Assembly: GCA_963763775.1 (NCBI GenBank)
Contig: CAVXPZ010000003.1
Location: 288,001 to 352,000 of the forward strand
Source: an uncultured Chloroflexia bacterium
Lineage (GTDB): Bacteria > Chloroflexota > Limnocylindria > Limnocylindrales > CSP1-4
Length of the DNA stretch: 64,000 bases
Reading direction: 5' to 3'
Shown: positions 1 to 64,000 of the stretch, one piece after another
Layout: each line of letters opens with the position of its first letter
Numbering within the stretch: the stretch's first letter is position 1
Notes under the pieces: generated by a model
What the model was told of the DNA's origin: nothing
Databases searched by the model: none
The model's input: only the letters and a program-made list of their open reading frames with translations
Program-made: the position numbers and the translations under genes

Positions 1-1
1 C

Positions 2-361
2 GTGACCTTCTACAGCTACTACCTGAACGCGTACGTCGTGCGCTCGGCCAACTTCTGGGGGTACGGCTCGGCGGCGGCGATCCGGACGGCCGCGTCACTC
101 GTGCCGGCAGGCGGACGCCTGTGCATCGCGAACCCGGACATCAGCGCGCTCACCTTCGCCCACCACATGGCGCTGTATCTGCCCTCGCCGGACTTCACGG
201 TCGTCAAGGGCGTCGCCGACCCCTCGTGCGCGCAGCCGGGGACGTATCTGCTCGCGCTGGTCGACCGCGACCTCGGACCGGGCGTCGAGCGCAAGGCGGT
301 GATCCCCGACATCGTCGGGCAGCCGAAGTTCGTCGTCGTGCAGGTGCCGCCGAAATCCTGA
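2..361 (+). CDS. 5'-truncated ORF, C-terminal part of an unknown (possibly membrane glycosyltransferase-associated) protein
   Basis: Open from window edge to TGA at 361, host-like codon usage, converges on rplI with a hairpin between. Confidence 0.55.
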   Translation: MTFYSYYLNAYVVRSANFWGYGSAAAIRTAASLVPAGGRLCIANPDISALTFAHHMALYLPSPDFTVVKGVADPSCAQPGTYLLALVDRDLGPGVERKAVIPDIVGQPKFVVVQVPPKS

Positions 362-371
362 CGAGCCGAGG

Positions 372-399
372 CGGCGCGGGCGCGGGAGAGCCCGCGCCG
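372..399. terminator. GC-rich hairpin between convergent genes
   Basis: CGGCGCGGGC...GCCCGCGCCG inverted repeat. Confidence 0.45.
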
Positions 400-403
400 A
401 GGT

Positions 404-850
404 TCAGCCCTTGGGCTCGACGACGATCGTGACTTCGGGGGTCATCCCCGAGAAGACCTTGATCGCCACCTTGTACGTGCCGAGCGACTTGAGCGGCTCC
501 TCGAGATCGATCTTGTGGCGGTCGACCTCGATCCCGCGCCGGGCGAGCGCATCGGCGATGTCCTTGGTCGTGATCGAGCCGTACAGCTTGCCGCCGTCGC
601 CGACCTTCACGCCCATGGTCAGGGTCGTGCTGGCGATGCGCGTCGCCGCGATCTCAGCATCCTCGCGCTCGCGCTGCCGCTTGTCCTCACGGCTCGCGAC
701 GTCGTGCTGCCACGCTCGATAGGCGCCGCCGGCCGCGGGCACCGCCAGCGACTGGGGGATCAGGAAGTTCGTGGCATAGCCGTCCGCCACCGACTTCATC
801 TCCCCGCTCTTCCCGAGCTTGGGCACGTCCTTCGTCAGGATGACCTTCAC
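404..850 (-). CDS. rplI: 50S ribosomal protein L9
   Basis: MKVILTKDVPKLGKSGE..VADGYATNFLIP and GKLYGSIT motifs; 148 aa. Confidence 0.97.
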   Translation of the reverse strand: MKVILTKDVPKLGKSGEMKSVADGYATNFLIPQSLAVPAAGGAYRAWQHDVASREDKRQREREDAEIAATRIASTTLTMGVKVGDGGKLYGSITTKDIADALARRGIEVDRHKIDLEEPLKSLGTYKVAIKVFSGMTPEVTIVVEPKG

Positions 851-1377
851 GCGCTGTGCTCCTCCATGTTGATCCAGGACCGCAGGCGCGGCCCGATCCC
901 GAGTTGTCGGATGGTGTCCCCGGCCGTCCCGAGGAGGACGGGGACCCGGCGGATGGTCCGCCGGACCGGTCCCGGCGTCAAGCGCCGGATCTGGGCGATG
1001 TCACGTTCGTATTCCGAGCGAGGGATCCCGAGTTCGTCGAGCTTCTCCCGCAGGACGTCCTCCGGGACGCCGTCGAGGAACATCTCGACCGCGAGGATGA
1101 CGACGACCAGGTCGTCGAGGCCACCGATCACCGGGACCTGATCCGGGATCAGGTCGCGCCCGAGGACGAGGTAACCGGCCGCACCCGCGAGGAGCGCCTT
1201 GCGCGCCGCGGGCATCCGATCATCCATGACGAGCGCAGAGACGAGCCGCGCGTACATCGGCATGCGCGACGCGATGGGCAGGAACGCCATCAGCGACAGC
1301 GCCCGTCCGATCGAGGCGGCGCCCATCCCGGCGCCGCGGCGGCGCTTGCTGGTCGTCTTGGTGGTCGTGCGCGCCAT
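847..1377 (-). CDS. YkvA/DUF1232 family membrane protein
   Basis: YLV..DLIPDQVPVIGGLDD signature; overlaps rplI start. Confidence 0.85.
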   Translation of the reverse strand: MARTTTKTTSKRRRGAGMGAASIGRALSLMAFLPIASRMPMYARLVSALVMDDRMPAARKALLAGAAGYLVLGRDLIPDQVPVIGGLDDLVVVILAVEMFLDGVPEDVLREKLDELGIPRSEYERDIAQIRRLTPGPVRRTIRRVPVLLGTAGDTIRQLGIGPRLRSWINMEEHSA

Positions 1378-1457
1378 GCGCCCGGTCCTCCTCCCTTCGG
1401 GCCACGGAGTCTAGCAGCGTTGCCTCGCGATGCCAGCCGGGTGACCGGCGGCCGAAC

Positions 1458-1485
1458 TTGACATCGAACGTCCGTTCGGTATGAT
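1458..1485 (+). promoter_or_regulatory. lexA promoter with LexA (SOS) box between -35 and -10
   Basis: TTGACA 1458-1463, CGAAC-GTCC-GTTCG 1465-1478, TATGAT 1480-1485, RBS AAGGAGG 1492-1498. Confidence 0.9.
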
Positions 1486-1503
1486 GCCGGCAAGGAGGCG
1501 CGA

Positions 1504-2154
1504 GTGACCAAGCACGACGCCGAACGAAAACTCAAGATCCTCGACTTCATCGCGGCGACCCTGCGCGCGCGCGGCTATCCGCCGTCCGTACGCGAGATCG
1601 CCCGGGCCGTCGGTCTCGCCTCCACCTCGGCGGTCCACCACCATCTCCAGATCCTCGAACGTGAGGGCTACCTGGAACGTGGCGCCGCCCAGTCTCGCGC
1701 GATCCGCCTGACGCCGACCGCGGCGCTGCGCCTCGGACTCACGAGCGAGCTCGTGCCGCAGTCCACCACCGCCGAGTCGCGCGTCCTTCCGATCATCGGG
1801 GAGATCGCGGCCGGCGGACCGATCGAGGCCTACCAGGACGCGTCGGAGACGCTCGCCGTCCCGGACATCCTCGCCCCCAGCGGCGACGCCTACGTCCTCA
1901 AGGTCCGCGGCGACTCGATGATCGAGGCCCACATCGCCGACGGCGACTTCGTCCTGATCCGGCCGCAGAGCACGGCACGCAACGGCGATATCGTCGTCGC
2001 CCAGGTCGAGGAGAACGCCGTCACCCTGAAGCGGTTCTTCAAGGAGAAGGACAAGATCCGACTCCAGCCGGCCAACCCGGCGTACCCCGCGCAGATCTAT
2101 GACGATGTGCGCATCCAAGGCAAACTCATCGGCGTCATCCGCCGCCTGGACTAG
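1504..2154 (+). CDS. lexA: LexA repressor
   Basis: GYPPSVREI wHTH, IAAG cleavage site, VRGDSM (Ser), TLKRF (Lys). Confidence 0.97.
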   Translation: MTKHDAERKLKILDFIAATLRARGYPPSVREIARAVGLASTSAVHHHLQILEREGYLERGAAQSRAIRLTPTAALRLGLTSELVPQSTTAESRVLPIIGEIAAGGPIEAYQDASETLAVPDILAPSGDAYVLKVRGDSMIEAHIADGDFVLIRPQSTARNGDIVVAQVEENAVTLKRFFKEKDKIRLQPANPAYPAQIYDDVRIQGKLIGVIRRLD

Positions 2155-2222
2155 CCCTCCTCAGGCATCGTCTCCACCTGCCGCTCGGTGCACGCTTCGG
2201 TCCGGGCGACCCTTCGCAGACT

Positions 2223-2283
2223 CGTGGACTGTCCACAACGGGTTCTCCACAGCTCGCCCACACAAGCCGAAAGCCGTGGAACA
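2223..2283. promoter_or_regulatory. Cluster of DnaA-box-like motifs upstream of dnaB
   Basis: CTGTCCACA 2229-2237, TTCTCCACA 2243-2251, weaker inverted copies at 2223-2231 and 2275-2283. Confidence 0.55.
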
Positions 2284-2377
2284 TCCCGTCGGCTCGACTC
2301 GCCTTCGTTGACCGCCAGAGCTGTTCCCGACCGGACAATGACGCCCCCACTTCTGTCGTCGGAGTCCTGACCGCCTC

Positions 2378-3727
2378 ATGATCGATCGCCTGCCGCCCCA
2401 GAGTCTCGAGGCCGAGCAATCGGTGCTCGGCGCCATCCTCATCGACCGTGACGCGGTCATCGAGGTCGCGGAGTTCCTTCGCGCCGAGGACTTCTACCGG
2501 CAGGCCAACGGCCGCATCTACGCCGCCATGCTCGACCTGTTCGAGAAGCGCGAGCCCATCGACATCGTCACGGTGGCCGAGGTGCTCGAGCGCAAGGAAG
2601 AGCTCGAGGCGATCGGCGGACGTGCCTACCTTTCGAGCCTCTCCAACGAGACCCCCACGGCCGTCCATGCCTCGCAGTACGCGCGGATCGTCGAGCGCAA
2701 GGCGGTCCTGCGGAACCTGATCGGCGCGGCTGGTCGCATCGCCAGCATCGCCTACGAGGATCCGGCCGAGATCGGCGAGGCCGTCGACCGGGCGGAGGCC
2801 GAGCTCTTCGCCGTCAGCCAGAAGCGGATCGATGTCGGGTTCAGCGCGCTCAAGGCCCTCCTCCACGACGCCTACGACCGCCTCGATTACCTCCACGCCC
2901 ACCGCGGCGAGATCAGCGGCGTCCGCACCGGGTTCCAGGACCTCGACGCCCTCACCACCGGCCTCCAGAAGAGCGACCTCGTGATCGTGGCGGCCCGCCC
3001 GTCGGTCGGCAAGACGAGCTTTGCGCTCAACATCGCCGAGCACGCCGCGGTCAAGGAGCGCAAGAGCGTCGGGGTCTTCAGCCTCGAGATGAGCAAGGAG
3101 CAGCTCGTGCTCCGCTTGCTCTCGAGCGTGGCCAACATCGACTCGCAGCGGCTGCGCACCGGCTTCCTCGAGGAGCTCGACTTCGCCCGGATCGCCCCGG
3201 CGATGAACGCCCTCTCGGAGGCGCCGATGTACATCGACGACACCCCGAACATCTCGGCGATGGAGCTCCGGACCAAGGCCCGCCGACTCCAGGCGGAGGC
3301 CGGCCTGGACCTCGTCATCGTCGACTACCTCCAGTTGATGCAGGCGACCACGACCTCGCGCGACGCCAATCGGGTCCAGGAGGTGTCGGAGATCTCGCGC
3401 GGGCTCAAGGCCCTCGCCCGCGAGCTGAACGTGCCGGTCATCGCGCTCTCCCAGCTGTCCCGCCAGCCGGAGATGCGCGAGTCCAAGGAACCTCGGCTCT
3501 CGGACCTTCGCGAGTCAGGCGCCATCGAGCAGGACGCGGACCTCGTGATGTTCCTGTGGCGCGACAAGGACCGGGCCGGCGACGACTCGGAGTCCGAGGG
3601 CGAGGTCATCAAGCTCAAGCTCGCGAAGCACCGCAACGGCCCGACCGGCGAAGTGGACCTGTGGTTCAAGAAGCGCCAGACGCGCTTCGTCAGCTATGCG
3701 GGCGAGCGGTACGCCGAGGCCGGCTGA
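2378..3727 (+). CDS. dnaB: Replicative DNA helicase
   Basis: PPQSLEAEQSVLG, ARPSVGKT Walker A, DYLQL, DLRESGAIEQDAD. Confidence 0.98.
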   Translation: MIDRLPPQSLEAEQSVLGAILIDRDAVIEVAEFLRAEDFYRQANGRIYAAMLDLFEKREPIDIVTVAEVLERKEELEAIGGRAYLSSLSNETPTAVHASQYARIVERKAVLRNLIGAAGRIASIAYEDPAEIGEAVDRAEAELFAVSQKRIDVGFSALKALLHDAYDRLDYLHAHRGEISGVRTGFQDLDALTTGLQKSDLVIVAARPSVGKTSFALNIAEHAAVKERKSVGVFSLEMSKEQLVLRLLSSVANIDSQRLRTGFLEELDFARIAPAMNALSEAPMYIDDTPNISAMELRTKARRLQAEAGLDLVIVDYLQLMQATTTSRDANRVQEVSEISRGLKALARELNVPVIALSQLSRQPEMRESKEPRLSDLRESGAIEQDADLVMFLWRDKDRAGDDSESEGEVIKLKLAKHRNGPTGEVDLWFKKRQTRFVSYAGERYAEAG

Positions 3728-3754
3728 TCCTCGGCGGGATAGCCGAACTGGCCG

Positions 3755-3958
3755 CTACCCCTCGTACTCGAAGCCGATCTTGACCTCGACGCGGTACTCG
3801 ACGATCTCGCCGTCGGCGACGACCGCGCTCGACTTGACCACCTCGACCGTCTGGATGTTGCGGACCGTCTTCGACGCCGTCGCGACGGCCTGACGGGCCG
3901 CGTCGCTCCACGACTTCGGGCTCGTGCCGACCATCTCCCGGATGATGATCACGCCCAC
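3755..3958 (-). CDS. Dodecin family flavin-binding protein
   Basis: 67 aa; EMVGTSPKSWSDAA..A.KTVRNI..EYRV..KIGF. Confidence 0.88.
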   Translation of the reverse strand: MGVIIIREMVGTSPKSWSDAARQAVATASKTVRNIQTVEVVKSSAVVADGEIVEYRVEVKIGFEYEG

Positions 3959-4079
3959 GGTCGGCCCTCCTCATGGTGTTCGCCGCCGTCGAGGCGTGCG
4001 CCGGCCGACATCATGACACGGGGCCGACCCGTCGCCGGATCGGCCCTCGTCGTCGCACGGCGATCCGTGGATCGGGCGG

Positions 4080-4388
4080 TCAGACGCTCGCTGGCGTCGC
4101 CGACAGCGTCCCGGCGCGGACCTTGTCGAAGCAGGAGCTGCAGTAGACCGGCCGGTCGTTCCTCGGCGCGAACGGGACGACGGCCTGCCCCCCGCAGGCG
4201 CCGCAGACCGCCGCGTGGAATTCCCGTGGGCCCTCGTTCGATCGGGCCCGCTTGGCCGCGGCCCGGCACGATGGGCATCGCTGCGGGTCGTTCGTCAGCC
4301 CCTTGCTGGCGTAGAAGGCCTGTTCGCCCGCCGAGAACGTGAATTCGTCGGCACAGTCGCGACAGGTCAGCGCTCGGTCCTGGTACAC
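4080..4388 (-). CDS. Zinc-ribbon + CxxC-x17-CxxC domain protein
   Basis: DRALTCRDC..FTFSAGEQAFY..PQRCPSCR and CGACG..VPFAP..PVYCSSCF; GTG start at 4388 after GGAGAGG. Confidence 0.88.
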   Translation of the reverse strand: MYQDRALTCRDCADEFTFSAGEQAFYASKGLTNDPQRCPSCRAAAKRARSNEGPREFHAAVCGACGGQAVVPFAPRNDRPVYCSSCFDKVRAGTLSATPASV

Positions 4389-4612
4389 CCTCTCCAGCCC
4401 TCCATGGCTCGGGACACCGTGAACCTGGGAGCCCCCGCCCGAGGGATCGTCGGGACCGGCGCAGGGCGCACTGGAACGGGATGCGCGCTCGGTCGGCCCG
4501 GGCTCGGGGGGCCCGGAACTCATAGCCGAGAAGATACGCGCGACGTCAAGCCCTTCCGGACGTTCGGAACCGCGCTGCGGAACCGTTCCGGGCCCGCTAC
4601 CGTCGGGGCGCC

Positions 4613-5525
4613 ATGTCAAAGCTGCATCGCCTCGCCCTGCTCCCGGTCGTCCTCGTCGCCGTCACGGCCTGCACCGGTGGCGGCGCCGGCGCCTCGTCCG
4701 CGCCGCCGTCATCGACGCCGACCGGCGGTCCCTCGACGTCGCCCGAAGCCAGCGGTGCTTCGTTCGGCAAGATCGAGCACGCCACCGGAGCGACGGACGT
4801 CCTGCTGCGTTTCGAGAACGGCGGCGGGTTCGTGCCCCCGTCCTTCCTGGCCACCCAGGCGCCGATCTACACCCTCTACGGCGACGGCACCGTCGTCTTC
4901 CGCAACCCCGCCATCGAGCTTCCCCAGCCGGTCGGCGAGGTCTACCCCCAGAACCCGATGCGCACCGCGAAGCTCTCCGAGGACCAGATCCAACAGGTCC
5001 TCGCCGAGGCCCTCGGCCAGGGTGGGCTCGGCATCGGCGCGGGCCACCTACGAGAACGCCCAGATCTCGGACGCGCCGACCGCGGTGTTCACGGTCGATG
5101 CGGGCGGCATCAAGAAGGCCGTCTCGATCTACGCGCTCGGGATGGACGTCCAGGGCGGGGCCGACGCGCCGGCGCGAGCGGCGTTCCAGCGTCTCGCGGA
5201 CCATCTCGGGAACTTCGACAACGGGGGCACGATCGCTACCGACGTCTATCAACCCGCGGGCTATCGCGCGATCCTGATGGACGGCACCGCGACCCCGGGG
5301 CAGGTCGACTGGCCGTGGACCGACCTCACGCCGAAGGACTTCGCGTTCCCCGCGGACCCGAACATGTTCCAGCAGGCGACCCACGTGCTGACCCAGGCGC
5401 AAGTCGATGCGCTCGGGCTCAAGGACGTCCAGGGCGGGTTCCAGGGGCTCACGATCGCGACGCCCGATGGCGGCAAGGTCTATTCGATGTCGCTGCGACC
5501 CCTGCTGCCCGAGGAGACGTCCTAG
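4613..5525 (+). CDS. Putative lipoprotein (one frameshift near 5040)
   Basis: Signal peptide with lipobox VTAC, Ser/Pro linker; reading continues in the 4215..5525 frame. Confidence 0.7.
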
Positions 5526-5630
5526 CCATCGGCGACCCGAGGCGGCGGCATCCTGACGAGTGCCGCCGATGCCTCGGTCGCGCCTCGGACTGGGTCGCAG
5601 CTAAGGGGCGGGTAAGCCGCCTCCGGCACC

Positions 5631-8600
5631 ATGCGACGCATGGCACTGCCGGATCCGCCCGTTGACACTCGCCGCGAGCGATCCGTATCGTTCGCGCCTC
5701 TCGACGCGCCCGAGCGAATCCATCGTCCAGGCGACCGTCCGTCGATCCCGGTCGGTCCGGGTCGGCCCACGATCGCCGCCGCACAAGCCAGCGGAGCCCA
5801 CCGCGACGACGTGAGCGGCTATCCGATCCAGTACGCGAAGGTCCAGCCTCCGCCATTGCGGGAGGAGACCCTCGCACGCCATCGACTGCTCGACTGGCTT
5901 GCCGCGAAGATCCACCACCGCGTCATCCTGGTACTCGCCGATGCCGGGTACGGCAAGACCACGTTGCTGGCGGACTTCTCGGGACGGACGCGTCTCCGAA
6001 CGCTCTGGTATCGCCTCGACGAGGACGACCGCGACTGGATCTCGCTGCTGAACCACCTCGTCGCGGCCGGTCGCGAGGCGGACCCATCGTTCGCCCCGAC
6101 CACCGCGGCGATGCTGGCCGACACCAGCCTGACCGGTCCGACGATGGATGCGGTCATCGAGGTGTTCATCCGCGAGCTCCAGGGCATCGCGCCCCATGGG
6201 GCGGTGTTGATCTTCGACGATTTCCACCTGGTCGACGACGCGCCGGACGTGCAGCGGATCGCGCGCGAGCTCGTGACGCGGGCGCCGGAGCGGCTGTCGA
6301 TCGTCTTCGCGAGCCGGCGTGCGCCGGGCATCCCGATGGCGCGACTCCGCTCGATCGGCGAGGTCGGGGAGCTGACCACGGACGACCTGCGCTTCGACGC
6401 TGACGAGACCGATCGCCTCTTCCGCGAGTCATACGGCCGAACGCTCGATCCCGATGTCCTCGCCGATGTGACGGCTCGGACCGAGGGCTGGGCCGCGTCG
6501 CTCCAGCTGGTTCACGCGGCCCTTCGCGACCGTACGCCCGGCCAGATCCGCCAGTTCGTGCACAGCCTCACGGGTGCCGACCGCGAGCTCTACGACTACC
6601 TCGCCGAGGAAGTCATCGGCGACCTGCCACCTGACCTCCAGACCTTCCTGATGCGCACCTCGATCCTTCAAGTGGTCACGCCCACCTTTGCTGAAATTGT
6701 CACTGGGGCAGAGGCAGGCTCATGCAGTCGTCTCACCAACTCCGCCGAAAGGCTCACGTTGCTTAGCCGACGGTCCCGTGGACCAAGGAGCGAACTCCGG
6801 TATCACCCCCTTGTTCAGCAGTTCCTCATGTCTCGACTCACGCGAGAGCTTGGGACGGACGGCGTACGCGACCTTCATCGGCTAATGGCGGAATACGCCG
6901 GCAGCCGCGACTGGCGCCTAGCGGCGCACCACCTGTGGTCGGCAGGCGATCAAGTAGATGCTTGGGCGGTCATCGACTTGGCGGCCACCGGAATAGTTGG
7001 TCGAGGGGAATATCTGGTAGCGGCACCGTACCTGGAGGCGGCCACCGAGCGAGTCGAACGCGCCAGCTTCGAAGTAGTGCTGTCGCGTCGAGACTTCAGT
7101 GAGGGCAACATCCGCGGGGCGGTAGCTCATGCCGAACAAGCGGTGCTGCTTGAGCCACGCTCCGACCTGGCGCTTGCCAACTTAGCGTCCCAACACGTAA
7201 ATGCCGGCAACATCGAAGAAGGTGTCGTGTGGGCACGGCGCCTACTTAGCCAGCCGGGGGATCTCGGCATCCAGGGCATTGCTGCGGGAATAATCACAAT
7301 TCATCAGACGTCACTCGACGGCGACGTCACCGCTGCGATCACCGAGTTCTCGAACCTGGCGACGCAACAACACGCGGCGGGTTACATCCACTTCGAGGGC
7401 ATCAGTCAGCTCAACCTTGCTGACGCCTACAGAGCGAGTGGTGATCTCGTGGCATCTCGACGAGCCGCACAGCAGGCTGTCGAGCTCCTTCAGTCAAGTT
7501 CCGCCGGCTCGGAAGTGCAAGTTGCCCAGGCATACGTCGCCTGGGCCGATGCTCACCTCGCTGAGCTCGGAAACGCCCGAGCATCGATCGAGACAGCGTT
7601 GGCAACGGCGAACGACGCAAGTCGCGCGGACGTGCTCTTTGAAGCGAGCGACCTCGAAGCCGCATACGGCAGTCAGAACGCTGCCGCGGACCACCTTGCC
7701 CATCTGCGCGCAACGGGTGCCGGGGCGGTTGCCGGACAGGTCGCGTCCCTTGAAGTGCTCGTTGCGCTGAGGCTGGACAACCAGGAAGAGGCCCTGCGGA
7801 GGTCTGAGTCGCTGGGGAGGGGTGTCCCAAGCAGTCTGATCGCACACCAGGCTCGCGACATGGTTGTTCGTGCGCACGCCATGGCGTCCGCGATGGCAGA
7901 CGGCGCGAGCGATGCGATCGCCCGGGCACACTTTCATGCTGAGTCGCAGACGGCGGGGCTGTGGGCTGAGTACGCAGCTGCCCTTCGAGCCGTTACGGCC
8001 GAGCGCGACGGACTCAATGCCTACGTCAGATCACGTGGCCGGGTCGGCTTGTGGCCGCTGTCGCGTGTCGCAGAGCTGTTGACCAACCGCCTGAACGATC
8101 TCGGGGGAGACGAGGCCGATTCTGTTCGAGCCGAGGTGGTTCTCCGTCCCGACCGGTGGCGGTCGGCGCTCCGCCTCTCGGTCGACCGGCGAATGGGCGA
8201 CGGGTTGAACGCAGCGAGGCTGCTTGACTTGGTAGGTGAACACGAGGACGTCGTACGACTTCGAAATGTCGCTCACAAGCATCGGGGCCGACCAGACGCG
8301 GAGCTCGGCCGAGGATTGGCCCGGCGCCTAGCTCCGATGGTCTTTGTCGAGGACCTCGGCCGCGTCTCCCTGCGCATTGGCGAACGCGCGATAGAGGGTT
8401 CCTCAGTTCGACGCAAAGTGCTGGCGTTGCTCTGCTTCCTGGTCACCCGACCAAGGTTCTCGGCAACGCGTGACGAAGTGATGGACGCACTCTGGCCCGA
8501 CTTCGATCCTGGTGACGCACAGAACTCGTTAAACCAGACGGTGTACTTCCTAAGGCGCGTGTTTGAACCGGACTACAAGGACGATCTGTCGCCTGGATAC

Positions 8601-9074
8601 GTCCACCACGAGTCCGATGTGATCTGGCTGGACGAGGCCCTGGTTTCCTCACGAAGCTCGAGCTGTGTAGCGCTCATTCGATCGATGACGTCCGAACCAA
8701 CGCCTGTCGAGGTCGAGCAGCTGTCGGTTGACTACATCGCGCCATTCGCTCTCGACTTCGCCTACGAGGAATGGGCTGGTGACTACCGCTCGTCGCTGCA
8801 CTCGAGTTACCTGCAGGTCATCGAAAAGGCAGTCACGGTCGATACCGCGAGTGGGCACTTCGATCGAGGGATCAACCTAGCGAGGAGAGCCTTGGACCTG
8901 TCGCCAGATGCGGACCAGGTCGAGTTGTCCCTGCTGCGAATGCTCCAACTGAATGGGTCTCATGCAGCGGCTGCCGAGCAGTACAGCCACTACGCCGCGG
9001 CGCAGCGCGACACCTATGGAATCGAGCCGCCGGCCCTCGAATTCCTTGTGAGGATAGGTAAGGTGCCGTATTGA
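5631..9074 (+). CDS. MalT-like STAND ATPase-TPR-BTAD transcriptional regulator (start could be 5640 or 5811)
   Basis: KVQPP..LARHRLL, ADAGYGKTT Walker A, LIFDDFH Walker B, TEGWAASLQL, RYHPL, helical repeat middle, C-terminal wHTH (LLCFLV..TRDEVMDALWP..SLNQTVYFLRR) plus BTAD. Confidence 0.88.
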   Translation: MRRMALPDPPVDTRRERSVSFAPLDAPERIHRPGDRPSIPVGPGRPTIAAAQASGAHRDDVSGYPIQYAKVQPPPLREETLARHRLLDWLAAKIHHRVILVLADAGYGKTTLLADFSGRTRLRTLWYRLDEDDRDWISLLNHLVAAGREADPSFAPTTAAMLADTSLTGPTMDAVIEVFIRELQGIAPHGAVLIFDDFHLVDDAPDVQRIARELVTRAPERLSIVFASRRAPGIPMARLRSIGEVGELTTDDLRFDADETDRLFRESYGRTLDPDVLADVTARTEGWAASLQLVHAALRDRTPGQIRQFVHSLTGADRELYDYLAEEVIGDLPPDLQTFLMRTSILQVVTPTFAEIVTGAEAGSCSRLTNSAERLTLLSRRSRGPRSELRYHPLVQQFLMSRLTRELGTDGVRDLHRLMAEYAGSRDWRLAAHHLWSAGDQVDAWAVIDLAATGIVGRGEYLVAAPYLEAATERVERASFEVVLSRRDFSEGNIRGAVAHAEQAVLLEPRSDLALANLASQHVNAGNIEEGVVWARRLLSQPGDLGIQGIAAGIITIHQTSLDGDVTAAITEFSNLATQQHAAGYIHFEGISQLNLADAYRASGDLVASRRAAQQAVELLQSSSAGSEVQVAQAYVAWADAHLAELGNARASIETALATANDASRADVLFEASDLEAAYGSQNAAADHLAHLRATGAGAVAGQVASLEVLVALRLDNQEEALRRSESLGRGVPSSLIAHQARDMVVRAHAMASAMADGASDAIARAHFHAESQTAGLWAEYAAALRAVTAERDGLNAYVRSRGRVGLWPLSRVAELLTNRLNDLGGDEADSVRAEVVLRPDRWRSALRLSVDRRMGDGLNAARLLDLVGEHEDVVRLRNVAHKHRGRPDAELGRGLARRLAPMVFVEDLGRVSLRIGERAIEGSSVRRKVLALLCFLVTRPRFSATRDEVMDALWPDFDPGDAQNSLNQTVYFLRRVFEPDYKDDLSPGYVHHESDVIWLDEALVSSRSSSCVALIRSMTSEPTPVEVEQLSVDYIAPFALDFAYEEWAGDYRSSLHSSYLQVIEKAVTVDTASGHFDRGINLARRALDLSPDADQVELSLLRMLQLNGSHAAAAEQYSHYAAAQRDTYGIEPPALEFLVRIGKVPY

Positions 9075-9128
9075 CCGGTTGGGTCCGGCATCCATATAGT
9101 CCGGCCACTTCGTAGTACTCCGGTACTA
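9071..9128 (+). promoter_or_regulatory. Putative sigma70 promoter of the peptide genes with downstream palindromic operator
   Basis: TTGACC 9071-9076, TATAGT 9095-9100 (18 bp spacer), TAGTAC-TCCG-GTACTA 9113-9128. Confidence 0.6.
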
Positions 9129-9274
9129 GGAAGCCGTGTCAAGACGCTCGGACGCGCAGAAGCACCACCTGAAATGGGCACTTGGGGTGGGGCAGAGCGA
9201 GTAGTGCAACCGACCGACTCACAGCCGGTCGGTTTTCGTGTTCCAAACACGAAGGCCGCAAAGGAGGAACGAGC

Positions 9275-9328
9275 GTGACAGCCGAGTCCATCAAGGGCTG
9301 GCTTCCCGAGTCCATCAAGGGCTGGTAG
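9275..9328 (+). CDS. 17-aa peptide MTAESIKGWLPESIKGW
   Basis: AAGGAGG 9261-9267, 7 nt before GTG; TAG stop; in-frame repeat of ESIKGW. Confidence 0.7.
   Translation: MTAESIKGWLPESIKGW
9282..9325 (+). repeat. Perfect 20-bp direct repeat, 24-bp period
   Basis: CCGAGTCCATCAAGGGCTGG at 9282-9301 and 9306-9325. Confidence 0.95.
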
Positions 9329-9340
9329 GGAAACGCAGCC

Positions 9341-9430
9341 GTGAAGGCTAGGATTGTGCGAGTCCTCGTCGCGCTCTCGAGCGTGGCGATGATCGCACTC
9401 GCAGGTGGAGCTTCCCTGAGGGGCTTCTAG
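9341..9430 (+). CDS. 29-aa signal-peptide-like precursor MKARIVRVLVALSSVAMIALAGGASLRGF
   Basis: GTG start, basic n-region, hydrophobic h-region, LAG-G lipobox-like junction, SLRGF tail; weak RBS AGGGAA. Confidence 0.7.
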   Translation: MKARIVRVLVALSSVAMIALAGGASLRGF

Positions 9431-9506
9431 TACGTTGGTCCCATTACCTCGGAGAGCGGCGAGGGGCTACAGTTCCCGGGTAGTGGACCAGCGAATTAGG
9501 CAGTCT

Positions 9507-10910
9507 ATGCCAAAGTCCCTCAAGCTCTACATCGCTGGAGTCGTGGCTCTGGGCGCCGTTGCGCTCGTGGCTACGACTCTTGTGTTTCTGCCGTACCCGG
9601 AGATCGCGCTCGGATACGATCCCACCGCAGGTCAGCCATCCGATGCCAGCGTCTTCTTGGGGATCGTGTTCTGGACAATCCTGGCGCTGGTGGGTTCAGC
9701 CCTCCCTGTCCAACTCCCACGTGGCTCCCAGCACGCCGTGGCCATCGCGCCAATCATGGCTGCGCTGTTTCTAGGGGGGCCAACCGTTGGGGCTTGGGTG
9801 GCGGCAATCGGCACGACAGAGGTCCGAGAGCTCCGCGGCCGCATCCCGTGGTACGGGACCCTGGCAAATCACGCGGGCCTGGTCATTCCGGCCGTCGCCG
9901 GTGGTTTGATTGTCAATGTAACCCGAGGAGTCGCCGAAGGTCCGGTCGCACAATTCAGCGTGGCGATGGTCGCCGCGACTGTATTCCTGCTGCTGAACCT
10001 CCTGCTCGCTTCGGCGCTCCTCGCTCTCCGCACAGATCAACGCATCATCGAGGTCAGTCGCGGAGACCTTCGAGGCATCGCGGGAAGTTGGGTTGCACTC
10101 GCGCCGCTGGCGTGGCTGATGGCCCTGATCTACGGGGTCCAGTGGTGGGCGACCGCGCTGTTCGCCGTTCCGCTGTACTCGACGCGTCTCGCGTACCAGC
10201 GCTTCGTCGAGATGCGCGACATGTTCACGCAGACCATCGGTGCGCTCGCCGAGGCGGTCGACAAACGCGATCCGAACACCGCGCGCCACAGTCATCGCGT
10301 GAAGGAGATGTCGGTCGACATCGGCCGGGTCCTGCGAGTGTCCGACGCGGAGCTGGAGGCCCTGGAATGGGGCGGCCTGCTCCACGACGTCGGCAAGATC
10401 GGCGTCCCGGACAACGTCCTGCTCAAGCAGGACAAGCTCACGCGAGAAGAGCGGATGATCATGAACGCGCACCCGGTCCTGGGTGCCGAGATCATCGCCC
10501 CGGTCACGAAGCTCGCCCCCGAGCTGCCGATCATCCGGCACCACCACGAGTGGTACAACGGCTCGGGCTACCCGGACCGGCTCATCGGCGACGAGATCCC
10601 GAAGCTCGCCAGGGTCCTGCACGTGGCCGACGCCTTCGAGGCCATGACCGCCTCCCGCCCGTACCGACCGACACCGCTGACCAAGGAGCAGGCCCTCGCC
10701 GAGCTGCGCAAGTTCGCGGGTATCCAGTTCGACCCGGTCGTGGTCGACGCGTTCGTCCGAACGCCCTGGGTCGATGGCGTCCCCGATGCGGGCCGCACCC
10801 CGGAGCCCCGGCCGATCCCGCTCATCGCCCAGCACGCCGAGCAACTCACCAAGGCCGTCCGCGCCGACGACGCCACCGTCGTCGCCAACGCCACGGTCGA
10901 GCAGGTCTGA
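9507..10910 (+). CDS. Membrane-sensor HD-GYP phosphodiesterase (start 9483 or 9507)
   Basis: About 7 TM segments, then LLHDVGKIG, HHEWYNGSGYP, VADAFEAMT..RPYR. Confidence 0.92.
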   Translation: MPKSLKLYIAGVVALGAVALVATTLVFLPYPEIALGYDPTAGQPSDASVFLGIVFWTILALVGSALPVQLPRGSQHAVAIAPIMAALFLGGPTVGAWVAAIGTTEVRELRGRIPWYGTLANHAGLVIPAVAGGLIVNVTRGVAEGPVAQFSVAMVAATVFLLLNLLLASALLALRTDQRIIEVSRGDLRGIAGSWVALAPLAWLMALIYGVQWWATALFAVPLYSTRLAYQRFVEMRDMFTQTIGALAEAVDKRDPNTARHSHRVKEMSVDIGRVLRVSDAELEALEWGGLLHDVGKIGVPDNVLLKQDKLTREERMIMNAHPVLGAEIIAPVTKLAPELPIIRHHHEWYNGSGYPDRLIGDEIPKLARVLHVADAFEAMTASRPYRPTPLTKEQALAELRKFAGIQFDPVVVDAFVRTPWVDGVPDAGRTPEPRPIPLIAQHAEQLTKAVRADDATVVANATVEQV

Positions 10911-10988
10911 CCCCACCGACGCCGCCCACGCCGCGCCATCGGCACCGCATGATGCCGCTGTGCACGACGGATCGATGAGCGCCCTCCC

Positions 10989-12933
10989 GTGATCCTCGCC
11001 GGCATCGCCATCGGGCTCATCCTCGGGCTCCTGGCCGGTGGCCGCATCACGAACCTCGGCTCCGTCAGCCTCCGCTGGGTCCCGCTGCTGGTCGTCGCCC
11101 TGATCCTCCGGTTCGGGACGGAATTCCTCCTCGCGGACGGCAACGCCATCGCCGATGCGCTTCGCGTGCCGCTCCTCGCGACATCGTTCGCGCTCCTCCT
11201 GGCGGGGATCTGGGCCAACCGCACCTACCCGGGCATGACGCTCGCATTCGTCGGGACGCTGTCGAACGGGCTCGTGATCCTCGTCAACGGCGGCTACATG
11301 CCGATCTGGGAACCGAGCCTGGTGGCGGCCGGCTTCACGACCGCGGACGTCTCGACGACGATCCACACGATCCTGCCGGCCACCCTCGATGCGAGCTTCC
11401 TGCTCCATCTCGGCCCGCTCGCCGATGTCATCCCGATCCCCATACCGCCGATCCAGAACGTGGCCTCGGTCGGCGATGTCTTCCTGATGTTCGGCCTGGC
11501 GTTCTTCCTCTTCGCCAGCGTGGTCCGCGTCCCCGAGGCGGTCTCGGGCAGCGCAGGGACGGGTCTGTCGCCCGCGATGTCCGGGGTCGCGTCACTCGAC
11601 CGGCCGGTGGTGCTGGGCGGCCAGGCCGGACGCCTCGCGTCGCCGTCGCGGATCGCGATCCCCGTCACGCCAACCCGTCGTCGGCGAACGTATCCGACAC
11701 CACCCGTATGTCCGCCTCGCGCTCAACGGCTCGTTCTCGGCGCTGTGGGCCGGGCAGTTCATCTCGATCCTGGGCGACCGCATCAACACGGTCGCGCTGG
11801 CCGCCATCGTCTATGGCACCACGGAGTCGCTCACGGCCGGCGCCTTCGCGTTCGTCGTGGCGACGCTCCCGAACCTCTTCCTCTCGCCGTTCGCGGGAAC
11901 GCTCGTCGACCGCTGGGACCGCAAGGAGGTCCTGGTCGTCAGCGACATCCTGCGGGCAGCCCTCGTGCTGCTCATCCCGCTGGCGGTCATCGTCAATCTG
12001 CTCTTCGCCTACGTCCTGATCTTCCTCGTGACCGCGGTGTCGATCTTCTTCCGGCCGGCGCGGGTGGCGATCCTCCCGCAGCTCGTCGACGACGGCGACC
12101 TCGTCACGGCGAACTCGGCGATGTGGATCGGCGAGACCTCCGCGGACATCATCGGGTACTCCATCGCTGGCCTCCTCGTGTGGGGACTCGGGACGGCGCT
12201 CCCCCTCGCGTTCTGGCTCGATGCCGTGACGTACCTCGCGTCCGCCATCCTGCTGGCGACGCTCATCGTGCGGCCGATCCCACCCGAGGAGGCCGAGCGG
12301 GCGGCCATCGAGCGCGACACGCTCGGGTTCTTCGGACAGATGCGCGAGGGCCTCCGATTCCTCCGCCGCGAGCCGACGCTCCTCGCGAACACGATCCAGG
12401 CGTCGGTGGCGCAGTGCACGGTCGGGGCGCTGCTCGCGCTGATGTACGCCTACGCGCTCCAGGTCTACGCCAGCTCGGCGATCGACTGGAAGGCGGCGTA
12501 CGGCTTCCTCGAGACGAGCGTCGGGGCCGGCAACCTGCTCGGCGGTTTCGTCATCGGGCTCGTCGGCGCGCGACTCGCCAAGGGACGCTCGATCATCGGC
12601 GGGTACGTCGTGTTCGGGGTCTTCACGATCCTGATGGCGCTCTCGAACCAGCTCCCGATCGCCCTCGCGTTCGGGTTCGGCGCCGGGGTCGCGAACATGG
12701 CGTTCGTGATCCCGAGCCAGACCCTGTTCCAGGAGCGGACGCCGGCCGGGCTGATGGGACGGGTGGTCAGCTTCCGATTCGCCCTGGTGTTCGGGGCGAT
12801 GACGGTCGCCGCCGCCATGGCCGCGTTGTTGCTGCTCGTCCTGAGCGCCACGACCGTCCTCGTGATGTTCTCGGTCGTGACGATCGGGGCGGGGCTGGCG
12901 GGATGGCTCGTGCCGGCCCTTCGTGACGCGTGA
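10989..12933 (+). CDS. DUF5317-MFS transporter fusion (frameshift near 11670)
   Basis: N-part: GGRITNL..LRW, SNGLVILVNGGYMP, LADVIP..SVGDVF; C-part: LWAGQFISILGD, GTLVDRWDRK MFS motif A; MFS frame has no start codon between stop 11485 and 11857. Confidence 0.8.
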
Positions 12934-13032
12934 CCATGACGGGTCGGGCGTCGGCCCGTGCCCTTGGGTACACTGGCGCCCGCGTGCCGACGGCCGCCGA
13001 CGACGGCCGGGCATCTGGAGTGACACGACCGC

Positions 13033-13787
<755 letters not shown>

Positions 13788-13828
13788 TCGAGGCCGCGAG
13801 CACCGGAGCGCGGCGTATCCTCGGTGGC

Positions 13829-14500
13829 ATGCGGGGCCACGCGGCCGACCCGGACCAGGCGACCGCCGAGGCACGCGCTCGGATGGTCCGCGACCAGCTT
13901 CGCTCCCGCGGGATCAAGGACGAGCGGGTCCTCGGCGCGATGGCCACCGTCCCTCGCGACCGGTTCGTGGCCGCGAGTGAGCGTCGCGACGCCTATGCCG
14001 ACGAGGCGCTGCCGATCGACGCCGGACAGACGATCAGCCAGCCCTATATGGTCGCGGCGATGACCGAGCTCCTGGCCGTCCGCACAGGCGATCGCATCCT
14101 CGAGATCGGCACCGGTTCCGGGTACCAGGCGGCGATCCTGGCGACGCTCGGTTGCCGCGTCACCTCGATCGAGCGTCACGAGACGCTGGCCACGGCGGCG
14201 CGGGAGCGACTCACCGCCCTCGGGTTCGATGACGTCGTGGACGTGCGGGTCGGCGACGGCAGCGTCGGGTCACCCGCCGAGGCGCCCTGGGACGGGATCA
14301 TCGTCACGGCTGCCGCCCCGGCGGTCCCCCACCCGCTTCGCGAGCAGCTCGCGGACGGTGCCCGCCTCGTGGTCCCGGTCGGACCGCGCGACCGGCAGAT
14401 CCTCACGGTCGTCGAACGCCACGGCAACGACTGGACCGAGCGACCGGCCGGTGCCTGCGTCTTCGTCCCGCTGGTCGGCGTCGAGGGCTACCGTGACTGA
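13829..14500 (+). CDS. pcm: Protein-L-isoaspartate O-methyltransferase
   Basis: GQTISQPYMVA, ILEIGTGSGYQAA, FVPLVG. Confidence 0.96.
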   Translation: MRGHAADPDQATAEARARMVRDQLRSRGIKDERVLGAMATVPRDRFVAASERRDAYADEALPIDAGQTISQPYMVAAMTELLAVRTGDRILEIGTGSGYQAAILATLGCRVTSIERHETLATAARERLTALGFDDVVDVRVGDGSVGSPAEAPWDGIIVTAAAPAVPHPLREQLADGARLVVPVGPRDRQILTVVERHGNDWTERPAGACVFVPLVGVEGYRD

Positions 14501-14548
14501 CTCGTCGGGCCGCGGGACGACGCTACCGGTCGGTATACTCGGCCGGCC

Positions 14549-15622
14549 ATGACCCATGTCTTCGTCGCGCCTCATCCCGACGACGTCGCCCTCTCCTGCG
14601 GCGGCCTGATCGCGAGCCTCCGCGAGCTCGGGCAGAACGTCACGATCATCACGGTCTTCTCGGGCGACGGCGCGTCCGGCGGGCTGACGGACTACCAGCG
14701 CGAGGCGCTCGGGTTCGGCTCGAAGGCGATGTGGCCAGCGTCCGAGGCGTTCAACCGGAGCAGCATCCTGGCCGATTGGCCGACGGCCTCGCTCGTGCCG
14801 TCCTGGGCCGCGACGGAGGACCGTCTGGAGGCTACGCAGGCGGACGCAGACGCCGCCGCGAAGCGGTTCTGGCAGCGATCCTCCTGGTACCGCCGGGCGA
14901 GCGTGCGCAACGAGTCCCTCGCCGACCAGATGGTCATCGACGACCTCTCGACGCAAGGCGCCGTCTACACCGACGAGGTCATGGTGGCCGCCGCTGCCGG
15001 CGAGCTGATGGCCCGCCGCCGGATCGAGGACGAGCGGTTCGCCTACTTCGCCGAAGCCTCGATCGTGTTCCTCGACCTCCCCGACGCGGTCTTTCGCGGT
15101 TACGAGGGCGACGAGCAGCTCCTTGGCGCACCGCGCGAGGACGACGTCGCCCCGTTCGAGATCCTCCGACGCGAGATCGCCCGTCTCGAGCCCCAGAAGG
15201 TGTACCTGCCGCTCGGCGTCGGCGGCCACGTCGACCACCAGCTCTGTCGCGACGTCGGGATCCAGCTGCTCCAGGAGAGCCGCAAGTGGGTGATGCCGGG
15301 GCCCGAGTACGCGGGCACCGTGGCGTTCTATGAGGACTTCCCGTACGCCTGGTGGACCGAATTCTCGCGCCCCGAAGACCTCGGACCGGGCGTGTTCGCC
15401 GGGCTCCCCGAGGATGTCTCCATCTCGCCGACCTTCGCCGACATCACCGACCAGCTCGAGCGCAAGATCATGGGCATCGACATCTACCAAAGCCAGCTCG
15501 AGCGGCTGTTCGACGGCACCCGAGCCATGGCCGACACCGTCCGGGCCTACGGCCGGGCCATCGCGGAGCTCGGCGACGTCGACGGGTCCGCCGAGCGGTA
15601 TTGGGTCTCCGGACGCGTCTGA
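14549..15622 (+). CDS. PIG-L family deacetylase
   Basis: APHPDDVALSCGG, R..ED, GGHVDH, FYEDFPY, YQSQ. Confidence 0.9.
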   Translation: MTHVFVAPHPDDVALSCGGLIASLRELGQNVTIITVFSGDGASGGLTDYQREALGFGSKAMWPASEAFNRSSILADWPTASLVPSWAATEDRLEATQADADAAAKRFWQRSSWYRRASVRNESLADQMVIDDLSTQGAVYTDEVMVAAAAGELMARRRIEDERFAYFAEASIVFLDLPDAVFRGYEGDEQLLGAPREDDVAPFEILRREIARLEPQKVYLPLGVGGHVDHQLCRDVGIQLLQESRKWVMPGPEYAGTVAFYEDFPYAWWTEFSRPEDLGPGVFAGLPEDVSISPTFADITDQLERKIMGIDIYQSQLERLFDGTRAMADTVRAYGRAIAELGDVDGSAERYWVSGRV

Positions 15623-15626
15623 TCCG

Positions 15627-16937
15627 GTGACGCCGGCGGCGCCCAGGGCGACGGGCTGGACCCCTCCGCTGCTGGTGGCTCTCGGTGCGGTCTTCCTCCT
15701 CGGGATCGTCGTCCGGGTCGTCCTGTGGCCCGCACAGGGCCTGCGGGGCGACATCGACCAATTCGTCGTCTGGGTCCACGGGATCGCCCTCCACGGGCTG
15801 ACCAACGCGTACGACCAGAACCTGACCTTCGGTCCCGTGATGTCCTACATCTGGGGGACGCTCGCCGCGATCGAGCCGGCCTTCCGGACCGCGACCGACG
15901 CCTCGGACCAGACGATCCGGGTCCTGATGAAGGTGCCGGCGTCGCTCGCGGACCTGGGCCTCGCCGCCCTGGCCGTCTACGCCCTCCGCCAGCGGCCGGG
16001 TTGGGCCGTGGTCGCCGCGGTCGCGATCCTGCTGCACCCGGCCGTCTTCTACGTCAGCGCCTGGTGGGGCCAGTACGAGTCCATCTACCTGCTGACGGCC
16101 CTGGCGGCCGTCCTGGCGGCCACCCGGGGCCACAACGGGTGGGCGGCAGCGTTCCTCGCGGCGTCGCTGATGACCAAGCCCCAGGCGATCCCGTTCGTGA
16201 TCCCGTTCATCGCCTGGTTCTGGGCCACCGGCTACCGGCGTGATGACGGCCGAGGCGGCGTCCGCGGTGGCCTGCTGGAACTGGTCCGCGCCGGTCTCGT
16301 CGGCCTCCTCGTCGTCGCCGTCCTGTGGCTGCCGTTCCTCCCCGCTGGCGGGCCGCTGCACTACCTCGACAACCTGCGCCAGTACCAGGGCGACATCTTC
16401 AACTACCTCTCGCTTCGTGCCTGGAACCTCTGGTGGCTCGTGCAGACGCTGTTCGCGGACGGCGGCTTCGTCCGGGACGATGTCGCGCTCGGCGGGCCGG
16501 TGACCCTGCGGTCCATCGGGCTGCTGCTGACCGCCGTCCTGGAGATCGTCGTGGCCGGCGCGGTCATCCGCGATCCGCGGCCGCGCACGCTGATCCTGGC
16601 GCTCGCCGCCTCCACGCTCGTGGTGTTCACCTTCCTCACGACCATGCACGAGCGGTACGCCTACGGCGCGCTGATCTTCCTCGTGCTGCTCGTGCCCGAC
16701 GCCGGGCCTCGCTGGCTGTGGCTCGCGTTCGGGGCCGTGTTCACGCTGAACCTCGTGGCGGCCGCGCCGCCGACGCCGGAGATCGGCTCGGTGGTCACGA
16801 GTGGAGGCCTGCTCGGCCTCGTGGGCTCGATCGCCATGGTGGCGATCACGCTGACCGCCGTCCTGTGGCTCGATCGAGGCGCAGGACCATCGGGCGATAG
16901 GAAGCCGGAGGGGGCCCCGATAGCCTCGCCCGCGTGA
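15627..16937 (+). CDS. GT-C fold membrane glycosyltransferase (mannosyltransferase-like)
   Basis: Multi-TM; SAWWGQYES, TKPQ, TTMHERY motifs; GTG at 15627. Confidence 0.75.
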   Translation: MTPAAPRATGWTPPLLVALGAVFLLGIVVRVVLWPAQGLRGDIDQFVVWVHGIALHGLTNAYDQNLTFGPVMSYIWGTLAAIEPAFRTATDASDQTIRVLMKVPASLADLGLAALAVYALRQRPGWAVVAAVAILLHPAVFYVSAWWGQYESIYLLTALAAVLAATRGHNGWAAAFLAASLMTKPQAIPFVIPFIAWFWATGYRRDDGRGGVRGGLLELVRAGLVGLLVVAVLWLPFLPAGGPLHYLDNLRQYQGDIFNYLSLRAWNLWWLVQTLFADGGFVRDDVALGGPVTLRSIGLLLTAVLEIVVAGAVIRDPRPRTLILALAASTLVVFTFLTTMHERYAYGALIFLVLLVPDAGPRWLWLAFGAVFTLNLVAAAPPTPEIGSVVTSGGLLGLVGSIAMVAITLTAVLWLDRGAGPSGDRKPEGAPIASPA

Positions 16938-18313
16938 TCTCGACCACGCGACGACGCCCCGACGCTGCCGACCTCATCGCGCTGACGACCATCGTCGTCG
17001 GCTTCGTCGTGCTGCTCGCGCTGGGCCGCGGCCTGACGTTCTTCGCCGACGAGTGGGCCGTGATCGGCGACCGCCCGATCGGCATCGACACCTTCTTCCG
17101 CCCGTTCAACGAGCACTGGCTCGGCGTCATGACGCTGGTCCACCGGGCGATGGTGGAGACCATCGGCCTCGGCACGTACATGCCGTACCTGGCGGTCCTC
17201 GCGGCGCTCCACGCCGTGGTCGTCGCCGAGGTCTACGTCATCGCGCGACGCGGCACGTGGCCGCTGCTGGCGGCCGGCATCGCCGTCATCGTGGCGTTCT
17301 TCGGGAGCGGCTTCGAGAACCTGTTCTGGGCGATGCAGATCGGCTTCGTCGGGTCGGTCGCCATGGGCTTCGGCTCGCTGCTGCTGCTCGACGGCCGGCC
17401 GACGCGCGGCCGGGTCGCTGGAGCCGTGGCCCTCTCGACGCTGAGCATCGCGACGTCGGGGTTCGGGCTGTTCATGCTGGCGCTCGTCGGGCTGGACCTC
17501 CTCTGCGACCCACGGCGACGGCGCCTCGCCCTCGCGATGGTGGTGCCCGCCGGCGTGTATGCCGGCTGGTACCTCGCCTTCGGGCGTGCCGGGTTGGCGA
17601 CGTACGGCGACCCGTTCACGCTCGGTCGGCTGGTCGCGATCCCGCTCTTCACGCTCGACGGCACGGCCGAGGCGTTCAGCTCCGCGACAGGGTCCGGCCG
17701 CGAGCTCGGTCGGGTCATCGTCCTGGCGCTCGCCGGCTGGCTCGCGTTCCGCGCCATCCGACGACAGCCGATCCCGCCGCGAGCCCTCGCCTTCTTCGGG
17801 GCGATCGTCGTCGAGTACGGACTGCTGTCGCTGGTCCGGGCCCAGCTCGATGTCGACGCGACCTACTACAGCCGCTACTCGTACCTCTCCGGGATCTTCG
17901 CGCTGCTGGGCATCGCCGAGCTCATCGGCCGCCGACCCGTCCCGGCGGACCCGCGCGTCCGGTTCGTGGCCGTAGCGGCCGTCGCCTCGGTCTTCGTGCT
18001 CTCGCTCACGCTGAACGTCAGCCTGCTCCTCGGCGGCCGGGAGCTGTTCGCGCAGCGAGCCGAGATGACGCGGGCCCTCGTCCAACTCGGGACGACGATG
18101 CCGCTCCCCCCTGGGGTGAACCCGGACCTCAGCCTGGTCCTCGTGCCATCGCCGGTGCGACTCGACCGGATCGTCGCGCAGTACGGCTCGCCGCTGCACG
18201 ACAGCCTGGCCGGCGACGTCGTCCCGGCGATCCCCGCCATCGTCCAGGCAGATGCCCTCGACCGCGCGACGCACCCGCCGGCGTGGCTCCTCGCGGCGCC
18301 GGACAGCTTCTAG
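16934..18313 (+). CDS. Multi-TM protein, probable GT-C glycosyltransferase
   Basis: FFADEW after TM1, NEH, ENLFW, SRYSY. Confidence 0.65.
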   Translation: MISTTRRRPDAADLIALTTIVVGFVVLLALGRGLTFFADEWAVIGDRPIGIDTFFRPFNEHWLGVMTLVHRAMVETIGLGTYMPYLAVLAALHAVVVAEVYVIARRGTWPLLAAGIAVIVAFFGSGFENLFWAMQIGFVGSVAMGFGSLLLLDGRPTRGRVAGAVALSTLSIATSGFGLFMLALVGLDLLCDPRRRRLALAMVVPAGVYAGWYLAFGRAGLATYGDPFTLGRLVAIPLFTLDGTAEAFSSATGSGRELGRVIVLALAGWLAFRAIRRQPIPPRALAFFGAIVVEYGLLSLVRAQLDVDATYYSRYSYLSGIFALLGIAELIGRRPVPADPRVRFVAVAAVASVFVLSLTLNVSLLLGGRELFAQRAEMTRALVQLGTTMPLPPGVNPDLSLVLVPSPVRLDRIVAQYGSPLHDSLAGDVVPAIPAIVQADALDRATHPPAWLLAAPDSF

Positions 18314-19050
18314 GCGACCGGCCCCTGTTCGGTCCCGCGACGTCGGGAGAAGCGACCGCGAAAGGCCGCCCAGTACCAGTGCAGGTAGTGCGGCAGCCAC
18401 TTGCGCAGTTTGAAGTTGCTCTGACCCGAGGTCCGATCACGCCACGTCGTCGGGACTTCGGCGACCTGCCGACCAGCGAGGGTGGCCTTCACCGTCAGCT
18501 CCAGCGCCAGCTCGAACCCGGCGGTGCTCTCGATCGTCACCGATTCGAGGAAGCGGCGCGAGTAGAGCTTGAAGTTGTTGGTCGGGTCGTGCGTCGGGAC
18601 GCCCGCGAACCAGTGCAACGTCAGGCCGGCCACACGGCTCATGAGGCGCTTGAGCGGCGGGCCGCCGACCTGGTGGCCACCTCGCATGTACCTCGAGGCG
18701 GCCACGACGTCGGCCCCGGCCTCGGCAAGGGCGACCATCGAGTCGACGACTTCCGGCTCGTCGGAGCCATCGGACATGCTGATCAGCACGTAGTCGCCGG
18801 ACGAGGCATCGATCCCGGCCTTCATGGCGTTGAGGACGCCACGGCCCAGGTCGTTGCGAAGCCCACGGATCGTCGGGAACGCCGCGGCCAGCCGCGCGAT
18901 CACGGGAACGGTCGGATCCGCATCGAAGTCGTACACGACGAGGATCTCGTGCGGACGCGACACGCTGGTCGTCATCGCCCGGAGGACGGGCTCGACGGCC
19001 TCGCCCTCCTTGAACACGGGCATGACGATCGAGAGCGTCGGCCCGCTCAT
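18310..19050 (-). CDS. GT2 polyprenol-phosphate glycosyltransferase (DPM1-like)
   Basis: SIVMPVFKEG, ASRYMRGG, EVPTTWRDRTSGQS. Confidence 0.88.
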   Translation of the reverse strand: MSGPTLSIVMPVFKEGEAVEPVLRAMTTSVSRPHEILVVYDFDADPTVPVIARLAAAFPTIRGLRNDLGRGVLNAMKAGIDASSGDYVLISMSDGSDEPEVVDSMVALAEAGADVVAASRYMRGGHQVGGPPLKRLMSRVAGLTLHWFAGVPTHDPTNNFKLYSRRFLESVTIESTAGFELALELTVKATLAGRQVAEVPTTWRDRTSGQSNFKLRKWLPHYLHWYWAAFRGRFSRRRGTEQGPVA

Positions 19051-20070
19051 AGCCGCCCGGCCTCGGACTCGGCGGCGATCCACGGGATGACCTCGTCGAG
19101 CATCGCGTCGAGCGTGGTCGACGCCTGGAACCCGAGGACCTCGCTTGCCTTGCGGACATCGGGCACGCGCAGTTGCACGTCGTGCTCGAAGGGCGGATCG
19201 CTGACGAACCGGAACGGCCGTCCATCGGTGTGGACCTTCTGCCAGATGGTCTCGGCGAGCTCAAGGACCGTGGTCGAGGTGGCGGTCGAGAGGTTGTAGT
19301 CGTCGTTGACGGCCGCGGGCGACTCCATCGCGAGCCGGATGCCGTGCGCGAGGTCGCCGCCGTACGTGTAGTGACGGACCTGGGTGCCCTCACCGAGGAT
19401 GTGCAGCGGGTCCTGCCCCTTCTGCACCTTGAGAACCAGGTCCGGCACGACGTGCGAGAGGGCCAGCTTGACGTTGCCCGACATCACGTCGTGGTCGCGG
19501 ACGGCGCGGCGCTCGCCGATGCCGACGCAGTTGAACGGCCGGACGATCGTGTACGGCAGACCGTACTGCTCGAGCGCGCCCTTGGCGAAGTACTCCGAGG
19601 CGAGCTTCTGGAAGCCGTAGGTGGAGATCGGCGGCGGCGACGTCGAGCTGCGCGCCTTCCGGCGTGGGGAACACGGTCGACGACTCGTACACCATCGAGG
19701 AGGAGACCACGATGATCCGCTCGAGATGTCCGTCGCGATGCGCGTCGATCGCTGCGTCGAACGTCGAGGCGAGGATCCGCTCGTTCTCGGCGATCAGGTC
19801 GTAGGCGAACTCGTGGAAGTAGCTGATGCCGCCGATCATCGCGGCGGCGGCGACCACCTGGTCGCAGTCCGCAGCGAGCTCGCGCATCAGGCCCGCGTCC
19901 TTCGCGTCGCCCTGGACGAAGCGATAGCGCGGATGCCCGTCGTAGCTCTTGACCAGGGGCCCGTACTTGCTGAAGTCGTCGAGCCCGATGACGTCGTGGC
20001 CGGCCTCGAGCAGCTCCGGGATCAGGTAGCCGTTGATGAAGCCGGCGGCGCCGGTGACGAGGATGCGCAC
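19047..20070 (-). CDS. NAD-dependent nucleotide-sugar epimerase/decarboxylase (frameshift near 19640)
   Basis: ILVTGAAGFI, SSSMVYE, YGFQK, RPFNCVG. Confidence 0.85.
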
Positions 20071-21280
20071 TAGAGGCGGATGCCTTCGCCGAGCGCTCCC
20101 CACACGTCGATGACGTCCTTGCCGCCCACGTGCAGGCCGCGATAGGCCTTGTGCGGGGCGCCGAGGACGAGGACGTCGCTCTCGGAGAGGACGCAGTCGA
20201 GTGAGACGAGCCGATCGTCGACGACGTACGGGTCGGTCGCGAGGACGCGAGCACCTGCCCACGACAGGAGCTTGCGGAGCTTGTAGCGAGAGCGAGGCGC
20301 GGGTGTCGTCTGACTCGCTCTTGAACGCCATCCCGAGGATCCCGATGGTCTTGCCCTGGAGCCCGCCGTAGCGGCGCTCGAGCGCCGAGACGATGTAGGC
20401 GGGCAGGCCCTCGTTCACCTGCATGGCGGCCTGGCCGAGCGGGAAGTGGTCCGAGGTGAACGCCGCGAGCTGCATCGTGTCCTTGAAGAGGCACGGGCCG
20501 GCGGCGAACCCGGGTCCCGGGAGGTCGGCGGCCCGCGGGTAGTCCTCACGGATGGCCCGCAGGACGTTGGTGTAGTCGACGCCGGCCTGGTCCGAGATCA
20601 TCAGGAACTGGTTCGCGACAGCGAACTTCATGTACCGCCAGGTGTTCGTGAAGAGCTTGGCGAGCTCGGCCTCCTTGGAGGTCGTGCGGATCGTCTTGTC
20701 GGTCAGATGGCCGAAGAGCGCGGCGGCACGGGCCGCGGCGGTGTCCTCATCGGCGCCGACGATCTGCGGCAGCGTGTGGAGCTCCTCGAGCGCGTGGCCC
20801 TCGGCGATCCGCTCGGGGCAGAACGCGAGGTCGACCGCGCGAGCCGCGGTCGGCGAGGTGCTGTGCGACGTAGGCCGTCGTGCCCGGGTAGACCGTGCTG
20901 CGCAGGACGACGAGGGTGCCGTCGCGAAGATGCGGGCCGATCTGGTCGACGGCCTTCTCGAAGATCGTCATCGACGGGCCGAGGAACTCGTCGACCGGCG
21001 TCCCGATGACCACCACGAGCTGCTCCGTCCGCTCGATCATCGAGCCGTCCGAGCCGAAGACGAGACGGCCGGTCGGGAGGACTTCCGCGAGGAGCTCCTC
21101 CGCGCCGTTCTCCATGAACGGCATCTGGCCGGCGGCGATCCGGTCGAGCGTCGCCTGGTTCGTGTCGTAGATGCCGACGCGCAGGCCCGCCTGAGCGAAC
21201 GCGAGGCTCAGGGGCAGGCCGACGTGCCCGCCGCCGCCGAGCACGACGACGTCGAGGTCGGGAGCGCCCGTTGGTGTCAT
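20070..21280 (-). CDS. UDP-glucose/GDP-mannose dehydrogenase family (frameshifts near 20290 and 20835)
   Basis: GGGGHVGLP, LRSTVYPGTT, FCPERI, GPCLFKD, LGMAFK. Confidence 0.88.
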
Positions 21281-21362
21281 GGCCTCGACTGTAGCAGCGC
21301 GGTGCACCGCGTCACCGGGGGCCGATGGTCCTACCGGCGGTGGGTCACTCGGCGTCGGATGA

Positions 21363-22792
21363 TCACGCCGCGGGCGCCCGGAGCACGACGCCATCCTCGT
21401 CCCGGTAGGTCACGGTCCAGCCGGCGCCCTCGAGCCGGGCGACCTGCGCATCCTTGTCGTCGCCGGCGGCCACGAACCACGTGACATCCCAGTCCGCGAG
21501 CTGCTGCTGCCATCCGGCCCCGCCCGAGACGACCTGCTCATAGGCGGCCCAGACCGCCGGCGGGAAGACCTCGATCCGGGAGTCGAGCGACACGGGGTTG
21601 TCGCGCAACACGAACTCGAACCAGGAACCCCACGGCTGCGGGTTGAAGATCCGCTCGCCGGGCTTGACCTGGTCGCGGAGCGCGCCCGTGATGCCGGGCG
21701 GCGCCAGGCTGACCACCCCGACCGGAGTGCGTCAGCCCCGGGTCGGTCGGCCGCCAGACCGGGAGCAGCGCGACAGCCCGCCAGGACGAGCACGACGACC
21801 ACGGCCGACGTTGAGGCGCCGGATGAGCGGCGGGTCGAGGCGCGGTTCACGGACGGGCTCCGGCTCGGTCAGCAGCCGCCCGGCGACCGCGACCGCGGCG
21901 GCCAGCGGCCACCAGGCGAAGCCACGCACGGCATAGGTGCCGATCAGGAAGAACACGGCGAGCCAGGCCAGCGTCGGCCAGCTCGTCATCTTGCCGCGAC
22001 GCGCGATCAGGACCACGACGGCCATCGCGGATCCGAAGAACAGGAGCCCGGGGACGTCACGGAGGGAGGTCGGCTGCCACTCGGTGATCCGCCGGGTGAC
22101 CTCGGGGTTCGTGGACAGGCCGACGGCGTACGCCCACACGAACGGCCCCGTGGGCGTGAGACAGGCGGCCAGGGCGCTCACGATCGCGATCCCCAGGACG
22201 CGGCGCGCGCCCGGGTCGTGGTCGTGGAGGTCCTCCAGCCATGCGAGGCCCAGGACCAGCGGGCCGAGGAAGAAGCTGCCGTGAAGGTTCGCCCACGCGA
22301 TGACGAGCAGGGGGACGAGCCACAGGCGCATCGGATGCGACCGACGGTCCACGACCAGCAGGAGCACGACGGCGAAGATCGCCATACCGAGGAGCTGCGG
22401 GCGCAGGGCCAGCGTGACGGCGGCGACGAAGAAGGCCACCAGCGTCAGCCACGCGGCTCGGCGCTCGCCGAGGCCGCGGTCGCGGCCGACGACGTACAGG
22501 CAGCCGAAGATGACTCCGACCAGGCCGGCACGAAGCACGGCCAGGCCGGTCCACCCGAGCGCCCGGTAGACGCCGGCGAGGAGCGACTTGCGCCCCCCAT
22601 TGCTGGTCGTTCCACGCGGCGCCCGACGGCGGTGTACGTCCAGGTGTCGACGGTGGGCAGCGCCCCGGATCGCAGGATCTCGTCGCCGGCGCGCAGGTGG
22701 TACGCGAGGTCCACCGACGGCAGGCTCGCCAGGAGCGAGGCGAGCACGGGCAGCCCGACGGCCAGGAACGCCCAGAGGCGGGAAAGGGTCAC
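21363..22792 (-). CDS. Multi-TM protein, probable GT-C glycosyltransferase (frameshifted)
   Basis: DLAYHLRAG, LRPQ, WANLHGSF, ITEWQP, WGSWF..DSRIE across three frames. Confidence 0.7.
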
Positions 22793-22841
22793 GCGCGCAT
22801 CCTAGGGGCCGGCGGTGCGCGGTCGCACCACCCCGATGGTC

Positions 22842-24047
22842 CTAGACGGCGGCGGCGACCTCCGACGGGCGCACGGCTCGGGCGCCCTCGTCGTAGATGG
22901 TCTCGACCGCGTCGCACCATGAGCTCGATGCAGAAGCGGTCGTGGACCAGGTCGTGGCCGGCCCGCGCGAGGATGTCCGCGTAGGAGTGGTCGCGCAGCA
23001 GCCGGACGATCGCGGCGGCGAGCGCGTCCGGGTCGTGTGGGGGCACGAGGAGGCCGGTGACGCCGTCCTCGATCATCTCGGGGATGCCGCCGACGTTGGA
23101 GGCGACGACCGGCCGCGAGAGCGCCATCGCCTCGAGGATCGTGAGCCCCTGCGCTTCGCGGTAGGACGGCAGCACGGCGACATCGAGCGCGGCCGTGACC
23201 GCCGGGACGTCGTCGCGGCGGCCGGTGAAGACGACGCGGTGGGCGATCCGCAGCTCGCGCGCCTGGGCCTCGAGCGCGTCGCGACGGCTGCCCTCGCCGA
23301 CGACCAGGAGGTAGGCGTCCGGCACCGCGCGCAGGACCTGCGGCCACGCCTCGAGGAGCGTCGGGTGGCCCTTCTCGGGCTCGAGCCGGGCCACGACCCC
23401 GACGATCTGCGAGCCCGGCTCCATGCCGTACTCCTCGGGGAGCGTGCAGCACGGCTCCTGGTGGTCGTAGCGCTGGAGGTCGACGCCGTTGTAGATGAGG
23501 GTCACGGGGACGGACGTCCGGCCCTCGTCGACGAGCTTGTGCTCGATGGCCTTCGAGACGGCGATCAGCCGGTCCATGTGCGGCGTCAGCTCGCGCAGGA
23601 TCTGCTGGTCCTCGTTCGAGCGGATGCGGCTCGAGTGGATCGTCGCGACGAGGTACGGCCGACGCTGGCCGATCTCCGCCGAGGGCGAGGACCGCCCGTG
23701 TCGCGACGGTCTCGGCCCGGTACATGTGGGCATGGACGACGTCGGCTCGGACCTCGGCGAGGTGGGCGGCCAGCGCGCCGACGGCGATCGCGTCGTCGTG
23801 CTCGTCGATGACGAGGACGGGGATCCCCGCTCGCTGCAGCTTGCGGACGGCACTGCCCGCCGACAGCGCCACGACGGAGACGTCGTACCGCGACTGGTCG
23901 ATCCGCGTCACGAGGGAGTAGAGGTGCTCCTGGGCGCCGCCGTTCGTGCCCGTCGCCAGGACCTCGACGACGCGGATGCGGCCGCCGAGGAGCGGCGACC
24001 GGAAGACGGGTTCGAAGCACGGGTCCGATGGGAAGCGGTGCGGTCAT
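22842..24047 (-). CDS. GT4 glycosyltransferase (frameshifted)
   Basis: GGAQEH, VARLEPEKGH, PSYREAQGLTILEAMA..PVVASNVGGIPE. Confidence 0.9.
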
Positions 24048-25260
24048 CTCACCGGTCCCTCGTCGGACCAGGAGGCGCTGGATGGGCTCGTCGACGGCGC
24101 CCCACTCGTACTTGTAGGGCTCGTCGCCGCGGAGGAAGTCGATGCGGCGCTTGCCAGCGCGCGAGGGCGCGCTCGACGTAGGCATGACCATGACGACGCC
24201 CGGCGACAGGTCGCGGGCGTCCGGATCGACGCCGGCGTTGTAGTAGAGGTAGCCGTCGGGCGTCTCGAAGTGGACGCCGGCGGCGATGCGCCGCCCGCCC
24301 ACGGTCAGGAACGTCAGGCGGAGCGGGCCGTCCGCGCCGCAGAGCTCGAACAGCCGCCGGAAGAAGACGCGGCTCTGCTCGCCGCCCGGGCGTCGGCGGG
24401 AACAGGCCGTCGACGCCCCAGCGCTTCTGGTGGAGGTCGATGAACGCCTCGAGGTCGGCGAGCGGATCGGCCGAGTCGTCGAGACGGATCTCGCCGCTCG
24501 CCTCGGCCCGGCGGACCTTGCGCCGGATCTCGTGGCGCTCCTTCTTGCCGAGCGACGTCGAGGTAGTCGTCCATCGACGCGCCGACCGGCAGCGTCACGA
24601 CCGGGCAGACGTCCTCGCGCTCGAGGTTGAGGGTCCAGCCCTCGGCGATCTCGCGGGCGCCGAACGCCGCCGCGAGCGCGTCGGCCGCCGGATCGCCGCA
24701 GCGCAGTCGCCGGAGGTCGACGACGTCCCAGGTCGCCGCGCGCCGGCTCCGGCGCCAGGTAGTCGGCGAGCGCGTCCGCGACCGCGGGCAGGTCGGCCGG
24801 CGCCGCCAGGACGGTCGCGTAGTCGGCGTGATACGAGGCCCCGAAGAAGACGGCCGTGGCGTCGGGGCCACCGGCGTCAGCGTCGCGTCGGCGCCGTGGC
24901 GCATCGTCGTGTGCGTCGAGGCGTCGGTCGGCTCGACCTCGTGGCGGTGCATCAGCGGGACGATCGCGACCGGGTCGGCCGTCCGTCCGCCGGGCGTCGG
25001 CCGGGACCAGCGACGAGGGTCTCCTCGTGGGCGTTCGCGCCGTACGCGTCCCACCACGCGCGCTGGAACGCCCAGCCGGGAGAACGGGGTCGCCCACGGC
25101 GCCTGGGCAGCGAGCGCGTCCCAGGTCGCGGCCGGGATGCTCGGCGACGTCGCGTCGCTCGCGCGAAGCGCAGGGCCGGCGCCGTGGCCGCCTCGGTCGA
25201 GGCGGAGGCTGGGCCGGCCTCCGGACAGGCAGGCTCCCGGTCGATGGTCAGGGAGGTCAC
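24044..25260 (-). CDS. GNAT acetyltransferase, CelD/BcsL-like (frameshifted)
   Basis: ADYAT, RHEIRRK, YYNAGVDP..LSPG, IDFLRGDEPYKYEWGA. Confidence 0.8.
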
Positions 25261-25316
25261 GCCCGCGAGGATAGCATCGGTCGCCCGAAATGGTTGCGGC
25301 GGCAACGGGCCCGCGG

Positions 25317-27615
25317 TCAGACGCCAGATCGTGAGGTACCGCAGAAGGTCGGCGTAGTCATCCGTGAAGGGATGGTCGGCGGCCTCCACCGGACCCCAGC
25401 CGGCCGCCACCAACGCCGCGATCTTCGCCGGATCTCGCGAGGCGGCGAGCCACCTCGACGGGGTCCCGCCCGGTTCGCCGGACGCCTTGGGGTCGTACGA
25501 GCGCTCGAGGATCGTGAGCCCTTCGCGGGTGACCGCCGCGGCGATCGGCGGCGCGAGGTCGTAGTACCGATTCGAGATGTGGAACGCCACGAGCGCCGTC
25601 CGGGGTCACGCGTCCGGAGCTCGTCGGCGATGGCCTCGACCGTCAGGAGGTGGACCGGCACCGAGTCCGACGAGAACGCATCGAGCACGAGCAGGTCGTA
25701 GCGGGCATCGGGCTCCTGCTGGAGGGAGAGCCGGGCATCGCCCACCACGATCCGCGGCGGGGTCGGCGCATCGGTCAGGTAGGTGAAGTAGCGAGGGTCC
25801 GACGCGACCTTCACGACGACCGGGTCGATCTCGAAGAAGGTCATCGGCGTCCCCGGTCGCTCGTAGGTGGCGAGTGCGCCGCCGCCCAGGCCCAGGACCC
25901 CGACGACCGGCGCCGGGTCCGCGGCGTCGGCCACGCGGAAGATGTCGCCCGCCGGCCCGCGCGTCGAGTAGTAGCTCAGCGGGATCCGCCGACGGGCGGG
26001 ATCGGTCGATTGCGTGCCGTGCACGGTCGTGCCGTTCATGAGGATCCTGAGGTCGCCGTCCGCCGGATGGAGGACCTCGGTCACGCCGAAGAAGCTGCGC
26101 TCCCGGAACTCCGCCGGCGGCTGGAGCACGAAGGTCGCCAAGGCGAGCACGAACGCGGTCGCGATGGCCAGGAACCACGGACGGGCTCCCACCGCGAGGA
26201 TCAGCCCGCCGACGAGCAGCCAGCGCAGACCGGCCTCGGCCGCGAGCGAGCCGGTCACGACGAGCCCGACGACCAGCAGACCGCCGAGGCGGCGAGGTAC
26301 GGCAGCATCCGGCCGCGGAACCCGGTCACGAACGGCCGGAAGTCCAGACGTCCGCCGGCTCGGCGGACCAGGGCCGGCGCCGGGGTCACGAGCGCCAATG
26401 CGACGAGGGCCGCCACGAGGAGGATCGGATATTCCCAGACGCCCGGGAAGACCATCGGCGCGACGATGGCGACGAAGGCACTCGCCATCGCGCCACCCAT
26501 GGCGAGGATCAGGTAGAACTCCGTGACGTGGGAGGCATCCGGGTGGTCCTGCGCCAGGCGGCCGTGGAGGGCGAGAGCGACGATCGCGAAGGCCACCAGC
26601 TCGAGCGGCAGGATCAGCGTGATGGGCCAGCCGCCGGCCGACCCGTAGGGGACCCAGAGGAGCGTGACCATGGCCGGGGCGGCGACGACCGCAGCCCTGA
26701 TGGCACGACCGCCGCGCGGCGAGAACGCGACGATGAACGATGCGAGATAGATCGCGAGCGGGACGACCCAGAGCAGCGGCGCCGAGACGAGGTCGGTCGC
26801 GATGAAGGTCGTGACGGCCGAGAGGAGACCGGACGGGACCGCCGCGAGCAGCAGCCATCGGAAGCGCCGGGGCCAGTCGATCGGGACGGCGGCGGTCGAC
26901 GTCGCGCGCTCGTCCAGAGCCGAGACCGCAGCCGTCGTCGCGAGCAGCCGCGCCCGAGTCCACAGCGACCGGGAGGACCCGGGTGGCCGTCAGCGCCAGC
27001 AGTCCGATGAGCACCGCGTACCCCACGGCCCAGACGCCTCGCTGCACGGACAGCCCGAGGCGTGGCTCGATGAGGAGCGGGTAGGCCAGGAGGGCGAGGA
27101 GCGACCCGCCGTTGCTGAGGGCGTACAGCCAGTACGGGTCGCCGGCGTCGCCGGCACTCGGGTCGCCGTCCGGCCGGGACAGGTGGAGCCAACCCGACAC
27201 CAACGGGGTCGTGGTCGTGAGGACGAACGCCGGCAGGCCGATGACGAGCAGCAGGATGCAGGACGAGGTCGGCGACGGGCGTGACCGCCTCGGACCGCAG
27301 GTCCGCGACGCGGGACGGAGCCGTGAGGAGCGCGACGAGACCGAGCCCGGCGATGACGAGGTGGATGGGCGGACCCCATCGGCCGAACCGCGTCACCGAG
27401 AGGTGGCTGTAGAGGTAGCCGGCCAGCAGCACCGCCTGGAAGAAGAACAGCGTCGTGGCCCAGACGGCCGGCGTGCCGCCGAAGACCGGCAGCGTCAGGC
27501 GGCCGACCAGCGGCTCCACGCTGAAGAGCAGGAACGCGGACAACCCGATCGGCAAGGCGAACGGGAGCGCGGTATCCAGGACGGGGCGAGCCACGGTCAG
27601 GCTGCGGACGGTCAT
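25317..27615 (-). CDS. Membrane domain + spermidine synthase-like SAM-binding domain fusion (frameshifted)
   Basis: SAFLLFSVEP..GGTPAVW, PYWLYALSN, GTTVHGTQ, GLGGG, DAFSSDSVPVHLLT. Confidence 0.82.
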
Positions 27616-27686
27616 CGGTCCTCCGGTCGGTCGGAGGTCATCGTGGCGGCCGTGTCTCGACGGTCAAGTGAGAAGAACGGGTCATC

Positions 27687-29981
27687 TCAGCTCGGCGCGG
27701 CAGGCTCCGCGTTGACCCCGAACAGACGGCGGAGAAGGAAGTATTCGGGTCGGGGCTGGTCGTCGGTGATGAGTGGGCCGGGGCCGGCGTAGGCTCGCAC
27801 GGCGTCACCGCTCAGCCACTGCTGGCGCTTGATGACGTCCAGCCACCCGTCGACCGTGGTGGCCGGCGAGTCGTAGGCGCTCGAGATGTCCTCGAGGACC
27901 CCGGGGCGCGCCAGGATGGTCCGGGCGGTTTCGGGGTCGAAGAAGATCGGCGCGTCCGAGCCGAGCATGTACTGGCCATAGCCACCGGCGCCGCGGACCA
28001 CGACCACGTACGGGAACACCGAGGCGAACGTCCGGAGGTGGTCGCGGAACTCGCCGTTCTGGGAGCCGTACGGCACCCACTGCATCATGATCCCGTTCGG
28101 GGTCAGGTGGTCGTGGCCGGCCTGGTAGTACTCGAGCGATGAGATGACCGACGCGCCCGAGCTCTCGATCGGGGGTGGCGGGTCCGTGATGATGATGTCG
28201 AACTTCTCGTCGGTGAGCTCGAGGTGGTTCCGGCCGTCGGCGACGATGACCTTGCCGTTCGGGTTCGCGAGGACCACCGTGGCATCGGGGTAGTAGTAGC
28301 CGAACATCTTCGGGACGGACGGGACCAGCTCCACGACGTCGGTCTTCATCCCGGCGATCAACGACGACCGGAACGCGGTCCCCATCCCGAAGGCGACGAC
28401 CAGGACGCGGTCCGCATCGGGGCGCGCGATGAGCGGCAGGATCGGCATCAGCTTCGCGTCGACGGTGAGCAGCGTCATCGATGTGCCGGCGACCCAGAGC
28501 TCGGGCGTCGGCCGGACCTGACCGGCCTGCACGGACGCGATCTCGTCCTCGGTGGACGCGAAGATCGTCCCGTTGGCCGCCTTGATGAAGGCCTCGTTGG
28601 GCTGGACGATCGTCCCCGGGATCGCGACCGCGACGATGATCGCCACCGCGACCGCGGCGACCGAGCACCATCGTCGGTCGAGCCGGCGGGCGGCTCATCC
28701 AGGCCAGCGTGACGCCGACCGCGACGTTGACCAGGGCCAGCAGGACGATGATCGCCGGCGACCCGAGGGTCGGCATCAGGACGAACGGGACGAGCAGGCT
28801 GCCGATGATGGCGCCGGTCGTGTTCGAGGCGAGGAGTGACCCGGACTCCGTTCCGGATTCGCCGGCCTCATCGCGCAGGAGCGACGAGGCGGTGGGGAAC
28901 GCGATGCCCAGCACGATCGTCGCCGGCAGCACGACCAGCACGGCCAAGCCAAGCAGCGCGCGGATGGTCCCTCGCGGATCGCTCGGATCGAGCGCGTGCG
29001 GCTGGCGAGATCACCGCCACGAGGCCGACGATCGCGAAGATCGCCAGGATGATCTGCGTGACCGCGAGCACCCTGACCGGGTCACGGAACCGGCTGCGCA
29101 GGATGTTGTAGAGCAACGCGCCGATCGCGATCCCGATCAGGAAGATGGCGAGGATGACCGTGAAGACGTACGTCGTGTTCCCGGTGCCAGAGGCGAGAAG
29201 GCGCGTCCACGTCACCTGGTACGCCAGCGAGGTCAGGCCGGAGATGAACGCGATCACCAAGGCCAGTCGGACGCGCGAGGTCGGGGGGCCGTCGGTCGCG
29301 GTGTCGGTCGGTGCGGTCCTCGGCGCGACGGAGGGCGCTTCGGCGACCGTGGCCGCCTCCGACGCCGCTCGAGGCTCGCGTGCCAGCCAGAGCGCCGACA
29401 GCCCGGCGATCAGCGAGAACGCGGCGCCGACCCGGAGCGCCCCGGACAGCCCGAGCAGCTCGATGAGGATGAGGCCGGCGGCGAGCGTCCCGAGGATCGC
29501 GCCCGATGGTGTTCGCGGCGTACAGCCGCCCGAACGCGAGGCTCAGCTCTGACGCGCGAGAGAAGTGCCGCACGAGGCTCGGGAAGGTCGCGCCCATCAT
29601 GATCGTGGCCGGGGCCAGGGCCAGCACCGCGAGGACGAGCCGCAGGATCGGCAGCCACGGCGTCCCTTCGATCGCCGGGTAGATGCCGCGGTAGACGTCG
29701 TTGATGAGCCGGAACGAGAGCGGCGTCAACAGGACGACCACGACCAGCAACAGCTCGAGGATGCCGTACATCCGCAGTGGAGAGCGGACCCGGTCCGCCA
29801 CGCGGCCGCCGACGGCCGCACCGATCGCCATCCCGCCGAAGAATCCGGTGAGGATCGCGGACACGGCCTGGGTCGTGTTGCCGAACACGAGCACGAGCTG
29901 TCGGGACCAGACGATCTCGTAGACGAGACCGGCCGCACCGGACAGGGCGAAGATCAGAAGGACGAGGGCACCCTTACGCAT
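27687..29981 (-). CDS. Second membrane + spermidine synthase-like fusion (frameshifted)
   Basis: SGAAGLVYEIVWSR..FGNT, LYAANTIG, VELVP, DGRNHL, DIIITDPP. Confidence 0.82.
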
Positions 29982-30831
29982 GTCGCCATGATGGGGTGCG
30001 CGGAGGCACCGCGGCACGCACCAGGGGTACTACCGCCACTAGAACGCTCAGCCCGGCGAACCACAGGGATGGAAGTGCCAGGGTGATGGCCACGACGCAC
30101 AGGACATCGCCCCGCCGTTCGTCGAGCCGCGACGCGATGACGACGATCACGAGCGCGGCGACCGCCCGGACCAGGAACGGGATCGGGACGAACGACGACT
30201 GGCCCATCGGCCCGTTCGCCGTCAGGAACGCGACGTACGCCTGCCAGTCCGCGAGCGACAGGGCGACGCTGACCGCGAGGATCGCCAGGCCGACGGCCAG
30301 CGAGATCGCCGCGTCGCGCCATCGGCCGCGGAGCGCGATGTACGGGATCCCCAGCCCAGGCGACACCTTGATCGCCGCCCCCACGGCGAACCAGCCCGCC
30401 CAGCGGCGAAGGCCCAGCACGACCAGGACCGCGAGGAACAGGTTGACGTTGCGGAACCAGAACTCCGCGGCGACCGGCGGGAAGGCGACGAGCGCGAGCG
30501 TCCAGAGGATGTCGCGGCCGGCAAGCCACCAGAGGGCCACCAGCATCCCGGCGGTCCACAGGATGCTGAACAGCCACGACGGCACGATGGCCACGACCGG
30601 CACCAGCGCCTGGGCGAGCGGTGGCGGGTAGAGGTAGGCGTACGGGGTGACGATGGTCGCGTTCGGGTCGTAGAGCGGCAGGCCGTGGAGGAGGCGATCC
30701 GCCGCGAGCCAGTAGGCGTGCTCGTCGGCCGGCGTGCCCCAGCGGTAGACCGCCACGACCAGCAGGAGGACCGCGCCGATCGCGGCCAGGACCACGAGCC
30801 ACCATGGGGCCTTCGCCGCGCTCGAGGTCAT
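29974..30831 (-). CDS. GT87/DUF2029 glycosyltransferase
   Basis: DEHAYW, YLYPPPLA, NVNL, IKVSP. Confidence 0.8.
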   Translation of the reverse strand: MTSSAAKAPWWLVVLAAIGAVLLLVVAVYRWGTPADEHAYWLAADRLLHGLPLYDPNATIVTPYAYLYPPPLAQALVPVVAIVPSWLFSILWTAGMLVALWWLAGRDILWTLALVAFPPVAAEFWFRNVNLFLAVLVVLGLRRWAGWFAVGAAIKVSPGLGIPYIALRGRWRDAAISLAVGLAILAVSVALSLADWQAYVAFLTANGPMGQSSFVPIPFLVRAVAALVIVVIASRLDERRGDVLCVVAITLALPSLWFAGLSVLVAVVPLVRAAVPPRTPSWRHA

Positions 30832-32024
30832 CGGTAGGCCAGATAGGCGCCGAGCGCCATCACGACGGTCCCGAAGACGATCAGCGCCTTCCAGCCGCGG
30901 CCCACGCCGTCCCGTCGGACCGCCGCGAGTCCACACAGCGCCATCACGAACGGCACCGAATCCAGGAAGTAGCGGTACCCGTATTGGAACCACCCACCGC
31001 CGTAATACAGCAGCGTCGGGATCAGGACCAGGATCGTGGCGGCGGCGAGCCACCACGAGCGGGGAGATCGCCAGTCGGCGCGCACGGCGAAGAGCAGACC
31101 GGGACTCGTGAGGAAGATCGACATCCCGAGCCCATCCATCCGGAAGAACGGGAAGTCCGGGCTGGCGAGCGGCAGATGGATGAACAGGTAGTCGAGGTTC
31201 ATCGGGATGTGGCGGATCGAGAACAGACCCAGGGCCCGTTGCTGCTCGAGGAACGGCGGGAGCGTGGCCAGCGCGTAGCCGGACTCGAACGGGTTCCCGA
31301 ATCTGACCTGGTTGTAGAGGAAGAAAGCCGCGACGGCTGGCAGGACCCCGACCCCGTACCAGAACCAGGTCCGGACTCAGCCGCGATGGGACCGCCACGT
31401 GCATCCAGTGACCGGGGAACCCGAGGACGATGGCGTACATCGGGATCGCGAACGCCAGCGGCGCCCGCGTCAGGAACGCGGCGCCGGCAAGCAAGCCGAT
31501 CAGCCAGGGCCGCCGCTGCCCCCAGATCTCGATGCAGACAGGCGAACGTCAGGATCGTCGCGATCAACTGACCGGTGTGCCAGACGCCGCCTCGGGTCGT
31601 GATCCAAAGGATCTGCGTCGAGAACCCGAACAGGACCGACAGCCAGACCCGGTCGCGAGGTCGACCGACCCCGATCCGACCGAGGAGCCACCAACACATC
31701 CCGACGCCGGCCGCCGCGAGGACGGCGTCGATGCCGGATTCGATCTGGTCGGCGGTCACGGGACCGATCAGCGCCACGATCGGCATCAACGCGACAGCCG
31801 GGAACGGGGCGAACGGGACGTAGACCCGTCCACCGACGAGGATCACGTCGAACGGACCGGGTTGGAACGTCCAGCCAGGTCCGTCCGTGCAGGAAGGCGT
31901 CGGCGAGGTAGAAGAAGTCGCCGCGACCGGCGTCGAAGTTCCGCGCGGCGAGCCAGTACAACAACGCGGAGATCGCGACCAGGGTCCAGCCGATGCCCGC
32001 GGTCCCGACGCGAACGCGCGTCAT
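30828..32024 (-). CDS. Multi-TM protein, probable GT-C glycosyltransferase (frameshifted)
   Basis: LADAFLHG, YVPFAPFPA, YNQVRFGNPFESGY, QYGYRYFLD. Confidence 0.65.
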
Positions 32025-33140
32025 GCCGCGCCGAGGCCCTGGGGAGCGATGTCGATGGACGAGGGCGACGCGGCGCGTGCCGATCTCCAGCCGACCGTCA
32101 CCGTCGCGATCAGGGCGACCCAGAACGCGATCGGGTAGATGACCGGCGGGGTCAGGTCGACGAACGGCCACGCCGTGACGAGCGGGATCAGGAGTGCCCA
32201 CCACCGGCCGGCGGCGAGCAGGTAGGCGACGGGAAGGAGCAGCAGGATCGCGTAGTGATCCCACAGGATCGGCGAGATGAGCTGGCTCACGATGACCGCC
32301 GCGAGATAGGACGCCTCGCCCACGGACCAGCGGATGGCGATGAGCAGCACGACGACCGCGGCGGCGGTACTGCCGACCTGCAGGAGCGTCGCGGCGCTCG
32401 TCGAGAGCCCCAGCTGGTAGCCGACCGCCCCCGGTGTGAAGTTGTGCGGCGTCGTGATCGGATCACTGACCGTGCGGGCGAGGGTCAGGAAGTCCGTCCA
32501 CGCCCCGGTGCCGGCCAGCACGGTGGCGGCCACGGCCAGCACGAGGAGCACGACCCCACCGACCACCACCGCCCGGAACCGCCTGGTGAGCAGGGCCCAG
32601 ACCAGGATCAGGCCCGGCTGGAGCTTGATGGCCGCGCCGAGCGCCGCGCTGGCCCCCAGCCGGATGGGCTCGTCGAGCCAGCGCCAGCCGATCGCCATCG
32701 TGAGCAGCAGCAGCGGGCCCGACTTGGCCGAGCTTGACGGCGTAGATGTACGGGAACGACAGGCCCATCAGGAGGAGCGTCCACCAGCGGATCGTCCGGG
32801 ACACCGGCAGGATCGCGACAGCGAGGAGCGACGCGCCGACGAGGACCGCCGCCCAGACGCGGACCGCCACGTCAGGTGTCAGCGCGCCGAACGCCAGGAT
32901 CAGCGGGGCGAAGGTCGGCGGGTAGTAGAACAGCCCGAATCCGCCGGTCTGCTGGTAATGCATGTCGTAGAGGGGTTGGCCGTCGAGCACGCGGGCGGCG
33001 GCGGCGTGGTAGGCAAGGAAGTCGAAGCCGAACGTGTCGCCGGCGCCGGCCAGACCGACGAAGAGGCCCAGGGCGAGCGAGAGGATGGCGACGATCGGGA
33101 GCGCGGCCCGCCCCAGCCGGCCGAGGCCCTCGGTATCCAT
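32021..33140 (-). CDS. GT87/DUF2029 glycosyltransferase (frameshift near 32720)
   Basis: DFLAY, FYYPPTF, GQV, IKLQP, SPILWDHY. Confidence 0.82.
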
Positions 33141-33944
33141 CAGGAGGTCCGCGCGACGCCTCGGCCGCTCGAGCGATGGATCAACGGGATGCGGAGCAGG
33201 TCCCAGGCGACGCGCAGGGCCAGGCCGGGCCGGGCGCGCATCCGCGACCCTCGGCGGTCGAACCAGCGGATCGGCACGATCGCCATCGCGTACCCACGAC
33301 GACGGGCGAGGTAGATGAGCTCGACATCGAAGACGATGCTCGTGATCCGCTGCCGGCCGAACAGGTCGTGCGCCGCCTCGCGGGTGAAGCCCTTGAACCC
33401 GCACTGCGTGTCCTGGACCGGGCCGACCACCCAGATCGAGGCCAGCGTGTGGAAGATCTTGCCCAGCCATCGTCGATAGACCGGCTGGCTGGCGCGCATG
33501 TCCGAGCCGTCGGGCTGGATCCGCGAGCCCAGCGCGACGTCGTGGTCGGCCAGCGCCGCCACCAGCAGCGGCAGCTGGTCCGGCGGGGTCGCCATGTCGG
33601 CGTCCGCGAAGACCACGAGGTCGGCGTCGATCGCCAGCATCCCGGCGCGGACCGCCGCGCCCTTGCCGCCGTGCGGGACGGTCAGGACGCGCAGCGTGAC
33701 GCCGCCTTCGGGGCTCGTGCTCTCGCGGCGGGCGCTGACGAGTGCGGCGGTCCCATCGGTGCTGCCGTCGTCCACGACGAGGACGTCGATCCGAGCCGGC
33801 AGACCACCGGCCCCCGGGGCGCCGTCGCGGGCGAGTGTCGCCGCGTCGACGGAGGTAGCCGAAGAGCTCGTCCAGGGCCGGCTCGATCCGGGATGCCTCG
33901 TTGAAGGCGGGCAGGACGAGCCCGAGGCTATCGTTCGGCGACAT
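33140..33944 (-). CDS. GT2 dolichyl-phosphate glucosyltransferase-like (frameshift near 33845)
   Basis: LPAFNEA, DDGSTDGT, GKGAAVRAG, DAD, DTQCGFKGF, FDVE. Confidence 0.88.
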
Positions 33945-34825
33945 CCGGCGCAGTGTAGTCGTCCGGTCGTCGCCCGGCGGCCTGCAGGGTCGAGAACTGG
34001 TACATCAGCAGCCGCGGCGAGGCCAGCACCGCGAGGAGGACGGCCGTCGCCCACCCGAACTTGGTCGTCGACGCCCGCCAGGCGAGGATGGCCAGGGCGG
34101 CCACCATGGCCGCCCAGAGGACCGGCGAGAACGCGTATGGCGAGAGATTGCGGACCTCGCCGACCTGGCCCAGATCCGTGAAGGTCAGGAACGCGATCGA
34201 GCCGGCCGGCTCGAGGATGAACGAGACCGCGGCGATCCCGGCAAGCCACGCCACGAGCCCGGCCGATCGCACGGAGGTCGCGTCGCCCGATCCAGTAGAT
34301 CGCCACGAGGATCGGCAGCAGCTTGAGGTTCGTCGCGAGCGCGACGGCGAGCGGACTGCCGATCGTCAGGAACAGCGTCACGAGGACCTGTGCCTGGCCG
34401 ATGGCCAGGCTCCACGCGATCGGGGCCGCGAGCCATCCGAGCATGAGCCACGTCCACCGTCGTCGGACTCCGAGCCGGAGGATCGTCAGCACGAACGCGG
34501 CCAGCAGCACGCCCTCCCAGATGAGCGCCGCCTGCTCGAACGGCAGCGTCGCCAGCGGTCGGAAGATGATCGCCAGGAGCGGCGGGTACCGATAGAAGGA
34601 CGGATCGTCCGTCGTGGCGGCCTGCTCGTAGAGCGGGAGCCCGGCGTTGAGCCGCGCTCCGGCGTCGTAGTAGGCATGGACGTCGCCGAGCGGGTCCAGC
34701 TGCAGGTGGATCCGGAGCGTGTCGAGGCCGATGATCGTCCCGAGGATGGCCGCGGCGATCAGGACGTACTGGACTCGGCGCGTTTGGAGGAGTCGCTCCA
34801 GGCCGGTCGTGTCGAAGGCGGTCAC
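33928..34825 (-). CDS. GT87/DUF2029 glycosyltransferase (frameshift near 34265)
   Basis: DVHAYY, YRYPPLLA, GQAQ, LKLLP. Confidence 0.78.
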
Positions 34826-35918
34826 GGACGCTCGGGCGCGGGCGTCAGCGTCGCGGACACCGCGGGAGCGGCATCCGCCGTCGGGCTCGGGGCCACCGGC
34901 ACGGCGTCCCTGGCCTCGCGATACCGCCACGCACCGATGAGGATCACGGCGGCGTAGACCGGGAGCGGATGCGTCGTGGCGATCGGCGAGGCGGCGACCA
35001 CCACGAGGGCGAGGGTCGAGGCGTAGCGGTACATCCCGGGCATCGCCAGGGCGATCGGCAGCGCCGAATAGGTGCCCGGCGTACGGCGCGATCAGGATCC
35101 CCGACGCCGCCGACCAGGCGATCCCGGTCTCGCGGCCGCGGCGCCACAGGACGACGATCAACCCGATGAAGGTGACGATCGCGATCGGCAGCCAGAGTTG
35201 CGGGAAGAGCGCTGTGACGCCGTGATTGCCGGCGAAGGGCGACGCGAAACGGGTCCCGCCGGAGAGCGCCTGGAGCCAGTCGACGTAGCTCGCCGGTCCG
35301 GCGACGAGCGCGCCGAACGCCGTGGCGAGCAGCCCGGTCACCACCGTCACGCCGAATACCGGTCGCCGCCAGACGAGGAGCCACAGCAGGATCGGGCACG
35401 ACCAGCGGCTTCGCGAAGGCCGCGATCACCAGCCCGAGCAGGATCCCGTGTCGCGGCCGCGGCGACGCCAGCATCGCCGGCACCATCGCCCCGACCAGCA
35501 GGACGTTGACGTTGCCGAGCATCACGTCATGCAGGAACGGCAGCGAGCACACCAGGGTCACGAGGACGATGATCGCGTGATCGCCCGCCGACCACGTCGC
35601 CCCGACGACTCCAGACACAGGCGGCCGCGATGACGAGCTTGAGGGCGGCGTAGACCAGACTGACGGCATCGAACGGCAACGGGGCGAGCGGCGCGCCGAC
35701 GACGGCCGCGAGGGGTGGGTAGAGGAAACTGCGGGTCCGCGTAGATCGGCTGGCCGGCCGTCAGCCGCGCGCCCGGCGTCGAGGATCAGGTGCAGGTCGA
35801 TGCCCCACCAGCTCCGGCCGTCCCAGGACATGGCGACCCAGCTCCCGAACTCGCCGAGCCCGAACAGCACGACGAAGACGGCAGCAGCGAACCACGCAAG
35901 GCGAAGACGAGGTGTCAC
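34822..35918 (-). CDS. GT87/DUF2029 glycosyltransferase (frameshifted)
   Basis: GIDLH, FLYPPLAA, GNVN, AKP across frames. Confidence 0.7.
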
Positions 35919-36008
35919 GACGACGGGAGCCTACGCTCATCGCGCCGCCGTGACCCCGGGACCTGCGTACACTCCCACGGCGGGACCATGGTCGTCGGGA
36001 GGTGATGG

Positions 36009-36950
36009 GTGACGTTGGCTGGGGTGACGGCGACCGTCACGCATCGGGCGGACCTGGTCGAGGCCCGCATGCGGCGCCTCAGCCGGCGCATCGGTCGACC
36101 GCTCCGCGATGCCCTGGTCATCATCGGCCTCGCCCGGGCGATCCTCTATTTCGGCGGTCCGTTCTCGATCATGGGCACCGAGGTGGGCCAGGGGATCCAT
36201 CCGTGGGAGTTCCTCGGCGTCGACGCCCGGGCGTACTGGAGCGTCGACCTCGCCCATCCCTACGCGTCGTCCGGCGTCGGCGTGCTCTCCACCTACCTGT
36301 ACTCGCCGGCGTTCGCGCAGATCCTCGCGCCGTTCTCGCTCATCCCGTTCGAGGCGTTCTACGCGCTCTGGACGGTGATGCTCGTGGGCATCGTGCTGTG
36401 GCTGGTCCGACCGTGGCCGTGGGCGCTCGCCATCTTCGCGCTGCCGATCCTCTACGAGCTCGCCGTGGGACAGGTCCACCTGCTGATCGCGGCGGCGATC
36501 GTCGTGGGCTTCGCGCGGCCGGCGGCCTGGGCGCTGCCGATCCTCACGAAGCTGACGCCGAGCATCGGACTGCTCTGGTTCGCCGTCCGCCAGGAGTGGC
36601 GCGGGCTGGCGGAGGCGGTCGGTGTGACGCTCGCGATCGTGGCCGTGTCCTTCGTCCTCTCGCCCAGCGCGTGGTTCGACTGGTTCGCCTTCCTCACGTC
36701 GAGCACGCAACGCGGCGAGGCGCTCTTCCTCCGAGTGGGTGTCGGCGTGGTGATCATGGTCCTCGCCGCGCTCAGCGGCCGCCGCTGGCTCGTGCCCGTC
36801 GCGGTGTGGATCGCCTTGCCGGTCGTGTGGATCGAATCGTGGGTGATCCTGCTGGCGATCATCCGCCTCGGACGGACGACCACCCCGATGCCGGCGGCGC
36901 GACCGACGGCATCGACGACCCCGGATCGGCCGATGAGCCAGGGCGCCTGA
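36009..36950 (+). CDS. GT87/DUF2029 glycosyltransferase
   Basis: DARAYW, YLYSPAF, GQVHLL, TKLTPSIGLLWF. Confidence 0.8.
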   Translation: MTLAGVTATVTHRADLVEARMRRLSRRIGRPLRDALVIIGLARAILYFGGPFSIMGTEVGQGIHPWEFLGVDARAYWSVDLAHPYASSGVGVLSTYLYSPAFAQILAPFSLIPFEAFYALWTVMLVGIVLWLVRPWPWALAIFALPILYELAVGQVHLLIAAAIVVGFARPAAWALPILTKLTPSIGLLWFAVRQEWRGLAEAVGVTLAIVAVSFVLSPSAWFDWFAFLTSSTQRGEALFLRVGVGVVIMVLAALSGRRWLVPVAVWIALPVVWIESWVILLAIIRLGRTTTPMPAARPTASTTPDRPMSQGA

Positions 36951-37833
36951 TCCAGCCGGCCACCTCGTCTCGCTCGAGGGCGATGAGGGCCACCAGGACC
37001 GAGAACGCGTGCGGCCAGATGGTCGGGATGCTCAAGAGCAGCGCGATCGCGAGGGTCCACGGCCGATCCGTTCGAGCTCCCCACACGACGATGACGGCCG
37101 CGAGCGGCAGGCGTACCGCCAGCGGGATCGGGATCGCGAGGCCGGCCGTCGCGCCGACGTCACTCGCGAGCATCGCGAACCATTGCCGCCAGAGGTCAGG
37201 GGCAACGAGGTAGGACAGCGCTGAGAGCGCGGCGGTCGTCCCGACGACGACGGCGAACGAACGCCACTCGCCACGCGCCGGGTACCAAAGCCAGCAGACC
37301 GCCGTGGTGACCTTGGTCAAGGCGAGCAGCGACCACGCAGCCGGATATCGGAGACCGATCACGAGCGCGAACGCCAGGAGCAGGTGGACATTGCCCGTCG
37401 ACAGCTCGAGGGCGACGGGATAGAGGGCCAGGGCCGCGAGCGTCCAGCCACGACAGCTCCACGCCAGGGCGGCCAGGAGGAGCACGTTCCACAGGACCAG
37501 GAAGACCGGCCACGACAGCGCGTGGAACGGCGTCAGGAGCAGGGCGACGGGTGGCGCGTATCGGAACGCGACGGTCGCTGACAGGTTGTCCATCGCTTCG
37601 ACATAGGGGTGCGCGGGATCGAACGACCAATAGCCGCGAGCGTCCGCCCCTCGGCCATCCATGTTCGCCAGCAGGAGCAGCAGCACGCCGATGCCGACGA
37701 TCGACATCCCGTGCCGGACGGCACGACGCGCGGACGGGGAATCCGATCGGCTCCGGATCGCGTGGCCCAGGCGCCTCGGCCCGGCCGACCACGACCGGTG
37801 CGGGTGGTCCCGCTCGTCACTCGCGGCGGTCAA
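36859..37833 (-). CDS. GT87/DUF2029 glycosyltransferase (boundaries approximate)
   Basis: C-terminal part of the 36859..38409 ORF: DARGYW, FRYAPP, GNVHLL, TKVT. Confidence 0.72.
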   Translation of the reverse strand: MTAASDERDHPHRSWSAGPRRLGHAIRSRSDSPSARRAVRHGMSIVGIGVLLLLLANMDGRGADARGYWSFDPAHPYVEAMDNLSATVAFRYAPPVALLLTPFHALSWPVFLVLWNVLLLAALAWSCRGWTLAALALYPVALELSTGNVHLLLAFALVIGLRYPAAWSLLALTKVTTAVCWLWYPARGEWRSFAVVVGTTAALSALSYLVAPDLWRQWFAMLASDVGATAGLAIPIPLAVRLPLAAVIVVWGARTDRPWTLAIALLLSIPTIWPHAFSVLVALIALERDEVAGWIRRPGSSADPGSSMPSVAPPASGWSSVRGG

Positions 37834-38582
37834 TGGGCGCCGTCCGTCGCCGGCTCCGCGTCCCGTCGTCGCCCGAGGAACGCCGCCACCGGCACGAGGA
37901 TGAGCGGCAGCCCGAGGATCGAGTAGGTCAGCCCACCGGGCGCGTGGATGACGACCCGAAACCAGTCCAGCCAGAGCACCCCGAACAAGAGCGACACCGC
38001 GATGAGCGCCGCCATCGCCACCCACCAGCTGCGGTCGCGGACGCCCCCGAAGATGAAGGGCGCGAACGACGGCTTGATGACGATGAGCGCCCACGGCCAC
38101 TGCCAGCGGAGCCCGGCGGCAACGAAGGCCATGACCCAGAGGTTCGTGTTGCCGACGACGAGCATCGACGCGGACGTCGGCCAGAACAGGAGCATCGCGA
38201 TGACCGCCCAGGCGGTGGGCGACGGCCGCCAGCCGGCGATGATCCAGATCGTCAGTCCGATCGGGATCGCGTACCAGAGGACCGCCGGCAGCCACGTGAA
38301 GGGCAGGAAGAGGAGCAGCGAGATCGGCGGGTGCAGGAACGTGTCCGGCTGGTAGTCGAAGGGGCCGGCGACCTCCGACGCGAGGTACGGAGTACCGGTC
38401 GTCAGCCACCGGTGCGTGGCGCTGACGTAGTGCGCTCGGTCGTAGTCGAGCGCCGGGTATCCGCTCGTCAGGACGTACAGCAGCATCAGGACAGCGCCGG
38501 TGAACCCGACCGCGGCGACCGCCCAGGCCAGGCGCGGCGAGACGGCTCCGACGCTCGGCGCCCGTTGGATCGAGACGTGCAT
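37830..38582 (-). CDS. GT87/DUF2029-like glycosyltransferase
   Basis: DRAHY, FLHPP, GNTNLW, IKPS. Confidence 0.72.
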   Translation of the reverse strand: MHVSIQRAPSVGAVSPRLAWAVAAVGFTGAVLMLLYVLTSGYPALDYDRAHYVSATHRWLTTGTPYLASEVAGPFDYQPDTFLHPPISLLLFLPFTWLPAVLWYAIPIGLTIWIIAGWRPSPTAWAVIAMLLFWPTSASMLVVGNTNLWVMAFVAAGLRWQWPWALIVIKPSFAPFIFGGVRDRSWWVAMAALIAVSLLFGVLWLDWFRVVIHAPGGLTYSILGLPLILVPVAAFLGRRRDAEPATDGAH

Positions 38583-38673
38583 CGACCCACTGTACCGCCC
38601 ACTTCTGGGGCCCCCGGGTAGGTCATTCGTACCGGTCGGCGGGGGCCCGACCCGGTGCTACGCTGCACCGGCC

Positions 38674-40275
38674 GTGCGTACACCCCTACTGCTGTACGGG
38701 CTCGCCCTCGCCGTCCGGGTGGTGCTCCTGTGGCACTTCCCGTACCCGGCCTACCCGGACTCGACCTACTATGTGGACGTCGCCCGGTCGCTGAACGCGG
38801 GGACCGGGTTCAACGTCGACTTCGTGTGGATCTTCGCCGAGGTCGGCGGCCACATCCCGGCCGCCGCGACCCTGCCGATCCCCTCGAACGCCCACTGGAT
38901 GCCGCTCGCGTCCATCGTCCAAGTCCCGTTCCTCGCCGTCTTCGGCGACCAAGCCTGGGCGTCGGCCCTGCCGTTCGCGATCATCGGCGCCATCGCCGCG
39001 CCGCTGACCTGGGCGATCGCCCGGGACGCCGGCGCGCGGCCGTTCATCGCGCTGGGCGCCGGGGTCCTCGTCGCCGTCCCGCTGCTCTCCGCCGTCTACC
39101 TCGTGCAGCCGGACAACTTCTCGCTCTATCAGCCGCTCGTCATCGGCGCGTTGTGGCTCGGGGCGCGCGGGCTCAAGGGCTCGGGCCGGGCGTTCGTCGG
39201 CGCCGGGCTGTTGGCGGCCCTCGCGACCTGGTCCCGCAACGACGGCCTCCTCGTGATGGGCGCCCTCGGCCTCGCCTTCCTCTGGGACCGCTGGCACGCG
39301 TGGCGGTCGTCCGGGTCGCGCCTCCCGGCGATCTCGCTCGCGGCCGCAGCCGGCTGCGTCGCCGTGTTCCTCCTCGTGATGGCGCCGTGGTGGATCCGCC
39401 AGCTCGCCGTCTTCGGATCGCTCTCGCCGTCGACCGCCTCGGGCAAGGTCTTCTTCATCCGCGACATCGCGGAGTGGAACAGCATCACGACCCCGGCGAC
39501 GCTCGACCACCTGCTGGGCCAGGGTCTCGGGCCGCTCCTGGAGAGCCGCGTCGGCGGCTTCGCGTCCGCGGTCCTGATCTACGCGGTGCTGGTCGCCGGC
39601 GTCGTCCTCGCGCCGTTCATGGTCGTCGGCGGCTGGGCGCGACGCCGGTCGGTCGACTTCGGGCCGTTCTTCGCGTACGCCGCGCTGCTGTTCGCGTTCT
39701 CGGCGATCGTGTCCGCGGTCCACGTCCCCGGCGGCACCTTCATCCACTCGGCGGTCGCGCTCGCGCCGTACAGCTACATCCTCGCGCTCGAAGGCATCGC
39801 CGTGGCCGTCGCCTGGATGGCTCGTCGGCGGTCCGGCTGGGACGCGGAAGCCGCGACGCGGCTCTTCGTGGGCGCGGCGATCGTCTTCGCGGTCTTCGCC
39901 GCGACGGCCGGGGCGCTCTCGGTCCACACCACGTGGTCCGCCCGGCAGGCTCGCTTCGAGACCGTCGCGACGGGGCTCGCGGCGGCCGGTGCGGCGCCGA
40001 CGGACCGGGTGATGTCCATCGACGCCTCCGGGACCAAGTACTGGACAAGTCATGGGGGCGTCGTGCTCGTCAACGATCCCCTTGACACCGTCGAGGAGGT
40101 CGCACGGGCGTACGACATCCGCTGGCTCGTCCTCGATCGCGAGGACAGCGTGGCCAGTGTCGCGCCCATCCTCGACGGAGCGGTGCAGCCCGCCTGGCTC
40201 GGACCGCCCGCGATGACCGTAGGCGATCCTGTGGACCTCGCGATCTATCCGGTCCTGCCGGAGACCCAGCCATGA
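38674..40275 (+). CDS. ArnT/PMT-like (GT39/83) membrane glycosyltransferase
   Basis: YPDSTYYVDVARSL..G.G, WMPL, RNDG, PWWIRQ..FGS. Confidence 0.8.
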   Translation: MRTPLLLYGLALAVRVVLLWHFPYPAYPDSTYYVDVARSLNAGTGFNVDFVWIFAEVGGHIPAAATLPIPSNAHWMPLASIVQVPFLAVFGDQAWASALPFAIIGAIAAPLTWAIARDAGARPFIALGAGVLVAVPLLSAVYLVQPDNFSLYQPLVIGALWLGARGLKGSGRAFVGAGLLAALATWSRNDGLLVMGALGLAFLWDRWHAWRSSGSRLPAISLAAAAGCVAVFLLVMAPWWIRQLAVFGSLSPSTASGKVFFIRDIAEWNSITTPATLDHLLGQGLGPLLESRVGGFASAVLIYAVLVAGVVLAPFMVVGGWARRRSVDFGPFFAYAALLFAFSAIVSAVHVPGGTFIHSAVALAPYSYILALEGIAVAVAWMARRRSGWDAEAATRLFVGAAIVFAVFAATAGALSVHTTWSARQARFETVATGLAAAGAAPTDRVMSIDASGTKYWTSHGGVVLVNDPLDTVEEVARAYDIRWLVLDREDSVASVAPILDGAVQPAWLGPPAMTVGDPVDLAIYPVLPETQP

Positions 40276-41900
40276 GCCGCCGCGAGGCCTGGCTCTCGGC
40301 GCTGCTGGTCTTCGGGGTGGCGCTGGTGGTGCGGACCGTGTTCGCGTCGCAGATCGTCTTCCCGAAGCCCGAGGACACCGCCTACTACGTCGGCGTCGCG
40401 CGGAACCTCGTCGACGGCCGGGGCCTGGTCTCGGACGCCCTCTGGAGCTACCAGACGCCGCCGCTGGTCTTCCCGCGGCCCGCGTTCGAGGTCTGGCTCC
40501 CGCTCCCGACCTTCCTGGCGGCGATCCCGATGGCGATCGCGGGGACGACCTTCGCCGCGGCCCAGGTCTCCTCGATCGTGATGGGCGCGCTGGTGCCCGT
40601 GCTCGCCTGGCGCATCGGCGCCGACGTCGCGGTGGAGCGGGCTCTCCCCGTCGGCCGAGCCCGGACCTTCGCGGTCGGGGTCGGTCTCACGAGCGCCGTG
40701 TATCTGCCGCTCGTCTTCCACTCGTCGCTGCCCGACTCGACGATGCCGTTCGCCGTCTTCGCCCTCGCGGCGTGCTGGCTGATGGCCCGGATCGCCCGTG
40801 ATCCGGCCGGTGCCCGCTGGCTGGATCGGCGCGTCCTCGCCCTCGGCCTGTTCATCGGCCTGGCGGCCCTGACACGCAACGAGGCGATCTGGCTCGGCCT
40901 CACCTGGGCGATCGTCGCCTGGTTCGCGGTCGGCATCACGCGGGCCGGCTGGTTCCGCATCGTGGCCGCCGCGGCCATCGTCGCCGCCGTCGTGTTCGCC
41001 CCGTGGGCCGCTCGCGACTGGGCCGTGTTCGGCAGCCCGCTGCCGGGGCAGGCCGCTGCGAACGCGTTCTCGGTGACCGGCTTCGACATCTTCGCGTGGA
41101 ACGACCCGCCCACGCTGGCCCGCTATCTCGCCGTGGGGCCTGCCCGGCTGCTCGAGATGCGCGTCGAGGGCGTCACGCACAACCTCTTCTCGGTGCTGCT
41201 GCTCATCGGGCTGCCGATCTCGCTGCTCGGCCTGGCGGCGCTGCCGTGGCAGGGTCGCGGCCGCACCGTGCGACCGCTCGTGATCCTCGGCGTGGTCACG
41301 TTCCTCTTCACGAGCCTCGTGTTCCCCGTCGCGACGACCTGGGGCACCTTCCTGCACGCCTCCGGCCCGGTCCAGGTGCTCCTGGTGATCTCGGCGCTCC
41401 TGGCGCTGGACGCCGGCATCGCCCGACTCGGCGCGCGCCTCGGATGGACGCGGCCGGTGGCCTGGCTCGGCCCCGCACTCGGGATCTTCGGCTCGCTCCT
41501 GTTCTCGGCGGCGCTGATCCCCGCCTTCGGTGCGGGCTCGCGGGACACCGCCGAGCAGTACGCCGAGCTCGGCCGGCGCATGGCCGCGGCCGGGCATCCA
41601 TTGGACGGGTCCGCGGGGCCGGTCATCACGGACTTCCCGATCTGGCTCGCGGAGACGGCCAAGGTGGACGCGCTCGCGCTCCCGGACGAGACGCCGGCGG
41701 ACGTCCTGGACCTCGCCGCGGCATTCCCCGGGACCCGGCTCGTCATCGTGATGGGCTCCGAGCACGGGTCGTGGCCGGCGGTCCTCGACGGCCCGGACGC
41801 CGCCGCGGCCTGCTTCCGCGAGATCGACCTCGGGCCGGGGCCGGCTTCCGGACCGGATCCGCTCGAAGATTCCCGAGCCTTCGAGATCGTCTGCCCATGA
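40272..41900 (+). CDS. ArnT/PMT-like membrane glycosyltransferase, paralog of upstream gene
   Basis: EDTAYYVGVARNL..G.G, WLPL, RNEA, PWAARD..FGS. Confidence 0.8.
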   Translation: MSRREAWLSALLVFGVALVVRTVFASQIVFPKPEDTAYYVGVARNLVDGRGLVSDALWSYQTPPLVFPRPAFEVWLPLPTFLAAIPMAIAGTTFAAAQVSSIVMGALVPVLAWRIGADVAVERALPVGRARTFAVGVGLTSAVYLPLVFHSSLPDSTMPFAVFALAACWLMARIARDPAGARWLDRRVLALGLFIGLAALTRNEAIWLGLTWAIVAWFAVGITRAGWFRIVAAAAIVAAVVFAPWAARDWAVFGSPLPGQAAANAFSVTGFDIFAWNDPPTLARYLAVGPARLLEMRVEGVTHNLFSVLLLIGLPISLLGLAALPWQGRGRTVRPLVILGVVTFLFTSLVFPVATTWGTFLHASGPVQVLLVISALLALDAGIARLGARLGWTRPVAWLGPALGIFGSLLFSAALIPAFGAGSRDTAEQYAELGRRMAAAGHPLDGSAGPVITDFPIWLAETAKVDALALPDETPADVLDLAAAFPGTRLVIVMGSEHGSWPAVLDGPDAAAACFREIDLGPGPASGPDPLEDSRAFEIVCP

Positions 41901-42910
41901 ATGACGACCCGTATACTCGGAAGCTCATGGAGGCAGCACGCTCCGGGGCGCACGGCAGCGACGGCCGCTTCGACGGTCTCCGCGCGGAGGCGACCGCGGC
42001 GGTCGGCTCCAGCGCGAACACGCTTCGCGCCGTCCGGGACCGGTACCGTCAGGCGTATGCGGAGCTCCTCCAGGACGCACAGGCGCCGCGTGGCGGCCAT
42101 GTCACCGAAGAGCTCGGCGACCGACAGGTCGAGCTGACCAAACTGGATCTCGCGCAACAGACGCTCGAGCGCACGTGGCTCTTCCTCGAGCGCGGCGACG
42201 TCACGCTGGTCACCGATCCGGGCGGTCCGCCCACGTCCGGCGACATCGCGATGCGCATCGTCGAGGCGCAGGAGGCGGAGCGCGCTCGACTCGCACAGGA
42301 GGTCCACGATGGACCGGCGCAGGCGCTCACGAACGCGATCTTCCAGGTGGAGTACATCGAGCGCGTCCTGCCGACGGATCCGCTGCTCGCCGAGTCCGAG
42401 CTCCGCTTCCTTCGCGAGCTGCTCCGTCGCGAGCTTGGCGATGTCCGCGCGTTCATCAGCCAGCTCCGGCCGCCACTGCTCGACGAACTGGGCCTCGACG
42501 GGGCCATCATGGACACCATCGAACGGATCCGGGCCTTGTCCGGGCTGACCATCACGACCGAGTTGTCGGCTCCGGCCGGCGCCCTGAGCGATGGGGCCCA
42601 GACGGTGGCCCTGCGCGTGGCCCAGGAGGCGCTCCAGAATGTCCGAAAGCACGCATCGGCGACCACCGTCGTCGTGGCGACCGGCCTCGAGCCGGGCCTG
42701 TGGATCCTGGAGGTACGCGATGACGGTCGTGGATTCGATGTCGGCGCCGTCGCCGCCCGCGGCCGGCGGAACTTCGGCCTCCAGTTCATGCGCGAGCGAG
42801 CCGAGTTGGTCGGCGCTCGCTTCGACGTACGATCACAGCCGGACGGCGGGACCGTCGTGCGGCTCACGATCCCCACTGACGCGGTGACGGGAGTAGAGGA
42901 GAGCAGATGA
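41897..42910 (+). CDS. Cytoplasmic DegS-like histidine kinase (HisKA_3)
   Basis: ERARLAQEVHDGPAQ, QEALQNVRKHA, DDGRGF, FGLQFMRER; no TM segment. Confidence 0.9.
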   Translation: MNDDPYTRKLMEAARSGAHGSDGRFDGLRAEATAAVGSSANTLRAVRDRYRQAYAELLQDAQAPRGGHVTEELGDRQVELTKLDLAQQTLERTWLFLERGDVTLVTDPGGPPTSGDIAMRIVEAQEAERARLAQEVHDGPAQALTNAIFQVEYIERVLPTDPLLAESELRFLRELLRRELGDVRAFISQLRPPLLDELGLDGAIMDTIERIRALSGLTITTELSAPAGALSDGAQTVALRVAQEALQNVRKHASATTVVVATGLEPGLWILEVRDDGRGFDVGAVAARGRRNFGLQFMRERAELVGARFDVRSQPDGGTVVRLTIPTDAVTGVEESR

Positions 42911-43653
42911 GCGCGATGGACTACAGCGGCCCGGAGCGACGTCGGGGTGGACCCGACCGTCGCAACCTCGAACAACGGACACGGATCCTCATCGTCGACG
43001 ATCACGCCCTGTTCCGGGTCGGGATCAGCAACATCCTGAGCCGCGAGCCCGACCTCGAGATCGTGGCCGAGGCCGACGACTCGCGGAGTGCGGTGGACCG
43101 CGCCCTCGAGACCTCGCCGGACCTCGTCCTGATGGACCTGTCCCTGCCGGCGCCCGGCGGCATCGAGACGACCCAGCGGATCAAGCGCGAGCTCCCCTCG
43201 ACCGCGATCATCGTGCTGGCGGTCAGCGAGGACGAGGACGCCCTGTTCGATGCGATCAAGGCCGGCGCGGCGGCGTTCATCCTCAAGGACGTCGGCCCCG
43301 ACGACCTCGTGACCATCATCCGGCGCGTCGTCGCTGGCGAGTACCTGATCAACGACAAGGTCTTCGCCAAGCCGGCCGTGGCGTCGCGCGTGCTCAAGGA
43401 GTTCCGCGAGCTCGCCGTCTACGGCCAGGACGCGGCGCCGATCTTCGCCCCGCTCTCCCCGCGCGAGGTCGAGATCCTCGACAACATCGCGCAGGGCATG
43501 ACGAACAAGCAGGTGGCCTACGCGCTGTCGATCAGCGAGCAGACCGTCAAGAACCACATGAGCTCCATCCTCCGGAAGCTCTCGGTCAATGACCGGACCC
43601 AGGCCGTGGTGTACGCCATGCGCCAGGGCTGGATCCGGATGCCGGAGGACTGA
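42907..43653 (+). CDS. NarL/DegU-family response regulator
   Basis: VDDH..LVLMD..FILKD receiver; LSPREVEIL..GMTNKQVA..TVKNH LuxR HTH. Confidence 0.95.
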   Translation: MSAMDYSGPERRRGGPDRRNLEQRTRILIVDDHALFRVGISNILSREPDLEIVAEADDSRSAVDRALETSPDLVLMDLSLPAPGGIETTQRIKRELPSTAIIVLAVSEDEDALFDAIKAGAAAFILKDVGPDDLVTIIRRVVAGEYLINDKVFAKPAVASRVLKEFRELAVYGQDAAPIFAPLSPREVEILDNIAQGMTNKQVAYALSISEQTVKNHMSSILRKLSVNDRTQAVVYAMRQGWIRMPED

Positions 43654-43694
43654 ACGATCGCGACCCAAGCGTCCCACGCGACCCAGGATCGACC

Positions 43695-44930
43695 ATGACC
43701 GACGCCGTCACCGAACCGACCGCGGCACCGTTGGCGGTGCCGCCGCCTGCCGACCTCGAGGAACTCGGAGCGCGACTGAACGAGGATGTCGCGCGCCTGG
43801 ATTCCGAGCTCGGCGAGGTCGACCTCCTCGTCACGCAGGCCAAGACCGAGGCGGCGCGACACGAGACCCGGCGGACGGCGGCGGCCGACAAGCTCGCGGC
43901 GCTCTCCCGCGACGGTGCCCCGGCCGATGCGCTCGAAGCCAGCACGCAGCTCGTGAACCTCACCAGGCGGGCCGCCCTGATGGAGTCGCAGGTGGACGTC
44001 CTCGAGGGCAAGCGGCGGGCTCTGGCGCGTCACCGCGAGACCATCGCCGCGTACGCCGAGATCGTGGCCGCCATGGACCCGTCGACCGGCATCGCGGCCG
44101 CACCGGCACCGGGTGCCGCCAAGCCGGCGGCGAAGCGTCCGGCCGGGGACACCGCCGGGACGCCGCCCGCGGTCTCCAAGGCCGTCCTGTCCGGCCAGGA
44201 GGACCTCCGCCGCGAGATCGCGCGGGCGATGCACGACGGACCCGCCCAGAGCCTGACGAACATCGTCCTGCAGGCCCAGATCGTGGAACGCCTCGTCACC
44301 AAGGACCCGGTGCTGGCGCAGGGCGAGGTCCGCCAGCTCGTCGCGATGGTCCAGCAGACCCTCGAAGCGACCAAGACCTTCATCTTCGACGTGCGACCGA
44401 TGGTGCTCGACGACCTCGGGCTCGTCCCGACACTGCGGCGGGCCGCGCGCGAGCGTGGCCAACGGGCCGGCATCAGCATCGAGTTCGAGTCGCTCGGCCA
44501 GGACCGCCGACTCTCGATGGACCTCGAGAGCGGGCTGTTCCGGATCCTCGACGAGGCGCTCGTCGCCTATCTCGAGCGATCACCCGATCAGCTGTCCCTC
44601 CGGATCGACTGGACGCCCGAGCACGTCGAGGCGCACGTCATCGCGGCGCGCAACGCCAAGGCGGGTGGCGCGGCCGAGCCGGCGCCCGTGGCGGCTCCCG
44701 TCGAGGGCAAGGACCTCCCGCCGGCCCTCGCGGCCATGATGGAGGACCGCCGCGCGGACGCCCGCGACGCCGCCGAGGCCGCCCGCAAGGAGGCGATCGT
44801 CGCGCTGCCACCGACCGCCTGGCGCGAGATCCAGAGCCGCGCGGCCATGATCGGGGCCACCGTCGAGCTCCAGGCGGAGGGCGCCGAGCTCCATCTCGTG
44901 GTCGAGGCACCCGCCGACGCCGAGGGGTGA
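43695..44930 (+). CDS. DegS-like histidine kinase paralog with degenerate ATPase domain
   Basis: Coiled coil, REIARAMHDGPAQ, RPMVLDDLGL; N and G boxes not recognisable. Confidence 0.8.
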   Translation: MTDAVTEPTAAPLAVPPPADLEELGARLNEDVARLDSELGEVDLLVTQAKTEAARHETRRTAAADKLAALSRDGAPADALEASTQLVNLTRRAALMESQVDVLEGKRRALARHRETIAAYAEIVAAMDPSTGIAAAPAPGAAKPAAKRPAGDTAGTPPAVSKAVLSGQEDLRREIARAMHDGPAQSLTNIVLQAQIVERLVTKDPVLAQGEVRQLVAMVQQTLEATKTFIFDVRPMVLDDLGLVPTLRRAARERGQRAGISIEFESLGQDRRLSMDLESGLFRILDEALVAYLERSPDQLSLRIDWTPEHVEAHVIAARNAKAGGAAEPAPVAAPVEGKDLPPALAAMMEDRRADARDAAEAARKEAIVALPPTAWREIQSRAAMIGATVELQAEGAELHLVVEAPADAEG

Positions 44931-44931
44931 C

Positions 44932-45099
44932 GTGGCCGCTCGACGGCGACCGCTCGCCCAGGGGTTGGTCGAGTACGGACTGATCCTCGCCCTGACGGCG
45001 GTCTTCACCGTCCTGATCCTTGGCGTCTTCGGCGGCACCGTCGCCGACATCCTCGGCGTCATCGGCACGGCGATCGATGCGGCCACCGGTGGCTCCTGA
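44932..45099 (+). CDS. Divergent Flp-like pilin (55 aa)
   Basis: MAARRRPLAQGLVEYGLILALTAVFTVLILGVFGG...; GAGGGG RBS; below ORF-track cutoff. Confidence 0.75.
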   Translation: MAARRRPLAQGLVEYGLILALTAVFTVLILGVFGGTVADILGVIGTAIDAATGGS

Positions 45100-45231
45100 T
45101 GGTGTCCGGCCGCACACAGATGGGTCAGGGTCCCGTCAGTACCATCGCGCTAGTGTGTTCCGTGGAGCGTCCTTCATATATTGGCGCAGCCCTCGCATTT
45201 GGGGGTTGAGTACTCATCCAGGAGGCCACAC

Positions 45232-45414
45232 ATGGCGCTCATCACGGATCTCTACCTTCGAGTGGTCGACGCGCTCGACCGCGACGAGGACGGCCAGGGT
45301 CTGGCCGAGTACGCCCTGATCCTCGCGCTCATCGCGATCGTCGCGATCATCGCCCTGATCTTCCTGGGCGGCCAGGTCAGCAAGATCCTCAGCACCGTCG
45401 GCAACTCGGTCTAG
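45232..45414 (+). CDS. flp: Flp family type IVb pilin
   Basis: DEDGQGLAEYALILALIAIV; AGGAGG RBS. Confidence 0.93.
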   Translation: MALITDLYLRVVDALDRDEDGQGLAEYALILALIAIVAIIALIFLGGQVSKILSTVGNSV

Positions 45415-45437
45415 TACCGGGTCACCACCCAAGCGTT

Positions 45438-45474
45438 CGAGACCGCCGCACCCCTCGGGGTCGCGGCGGTCTCG
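45438..45474 (+). terminator. Hairpin after first flp
   Basis: CGAGACCGCCGC...GCGGCGGTCTCG. Confidence 0.65.
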
Positions 45475-45589
45475 GCATATCTGGGCGGAATAGGGATATT
45501 GGGACGGTTGACAGTGTTCACGGACCACACGTACCGTGACGCGGCCCCCGGCCAGTCCGGGGAGATCTGAAGAAAGGAGGTGTCCACCA

Positions 45590-45763
45590 ATGACGTCGTT
45601 CTACCTTCGAGTCATGGAGCTTATCGACCGTGACGAAGACGGCCAGGGTCTGGCCGAGTACGCCCTGATCCTCGCACTCATCGCGATCGTTGCGATCATC
45701 GCCCTGATCTTCCTGGGCGGCCAGGTCAGCAAGATCCTCAGCACCGTCGGCAACTCGGTCTAG
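45590..45763 (+). CDS. flp: Flp family type IVb pilin (mature part identical to previous)
   Basis: DEDGQGLAEY..; AAAGGAGGT RBS; TTGACA at 45508. Confidence 0.93.
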   Translation: MTSFYLRVMELIDRDEDGQGLAEYALILALIAIVAIIALIFLGGQVSKILSTVGNSV

Positions 45764-45788
45764 TACCGGGTCACCACTGACGTAGCGT

Positions 45789-45824
45789 CGAGACCGCCTT
45801 CGCCATATGGCGTCGGCGGTCTCG
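45789..45824 (+). terminator. Hairpin after second flp
   Basis: CGAGACCGCC...GGCGGTCTCG. Confidence 0.65.
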
Positions 45825-45981
45825 CCATTTCCCAGGTGGTGCGTGGACGCCGGGAACCGGACCTTTCGACCATTGACGCTCCCTCCACGCACCGTACTGT
45901 GGGGTCACCTTGAGCTACCGATCTCCGGTGCCTCGGGGTGTCGACACCACGAGTCCTGGCCGGAAAGGAGGTAAAGAGCAG

Positions 45982-46158
45982 ATGCATCCATGGACATCGA
46001 TCCAGCAGCTCCTGCGGTACGACCGCGACGATGCTGGACAAGGCCTCGCCGAGTACGCACTGATCCTTGCACTTATCGCCATCGTCGCCATCGTGGCCTT
46101 GCTGTACCTGGGTGGTCAGATCAGCGACAAGCTGAGCATCATCGGTAGCGCGATCTGA
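45982..46158 (+). CDS. flp: Flp family type IVb pilin
   Basis: DDAGQGLAEYALIL; AAAGGAGGT RBS; TTGACG 45873 and TACTGT 45895. Confidence 0.92.
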   Translation: MHPWTSIQQLLRYDRDDAGQGLAEYALILALIAIVAIVALLYLGGQISDKLSIIGSAI

Positions 46159-46436
46159 CGACCCGTCGCCTCGCGACCGAAACCCCACCGCTCGATGGAC
46201 GGCCCGCCGGGATCTCCCGGCGGGCCGTTCGCTGTCCATGAGCGCGGGTCGCGCCGTCGCCGCACCAAGCCGGCGCACCGGGCCGGAGGACTCGGCGAGC
46301 CACCTTGCGGCCGACCTTGCGTCAAGCGTGAAATCCTCCGCTTTCCTCCCAATGGTCCTAGCCCTTTCGTATAGTCGCGGGCGATTCGGGCGGTGCTACA
46401 GTGGTGCCACCTGTCACACGCCTCGGGGAGAAAAAC

Positions 46437-47360
46437 TTGAAGCGCTCTAATCGACTTGTCCTGCTCGTCGGGGTCTTCCTGGCGGTCGTGGCATTCATCG
46501 GGATCATCTTCCTGTCCAACGGCGGCGGAGGCGGCGAGATCAAAGCGCCGACCACCGGGCCGGTCGTGGTCGCGTCCGCGGACATCCCGCTGTCGACGCG
46601 AATCCGCGCGGACCAGGTGACCACGAAGACCGTGGACCTCACGGCCATCTCGGCCGGGGCCTTCACGGACACGTCCCAGGTCATCGGCAAGATCGCGCGT
46701 GAGCCGGTCGCGACCGGGGCGCAGATCACGTCGACCACCCTCAGCGGTGGCAACGCCGGGTCGATCCTCGACATCCAGGTCCCGGTGGGCCAGCGCGCGA
46801 TCGCGGTCCAGGTGGACCAGGTCACGGGCGTCGGCACGGTGATCCAGACCGGCGACTACGTCGACATGGTCATCGGCCTCCAGGGCGACAAGTTCCCCGT
46901 CATCACGGTCAACCCGGCCGACAACTCGGTCACGGTCGTGAGCGGCATCAACAGCACGAGCACCAAGCTCCTCCTGCAGGGCATGCAGGTGCTGGGCACG
47001 CTCCTGCCGCCCGCGGCCCAGGGCACGACGACCACGGACTCGAGCTCGGGCACGACCACGACCAACCCGGACGGCACGACCACCACGACGCCCCCGGCCA
47101 CGTCGCTCAACGGGCAGCAGCAGATCGTCGTCCTGTCGGTCACCCCGCAACAGGCCGAAGTCATCAAGTTCGCCCAGCTCGACTCTTCGATCAGCCTCAT
47201 CCTCCGCTCCGCGGACGACTTCATCGACCCGGTGACCGGTGAGGCCATCACCCCGCTGCCGGCCGACACGACCGGCGTCATCCTCAAGACCCTCGTCGAC
47301 ACCTACGGCGTCCTGCCGCCGGAAGTCGTCGAGACCGTGACCCCCGCCACCAAGAAGTAG
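46437..47360 (+). CDS. cpaB: Flp pilus assembly protein CpaB
   Basis: N-terminal TM, SAF domain (VVVASADIP), GQRAIAV..GVG..IQTGDYVD, VTPQQAE. Confidence 0.9.
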   Translation: MKRSNRLVLLVGVFLAVVAFIGIIFLSNGGGGGEIKAPTTGPVVVASADIPLSTRIRADQVTTKTVDLTAISAGAFTDTSQVIGKIAREPVATGAQITSTTLSGGNAGSILDIQVPVGQRAIAVQVDQVTGVGTVIQTGDYVDMVIGLQGDKFPVITVNPADNSVTVVSGINSTSTKLLLQGMQVLGTLLPPAAQGTTTTDSSSGTTTTNPDGTTTTTPPATSLNGQQQIVVLSVTPQQAEVIKFAQLDSSISLILRSADDFIDPVTGEAITPLPADTTGVILKTLVDTYGVLPPEVVETVTPATKK

Positions 47361-47500
47361 CCGGTTCGGCCGACCCTCGGCCGGACCACTCTCCCCGAGC
47401 CAAGACGCGACGGGCGCGACGGACCGCTCCAGGTCCCGCGCTCGTCGTGGTCCCGGCTCCCCGATCCGCGACCCTCCCACCGATTGGAACCCAGATCGAG

Positions 47501-48757
47501 ATGACCGACCAGATCCGCGTCCTCGTCGTCGACGACATCCCCGAGACCCGCGACCATCTGTCGAAGCTCCTGAGCTTCGAGAGCGATATCGACGTGGTCG
47601 GTTCGGCGGCCTCCGGACGTGAAGCCCTCGAGATGGCCGGCACCCTCCTCCCGGATGTCGTCCTGATGGACATCAACATGCCGGACATGGACGGCATCGC
47701 CGCCACCGAGCAGCTGTCGGCCACCGTGCCGTCCGCGGCCGTGGTCATGATGTCGGTCCAGGGCGAGGCGGACTACCTCCGCCGCTCGATGCTCGCCGGA
47801 GCGCGCGAGTTCCTCGTGAAGCCCTTCAGCTCGGACGAGCTGACGTCTTCGATCCGACAGGTCTATGCGCGAGAGCGCGACAAGCAGAGCCGCATGGCCC
47901 CGGTCGCCGCCCCGGCGGCACCGGTCCCGCCGTCGGCGAGCGGCGCCCCGGGCGATCCCGGCCTCGTCGTCGCCGTCTTCAGCCCGAAGGGCGGCGTCGG
48001 CCGCACGACCGTCGCGGTCAATCTCGCCGTCGCCGCCGCCACCGAGCTCGGCAAGCGCGTCGTGATCGTCGACGGCTCGTTCCAGTTCGGCGACGTCGGC
48101 GTGCTGCTCAACCTGAACCCGAAGGGCAAGTCGATCGCGGACCTGGCTCCCGAGCTCGAAGCCGGTGAGGTCGAGTCGCTCGACAGCTTCGTCATCAACC
48201 ATTCGGCCGGCGTGCGCGTCCTCCTGGCGCCCCCGAGCCCCGAGATGGCCGAGCTCATCACCCCGACCGGGATCCGCAAGGTCATCGAGGGCCTGCGCCG
48301 CGACCACGACCTGGTCGTCGTGGACTGCACGGCCTACTTCAACGACACCACCCTGGCCATCCTCGACGCCGCGGACATCATCCTCACGATGCTCAGCCTC
48401 GAGATCACCAGCATCAAGAACATGCGCTTGTTCCTCGAAGTGGCCGACCAGCTCGGCTACGAGAGCAGCAAGGTGCGCCTGGTCCTCAACCGGGCGGACT
48501 CGACGCTCGGCATCCGCGTCGCGGACGTCGAGCACTCGATCGGGCGCAAGGTCGACGAGACGATCGTCAGCGACGGTCGGAGCGTTGTGTACGCGCTCAA
48601 TCGTGGCGTACCGTTCTTCCTGTCGAACAAGGAGGCGCAGGTGTCGCAGGACATCCTCCGCCTCGCCCGCACGGTCGTCGGCGACCGGGCGAGTATCGCT
48701 ACCGCCGACGACAAGGCGAAAGCCACCCAGAAGAAGTCACTGTTCTCATTCCGATGA
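47501..48757 (+). CDS. cpaE: CpaE/TadZ: receiver domain + MinD-like ATPase
   Basis: VDD..VLMDINMP..VKPF; SPKGGVGRTT; QFGDV. Confidence 0.9.
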   Translation: MTDQIRVLVVDDIPETRDHLSKLLSFESDIDVVGSAASGREALEMAGTLLPDVVLMDINMPDMDGIAATEQLSATVPSAAVVMMSVQGEADYLRRSMLAGAREFLVKPFSSDELTSSIRQVYARERDKQSRMAPVAAPAAPVPPSASGAPGDPGLVVAVFSPKGGVGRTTVAVNLAVAAATELGKRVVIVDGSFQFGDVGVLLNLNPKGKSIADLAPELEAGEVESLDSFVINHSAGVRVLLAPPSPEMAELITPTGIRKVIEGLRRDHDLVVVDCTAYFNDTTLAILDAADIILTMLSLEITSIKNMRLFLEVADQLGYESSKVRLVLNRADSTLGIRVADVEHSIGRKVDETIVSDGRSVVYALNRGVPFFLSNKEAQVSQDILRLARTVVGDRASIATADDKAKATQKKSLFSFR

Positions 48758-48801
48758 CCACCGTCGTAGCGAGCCCCCTGGGGCGAGAAGGGGTATAGGC
48801 G

Positions 48802-50217
48802 ATGTCCCTCCTGAAGCGGATCGAGAGTGCTCGTCCAGGGTCCAGCGGGGCCCCGGAGAGCCAGCCCGGCGCGCCCGGTTCCAACCTGCCGGCGGTGCCG
48901 GGAGGTCCACCCGCGGGTGCCCCGACGTCGCCAAGGCTGACCAGCCAGGCGCCGGCGCGGGAATCGTTCCGGGACGTCAAGTTCCGGATCCAGAACCGCG
49001 TCATCCAGGACCTGGACCCGAAGCTCGACCTGTCCAACCAGGTCGAGGTCCGGCGCCAGATCGAGGAGATCTTCGGCAAGGTCATCGACGAGGAAGGCCT
49101 CGCCCTGACCCGCGCCGAGCGCGTCCGGATGCTCGAGCAGATCACGGACGAGATCATCGGTCTCGGCCCGCTGGAGCCGCTCCTGCGCGATGAGTCCATC
49201 ACCGAGGTGATGGTCAACGGGCCTCGCCAGGTCTACATCGAACGCTCGGGCAAGCTCGAGCTGACCAACGTCGTGTTCCAGAACGACGACCACGTGATGC
49301 GGATCATCGACCGGATCATCGCCCCGATCGGTCGCCGCGTCGACGAGTCCAGCCCGATGGTCGACGCCCGTCTGACCGACGGCTCGCGCGTCAACGCGAT
49401 CATCCCGCCGCTCTCGCTGGTCGGCCCGGTCATCACGATCCGGAAGTTCTCCGCGTCGCCCTTCACCGTCGACGATCTCATCCGCTTCGGGACCGCGACG
49501 GCCGACATGTTCGACTTCCTGCGCGCCTGCGTGGAAGCTCGCCTGAACATCTTCGTGTCCGGCGGCACGGGCTCCGGCAAGACCACGACCCTCAACGTCC
49601 TCTCCTCGTTCATCCCGAACGACGAGCGGATCGTCACGATCGAGGACGCGGCCGAGCTCCAGCTCCGCCAGGAGCACGTGGTCACGCTCGAGTCGCGGCC
49701 GCCGAACATCGAAGGCAAGGGCGCGATCCCGATCCGCGAGCTCGTGCGCAACGCCCTGCGGATGCGGCCCGACCGCATCATCGTCGGGGAGTGCCGTTCG
49801 GGCGAGGCCCTGGACATGCTCCAGGCCATGAACACCGGCCACGACGGTTCGATGTCGACCGGTCACGCCAACAGTCCGCGCGACATGCTGTCGCGCCTCG
49901 AGACGATGGTCCTCATGGCCGGCGTCGACCTGCCCCTGCGGGCCATCCGCGAGCAGGTCGCCTCGGCCGTCGACCTCATCGTGCAGCAGAGCCGGCTCAA
50001 GGACGGCACCCGCAAGATCGTGAACATCACCGAGGTCCAGGGCATGGAGGGTGATGTGATCGTCATGCAGGACGTCTTCGTCTTCGAGCAGACCGGCGTC
50101 GTCGAGGGCAAGATCCAGGGCCGGCTGAAGCCGACCGGGATCCGGCCCAAGTTCGTGGAGAAGTTCGAGGTCATGGGCATCAACCTGCCGCCTGGCCTGT
50201 TCGGCTTCACGTACTAG
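48802..50217 (+). CDS. tadA: Tad secretion ATPase
   Basis: GLGPLEPLL, GGTGSGKTT, LRMRPDRIIVGE, AMNTGHDGS. Confidence 0.96.
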   Translation: MSLLKRIESARPGSSGAPESQPGAPGSNLPAVPGGPPAGAPTSPRLTSQAPARESFRDVKFRIQNRVIQDLDPKLDLSNQVEVRRQIEEIFGKVIDEEGLALTRAERVRMLEQITDEIIGLGPLEPLLRDESITEVMVNGPRQVYIERSGKLELTNVVFQNDDHVMRIIDRIIAPIGRRVDESSPMVDARLTDGSRVNAIIPPLSLVGPVITIRKFSASPFTVDDLIRFGTATADMFDFLRACVEARLNIFVSGGTGSGKTTTLNVLSSFIPNDERIVTIEDAAELQLRQEHVVTLESRPPNIEGKGAIPIRELVRNALRMRPDRIIVGECRSGEALDMLQAMNTGHDGSMSTGHANSPRDMLSRLETMVLMAGVDLPLRAIREQVASAVDLIVQQSRLKDGTRKIVNITEVQGMEGDVIVMQDVFVFEQTGVVEGKIQGRLKPTGIRPKFVEKFEVMGINLPPGLFGFTY

Positions 50218-50239
50218 GCAGCGGAAGGAGCTAACGCCC

Positions 50240-51253
50240 GTGGACCCCATGACGCTCGCGATCGCAGGTGTCGCCGCTCTGGCGATCCTGTTCATCGCGT
50301 TCGGCGTCGCGACCTCGGGCGGATCGGGGATCTCCGACCGCCTCGAGCGCTACGCCTCGACCAAACCGCAGGAAAAGAAGTCCTCCTCCTCCGGGCAGGG
50401 GAACCTCGGCGACCTGATCACCCAGAGCGCCACGCTCGCGAGCCTGAACAAGGTCGTCGAGCAGCGCGACTTCGGCGCCAACCTCTCGCGGGAGATCGCG
50501 CGCGCCGACCTCAAGCTCAAGCCATCCGAGTACATCCTCATCTGGATCGGCACCACCATCGGCGTGCCGGTCGGGATGTTCCTCCTCTCGGTCTTCCTGC
50601 CGACGCTCGGCAACCCGATCTTCCTGCTCATCGGCGCACTCGTCGGTTTCTTCATCCCTCGCTTCTGGCTCAGCCGCCGCAAGAGCGGCCGACTGAATTC
50701 CTTCAACAAGCAGCTGCCGGACACGATCACCCTGATCGCGAACGCCCTGCGCGCTGGTTCGTCGTTCCTGCAGGCCATCGAGCTCGTCGTTCGCGAGTCC
50801 CGGCCGCCGATCTCCACGGAGTTCGGCCGGGTCATCCGCGAGGTCAACCTCGGCCTGCCGTTCGACCAGGCGCTCGAGAACATGGTCCGGCGCGTCCGGT
50901 CCGACGATCTCGAGCTGATGGCCACGGCCATCTCGATCCAGCACCAGGTCGGCGGCAACCTCGCCGAGATCCTCGACTCGATCGCGTACACGATCCGCGA
51001 GCGAGTCCGCATCAAGGGCGAGATCCGGACGCTGACGGCGCAGCAGCGACTGTCGGGCTACGTGGTCGGCTTCCTGCCGATCGGTCTGGCCGGCTTCCTG
51101 TTCATCGCGGCCCCGGGATTCATGACCCCGATGTTCCAGCGACCTCCCGAGCTCATCGGGCTCCCGGGTGGCGTGATCATCCTCATCATCGGTGGCGTGA
51201 TGATGTTCATCGGGTTCATGTTCATCCGCAAGATCGTCGACATCGAGGTCTAG
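50240..51253 (+). CDS. tadB: TadB (T2SS F family)
   Basis: QLPDTI..LRAGSS, VGGNLAEILD..IRER. Confidence 0.92.
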   Translation: MDPMTLAIAGVAALAILFIAFGVATSGGSGISDRLERYASTKPQEKKSSSSGQGNLGDLITQSATLASLNKVVEQRDFGANLSREIARADLKLKPSEYILIWIGTTIGVPVGMFLLSVFLPTLGNPIFLLIGALVGFFIPRFWLSRRKSGRLNSFNKQLPDTITLIANALRAGSSFLQAIELVVRESRPPISTEFGRVIREVNLGLPFDQALENMVRRVRSDDLELMATAISIQHQVGGNLAEILDSIAYTIRERVRIKGEIRTLTAQQRLSGYVVGFLPIGLAGFLFIAAPGFMTPMFQRPPELIGLPGGVIILIIGGVMMFIGFMFIRKIVDIEV

Positions 51254-51257
51254 CCCG

Positions 51258-52190
51258 ATGGAACCCACGACCCTCATCCTGGCTGCGATCGCGGCCGGTG
51301 CCATCCTCCTGATCTTCCTCGGGTTGAGCGGCGATTCCGCCGTCGACCCGGTCCAGGCCCGCTTGACCCAGCTCGGGTCCATGCAGGCGAAGAACCTCGA
51401 GGAACTCGAGCTCCAGCAGCCGTTCCTCGAGCGGACCATGCGCCCGCTCGCGACCCGACTCTCGGGCAGCGTCGCACGCGTCACGAGTTCGTCGTTCTCC
51501 GATCGGACCGAGAAGCGCCTGGCCCTGGCCGGCAACCCCGGCGACCTCCGCGTCGCCGACTGGCTCGGCATCAAGGCCATCGGCGCGATCGTCGGCGCGA
51601 TCATCTTCTTCCTGCTGTTCGTCGTCGCCGGCGTGCTCGGGTTCCCGTTCTTCATCGGGCTCGTCATGACCGCCGTCGGCGGCCTGTTCGGCTACACCGT
51701 CCCGGAGTTCTGGCTCGGCCGCAAAGTGCGGGCTCGCCAGAAGGCCATCCTGCTGATGATCCCGGACTCGCTCGACCTGCTGACGATCTCCGTCCGCGCC
51801 GGCCTCGGCTTCGATGCCGCGCTGTCGCGGGTGGTGGAGAAGCTCGGTGGTCCGCTGAGCGACGAGTTCCGCCGGGCGCTGGCCGAGGTCCGCGTCGGCA
51901 AGGCTCGCCGAGAAGCGCTGCGGGACATCGTCCCCCGCACCGAAGTCCCGCCGCTGACCAACTTCATCGGCGCGATCATCCAGGCCGAGCAGCTCGGCGT
52001 CTCGATCTCGAAGGTGCTCCAGGTCCAGTCCGAGCAGCTCCGCATCGAGCGCCGCCAGCGCGCCGAGGAACAGGCCGCGAAGGCGCCGATCAAGATGCTG
52101 TTCCCGCTCGTCGGGTGCATCTTCCCGTCGCTGTTCATCGTCATCCTCGGGCCGGCCATCATCCTGATCATCCAGAACCTCGCGGTCTGA
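51258..52190 (+). CDS. tadC: TadC (T2SS F family)
   Basis: PDSLDLL..AGLGFD, QAEQLG, AEEQAAKAPIKMLFPL. Confidence 0.92.
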   Translation: MEPTTLILAAIAAGAILLIFLGLSGDSAVDPVQARLTQLGSMQAKNLEELELQQPFLERTMRPLATRLSGSVARVTSSSFSDRTEKRLALAGNPGDLRVADWLGIKAIGAIVGAIIFFLLFVVAGVLGFPFFIGLVMTAVGGLFGYTVPEFWLGRKVRARQKAILLMIPDSLDLLTISVRAGLGFDAALSRVVEKLGGPLSDEFRRALAEVRVGKARREALRDIVPRTEVPPLTNFIGAIIQAEQLGVSISKVLQVQSEQLRIERRQRAEEQAAKAPIKMLFPLVGCIFPSLFIVILGPAIILIIQNLAV

Positions 52191-52205
52191 CGCCGGGTGG
52201 CCGGG

Positions 52206-52628
52206 ATGGTCGCCCGCAACGTCACTCGAGGGGCCACGCTGGCCACCGACCTCGAGGTCGCGGCCGGGCTCTGGGGCAAGTTCATGGGCCTCATGGGTCG
52301 TCGCTCGCTTCCCGCGGGCGGCGGCCTCTGGCTGCCCGAGAGCAACGGCATCCACATGATGTTCATGCGGTTCCCGATCGACGCCGTGTTCGTCGGGCGC
52401 CCGGGGGTTGCCGCGGGGGCGGCGGGTGCGGGGGCGGGCGCGGGCGCGGCGGGGGCGGCGGGTTCGGATGCCGCTGGCGCCCGGGTCGTGATCTCCGTCC
52501 ACCCCGGCCTGCGCGCCTGGACCGGCCTTGTCCCGCTCGTTCGCGGCGCACACGGCGTGCTGGAGCTCCCGATCGGCACGATCGAGCGTACCGGCACCGC
52601 CGTCGGCGACCTCATCACGCTCGAGTAG
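52206..52628 (+). CDS. DUF192 family protein with Gly/Ala insertion
   Basis: GLMGR..IHMMFMRFPIDAVF..VLELP.G. Confidence 0.82.
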   Translation: MVARNVTRGATLATDLEVAAGLWGKFMGLMGRRSLPAGGGLWLPESNGIHMMFMRFPIDAVFVGRPGVAAGAAGAGAGAGAAGAAGSDAAGARVVISVHPGLRAWTGLVPLVRGAHGVLELPIGTIERTGTAVGDLITLE

Positions 52629-52972
52629 CGCGCCGCGCTATCGTCGGCCGGGCCCATCGTGTTCGGACCGTGCCACGCGCCGCTCCAGCGCCCGATCGCT
52701 CCCCCGGCTTATCGCCTAGTCACCAGCCGACCCTGTGCTCGCAAGGCCGTCGACCGGCGCGTGCAGCATCCCGACGAACAGGGCCGCTGACAGTCACCAC
52801 ATGACTGACGGCAGGCGATCCATGCCAGGAACCCGGGCCGGACTATCGACGACGGCCTTAGCACGCACCTGGTGACTCAGGGCCGGATCCCGCATCGCCG
52901 CCCGATCCCACCCAACGGCCGGCCCGTGACGAGATAAGCCGTGGGTGAGGCGCGCCATCCATCCATCCGCTG

Positions 52973-53692
52973 ATGGAGGCCGATACGACTCGCCCGACTT
53001 GTCGCTGCCGTCCGTCGTGAGAAACGCTGGCGGCAGGTCGATCTCGCGCGCGTCGCACACGTCAGCCAATCGATGGTCTCGAGATTGGAACGCGGACGGA
53101 TCGACGGCATGACCATCGGTGCGATCGCTCGGATCACCCGTGCGCTGGACATCGATCTCCGTCTCGACGCTCGATGGCGCGGTGGGCAGGGCGACCGGCT
53201 CGATCGACCGAGAGCACGCGTCGCTCGTCGAGCATGTCGTCGCGATCGCTGCGTCGCTACGGCTGGGAGACGGCCGTCGAGTTCACCTTCAACCACTTCG
53301 GCGAGCGTGGTTCTGTCGACGTCCTCGCGTTTCACGCCGCCGCGAGGGTCCTGCTGATCGTCGAAGTGAAGTCGCGGCTCACGGACCTCCAGGCGTTCCT
53401 TGCATCGTTCGGACGCAAGGTCCGTCTCGTGCCCGGGCTGGTCACGAACGGAGCTCGGTTGGGACAGCGGCGCGTCGGGTCGGCTGCTCGTCGTCATGGA
53501 CACGAAGGGCAACCGGGCCGTGGTTCGGCGACATCCGACCACTTCGCCACGGAGTTGCCCGGGCGATCCGCGGAGGTCACGCGCTGGCTCCGGGATCCGG
53601 ACGGACCGATCGCCGCCATCTGGTTCGTGGAGCTCGGAATGCGAGCCAAGGCGCACGAAGCCGGAACGTGTCCACCGCCGACGCTCGGCTGA
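52973..53692 (+). CDS. XRE HTH + PD-(D/E)xK nuclease-like protein (frameshifted)
   Basis: WRQVDLA..SQSMVSRLERG HTH; GERGSVDVLAF..LLIVEVKS. Confidence 0.65.
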
Positions 53693-53695
53693 TCC

Positions 53696-54367
53696 GTGCT
53701 TGCCGCGAGGCTCGTCACCCGAGCCATGGACCTCGCGTTCCCGGCAATGTGCGTCGGGTGCGGCAGCGAAGGTGCCGCGATCTGCGCCGCATGCATGCCG
53801 GCGCTCGACGCTCGACTCGATCTCCCGGCCGGCGTCGCGATCGGGCTGCCAGCGGAGTTGCCGCCGATGCTCCTCCAGGTCGAGTGGTGCGCCCCGTTCG
53901 AAGGGCTGATCCGTCACGCACTGCACGGACTCAAGTACTCGGGCGAGCGGCGACTTGCTGAACCGCTCGGGGCCGCGATCGCGCGACGATGGGCCCGTGC
54001 CGGTGCCGGCGGGGAGGTGCTGGTCCCCGTCCCGGTGCACCGGGACCGAGCCGCGCGCCGCGGGTATGACCAGGCGGTGCTGCTGGCAGAGGTCGCCGCG
54101 CGGCACCTCCGACTGCCGATGCGCCCGGCCATCGAGCGATGGCAGGCGACGACGGCCCAATTCGAGCTCGATCGCCGCGCCCGGGCCACCAACGTGCGCG
54201 ACGCGTTCCGCTTGTGCGCCGGCGAGGGCGCCGCCATCCGAGGAACGTGGGCGATCCTCATCGATGACGTCATGACGACCGGCGCGACCCTCTCGGCGTG
54301 TGCGTCAGTCCTGCTGGAGAACGGCGCGGTCGGGGTGTCCGCGGTGACCGTGGCGCGCGAGCGGTGA
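53696..54367 (+). CDS. comF: ComF family phosphoribosyltransferase
   Basis: CVGC..CAAC zinc ribbon, RGYDQA, IDDVMTTGATL. Confidence 0.9.
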   Translation: MLAARLVTRAMDLAFPAMCVGCGSEGAAICAACMPALDARLDLPAGVAIGLPAELPPMLLQVEWCAPFEGLIRHALHGLKYSGERRLAEPLGAAIARRWARAGAGGEVLVPVPVHRDRAARRGYDQAVLLAEVAARHLRLPMRPAIERWQATTAQFELDRRARATNVRDAFRLCAGEGAAIRGTWAILIDDVMTTGATLSACASVLLENGAVGVSAVTVARER

Positions 54368-54482
54368 GCGGCACGAGGGCACCGCCGACTCGCTGCCGCG
54401 CCGCTCGCGGGGCGCCCGGGAGGTCCACCAGCCGGGCGGGTCTATACTCGAAGCCGGAGACTCGACCCCGGGGAGGTGGCTC

Positions 54483-55088
54483 GTGCGAACGATCGTCAAG
54501 GGCAAGAACGTCGAAGTCCCGGACCGAGTTCGCCAGTACGCGGAGCGCAAGCTCGCCCACATCGCGAGGGTGGTCGACGACCGGACGGACGCGACCGTGG
54601 AGTTCTCCAACGAGCACCACCGAAGCGCCGACGACGCGCACATCGCCGAGGTCACCCTGGTCATCAATGGCCGGACGTTGCACAGCCATGCCGAGGGCCC
54701 GACGTACCAGGCGGCGCTCGATACGGTCATCGACAAGGTCGAGCGACAGGCGGTCGACCACAAGGAGCGTCCGCGCGTCCGCGCGCGACCACCCGAAGAA
54801 AAGGACCTCCTCCGGAAGATCGCCGACGGCACCGCCGACACGGTCCACGAGCCTCGGATCGTCAAGACGAAGCGGTTCGCGATCGAGCCGATGTTCGAAG
54901 AGGATGCCATCGCGGCGATGGAGGACCTCGGCCACCGGTTCTACGTGTTCGTCAACGCCGAGAACGAGCGGGTCGCGGTCCTCTACACCCGTGACGACGG
55001 CCATTACGGGTTGATCGAGCCGATCGTCGGTGGAGCCTACGGCTCGGGGTACGGTTCCGCCAACGGCAGCTCGGGCGGTCGCCGCTAG
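54483..55088 (+). CDS. hpf: Long-form ribosome hibernation factor HPF/RaiA
   Basis: IVKGKNVEV..YAERKL; IVKTKRF..M.EEDAI..M..LGH.F..YGLIEP. Confidence 0.93.
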   Translation: MRTIVKGKNVEVPDRVRQYAERKLAHIARVVDDRTDATVEFSNEHHRSADDAHIAEVTLVINGRTLHSHAEGPTYQAALDTVIDKVERQAVDHKERPRVRARPPEEKDLLRKIADGTADTVHEPRIVKTKRFAIEPMFEEDAIAAMEDLGHRFYVFVNAENERVAVLYTRDDGHYGLIEPIVGGAYGSGYGSANGSSGGRR

Positions 55089-55149
55089 GCGGCACACGAC
55101 GCCCGTGCGACGTGCCGGCCGCGAGGCCGAGCGAGCCCGGCCGGGTCGA

Positions 55150-55759
55150 TCAGGCGAGGCGGCGGTACTCCCCGGCTGACCTGGCCATGAGGCCCTCGTC
55201 GATCATGTAGCGGCGGAGCGCCGCGACGTCGGGGTGGAACAGCGCGAGGCGCTGATTGACCTCCTTCTCGGGATACGGACGGTCCTCCGTGAAGCATCGA
55301 TCTCGCAGGTAACGCAGTACGACGAGACGCTTCGAGCGGGTGGCCGGGATCGTCACCAGCCGGTCCGCCTCGAAGTAGCCGCGCAGGACGCGCGCGTCGT
55401 CCGGCGGCAGGGCCTCGCCGGCAGGCCCGACCCCGATCCCGGGCTCGGCACCGTCCGCACCGGAGGTGCCCGCCGCCATCTCGGCGAGTTCGCGACCGAG
55501 GCGCGCCAGCGTCTCGAGCCGCAGGGCGTAGTGTCGTTCCGCGTCGCGGGCGCCCGTGCCGTCGCGGCCATCGACCGGCCCGATCGACGAGGCCCGCCGA
55601 CACCAGGAGCCCGAGCTGGCGACGGACCACCGACGGCGACAGGTCCAGGGTCTCGGCAAGCGCCGCCGCACTCGCCGGCCCCGCGGCCAACCGCCCGGCG
55701 ATCCGCAGCCGGATCGGCGATGTGAGGGCCTGTAGCGCGGACACGGTGTCGTGGTCCAT
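55150..55759 (-). CDS. ArsR-type HTH + DUF2087 protein (frameshift near 55575)
   Basis: ALTSPIRLRI HTH; YPEKEVNQRL..HPDVAALRRYMID. Confidence 0.8.
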
Positions 55760-55784
55760 GGCGCCGGCATCGTACGATGCCCTC

Positions 55785-56746
55785 GTGCTTCCCGACGGCC
55801 GCCGGCTCGGCCTCCACCTCCCGATGGCGAGCGGCATGGTCAAGGCCGTGGATCGTGCCCGCGACATCGGCGCGAACGCCCTCCAGATCTTCACCGACAA
55901 CCCCACGGCGTGGCAGCGGCGCGCGGAGCCCCCGGCGGAACTCCCCGCCTTCCTGGCGCGAGCCGCCGAGCTCGACATCGCACCGACCGCGATCCACGCC
56001 TCGTATCTCGTGAACCTCGCCGGCGCCGACACCGAGCTGGTCGGCCGCTCGGCGGACCTTCTGCGCAGTGAACTGCGCGTCGCCCCCACCTTCGGCGCAC
56101 GGTTCGTGAACATGCACATCGGATCGCATCGCGACACCTCGGTCATCGAAGGCACGGCCCGACTGGCCGATGAGGTCGCGCGCGTCCTGGCCGATGTCGA
56201 TGACGACGCCGACGCGCCCCAGCTCGTCCTCGAGAACTCGGCCGGCAGCGGCTTCGGGTTCGGGACCGACGTGGCCGAGCTCGCCGCCGTCGCGGAGGCC
56301 ATCGCGGCCCGCGGTGTCGGACCAGCATCGCGTCGGCTTCTGCATCGATACGGCCCACGCCTGGGGCGCCGGCATCGACCTCTCGACCGCGGGCGCCGTC
56401 GACGCGTTCCTCGCGGCCTTCGACACCCGGATCGGGCTCCATCGCCTCGTCATGCTGCATCTCAACGACTCGAAGGTGGAGCTCGGCTCGCGGGTGGACC
56501 GACACGAGCATCTCGGGGCTGGTCGGATCGGCGTGGCCGGCCTGCGTCGGCTCCTGACGCACGCCCGCGCTCGCCCACGTCACGACGTATCTCGAGACGC
56601 CCGGGATGGACGAGGGCTACGACGCCGTCAACATCGCCCGCGCGCACGACATCGCCGCCGGGAGGACCCTGGCCACCCTGCCACCGGAGGCGATGACCGT
56701 CCGCGGCAGCCGAGCCCGGACCGCGCCTGCCGGGGCCGCCACGTGA
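55785..56746 (+). CDS. nfo: Endonuclease IV (frameshifted)
   Basis: QIFTDNP, HASYLVNL, LENSAG, CIDTAH, HLNDSK..DRHEHLG.G.IG, LETP. Confidence 0.9.
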
Positions 56747-58399
56747 CCGTGAAGGCCCGCACCGGGCCAAGCCAGCGGCAGCTCGACCTGGCGGTCCTGC
56801 TCGGGCTCCTGGCCTTCGCCGGCCGTCATGCGGCTCCCGAGCCTCGCGACGCGCGGCACGTGGGACGCCGACCAGGGCCACGACATGCTGGTGCTCCGAG
56901 CGTTCGTCCGCGACGGCGTCGTGCCGCTCCTCGGGCCGCCGACGTCGATCGGCGACTTCCATCACGGCGCCCTCTACTACTACCTGCTCTCGCCGGCAGC
57001 GCTCGTGACCGGCGGCGACTCGCCGCTCGCGGTCACGTTCCTGATCGCCATCGCCGGCGTGGCCGCGGTCGGCGTCACGTGGTGGCTCGCCCGGTCGATC
57101 GCCGGGCCGGTCGCCGGCTTCGTCGCCGGGCTCGCGATGGCCGTCTCGGCGACGGCGATCGACGAGTCGACGTTCATCTGGAACCCGAACCTCATCGCCC
57201 TGTCGAGCTCGATCGCCCTGGCGGGCGCGTGGCGGGCCTGGAGCACGCGACGGGTCCGCTGGTGGCTCCTGGCCGCCGTTGGCACGGCGGTGACGATGCA
57301 GTGCCACGTGCTCGGCGTCACGCTCCTGCCCATCATCGGGGCGCTGCTCATCGCCGACGCCCGTCGGCGGGGGCCGGGAGGCGGACCAGGTCGACGCCAG
57401 GTCCTCCTGACCGGACTCGCGGGGCTCGCGATCATCGCCCTGACCTACATCCCGCTCGCCCTCAACGAAGCCTTCCACGACTTCTCCGAGGCGCGCGCGG
57501 CGCTCGACTGGCTCGCAGCCGGCGGCGAGGCATCGAACCTGGCTCTCCCGCTCCGGCTGTTCGTGGTCCTCACGCGCGTCGTCACGTGGCCGGTGACCGG
57601 GCTCATCACCGACGCCCCGCTCGCGTCGCTGCTCGCGCTCACGATCGTCCTCGGGATCGTGGTCTGGCGGTGGCGCAGCCGCGATGACGACGAGCGGGTC
57701 GCGGTCCGCTGGCTCGGGCTCGGGCTGGTCTGGACGGCCGGGTTCCTGACGTTCGCGGCTTCCGGCCTGGCGACGGTGATCCCGGGCCTCCCCAACGATC
57801 ACTACCACGCTTTCGCCGACCCGATGGTCTTCACGCTGGTCGGCATCGGGGCCGCAGCCGCGTGGCATGCCTGGCAGGGCGGCCGCGGCACCGGCGCGCC
57901 GAACGTCGACGGCGCCAGCGTGGCCGGCGATGCCGTGACCGCGCCCCGGGCGATCGCGGTGGTCCCGCTGATCGTCCTGGCGGTCGCGCTCGTCGGGCTG
58001 GTCGCCTGGAACGTGGCGAACCTGCCACCGGCGACCGCCCACGACGGCGGCTTTCCTGCGGCGGATACCGCGTCGCAGCGGATCCAGGCGGCGACGGCGG
58101 ACCGGGCGATCGCCATCCGCTCGCTGCCGGACTTCAAGCCGCCGGACACCTACGTCTACCCGCTCGTCCGCGACGGCGTCCGCATCGTGGACGAGGCCGA
58201 GGCGCAGACGCTGGTGATCGTCTGCGACGACCTGTTCGCGGAGGCCATCGGGGCCGCGTGCGGCGGCCCGGCCGAGGATGCGTCCCTGTCGGCGACGCCG
58301 TTCGTGCCGGCGGGCACGGCCGCGGCGAGCGGCACGGCCCTTCGCACGCGGTTCGAGGCAGCACCCGGCCGCTGGGTCAGCGTGTACGGCCCCGCCTAG
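56743..58399 (+). CDS. ArnT/PMT-like membrane glycosyltransferase (frameshift near 56820)
   Basis: DADQGHD, LLGPPTS, GALYYYL, WNPN; multi-TM. Confidence 0.75.
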
Positions 58400-58437
58400 G
58401 ACGCAGGGCCGCGCGGCGCCGCCGCCTGGAGACGTGC

Positions 58438-58470
58438 GCGAACGCCGGCGCCCCAGACGCCGGCGTTCGC
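58438..58470. terminator. Hairpin between convergent genes
   Basis: GCGAACGCCGGCG-CCCCAGA-CGCCGGCGTTCGC, 13-bp stem. Confidence 0.7.
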
Positions 58471-58523
58471 TGTCCCCGAGGCTCGGACGTGGAGGGCGAT
58501 CCGAGCCGTGCCCTGGAAGAAGC

Positions 58524-59066
58524 TCAGTAGCGGCCGGGCTCCCGGCGCGGATTGTGGGTCGAGACGGGACGGACGGATCCGACCCCCACCCCGACCGGGC
58601 TCGAGCTGCCGTTCATGCCCATCGATCGCGGCGGCGTCGCCGGTCGGCCGAGCTGTCGCTCGCCGGGCCGCTCTGCCGTCGTGGCCGTGGACTCGGCCGG
58701 CTGGAAGGGTCGGCCGTAGCGGCGCATCCGCACGGCGAGGTAGTACTCCATGATCTGGCGGACCTGCGGCTCCGTCAGGAGGTCGTCCGCCCGGAGCGCG
58801 TACTCGACGCGTGCCGTCGGGTTCATCGACCCTGCGGCGACGAGCCCCAGGTACTGCGGCGTATCGGCGTCGTCTCGAAGCTCGCGGAGGCCGCGAGCCA
58901 GCTTGGTCGCGGTCCCGAGCGACGGCATCCGGTCACCCCGGATGAGTCGCGAGATCGTCGAGTGGTCGACGCCTGACTGCTGGGCGAGTTGGCGCTGCGA
59001 CATCTTCTTGGCCTTGAGCTGTGCTCGAAGCCATTCGTTGAACGCTCGGCCGTTTTGAGTGGTCAT
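58524..59066 (-). CDS. XRE-family HTH transcriptional regulator
   Basis: FNEWL..MSQRQLAQQSGVDHSTISRLIRGDRMPSL. Confidence 0.88.
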   Translation of the reverse strand: MTTQNGRAFNEWLRAQLKAKKMSQRQLAQQSGVDHSTISRLIRGDRMPSLGTATKLARGLRELRDDADTPQYLGLVAAGSMNPTARVEYALRADDLLTEPQVRQIMEYYLAVRMRRYGRPFQPAESTATTAERPGERQLGRPATPPRSMGMNGSSSPVGVGVGSVRPVSTHNPRREPGRY

Positions 59067-59340
59067 GTCAGAGAGGGCGCTCCGTCCGGGATCGGCCAAT
59101 GGCACTTGCGGCCGATGCCGCGATGGCCCAACTATCGATTGGCCCGGAGCCTGCCTGTATCACCCGTTGGTACCGTCGCAACGAGCGTCGCGGAGCACGA
59201 TTCCGCGTTCGGTGTGGTGCGGTCGGGCCGGGTCGGGGGCGGCAGTGGCCGGAGCGTCACCCGGTACGAAAGTACTAGGCCTCCAGGAGCACCCGAAACA
59301 CCGGTTCGCGAGCGCGGCGTTGCGACCGCGTTGCGAACGA

Positions 59341-60567
59341 TCAGGCCGTGGGGACGACCGTCGCCGATGTCGCGGGCTGGACGATCCGTCCCTCGCCGCG
59401 AGGCTTCGGCGAGACGATGTAGAGGATCGAGCCGAAGACGATGACGGAGAAGACGCTGATGACGCGGTCGAGGAGGGCGATGGCGGTGGCCTCGGGCAGC
59501 GAGACGCCGTAGACCAGGGTCAGGACGCCGACGATGCCAGCCTCCACGATCCCGAGGCCGGCCGGGCTGAGTGGCACGGCGGTGAGCAGGGAGCCGATCA
59601 GGGCCACGAAGACCGCGCCGGAGATCCCGAGCTCGACGCCCGGGAAGTTCAGCGCCAGGACGACGAAGTAGAGGCGCAGGGCCTCGGTCATCCAGATCGC
59701 CACGCTCAGCCCGCCGAGCATCGGGAGCTGGCGCATCTTGAGGGCCCCGAAGACGCCCTCCTCGAAGCGGTCGTAGAACTCGATGATCCGATGCGGCAGG
59801 AAGGTCAGCGCGGTCAGGATCCGACGGCCGAAGTTGCGCAGGGTGAAGAGGGCGATCACCAGGACCGCCACCACGACCAGCGCGATGCCGAAGATGATCT
59901 GGATGGCCTGCGGCATCCCGCTCCGGAAGCTCCAGTAGCCGGCGGCGATGCCCATGAAGGCGATCGTGACGATGTCGAGGATGCGCTCGATGAAGACCGT
60001 CCCGAACGTCCGGCTGAGGGACGCGTCGCTGTTGATGCGCAGGAGATAGGCGCGGTACAGGTCGCCCAGCTTGGCCGGCACGATGCAGTTCACGAGCCAG
60101 GACAGGTAGATGATCTCAGTGGAGTCCTTGACCCCGATCCGGAAGCCCGTGCCGCGGAGCAGCAGCTCCCAGCGATAGCCGCGCAGCGGGAAGCCGGCAT
60201 AGAACACGAGGAAGGCGACCAGGACGAGCGCGAAGTTCGCGCCGCCGATGAGCGACGGGACCTTCGAGAGCGTCTGGAAGTTGAGGCCGACGAAGACCCC
60301 GATGATCGCGAGCGGGACCAGGATCGAGACGATCGTCTTGGTCTGGCGGAGTCGCTGGCTCAGCGACACCCGCTCGGCGGCATCGTCGAGCGCGGGCTCG
60401 TCGACCGACCCGACCGGGTCGGCGGACGTCGAGGGCGACGCCGGGTCGTTCGCGGGGCGCGGGTAGCTCGGGTTCAGGCCCGGACTGATCTCCATCGCCC
60501 CAGACCCTACCGGCTCGTCGCTCCCGGGCGACACCGGCCGATGGTCCTGCCCGTCGTCGCCGTTCAT
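59341..60567 (-). CDS. Lysylphosphatidylglycerol synthase TM / flippase-like (UPF0104) protein (start may be 60495)
   Basis: RGYRW, PAKLGDLYR, ERILD, PAGLGIVE. Confidence 0.88.
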   Translation of the reverse strand: MNGDDGQDHRPVSPGSDEPVGSGAMEISPGLNPSYPRPANDPASPSTSADPVGSVDEPALDDAAERVSLSQRLRQTKTIVSILVPLAIIGVFVGLNFQTLSKVPSLIGGANFALVLVAFLVFYAGFPLRGYRWELLLRGTGFRIGVKDSTEIIYLSWLVNCIVPAKLGDLYRAYLLRINSDASLSRTFGTVFIERILDIVTIAFMGIAAGYWSFRSGMPQAIQIIFGIALVVVAVLVIALFTLRNFGRRILTALTFLPHRIIEFYDRFEEGVFGALKMRQLPMLGGLSVAIWMTEALRLYFVVLALNFPGVELGISGAVFVALIGSLLTAVPLSPAGLGIVEAGIVGVLTLVYGVSLPEATAIALLDRVISVFSVIVFGSILYIVSPKPRGEGRIVQPATSATVVPTA

Positions 60568-61289
60568 CGCGGCGGGTCCTCGGGCGGTGCCGCGTCGGTG
60601 CTTCCGGGCGCGATCCGCCGGTTGCCGCGCAGGCGCTGGATGCCCTTCGCGACCGGCGTCCAGAGGCGGACCACGTACGTCGCGCGACCGGCGACCAGCT
60701 CGGCCGTGGTCAGCGCGTCGAGCAGCCCGGCCGGCGTGGACGGGTCGCCGTCGACGGCCGTATAGGCGACGCCGACCTCCAGCACGGAGTGCGCATCCGA
60801 CACCGCGACGCCCGGCAGGTGGTGTTCGCGCGAGAACTCGACCGCGGTGTCGTTGCCCTTGCCGACGAGGCGGGCGTTGTGCGTCTCGACCCAGTCCACG
60901 ATGCCGGCGAGGGACGCCATCCTGGCGTCCTTGAGCAGCGAGCCGCGCATCCGGTCGAACGGGTGCGGGATCCCGACGAGGCCGCCCTGCTCGCGCGCCG
61001 CGGCGACGGTCTCCGCGGCCGACATCCCGGGTGGGATCGCCCGGTCGAGGAACGCGCAGATGAGGTCGCCCTCGGCGGTCTTGACCTCCTCGCCGATGAT
61101 CACGACGAGCCCGTCGGGGGCGGCGTCTCGCGCGGCGAGCGCGCCATCGATCTTGTCGTGGTCGCTGATGACGATGTGGGTCAGGCCGCGCGCCTGCGCC
61201 GCCTTGACGACATCGACCGGCTTCGCGAGCGAGTCGAACGACGCACTGGTGTGACAGTGCAGGTCGATGAACGCGCGGTTCACGATCAC
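60564..61289 (-). CDS. PHP domain protein
   Basis: IDLHCHT, SDHD, GEEV, PHPF, SDAH. Confidence 0.9.
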   Translation of the reverse strand: MIVNRAFIDLHCHTSASFDSLAKPVDVVKAAQARGLTHIVISDHDKIDGALAARDAAPDGLVVIIGEEVKTAEGDLICAFLDRAIPPGMSAAETVAAAREQGGLVGIPHPFDRMRGSLLKDARMASLAGIVDWVETHNARLVGKGNDTAVEFSREHHLPGVAVSDAHSVLEVGVAYTAVDGDPSTPAGLLDALTTAELVAGRATYVVRLWTPVAKGIQRLRGNRRIAPGSTDAAPPEDPPR

Positions 61290-61306
61290 CGGACCATCCC
61301 CGGTCG

Positions 61307-62305
61307 TCAGATCTGCTGGACCAGGGACTTCTTGAAGAAGTCGAAATGCTCGAGTGCGAGGCCGGTCCCGAGCGCCACGCAGTTGAGCGGATTCTCGGCG
61401 ACGTGGCACGGGACCCCGGTCACCTGGGTCAGGAGTCGGTCGATGTTGCGCAGGAGCGCGCCGCCGCCGGACATCACCATGCCCTTGTCGATGATGTCGC
61501 TCGAGAGCTCCGGCGGCGTCTGCTCGAGCACGCTGCGGACCGCGGCGACCAGCTGCTGGAGCGGGGCCTCGATCGCCTCCATCGCCTCGGACGAGGTGAT
61601 CGGGATCGTCCGCGGGAGCCCGGCGATGAGGTCGCGGCCGCGGACCTCCATCGTCATCTCGCGCTCGAGCGGCAGGGCCGTGCCGATCTGGATCTTGACC
61701 TCCTCGGCCGTCCGCTCGCCGATCATCAGGTTGTACTTCTTGCGGACATACGTGGCGATCGCGTCGTCGAAGCGGTTGCCGCCGACGCGCAGGCTGTGCG
61801 ACACGACGATGCCGCCGAGCGCGATGACGGCGATCTCGCTGGTGCCACCGCCGATGTCGATGATCATGTTCCCCGACGGCCCGCTGATCGGGACGTTCGC
61901 GCCGATGGCTGCGGCGAGGGGCTCCTCGATGAGGTACGCCTCCTTGGCACCGGCCTTGAGGGCCGCGTCGCGGACCGCGCGCTTCTCGACGCTGGTCACG
62001 CCCGCGGGCACGCTGATCATCACCTCCGGGCGGTTGAACCCGATCCGGCCCTTCGTCGCCTTGGCGATGAAGAAGCGGAGCATCGCCTCGGTGATGACGT
62101 AGTCGGCGATGACGCCGTCCTTCATCGGGCGGATGGCCTGGATGTTCCCGGGGGTGCGTCCGATCATCTCGCGGGCCTCTTCGCCGACGGCCACGATGCG
62201 GTTGTCGTCCGAGACGGCGACCACGCTGGGCTCGGTGATGACGATGCCCTTGCCCTTCACGTAGACAAGGACGTTCGCCGTCCCGAGGTCGATGCCGATC
62301 TTCAT
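61307..62305 (-). CDS. mreB: Rod shape-determining protein MreB/Mbl
   Basis: [31 protein letters not shown]. Confidence 0.96.
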
Positions 62306-62314
62306 GCGCTGTCG

Positions 62315-63646
62315 CTATGTCCCTTCCGCGAGGCGTTCGATCTTGGCTCCCAGTTCCAGGAACTTGCCCTCGATGTTCTCATAGCCCCGGTGAACGTGGT
62401 GTGCACCGTGGATGGTGGAGGTCCCCTCGGCGGCCAGCGCCGCAAGGATGAGTGACGCCCCGGCGCGCAGGTCCCCGATCTCGACCTCGGCGCCGTGCAG
62501 GGCGGCGCGGCCCTGGATGGTCGCGTGCTGCGGGTCGACCTGGGTGGCCTGGACGCCCATCTTGCGCGCCTCGGTGAGCCACTCGAGGCGGTCCTCGAAG
62601 ATCGCCTCGTGGACGCTCGACGTGCCCTGCGCCTGCGTCAGCAGGACACAGGTGGGCGGCTGGAGGTCGGTGGCAAGGCCGGGATACGGTCCGGTCTCGA
62701 TGTCGCTGGCCCGATATCCGCCGGCGCCGAGCGCGGTGCCGTCGACCTCGATGGTGTCGCGGCCGCACGAGACCGCCACACCGACCCGGCCGACGGTCTC
62801 AAGGAACGCCCCGAGGTGGTCGCAGGGCGCTCCCTCGAGCGTGATCCGGCCCCCGGTGATCGCCGCCGCGACGACGAACGTGCCCGCCTCGATGCGGTCG
62901 GGGACCACGCGGTGGTTCGCGCCGCGCAGGCGCTTGCGCCCTTCGACCTCGATGGTGTCCGGCGCGGTCCGCTCGACCGACGCGCCCATCTGCTGGAGGA
63001 ACGCGATGAGGTCGTCGACCTCCGGCTCCTGCGCCGCCGGGCGGATGACGGTGTGCCCGTCCGCGAGCGTCGCGGCGAGCATCGCGTTCTCCGTGCCCAT
63101 CACGGACACGAACGGGAACGTGACCTCGGCGCCGCGCAGCCGCCCTGGCGAGGTCGCGAAGTAGTAGCCGTTGCGGTAGTCGATCTGGGCGCCGAGGGCC
63201 TGCATCGCGTCGACGTGCAGGTTCACCGGCCGCCGCCCGATGCGGTCGCCGCCCGGGTTGCTCATGATCACTCGGCCGAAGCGGGCCAGGAGCGGCCCGA
63301 GCAGGATGAAGCTCGCGCGCATCTTGGCCGCCGCCTCGAGCGGCACGAACAGCCACTCGACGTCGCCCGAGGCGATCTCGTAGACGTTGTCCGACGGGTG
63401 CTCCACGACGACGCCGAGGTCACGCAGCGTGTCGGCCATGACGCGCACGTCCTCGATCTCCGGGACGTTGGTGAATCGGCAGCGCTCGCCGGTGAGGGTC
63501 GCGGCCGCCATGAGCTTCAGGGCGGCGTTCTTCGAGCCGCTGATCGCGACCGAGCCGTGGAGCGGCCGCCCGCCCTCCACGCGGAAGAGCTCTCGAGCGA
63601 CCGGTTCCGGCTTGTACTCCCAGTGGAACGGTCGGGCGTCAGCCAC
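62315..63646 (-). CDS. murA: UDP-GlcNAc 1-carboxyvinyltransferase
   Basis: SGSKNAAL, MRAS, PGGDRIGRRP, PDRIEAGT, DLRAGA, RGYE. Confidence 0.96.
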   Translation of the reverse strand: MADARPFHWEYKPEPVARELFRVEGGRPLHGSVAISGSKNAALKLMAAATLTGERCRFTNVPEIEDVRVMADTLRDLGVVVEHPSDNVYEIASGDVEWLFVPLEAAAKMRASFILLGPLLARFGRVIMSNPGGDRIGRRPVNLHVDAMQALGAQIDYRNGYYFATSPGRLRGAEVTFPFVSVMGTENAMLAATLADGHTVIRPAAQEPEVDDLIAFLQQMGASVERTAPDTIEVEGRKRLRGANHRVVPDRIEAGTFVVAAAITGGRITLEGAPCDHLGAFLETVGRVGVAVSCGRDTIEVDGTALGAGGYRASDIETGPYPGLATDLQPPTCVLLTQAQGTSSVHEAIFEDRLEWLTEARKMGVQATQVDPQHATIQGRAALHGAEVEIGDLRAGASLILAALAAEGTSTIHGAHHVHRGYENIEGKFLELGAKIERLAEGT

Positions 63647-63654
63647 GGTCGGGC

Positions 63655-64000
63655 CTATCCGCGGTGACGCGGACCCTCGCGGTAGCGGCGCTCGGCGACG
63701 CGGATCCGGAGGAGGGCCTGCTGGAGCGAAGCGCGGGCGGCCGACAGGTCCGCCCCTTCGTGGTAGCCGCTCTCGAGCGCCTGCTCCGCCTCGCGTCGGG
63801 CCTCCTGGGCCTTCTCGAGGTCGATCTCGCTCGCCATGTCGGCGGTCTCCGCCATCACGACGACCTTGTCGGGGCGGACCTGGAGGAAGCCGCCGACGAT
63901 CGCGAACGATTCCTCGGTGCCGCCCTTGCGGATGCGCAGCTCGCCGATCCCGAGCGTCGTCACGAGCGGGGCGTGGTGCGGCAGGACGCCGAGCTCACCC
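63655..64000 (-). CDS. atpC: ATP synthase epsilon subunit (5' end outside window)
   Basis: GELGVLPHHAPL, GGFLQV..VVVMAETA..EIDL..A. Confidence 0.93.
   Translation of the reverse strand, partial: GELGVLPHHAPLVTTLGIGELRIRKGGTEESFAIVGGFLQVRPDKVVVMAETADMASEIDLEKAQEARREAEQALESGYHEGADLSAARASLQQALLRIRVAERRYREGPRHRG

What the first reader, a model, noticed from the sequence alone, without database searches (positions are those of the whole stretch)
6670..10110. Atypical-composition cassette covering both sensor regions and both peptides (pherotype-like swap)
Seen: codon usage shifts mid-gene near 6670 to frequent A/T-ending codons (hand counts: 47/60 GC at 6241-6300, 31/60 at 7261-7320). It returns to host-like usage near 10110, before the HD-GYP catalytic domain. 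The block includes the TPR/BTAD region, both peptides and most of the TM sensor, but not the ATPase or HD-GYP cores. No integrase or IS is present. Established: agrB-D-C and comQXP have hypervariable blocks with breakpoints inside genes. Inference: signal and receptor specificities are exchanged or co-diversify as one unit.
Basis: partly seen in the sequence, partly recalled or inferred. Interest (0 to 1): 0.82.

Follow-up and report, generated by a model that had tools for sequence, protein, structure and literature searches.

The report
Swappable sensor cassette in c-di-GMP locus
A 3.4-kb stretch with unusual codon usage turns out to be a long-lived, many-allele "sensor cassette" that is exchanged between closely related soil bacteria, sitting around a c-di-GMP riboswitch, two tiny peptide genes and a c-di-GMP-degrading enzyme.

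Summary
The GC3 step is real: 0.84 drops to 0.68 near 6680, and 0.69 rises to 0.93 near 10110. It is not a mark of recent foreign DNA. The same dip is clear in 11 of 13 orthologous loci of the genus and in 11 of 12 metagenome loci of the family.

The block is nevertheless a genuine exchange unit.
- Two metagenome contigs, L081 and L082, are 99-100% identical in both flanks. They are only 46-82% identical from window-equivalent 7190 to 10106, and they carry different peptides.
- Proteins identical elsewhere differ by about 40% in the TPR alone (P0039/P0040) or in the membrane sensor alone.
- Synonymous divergence is 3-6 times higher in the block than in the flanks.

It lies upstream of pep1 (9275-9328), pep2 (9341-9430) and a 7-TM HD-GYP gene (9507-10910). 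The neighbouring gene encodes a MalT-type STAND NTPase, a TPR region and a C-terminal SARP domain.

That the peptides are signals read by these sensors is inference only. Verdict: observation confirmed, interpretation partly supported. This is a new variant of pherotype-like loci.

The parts
5631..9074 (+). STAND regulator gene (1147 aa): MalT-type NTPase, TPR sensor, C-terminal SARP (wHTH + BTAD)
   Evidence: ORF. Pfam AAA_22, TPR_2, Trans_reg_C and BTAD are weak hits. NCBIfam MalT NF003420 gives E 8.4e-55. The exact protein is on record as a gene call.
5835..7010 (+). MalT-like NTPase/arm region (aa 69-460), the conserved 5' anchor
   Evidence: Mean pairwise identity is 0.62-0.85 over aa 51-350. 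GC3 is 0.84 up to 6680.
6670..6700 (.). 5' composition and identity break, specific to this genome's lineage
   Evidence: GC3 goes from 0.86 to 0.60-0.66. Nucleotide identity to all 5 nearest relatives falls from about 80% to about 60% here. At the same place those relatives keep GC3 at 82-90.
6981..8180 (+). Hypervariable TPR sensor region (aa 451-850)
   Evidence: Mean pairwise identity is 0.23-0.43. The best match in 300 family genomes is 45%. It is swapped between otherwise identical proteins. Its tree is incongruent with the flank trees.
8370..9038 (+). SARP-type DNA-binding module (Trans_reg_C 8409-8576, BTAD 8739-9029)
   Evidence: Pfam hits fall just below the cut-offs. It matches the AfsR SARP chain 8hvr_I at E 4.9e-4. 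BTAD passes the cut-off in relative P0007. The protein is conserved but dS is high.
9071..9100 (+). Promoter-like site TTGACC-18-TATAGT, overlapping the STAND stop codon
   Evidence: 10 of 12 matches. Conserved in the 14-locus alignment.
9113..9128 (+). Invariant palindrome TAGTAC-N4-GTACTA (operator or 5' hairpin)
   Evidence: The arms are invariant in 13 of 14 genus loci (L025 lacks one base of the 5' arm) and the spacer varies. It folds at -14.4 kcal/mol, z -2.67.
9141..9224 (+). c-di-GMP-II riboswitch aptamer (RF01786)
   Evidence: 61.4 bits against a gathering score of 53.5, E 4.4e-13. It is the only one in the window and in the genome. Compensatory pairs are seen in 33 sequences.
9208..9240 (+). 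Terminator-like hairpin plus U run; its 5' arm overlaps the 3' side of the aptamer
   Evidence: (-14.9 kcal/mol, z -2.68). Conserved stem with a variable loop.
9275..9328 (+). pep1: 17-aa ORF (GTG start, AGGAGG 9262-9267) holding two tandem ...ESIKGW units
   Evidence: Family pattern M-x-[PA]-[ED]-x(3-4)-K-[GAP]-[WFY]-stop. There are 30 distinct first units in 45 distinct loci.
9341..9430 (+). pep2: 29-aa hydrophobic ORF ending ...LAGGASLRGF
   Evidence: The C-terminus is nearly invariant across the family. It is not in the protein collection and has no family hit.
9507..10910 (+). HD-GYP phosphodiesterase gene (467 aa from ATG 9507)
   Evidence: The gene call on record starts at 9507. HD_5 E 4.3e-38. 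The HD and GYP motifs are read.
9507..10106 (+). Hypervariable multi-pass membrane sensor (about 7 hydrophobic segments; MASE9-like in relatives)
   Evidence: The window's own sequence has no Pfam hit. Relative P0128 hits MASE9 at 32.5 bits against a cut-off of 24.3. Divergence is bimodal among proteins with identical HD domains.
10107..10110 (.). 3' break: GC3 returns and identity returns, shared by all swaps seen
   Evidence: L081/L082 become 100% identical from window-equivalent 10107. The protein mosaics break at about aa 200.
10245..10742 (+). HD-GYP catalytic domain, the conserved 3' anchor
   Evidence: Pfam HD_5 at aa 271-436 of P0002. GC3 is 0.93. Identity is 76-87% across the genus.

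Best explanation
The low-GC3 block (about 6680-10107) is the variable core of a conserved two-gene signalling locus. The locus is found in much of an uncultured soil family; NCBI labels two homologues as Chloroflexota MAGs.

Anatomy:
- A MalT-type STAND NTPase with a hypervariable TPR sensor and a C-terminal SARP DNA-binding module.
- Then a promoter, a c-di-GMP-II riboswitch and a terminator.
- Then two micro-ORFs, pep1 and pep2.
- Then a 7-TM sensor fused to an HD-GYP c-di-GMP phosphodiesterase.

Shown:
- The segment from mid-STAND to the sensor/HD junction exists as many very divergent alleles.
- These alleles are replaced by homologous recombination anchored in the conserved NTPase and HD-GYP cores. 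Sometimes the whole block is replaced, sometimes the TPR or the membrane sensor alone.
- They segregate among genomes whose flanks are 99-100% identical.
- Synonymous divergence inside the block is several-fold deeper than in the flanks.
- Low GC3 is a stable property of the block in all lineages.

Inferred:
- Heterologous alleles cannot form heteroduplex with each other. GC-favouring forces (biased gene conversion or weak selection) therefore act less inside the block than in its recombining flanks, and GC3 stays near 0.7.
- The riboswitch is an ON switch. Ligand binding would sequester the 5' arm of the terminator, so high c-di-GMP would induce pep1, pep2 and the phosphodiesterase. This would be a negative feedback loop.
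- The peptides share a C-terminal [KR]-G-[WF]. They are the candidate allele-specific partners of the membrane sensor, the TPR or both.
For: Composition:
- Searches show the step in the window.
- The dip is clear in 11 of 13 genus loci and partial in 2, L019 and L020. It is present in 11 of 12 family metagenome loci.
- It is block-like rather than site-wise. The conserved wHTH (identity 0.77) has GC3 0.72. The less conserved NTPase aa 151-200 (identity 0.60) has GC3 0.85.
- Other parts of the window that do not align to relatives have high GC3.

Exchange:
- L081 and L082 are 99-100% identical for at least 1.5 kb upstream and for the first 1500 nt or so of the STAND gene.
- Identity is then 46-66% in the TPR, 63-82% in the SARP domain, 97% in the riboswitch and 57-76% in pep1, pep2 and the membrane sensor.
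- It returns to 100% from window-equivalent 10107.
- L075 and L076 carry L081's allele at 100%; L082 carries the other.
- P0039 and P0040 are 100% identical except aa 476-925.
- Among pairs with HD p-distance below 0.01, the sensor p-distance is at or below 0.15 in 14 pairs, 0.30-0.50 in 14 pairs, and in between in none.
- AU tests: TPR data reject the flank clade (p 0.0013). Flank data reject the TPR grouping (p 0.008, 1.3e-6 and 8.7e-5).
- dS for L141-L143 is 0.43 (NTPase), 1.76 (TPR), 1.77 (SARP), 1.16 (membrane sensor) and 0.29 (HD). The closest pair, L155-L156, is flat at 0.10-0.15. Four-fold sites agree.

Riboswitch and peptides: for the riboswitch; for the peptides.
- Every one of 21 pairs with HD distance below 0.03 and different pep1 has sensor distance of at least 0.24.
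- The 32 pairs with the same pep1 range from 0.01 to 0.49.
Against: - No alternative allele was seen in the window's own species. A 99%-identical HD-GYP protein (P0005) and two soil runs carry the same allele.
- L081 and L082 are metagenome assemblies, so a double chimera at the conserved borders cannot be fully excluded.
- The protein pairs come from representatives clustered at 90% identity. This hides pairs that are alike throughout, so swap frequencies cannot be read from them.
- The TPR diverges by 0.37-0.51 where pep1 is unchanged. This argues against a simple pep1-TPR lock and key.
- The C-terminus of pep2 is nearly invariant, which is unlike a specificity determinant.
- No export or processing enzyme lies inside the block.
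- The biased-gene-conversion explanation of low GC3 is inference. I did not test a genome-wide link between GC3 and recombination.
- Lower GC3 may itself let synonymous sites drift faster. In the closest pair the ratio is at most about 1.5.
Confidence: 0.62

Rival explanations
1. Arms-race or environment-tracking sensors. The TPR and the membrane sensor each diversify against external, variable ligands such as phage or competitor molecules or surface cues. The small ORFs are not signals. pep1 would be a regulatory leader or arrest peptide and pep2 a small membrane subunit of the HD-GYP protein. They change with the block only because they lie between the two sensors.
For: - TPR diversity is near-continuous: 73 clusters at 70% identity among 96 proteins.
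- The TPR changes without any change in pep1.
- TPR-only and sensor-only swaps occur.
- The C-terminus of pep2 is nearly invariant.
- pep1 has no export signal.
- Small membrane proteins under c-di-GMP riboswitches are known in C. difficile (PMC13724677; abstract and section 7 read).
Against: - pep1 varies in its core while keeping P-E and K-G-aromatic.
- It has been multiplied in frame independently: two units in the window's clade and three in L114.
- Whole-block swaps carry the peptides together with both sensors.
- pep1 and pep2 share a C-terminal motif that changes in the same way in several loci (KGW with KGW, KGF with KGF).
Confidence: 0.22
2. Recent horizontal acquisition of a lower-GC cassette by this genome. 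This is the literal reading of 'atypical composition means foreign'.
For: - In this genome the 5' border is abrupt. It lies 400-500 nt further 5' than in relatives, which keep GC3 at 82-90 there.
- This lineage may therefore have had its own replacement event.
Against: - The dip is present in nearly all genus and family loci.
- No mobile-element genes lie nearby.
- The TPR has no close relative anywhere: best 45% in 300 family genomes and 47% in the protein collection.
- Species that differ by 25-30% in flanking DNA would have lost a passive compositional relic. This last point is inference.
Confidence: 0.06
3. No exchange at all. The block is simply a weakly constrained, fast-evolving stretch, and its codon bias has relaxed with it.
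For: - Across 33 windows of 50 aa, GC3 correlates with protein conservation (Spearman 0.67).
- The major clades are the same in all segment trees.
Against: - Identity steps from 100% to about 50% and back to 100% between otherwise identical sequences.
- The excess of dS varies from about 1 to more than 4 between pairs.
- The AU tests reject congruence.
- The conserved SARP domain, with dN/dS 0.04-0.11, shares the high dS.
Confidence: 0.05

Closest known systems
agr specificity groups (agrB-D-C) and comQXP pherotypes of Firmicutes (recalled knowledge, no call)
   Same: - A hypervariable block with breakpoints inside genes.
- Conserved catalytic cores on both sides.
- A small peptide gene directly upstream of a polytopic membrane sensor whose output domain is conserved.
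- Several alleles among near-identical genomes.
   Different: - The output is an HD-GYP c-di-GMP phosphodiesterase, not a histidine kinase.
- No AgrB- or ComQ-like processing gene lies in the block.
- A second, cytoplasmic STAND-TPR-SARP receptor is part of the block.
- A riboswitch precedes the peptides.
- Allele diversity is far larger than a handful of groups.
- Signalling by the peptides is unproven.
RRNPP systems (Rap-Phr, PlcR-PapR, Rgg-SHP) (recalled knowledge, no call)
   Same: - A cytoplasmic TPR-containing regulator next to short peptide genes.
- pep2 looks like a short hydrophobic peptide: a basic N-terminus followed by a hydrophobic run.
   Different: - The regulator is a 1147-aa STAND NTPase with a C-terminal SARP domain, not an HTH-TPR protein of about 300 aa.
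- pep1 is only 9-10 aa in most loci and has no export signal.
- No Opp-type import system was examined.
MalT and AfsR (STAND / SARP-family large regulators)
   Same: - A MalT-type NTPase (NF003420, E 8.4e-55).
- A repeat sensor domain.
- A SARP module similar to that of AfsR (8hvr_I, E 4.9e-4).
- JGI names relatives 'MalT / DNA-binding SARP family'.
   Different: - The score is far below the MalT equivalog cut-off (186 against 537).
- The SARP module is C-terminal here. In AfsR it is N-terminal, and MalT has a LuxR HTH (both recalled).
- The sensor is swapped between strains.
c-di-GMP-II riboswitch (Rfam RF01786)
   Same: - The score is above the gathering cut-off.
- The core is conserved and compensatory pairs are seen.
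- A terminator overlaps the aptamer.
   Different: - It controls two micro-ORFs and an HD-GYP gene in a high-GC soil lineage.
- It lies inside a polymorphic cassette, where it is the most conserved island (97% between L081 and L082).
c-di-GMP riboswitch-regulated small membrane proteins of Clostridioides difficile (PMC13724677; abstract and section 7 read)
   Same: Small, unannotated, membrane-associated proteins encoded directly downstream of c-di-GMP riboswitches.
   Different: - Those are 58-aa paralogues behind class I OFF switches and act on sporulation.
- Here a 9-17-aa ORF and a 29-aa ORF follow a class II aptamer whose terminator geometry suggests an ON switch.
- I made no sequence comparison with them.

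Membership tests
c-di-GMP-II riboswitch (RF01786) | Covariance-model score at or above Rfam's gathering score | tested here: met
   61.4 bits against 53.5, full model positions 1-84.
c-di-GMP-II riboswitch (RF01786) | Helices supported by compensatory change | tested here: met
   In 33 sequences, 4 of 18 predicted pairs show double changes. One example pair is CG in 21, UA in 8 and GC in 1. Most pairs are invariant.
c-di-GMP-II riboswitch (RF01786) | Binds c-di-GMP and switches expression | not testable with these tools
   ON logic is inferred only, from the overlap of terminator and aptamer.
HD-GYP c-di-GMP phosphodiesterase | HD_5/HD domain with the HD and GYP motifs | tested here: met
   HD_5 E 4.3e-38. 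LLHDVGK and HHHEWYNGSGYP are read in the translation.
MASE9 membrane sensor | Pfam PF20972 above its cut-off | tested here: inconclusive
   The window's sensor has no hit at E up to 1. Relative P0128 scores 32.5 against 24.3.
MalT (NF003420 equivalog) | Whole-protein score above the equivalog cut-off | tested here: not met
   186.2 bits against 537. Only the NTPase region, aa 69-460, matches. It works like a STAND NTPase but is not MalT.
SARP regulators | OmpR-type wHTH followed by BTAD | tested here: inconclusive
   Trans_reg_C scores 22.4 against 26.2 and BTAD 21.7 against 22.1 in the window. BTAD scores 27.5 against 22.1 in P0007. The AfsR SARP chain matches at E 4.9e-4.
Pherotype-type cassette (agr / comQXP kind) | Hypervariable block with breakpoints inside genes and conserved flanks | tested here: met
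Pherotype-type cassette (agr / comQXP kind) | Alternative alleles among conspecific genomes | tested here: met
   Met in a related population: L075, L076 and L081 against L082, with flanks 99-100% identical. Not seen in the window's own species.
Pherotype-type cassette (agr / comQXP kind) | Encoded peptide is a secreted signal sensed by the co-varying receptor | not testable with these tools
   Only co-variation, which is confounded by linkage.
Pherotype-type cassette (agr / comQXP kind) | Dedicated processing or export gene inside the block | tested here: not met
   The block holds only the STAND 3' part, the riboswitch, pep1, pep2 and the sensor. An MFS gene lies downstream, outside the block.
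RRNPP | HTH-TPR receptor of about 300-400 aa with a cognate exported pro-peptide | tested here: not met
   The receptor is a 1147-aa STAND protein with a SARP module. pep1 has no signal sequence.

The most novel reading that the evidence does not exclude
This would be an agr-like, highly multi-allelic communication cassette of a new build. A c-di-GMP-II riboswitch licenses production of two micro-peptides with a shared [KR]-G-[WF] C-terminus. Two allele-matched receptors encoded in the same swappable block read them. One is a 7-TM (MASE9-like) sensor that drives an HD-GYP phosphodiesterase. The other is a cytoplasmic STAND-TPR-SARP transcription factor. Kin-specific peptide signalling would then be wired directly into c-di-GMP turnover in an abundant uncultured soil lineage.
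Probability: 0.27. Interest if true: 0.92.

Novelty: new variant of a known kind. Interest (0 to 1): 0.76.

Why it matters
- Polymorphic signal-and-receptor cassettes are textbook cases in a few cultured Firmicutes. Here the same population-genetic signature appears in an uncultured, high-GC soil family: identical flanks, ancient alleles and breakpoints inside genes. It surrounds different parts: a c-di-GMP-II riboswitch, unannotated 9-29-aa ORFs, a STAND regulator and an HD-GYP enzyme.
- The locus offers a concrete, testable link between peptide or kin recognition and second-messenger turnover.
- It is a clean natural example of a within-gene GC3 step marking a long-lived allelic stratum rather than foreign DNA. 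This matters for composition-based calls of horizontal transfer.
- It adds two conserved micro-ORFs that gene callers miss.

Tried and rejected
- My first genome background counted many spurious long ORFs. I replaced it with a greedy non-overlapping set. The within-gene step statistic is contaminated by stop-to-stop ORFs and frameshifts, and I did not use it.
I used FastTree and treekit quick trees with AU tests on 14 of the 25 usable loci. L013 was left out for its long, frameshift-laden branch. The tested clades were named after I had seen the FastTree trees, which weakens the p values.
- Partial Mantel tests of pep1 against TPR and membrane-sensor distance gave r 0.43 and 0.45 on 21 of 25 loci. 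Four loci with a broken pep1 frame were dropped. The tests are confounded by linkage and kinship, and I give them little weight.
- Sequencing runs: two soil runs hold small shares (0.10 and 0.07) as 151-nt contigs, near-identical both inside and outside the block. They show the same allele and say nothing about absence of others.
- Metagenome scan with the NTPase: the nearest contigs to the window (L057-L059) are too short to cover the block.
- Pfam and NCBIfam gave nothing for pep2, for the window's own membrane sensor, or for ORFs 4215-5525 and 11502-12923.
- Complex prediction was not used. pep1 (17 aa) and pep2 (29 aa) are below the 30 residues that tool asks for.
- The look-up of encoding contigs is marked closed and I did not call it. 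The DNA around P0039/P0040 and the other protein pairs could therefore not be read.
- Literature searches: (c-di-GMP-II riboswitch, HD-GYP, Actinobacteria; riboswitch, small ORF, c-di-GMP, peptide, HD-GYP) listed no paper on this arrangement. The nearest is the C. difficile small-protein paper. Supplements were not available.
- Unpublished genomes G246 and G223 enter only the tallies 219 of 358 and 222 of 300. No sequence of theirs was fetched or shown.

Full report
**1. Observation**

The window is about 71% G+C. It lies at G000:C3:288001-352000 in a 3.3-Mb genome of 4 contigs.

In the long + strand ORF 5631-9074, GC3 is 0.84 over 5631-6680 and 0.684 over 6681-9071. In the next long ORF it is 0.689 over 9435-10109 and 0.929 over 10110-10907. 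Sliding 50-codon windows put the steps at about 6620-6680 and about 10065-10110. Plain G+C falls from about 0.70 to 0.57-0.66.

Against a cleaned set of 2262 ORFs of the genome (mean GC3 0.86), about 1% of 198 windows of 800 codons are this low. About 6% of 300-codon windows are. Within the 64-kb window, the run of 12 low bins from 6601 is the longest of 213 bins.

**2. Anatomy**

*Regulator gene (5631-9074).*
- It encodes a 1147-aa protein.
- Residues 69-460 match the NTPase part of MalT (E 8.4e-55), far below the equivalog cut-off.
- The middle has weak TPR hits.
- The last 230 residues or so resemble the SARP module of AfsR. Trans_reg_C and BTAD fall just under their cut-offs, and PDB chain 8hvr_I matches at E 4.9e-4.
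- JGI names relatives 'MalT / DNA-binding SARP family'.

- A promoter-like TTGACC-18-TATAGT at 9071-9100.
- A palindrome TAGTAC-N4-GTACTA at 9113-9128.
- A c-di-GMP-II riboswitch aptamer at 9141-9224: 61.4 bits against a gathering score of 53.5. It is the only one in the window and in the genome.
- A terminator-like hairpin at 9208-9240 whose 5' arm lies inside the aptamer.
- The promoter boxes, aptamer core and terminator stem are conserved across the 14 aligned genus loci, with a few single-base differences; the palindrome arms are invariant in 13 of 14 (L025 lacks one base of the 5' arm).
- In 33 family sequences, 4 of 18 predicted pairs show compensatory changes.

*Small ORFs and the enzyme.*
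- After an AGGAGG comes pep1 (9275-9328, GTG start). It reads M-TAESIKGW-LPESIKGW, two tandem units.
- pep2 follows (9341-9430): a 29-aa basic-then-hydrophobic peptide ending LAGGASLRGF.
- The HD-GYP gene starts at ATG 9507 as called on record (467 aa).
- It has about seven hydrophobic segments, by my reading, then an HD_5 domain (E 4.3e-38) with the HD and GYP motifs.
- The window's own sensor has no Pfam hit. A close relative hits MASE9 above its cut-off.

*Neighbours.* DnaB, a zinc-ribbon-like ORF, a lipoprotein-like ORF, DUF5317, an MFS transporter and PCMT. There are no mobility genes.

**3. Spread**

- DNA 9060-9530 has matches in 219 of 358 other genomes of the family and in 30 of 44 genera. 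It has none in 42 genomes of the sister family.
- The TPR segment has matches in 222 of 300.
- These tallies include unpublished genomes G246 and G223.
- Two homologues carry NCBI names of Chloroflexota MAGs. This is a hint to the phylum, nothing more.
- The two runs that hold near-identical DNA are soil metagenomes.

**4. The dip is not foreign DNA**

- Best-frame GC3 profiles of orthologous loci show the same pattern: high in the NTPase, about 0.6-0.78 from the TPR to the membrane sensor, high again in the HD domain.
- The pattern is clear in 11 of 13 species of the genus. It is partial in L019 (no 3' recovery) and L020 (weak 5' step).
- It is present in 11 of 12 metagenome loci that hold both genes.
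- GC3 tracks protein conservation across 33 windows (Spearman 0.67). The effect is nonetheless regional. The conserved wHTH (identity 0.77) has GC3 0.72, whereas NTPase aa 151-200 (identity 0.60) has 0.85.
- Other parts of the window that do not align to the two nearest genomes have high GC3, 0.76-0.99 per bin. Low GC3 is therefore not a general trait of variable DNA here.
- Species whose flanks differ by 20-30% would not keep a passive compositional relic (inference). Some process maintains the dip.

**5. The block is an exchange unit**

*(a) DNA evidence.*
- Contigs L081 and L082 are 99-100% identical over at least 1.5 kb upstream and over the first 1500 nt or so of the STAND gene.
- Identity is then 46-66% in the TPR, 63-82% in the SARP domain, 97% in the riboswitch and 57-76% in pep1, pep2 and the sensor.
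- It returns to 100% for at least 1.8 kb.
- In window coordinates the divergent tract runs from 7190 to 10106.
- pep1 is MAPESVKGW in one and MAPESAKAW in the other.
- Six contigs share the NTPase at 99-100%. L075, L076 and L081 carry one allele and L082 the other. L083 and L087 are too short to tell.
- L088 carries L081's TPR at 98%. L082's allele has no close relative among the loci held.

*(b) STAND proteins.*
- Among 96 full-length homologues, P0039 and P0040 are 100% identical except aa 476-925, where identity is 40-76%. This is a TPR-only swap.
- Other pairs break at aa 375-550 on the 5' side and differ through the SARP domain.
- These are representatives of 90% clusters, so such pairs are enriched by construction.

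*(c) HD-GYP proteins.*
- Among 83 proteins, pairs with HD distance below 0.01 have sensor distance at or below 0.15 (14 pairs) or 0.30-0.50 (14 pairs), and none in between.
- Identity jumps to 95-100% at about aa 200, which is window position about 10107.

*(d) Trees on 14 loci.*
- The TPR groups L141 with the window (support 99) and rejects the flank clade (p-AU 0.0013).
- NTPase, HD and their concatenation reject the TPR grouping (p 0.008, 1.3e-6 and 8.7e-5).
- The SARP and sensor segments do not reject the flank clade.

*(e) Synonymous divergence.*
- For L141-L143, dS is 0.43, 1.76, 1.77, 1.16 and 0.29 for NTPase, TPR, SARP, sensor and HD.
- L146-L148 and L015-L143 show a 2-4-fold excess in the block.
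- The closest pair, L155-L156, is flat at 0.10-0.15.
- Four-fold sites at identical residues give the same picture.
- Local hypermutation, or merely freer synonymous sites, cannot be the whole cause.

**6. This genome**

- Identity to all five nearest relatives falls from about 80% to about 60% at 6680-6700. The relatives keep GC3 at 82-90 for another 400-500 nt, while the window drops to 60-62 (L013 and L014; L057-L059).
- The 5' border at 6670 is therefore peculiar to this lineage. It probably marks its own replacement tract (inference).
- The window's TPR has no close kin: best 45% in 300 family genomes and 47% in the protein collection.
- No second allele was seen in its own species. P0005 is 99% identical through the sensor, and the two soil runs match inside and outside the block.

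**7. The peptides**

- pep1 follows the pattern M-x-[PA]-[ED]-x(3-4)-K-[GAP]-[WFY]-stop and is 9-10 aa in most loci.
- There are 30 distinct first units in 45 distinct loci.
- Conserved P, E and G use synonymous codons (my reading).
- The unit was multiplied in frame twice independently: two units in the window, L013, L014 and L140, and three in L114.
- In several long-read MAGs the frame is broken by single-base indels (G010, G001, G353, G316, G402). These assemblies also break the large genes: 21 of 34 STAND genes are not intact. I read these breaks as assembly errors, without proof.
- The C-terminus of pep2 is almost invariant.
- pep1 and pep2 share [KR]-G-[WF], and in some loci both change the same way.
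- All 21 pairs with HD distance below 0.03 and different pep1 have sensor distance of at least 0.24. The 32 pairs with the same pep1 range from 0.01 to 0.49.
- The TPR differs by 0.37-0.51 with pep1 unchanged.
- pep1 thus travels with the sensor cassette. Linkage alone would give the same result.

**8. How it most likely works**

*Shown:*
- the anatomy;
- the conserved riboswitch;
- the allelic block.

*Inferred:*
- c-di-GMP binding blocks the terminator. High c-di-GMP then induces pep1, pep2 and the phosphodiesterase, giving negative feedback.
- The SARP regulator may act on the overlapping promoter.
- The peptides may be partners of the membrane sensor, the TPR or both.
- Low GC3 follows from the allelic state. 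Heterologous alleles cannot form heteroduplex, so GC-biased conversion acts on the anchors and not on the block.
- This is in line with the link between recombination and GC content reported by Lassalle et al. (PMC4450053, abstract read). I did not test it here.

**9. Comparison and verdict**

- The signature is that of agr or comQXP pherotype loci (recalled knowledge), but the parts differ. Those loci lack a riboswitch, a STAND receptor and an HD-GYP output; this block lacks a processing gene.
- Small membrane proteins behind c-di-GMP riboswitches were described in C. difficile in 2026 (PMC13724677). Those are 58-aa proteins behind class I OFF switches.
- I file the finding as a new variant of a known kind.
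- The structural claim is strong. The signalling claim is open.

Noticed in passing
window 9428-9450 and 9113-9128: The half-site TAGTAC of the 5' palindrome recurs right at the stop codon of pep2 (TAGTACG). It is followed by a conserved stretch (…GGTCCCATTACC) in the genus alignment. This could be a second operator or an RNA element ahead of the HD-GYP start.
   Followed up: no
window 10989-12933: The 645-aa ORF 10989-12926 is not one gene. Only its first 200 residues or so look real (DUF5317). The rest reads like out-of-frame high-GC sequence. An MFS transporter (MFS_1 and MFS_3 hits) is encoded by 11857-12933 in another frame.
   Followed up: partly
window 4080-5525: Upstream of the regulator lie a minus-strand zinc-ribbon-like ORF (4080-4619) and a plus-strand lipoprotein-like gene starting at 4613. 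The latter seems to continue in the frame of ORF 4215-5525, which suggests a frameshift in the assembly. In several relatives this upstream segment is inverted relative to the STAND gene.
   Followed up: no
window 17100-18300, 25200-27600, 30000-30900, 33900-38400: Four stretches have no DNA-level match at the syntenic place in the two nearest genomes (G003, G017). All have normal high GC3. They may be variable gene content of another kind.
   Followed up: no
window 45000-46500 and 52500-53700: Two further low-G+C, low-GC3 patches (G+C 0.62-0.66; runs of 3-5 bins) are only partly alignable to relatives. They have no Rfam hit at gathering scores.
   Followed up: no
L013-L025 and L137-L156 (genus loci): The STAND gene is split by frame breaks in 21 of 34 loci, mostly in assemblies with few contigs. 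These are probably long-read indel errors. They limit any count of 'broken' pep1 or sensor genes.
   Followed up: partly
L114:7555 onwards: One metagenome locus carries pep1 as three in-frame TSVTKGF units. This is independent of the two-unit form in the window's clade.
   Followed up: partly
P0016 (protein collection): This STAND homologue has an NTPase region 82% identical to the window's, but a different C-terminal part after the TPR. It has no SARP module in the precomputed Pfam list.
   Followed up: no

What the first reader, a model, noticed from the sequence alone, without database searches (positions are those of the whole stretch)
9341..9430. Unannotated 29-aa precursor: signal peptide plus a short tail behind a Cys-less lipobox
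Seen: MKARIVR (basic), VLVALSSVAMIA (hydrophobic), LAG|GASLRGF. LAG-G mirrors the lipobox LAG-C, and ALA|GG is also a possible SPase I site. The tail SLRGF matches SIKGW of the upstream peptide by residue class at every position. Inference: cleavage releases a 6-8 aa extracellular signal for the HD-GYP sensor encoded directly downstream.
Basis: partly seen in the sequence, partly recalled or inferred. Interest (0 to 1): 0.86.

Follow-up and report, generated by a model that had tools for sequence, protein, structure and literature searches.

The report
Riboswitch-gated pair of tiny peptide genes
A real, strongly conserved gene for a 29-residue membrane peptide and a sister gene for a 10-17-residue peptide lie behind a c-di-GMP-sensing RNA switch in uncultured Chloroflexota, and probably act on the c-di-GMP-degrading membrane enzyme and the transporter encoded just after them.

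Summary
The ORF at 9341..9430 is real. It is kept as a 29-aa reading frame in 101 of 106 intact relatives. Its third codon positions vary while the residues stay the same.

A c-di-GMP-II riboswitch (9141..9224, 61.4 bits against a cut-off of 53.5) with a terminator lies directly upstream. The operon reads ORF1 (9275..9328), ORF2, an HD-GYP phosphodiesterase, then a DUF5317-MFS fusion. A conserved MalT-like regulator precedes it.

All 73 HD-GYP-selected loci with enough upstream sequence carry ORF2.

The last five residues of ORF1 and ORF2 covary, and 11 of 98 loci have all five identical, encoded by different serine codon boxes.

Similar small peptides precede DUF5317 across Chloroflexota, with or without the HD-GYP. 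"Cys-less lipobox" is a coincidence: 0 of 106 have a Cys there.

Cleavage and secretion are untested. My best reading (0.45) is that the two peptides are ligands for the operon's own membrane proteins. The rivals are a plain transporter subunit and leader peptides. I found no description in print.

The parts
5631..9074 (+). MalT-like STAND regulator (1147 aa): nucleotide-binding domain, TPR region, C-terminal winged-helix plus BTAD. Probable activator of the operon that starts at its stop codon.
   Evidence: PDB MalT 8bob E 1.5e-33 over residues 70-442. NCBIfam MalT E 8.4e-55, below its curated cut-off. Weak Pfam AAA_22, TPR_2, Trans_reg_C and BTAD, all under their cut-offs. Its C-terminal 450 aa is found on the same strand directly upstream in 66 of 80 HD-GYP-selected loci.
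9071..9100 (+). Sigma-70-type promoter: TTGACC, 18 nt, TATAGT.
   Evidence: Consensus scan: 10 of 12 matches, 1 site found against 0.2 expected. The block GATAGGTAAGGTGCCGTATTGACC...TATAGT is almost invariant: TATTGAC occurs in 110 of 114 leaders.
9113..9128 (+). Palindrome TAGTAC-N4-GTACTA between the -10 element and the aptamer. It could be a 5' hairpin or an operator.
   Evidence: GTACTAG occurs in 81 of 114 upstream regions. Function not tested.
9141..9224 (+). c-di-GMP-II riboswitch aptamer.
   Evidence: RF01786, 61.4 bits against a gathering score of 53.5, full model 1-84. It is the only copy in the genome. It lies upstream of ORF2 homologues in 20 of 20 divergent loci, 17 above and 3 just below the cut-off.
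9212..9244 (+). Intrinsic-terminator-like hairpin plus T-run. Its 5' arm overlaps the 3' strand of the aptamer's outer helix, which would make an ON switch (inferred).
   Evidence: Terminator scan. GTCGG plus a T-run lies within 50 nt of the aptamer in 114 of 119 unique leaders. The overlap with model positions 74-84 is read from the alignment.
9262..9267 (+). Shine-Dalgarno AGGAGG of ORF1.
   Evidence: Read. AAGGAGG lies 6-8 nt before the start codon in nearly all relatives.
9275..9328 (+). ORF1: leaderless peptide MTAESIKGWLPESIKGW, 17 aa here because the ES-x-KGW unit is duplicated. It is 10 aa in most relatives: M-x-P-[ED]-x-x-x-K-[GAPS]-[WFY].
   Evidence: 83 copies are 10 aa and 21 are 9 aa. 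Among the 79 distinct 10-aa genes: P3 in 68, K8 in 79, aromatic last residue in 79. GTG start in 99 of 109. Stops are TAG 91, TAA 18, TGA 0.
9341..9430 (+). ORF2 (the finding): a 29-aa peptide with a basic N-terminus, a 19-residue uncharged span, an invariant A-G-G-A junction and the tail SLRGF.
   Evidence: RNA-library contigs cover it: X13 record 7 spans 9296-9475 with 1 differing letter in 180.
9431..9506 (+). Structured spacer. The end of ORF2 and its stop codon can pair with the Shine-Dalgarno region of the HD-GYP gene. It holds the conserved motifs GTAC, CCATTACC (9441-9448) and TACAGT (9468-9473, TAGAGT in relatives).
   Evidence: Window segment MFE -46.6 kcal/mol, z -4.6. In 51 of 98 leaders the MFE pairs the ORF2 stop region with the pre-start region. 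Mean z is -2.16. RNAalifold gave no consensus structure.
9507..10910 (+). HD-GYP phosphodiesterase (467 aa) with a six- to seven-helix N-terminal membrane domain.
   Evidence: Pfam HD_5 E 4e-38 and HD E 6.9e-19. The HD and GYP motifs are read in the translation. The N-terminal model (pLDDT 90.2) resembles ECF S-components: RibU 5kc0 at E 2e-3, target TM-scores 0.61-0.68.
10989..12933 (+). DUF5317 domain (about 10989-11549) fused in relatives to an MFS efflux-type transporter. In this window the two halves lie in different frames, with the switch between about 11673 and 11734.
   Evidence: Pfam DUF5317 E 5.5e-25; MFS_1 and MFS_3 in the other frame. DUF5317 follows the HD-GYP gene in 76 of 80 loci. 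The MFS motif lies in the same open frame in 47 relatives' loci. Pfam finds DUF5317 plus MFS in one frame in 4 of 4 tested. The frame switch was mapped by tblastn.

Best explanation
ORF2 is a genuine gene for a 29-residue membrane-targeted peptide. Its charge distribution predicts the N-terminus inside and the C-terminus outside. It is the second gene of a transcription unit: promoter, c-di-GMP-II riboswitch, ORF1, ORF2, HD-GYP phosphodiesterase, DUF5317-MFS.

Shown:
- Protein-level purifying selection on ORF2 and on key positions of ORF1.
- Strict linkage of ORF2 to the riboswitch, the HD-GYP gene and DUF5317.
- Covariation of the last five residues of ORF1 and ORF2, written [ST]-[LIV]-[KR]-G-[FWY].
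- A wider family of similar peptides encoded just upstream of DUF5317 across Chloroflexota.

Inferred:
1. The riboswitch is an ON switch. Binding of c-di-GMP holds the strand that would otherwise form the terminator, so high c-di-GMP turns the unit on.
2. The C-terminal pentapeptide is the working part of both peptides and is read by one common partner.
3. That partner is encoded in the same unit. DUF5317-MFS would bind, process or export the peptides. The ECF-S-component-like membrane domain of the HD-GYP enzyme would sense them.
4. Peptide level would thus tune c-di-GMP breakdown, giving feedback.

Whether ORF2 stays tethered in the membrane or is cut at the invariant A-G-G-A-S junction is open.
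For: Coding and selection:
- Codon-position entropy is 0.31/0.13/1.28 and codon differences are 1250 synonymous against 268 non-synonymous in the last 17 codons.
- 101 of 106 copies are 29 aa.
- ORF1 has K8 and an aromatic last residue in 79 of 79, and Pro3 in 68 of 79 with a free third codon position.

Linkage:
- RF01786 is above its cut-off.
- 20 of 20 divergent ORF2 loci have the riboswitch.
- 73 of 73 HD-GYP-selected loci have ORF2 and 70 of 73 match the riboswitch pattern.
- DUF5317 is present in 76 of 80 and the regulator in 66 of 80.

Tail as a module:
- 11 of 98 loci have 5 of 5 identical last residues, with Ser encoded in different codon boxes.
- Mean identity is 1.908 against 1.745 (sd 0.033) in shuffles, and 0 of 10000 shuffles reach the observed value.
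- One genome (G358) has two cassettes with cassette-specific tails: TLKPF/TLKPF in L054 and DLKGY/SLKGF in L053.

Partners:
- The HD-GYP N-terminal domain has an ECF-S-like fold.
- DUF5317 is fused to an MFS transporter.
- Small basic-plus-hydrophobic ORFs with an [AG]-x-G-A junction lie upstream of DUF5317 on the gene strand in 16 of 40 further loci, against 2 of 40 on the opposite strand. Some abut or overlap the DUF5317 start, 6 nt of overlap to 126 nt of gap, and some sit in loci without an HD-GYP gene.

Switch logic:
- A terminator is present in 114 of 119 leaders, and it overlaps the aptamer's outer helix.

Transcription hint:
- RNA-library contigs bridge terminator, ORF1 and ORF2: X16 record 12 and X17 record 18.
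- One contig from a relative bridges ORF1, ORF2 and the HD-GYP start: X19 record 27.
Against: - No evidence of translation, membrane insertion, cleavage, export or binding was obtainable.
- ORF1 has no export signal. If it is cytoplasmic and the ORF2 tail is outside, the two cannot share a site unless ORF1 is exported or ORF2 is re-imported.
- The covariation test ignores relatedness between loci, so it overstates significance.
- The fold match to ECF S-components is weak: best E 2e-3, no hit at E <= 0.001.
- DUF5317 has no detectable relative of known function: Foldseek found nothing at E <= 0.001, the PDB profile search gave only a chance-level hit, and Pfam found DUF5317 only.
- 24 of 40 further DUF5317 loci showed no candidate peptide with my filter.
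- The RNA evidence comes from contigs in metatranscriptome libraries. DNA carry-over is not excluded and I laid no silent control stretch.
- 6 of 24 same-genus copies are frameshifted or interrupted by a stop. This is probably long-read indel error, but I did not prove it.
Confidence: 0.45

Rival explanations
1. ORF2 is an uncleaved structural or regulatory micro-subunit of the DUF5317(-MFS) membrane protein, comparable to the very small subunits of some transporters and oxidases. No signalling is involved. The A-G-G-A junction is a helix-packing motif. ORF1 is unrelated in function.
For: Similar peptides sit immediately upstream of DUF5317, with stop-to-start distances from 6 nt of overlap to 126 nt of gap, in loci with no HD-GYP gene. 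That arrangement is typical of stoichiometric partners. The part shared across the phylum is the hydrophobic span plus the small-residue junction, not the tail. The 19-residue uncharged span with a basic and an aromatic residue at its end fits a membrane anchor.
Against: It does not explain why a soluble decapeptide without any hydrophobic span shares and covaries in the last five residues. It also does not explain why the tail is as invariant as the junction within the class.
Confidence: 0.25
2. ORF1 and ORF2 act mainly in cis as leader ORFs. ORF1, with its strong Shine-Dalgarno sequence, loads ribosomes. Ribosomes finishing ORF2 then open the hairpin that hides the HD-GYP ribosome-binding site. 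The shared end [KR]-G-aromatic-stop would be a termination-pause signal.
For: In 51 of 98 leaders the MFE pairs the ORF2 stop region with the pre-start region of the HD-GYP gene, with mean z -2.16. ORF1-to-ORF2 gaps are 2-16 nt in the genus. ORF1 stops are TAG or TAA in 109 of 109 and never TGA, and its start is GTG in 99 of 109. The strongest conservation lies at the C-terminal ends, as in known arrest peptides (recalled knowledge).
Against: Homologous peptides occur upstream of DUF5317 with neither riboswitch nor HD-GYP gene, and they keep a basic-plus-hydrophobic build that a leader peptide does not need. The tails drift (F/W/Y, G/P, K/R, L/I/V) yet stay matched within a cassette. That fits a co-evolving partner better than the near-invariant ribosome. 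RNAalifold found no consensus structure for the spacer.
Confidence: 0.12
3. ORF2 is a type-I-toxin-like small hydrophobic peptide that perturbs the membrane when c-di-GMP is high.
For: Its size and build (29 aa, basic N-terminus, hydrophobic span) resemble those of small membrane toxins (the likeness itself is recalled knowledge).
Against: It shows strict synteny with specific membrane proteins over several families. I saw no sign of an antisense RNA, though I did not search for one. The tail covaries with ORF1.
Confidence: 0.05
4. The ORF is a chance open frame inside a conserved non-coding leader.
For: Short ORFs are common in G+C-rich DNA, and the region does hold conserved RNA elements.
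Against: The substitution pattern has a period of three, with a synonymous excess. The length is fixed at 29 codons in 101 of 106 copies. Arg and Ser codons change box while the residue is kept. Homologues are recognisable at protein level only in other families.
Confidence: 0.02

Closest known systems
c-di-GMP-II riboswitch units (Rfam RF01786), known chiefly from Clostridia and Deinococcus
   Same: Full-length aptamer above the family cut-off, followed by an intrinsic terminator. The control search also rings in Deinococcus radiodurans.
   Different: Here it is in uncultured Chloroflexota of the class Limnocylindria (record titles). Its first cargo is two micro-ORFs, followed by a c-di-GMP-degrading enzyme. 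I found no paper on this: 'Limnocylindria' plus 'c-di-GMP' gave 0 papers. 'c-di-GMP riboswitch' plus 'Chloroflexi' gave 3 listings. I read passages of only one of them (PMC2864571), and neither those passages nor the listings mention it.
Signal-peptide-like pheromone precursors of Firmicutes (SHP/Rgg, the enterococcal inhibitor-peptide precursors, Phr/Rap) - recalled, not tested
   Same: Very short precursors with a basic N-terminus and a hydrophobic core, in which the active part is the last 5-8 residues. Two related peptides can compete for one receptor.
   Different: No RRNPP-type receptor is present. The neighbouring regulator is a MalT-like STAND protein. The phylum differs. One of the two peptides has no leader at all. 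Processing is unproven.
AgrD with AgrB, and peptidase-containing exporters of double-glycine peptides - recalled
   Same: A small peptide gene sits next to a polytopic membrane protein of about 190 residues. There is an invariant Gly-Gly at the junction (106 of 106), and a transporter domain is fused to the unknown domain.
   Different: DUF5317 shows no sequence or fold likeness to AgrB, C39 or any solved protein. No C39 peptidase was found in the own genome, which is 87% complete. The transporter is MFS, not ABC. The hydrophobic 'leader' looks like a membrane span.
Small membrane-protein modulators of sensor proteins (for example MgrB acting on PhoQ) and micro-subunits such as KdpF - recalled
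   Same: A single-span protein under 50 aa, co-regulated with the membrane protein that it is proposed to touch.
   Different: No homology. It is accompanied by a soluble peptide with the same C-terminal five residues.
Nascent-peptide sensors and leader peptides (TnaC, Erm leaders) - recalled
   Same: Short ORFs in a 5' leader, with conservation concentrated at the C-terminal end next to the stop codon.
   Different: The peptide family also exists outside any leader context. The hydrophobic build is conserved. No stalling data exist.

Membership tests
c-di-GMP-II riboswitch (RF01786) | Covariance-model score at or above the curated gathering score, over the full model length | tested here: met
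   61.4 bits against 53.5, model positions 1-84 of 84.
c-di-GMP-II riboswitch (RF01786) | Binds c-di-GMP and changes expression | not testable with these tools
   Only the terminator that overlaps the outer helix was seen.
Sec-type signal peptide cut by signal peptidase I | Positive n-region and a hydrophobic h-region | tested here: met
   Net +2 or +3 in 102 of 106 copies. The uncharged span is 19 residues in 97 of 106, which is long for an h-region and short for a membrane span.
Sec-type signal peptide cut by signal peptidase I | Small residues at -3 and -1, and no Pro at +1 | tested here: inconclusive
   In the class, A-x-A-G-G-A-S offers three sites that obey the rule. In distant homologues the junction is G-x-G-A-P, with Pro right after the small residues. 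An S26 peptidase is present in the genome.
Sec-type signal peptide cut by signal peptidase I | Actual cleavage | not testable with these tools
   No predictor or experiment was available.
Bacterial lipoprotein signal (lipobox) | Cys at +1 of the L-[AS]-[GA]-C box | tested here: not met
   0 of 106 ORF2 copies have a Cys within 3 residues of the GG.
Double-glycine leader peptides | Gly-Gly at the cleavage site | tested here: met
   GG is present in 106 of 106 copies.
Double-glycine leader peptides | A C39-peptidase ABC exporter | tested here: not met
   PF03412 gave 0 matches in the own genome, which is 87% complete. The control search rings in 7 of 14 genomes.
RRNPP-type peptide signalling | A cytoplasmic TPR receptor of the RRNPP family next to the propeptide gene | tested here: not met
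   The neighbouring regulator matches the MalT nucleotide-binding domain plus generic TPR. No RRNPP family was hit.
HD-GYP phosphodiesterase (downstream gene) | HD_5/HD domain with the HD and GYP motifs | tested here: met
   HD_5 E 4e-38. LLHDVGK and NGSGYP are read in the translation.
ECF-transporter S-component (N-terminal domain of the HD-GYP protein) | Six-helix S-component fold | tested here: inconclusive
   16 of the first 20 Foldseek rows are S-components, with probabilities 0.92-1.00 and target TM-scores 0.46-0.68. The best E is 2e-3, and there is no Pfam or sequence match.
DUF5317 (PF17248) | Pfam score above the cut-off | tested here: met
   88.6 bits against 25. All 30 aligned relatives match.
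GXGD-type or prepilin-type aspartyl membrane proteases (considered for DUF5317) | Sequence or fold likeness to Peptidase_A24, FlaK or presenilin | tested here: not met
   Two invariant Asp residues (D146, and D163 within S-x-G-D) are present. But there is no Pfam hit other than DUF5317, no PDB profile hit, and the only such Foldseek row (SPPL2a) has E 7.7.

The most novel reading that the evidence does not exclude
This could be a c-di-GMP-gated peptide signal circuit of a new kind. DUF5317 would be a previously unrecognised maturation domain which, fused to an MFS exporter, cuts the 29-aa precursor at the invariant Gly-Gly-Ala-Ser junction and exports the tail, along with the leaderless decapeptide. 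The ECF-S-component-like membrane domain of the HD-GYP enzyme would be the receptor. That would make it the first peptide-sensing c-di-GMP phosphodiesterase, with cassette-specific 'pherotypes'. The MalT-like regulator and the riboswitch would together decide when the signal is made. The peptide-plus-DUF5317 pair would be the ancient core, spread over Chloroflexota and possibly beyond, since DUF5317 also rings in Thermus and Thermotoga.
Probability: 0.15. Interest if true: 0.9.

Novelty: new variant of a known kind. Interest (0 to 1): 0.72.

Why it matters
- It would add a family of micro-proteins that gene callers and Pfam do not name. None of 8 peptides tested had a significant Pfam match; the two hits had E 0.14 and 0.18, under their cut-offs. 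The nearest Atlas clusters are unnamed 'hypothetical protein' sets.
- It gives the first functional handle on DUF5317, for which no paper was found.
- It shows a riboswitch whose first cargo is a pair of peptides with co-evolving ends.
- It links peptide ligands to c-di-GMP turnover in a large, uncultured soil and freshwater lineage.
- The system is small enough to rebuild in a laboratory host, so the open question becomes directly testable. That question is how membrane HD-GYP enzymes with unknown sensor domains are controlled.

Tried and rejected
- Co-folding. I folded the HD-GYP N-terminal domain (A3), DUF5317 (A4) and ORF2 (A1) with ORF2 as the partner. The verdict was 'no answer'. The complex scored 0.65, 0.68 and 0.68. 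Controls with an unrelated 29-residue partner scored 0.01 and 0.00. The control with chain 1 replaced scored 0.77.
- RNAalifold on 25 spacer sequences gave no consensus structure. I fell back on single-sequence folds.
- Foldseek on the DUF5317 model found nothing at E <= 0.001. A PDB profile search gave one chance-level hit.
- My idea that [KR]-G-[FW] is a prepilin-peptidase site and that DUF5317 is a GXGD protease found no support.
- A read-through fusion of ORF1 and ORF2 is rejected. They are in frame in this window, but the gaps in relatives are not multiples of three.
- 'Cys-less lipobox' is rejected.
- The first automatic terminator count used a faulty criterion and gave 41 of 119. It was replaced by a plain pattern count, 114 of 119.
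- Sequencing runs: all holders had small word shares (0.16 or less). I draw no habitat claim from them. Parts without cover are not evidence.
- Literature: 'DUF5317' gave 0 papers. 'c-di-GMP-II' + 'HD-GYP' + 'riboswitch' gave 7 papers; I saw only the listing of 6, and none is on this subject. 'c-di-GMP riboswitch' + 'Chloroflexi' gave 3 papers, and I read passages of PMC2864571 only. 'Limnocylindria' + 'c-di-GMP' gave 0. A four-term search gave 5 listings, none relevant. Supplementary files were not opened.
- Unpublished genomes: the tallies each include one unpublished genome (G150 and G635). I fetched no sequence from them and no specific claim rests on them.
Full report
WHAT IS THERE. The window holds an ORF at 9341..9430 on the + strand. 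It has a GTG start and a TAG stop, and encodes 29 aa: MKARIVRVLVALSSVAMIALAGGASLRGF. Twelve bases upstream ends a second ORF, 9275..9328. It has a GTG start 7 nt after AGGAGG and encodes MTAESIKGWLPESIKGW.

It scores 61.4 bits against RF01786, whose gathering score is 53.5, over the full model. It is the only copy in the 3.3-Mb genome.

The elements around it are:
- A promoter-like site at 9071..9100: TTGACC, 18 nt, TATAGT.
- A terminator-like hairpin with a T-run at 9212..9244.
- Downstream, an HD-GYP protein at 9507..10910 (HD_5 E 4e-38) and a DUF5317 protein from 10989 (E 5.5e-25), followed by MFS transporter sequence.
- Upstream, a 1147-aa regulator at 5631..9074. Residues 70-442 match the MalT nucleotide-binding domain (PDB 8bob, E 1.5e-33; NCBIfam MalT E 8.4e-55, below its curated cut-off). 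Its C-terminus gives weak winged-helix and BTAD matches.

IS IT A GENE?
- Riboswitch search: 28 of 61 related genomes hit, including 27 of 36 in the same genus and 0 of 24 in the small-genome sister family.
- Same-genus loci: I could orient 26, and 24 show the ORF2 tail. L009 has an altered end and L020 is N-masked. Eighteen of the 24 are intact 29-codon frames. The other six carry frameshifts or a stop, mostly in few-contig assemblies, which suggests long-read indels (unproven).
- Substitutions: they have a period of three. In the last 17 codons the entropy is 0.31, 0.13 and 1.28 at codon positions 1, 2 and 3. Pairwise codon differences are 1250 synonymous against 268 non-synonymous.
- Profile search: a profile of the 18 intact peptides (A1) hit 110 of 401 genomes of the class. 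That is 79 of 137 in the own family and 29 of 153 in a second family, where the hits were weak.
- Divergent places: I fetched twenty, three of them from the second family. All 20 gave an ORF ending ...AGGAS[LF][KR]G[FW]-stop. All 20 have the riboswitch directly upstream, 17 above and 3 just below the cut-off.
- Independent sample: the search for related loci returned 80 loci chosen only by likeness to the HD-GYP protein. Their record titles name Chloroflexota, mostly Candidatus Limnocylindria. Seventy-three have at least 330 nt upstream. All 73 hold an ORF2 homologue, nearly all 65-92 nt before the HD-GYP start, and 70 of 73 match the riboswitch pattern.
- All sources pooled: there are 119 distinct leaders. 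ORF2 is intact in 106 and exactly 29 aa in 101.
- Build of the intact copies: N-terminal net charge is +2 or +3 in 102, and the uncharged span is 19 residues in 97. The junction and tail read A-[LIV]-A-G-G-A-S-L-[RK]-G-F, with G-G-A invariant.

The ORF is therefore a protein-coding gene under purifying selection.

THE SISTER PEPTIDE. ORF1 is equally regular.
- Length: 83 copies have 10 aa and 21 have 9 aa. The window, L003 and L018 carry a duplicated unit.
- Among the 79 distinct 10-aa genes: Pro3 in 68, with third-position entropy 1.70 against 0.27 at the second position. An acidic residue at position 4 in 56. Lys8 in 79. Gly9 in 64, otherwise P, A or S. Trp, Phe or Tyr at position 10 in 79.
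- The start is GTG in 99 of 109. The stop is TAG in 91, TAA in 18 and TGA in 0.

In 98 loci with both peptides parsed, the last five residues are identical in 11 and four of five are identical in 3. Examples are SLKGF/SLKGF, SIKGW/SIKGW, SLKGY/SLKGY and TLKPF/TLKPF. In these pairs Ser is encoded by AGC in one ORF and TCN in the other, so the identity is at the protein level and not a DNA copy. Mean identity is 1.908, against 1.745 (sd 0.033) when ORF2s are shuffled among loci, and 0 of 10000 shuffles reach the observed value. Relatedness among loci inflates that figure. One genome (G358) holds two cassettes with different tails: TLKPF/TLKPF in L054 and DLKGY/SLKGF in L053. The C-terminal pentapeptide thus behaves as a module read by a partner that evolves with it.

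THE TRANSCRIPTION UNIT.
- The promoter block is nearly invariant: TATTGAC occurs in 110 of 114 leaders. A TAGTAC..GTACTAG palindrome follows it.
- A GTCGG-plus-T-run terminator follows the aptamer in 114 of 119 leaders.
- Its 5' arm is the strand that forms the 3' half of the aptamer's outer helix. Ligand binding should therefore prevent termination, giving an ON switch. This is inferred, not measured.
- DUF5317 follows the HD-GYP gene in 76 of 80 loci.
- The MalT-like regulator precedes the unit on the same strand in 66 of 80 loci. Most of the rest have short flanks.
- Between ORF2 and the HD-GYP start lies a structured spacer. In the window its MFE is -46.6 kcal/mol (z -4.6). In 51 of 98 leaders the MFE pairs the last ORF2 codons and stop with the HD-GYP Shine-Dalgarno region, and mean z is -2.16. 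This suggests translational coupling, but RNAalifold found no consensus structure.
- Contigs from four metatranscriptome libraries (three studies) lie on the leader. One is nearly identical to the window over 9296-9475, with 1 differing letter. Two bridge aptamer, terminator, ORF1 and ORF2 (9175-9398 and 9154-9398, 9 differing letters each). One, from a relative, bridges ORF1, ORF2 and the HD-GYP start (9249-9588).
- These are contigs and DNA carry-over is not excluded, so this is only a hint of transcription and read-through.

THE PARTNERS.
- HD-GYP N-terminal domain: the model of the N-terminal 245 residues (pLDDT 90.2) finds only ECF-transporter S-components among its better Foldseek rows: RibU, BioY, ThiT and FolT. 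The best E is 2e-3, target TM-scores run up to 0.68, and nothing reaches E <= 0.001. This is a weak likeness to small-ligand-binding membrane proteins.
- DUF5317 fold: the model (pLDDT 91.5) has five membrane helices and a four-stranded sheet. It matches nothing solved. The aligned family has two invariant Asp residues and an N-G-G-x-M-P motif.
- DUF5317-MFS fusion: in Limnocylindria, DUF5317 is the N-terminal domain of a DUF5317-MFS fusion. The MFS N-terminal motif lies in the same open frame in 47 relatives' loci. Pfam finds DUF5317, MFS_3 and MFS_1 in one frame in 4 of 4 tested. In this window the two halves are in different frames, with the switch between about 11673 and 11734. That is an assembly error or a real lesion.
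- DUF5317 range: it occurs in 116 of 401 Chloroflexota genomes and rings in the Thermus and Thermotoga controls.
- Distant DUF5317 loci: in 20 of these, two (L153, L154) show small ORF(s), then an HD-GYP with the same N-terminal domain, then DUF5317. L153 also has a c-di-GMP-II-GAG riboswitch upstream (RF03169, 40.9 bits). Six (L151, L152, L155, L156, L157, L163) show a MalT-like regulator of about 1070 aa, then a small basic-plus-hydrophobic ORF of 30-48 aa with a G-x-G-A-P junction, then DUF5317 at once, with no HD-GYP. L151, L152, L156 and L157 also carry a direct repeat, TTTTGAAGCCTG twice, ahead of the small ORF.
- Further DUF5317 loci: in 40 more, a like ORF lies upstream on the gene strand in 16 and on the opposite strand in 2.

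The peptide therefore belongs to a phylum-wide, unnamed family whose constant neighbour is DUF5317. The HD-GYP gene, the riboswitch and ORF1 are additions. None of 8 such peptides has a significant Pfam match; the two hits had E 0.14 and 0.18, under their cut-offs. The nearest Atlas clusters are unnamed 'hypothetical protein' sets of 44-47 aa with 74-102 members.

HOW IT MOST LIKELY WORKS. Shown: a conserved coding micro-gene, its linkage to the other parts, and the covarying tails. Inferred: high c-di-GMP lets transcription pass the terminator. ORF1 and ORF2 are then made together with a c-di-GMP-degrading enzyme and a DUF5317-MFS transporter. The shared pentapeptide is the part that a common partner reads.

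A soluble decapeptide and a membrane-targeted peptide carry the same co-evolving end, and the unit encodes an exporter-type transporter and a sensor-like membrane domain. I therefore favour (0.45) that the peptides are ligands, tethered or released, for the operon's own membrane proteins, closing a feedback loop on c-di-GMP.

The rivals are:
- A plain micro-subunit of DUF5317-MFS (0.25). It fits the tight gene pairing but not ORF1.
- Leader ORFs acting in cis (0.12). It fits the spacer pairing and the stop-codon bias, but not the family's presence outside leaders.
- A membrane-toxin-like peptide (0.05).
- A chance ORF (0.02).

The class-level junction obeys the -3/-1 rule. The distant G-x-G-A-P junctions make a signal-peptidase-I cut at that bond doubtful (the Pro rule is recalled). 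The lipobox comparison fails: 0 of 106 copies have a Cys.

COMPARISON AND NOVELTY. The riboswitch is a member of a known family, by the test above. The peptides resemble several known kinds in build: signal-peptide-like pheromone precursors, AgrD with AgrB, double-glycine peptides with dedicated exporters, small membrane modulators, and leader peptides. All of these comparisons are recalled, not tested here. The peptides fail or cannot be given the defining tests of each of these. There is no Cys. No C39 peptidase was found in an 87%-complete genome. There is no RRNPP receptor. There is no known fold for DUF5317.

My searches found nothing in print on DUF5317 or on c-di-GMP in this lineage. 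The other listings were seen as listings only, except for passages of PMC2864571.

I rate it a new variant of a known kind: a riboswitch-gated micro-peptide pair of an unnamed family, with a real chance of being something more.

LIMITS.
- There is no direct evidence of translation, topology, processing or binding.
- The co-folding job gave no verdict (see Tried and rejected).
- The search of earlier findings, the cluster look-up, the short-query protein search and both VIA structure libraries were unavailable.
- Counts across relatives are not independent.
- The tallies each include one unpublished genome (G150, G635).

Noticed in passing
window 10989-12933 (frame switch about 11673-11734): In relatives DUF5317 and an MFS efflux-type transporter form one open frame: 47 loci by motif, 4 of 4 by Pfam. 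In this window the two halves are in different frames. This is either an indel error of the assembly or a real lesion.
   Followed up: yes
window 9507-10241: The N-terminal membrane domain of the HD-GYP protein has no Pfam family. Its model resembles ECF-transporter S-components (RibU, BioY, ThiT, FolT), best E 2e-3.
   Followed up: partly
window 9040-9130: The block GATAGGTAAGGTGCCGTATTGACC ... TATAGT ... TAGTAC-N4-GTACTAG upstream of the aptamer is almost invariant across 114 leaders. It starts at the stop codon of the MalT-like regulator. It is likely a promoter plus an operator or 5' hairpin.
   Followed up: partly
window 9431-9506 (CCATTACC 9441-9448; TACAGT 9468-9473): The motifs GTAC, CCATTACC and TAGAGT/TACAGT are conserved in the ORF2-to-HD-GYP spacer. 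TAGAGT sits at a fixed distance before the HD-GYP start. It could be an internal -10 element rather than, or as well as, the loop of the hairpin.
   Followed up: partly
window 9275-9328; L003, L018: ORF1 carries a tandem duplication of its ES-x-K-G-W unit, giving 17 aa, in this genome and two relatives. Elsewhere it is 9-10 aa.
   Followed up: partly
L053 and L054 (two contigs of genome G358): One genome holds two complete cassettes of riboswitch, ORF1, ORF2 and HD-GYP gene. The peptide tails are cassette-specific: DLKGY/SLKGF and TLKPF/TLKPF.
   Followed up: partly
L151, L152, L156, L157 (about 130-150 nt before the small ORF): In a distant Chloroflexota lineage a direct repeat, TTTTGAAGCCTG twice, lies between a MalT-like regulator gene and the small-peptide/DUF5317 pair. 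It looks like a binding site for that regulator.
   Followed up: no
L153 (about 1800-2090 in the re-oriented locus): Two tandem, identical copies of a 31-aa ORF2-like gene, each with its own AGGAGG, lie behind a c-di-GMP-II-GAG riboswitch (RF03169, 40.9 bits) and ahead of the HD-GYP and DUF5317 genes.
   Followed up: partly
L165 (G107:C7:301500-307400), 808-884 on the - strand: A c-di-GMP-I-GGC riboswitch (RF03167, 61.6 bits) lies next to two further DUF5317 paralogues that flank an 898-aa ORF. This is another link between DUF5317 and c-di-GMP.
   Followed up: no
own genome C3:857971-858387 (outside the window; L164): A second, stand-alone DUF5317 copy is present in the same genome. My filter found no peptide gene upstream of it.
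   Followed up: partly
L003, L004, L009, L010, L015, L018, L024 and others: ORF1 or ORF2 is frameshifted or interrupted in several assemblies, most of them with few contigs, while the downstream tail stays intact. This looks like homopolymer indel error.
   Followed up: no
window 9111-9263, from the depth table: In four metatranscriptome libraries the summed contig depth over the aptamer and terminator is far higher than over the ORFs and the HD-GYP gene. In X19 it is 10668 against 26-285. This is compatible with abundant terminated leader RNA, but it is confounded by other organisms' riboswitches.
   Followed up: no
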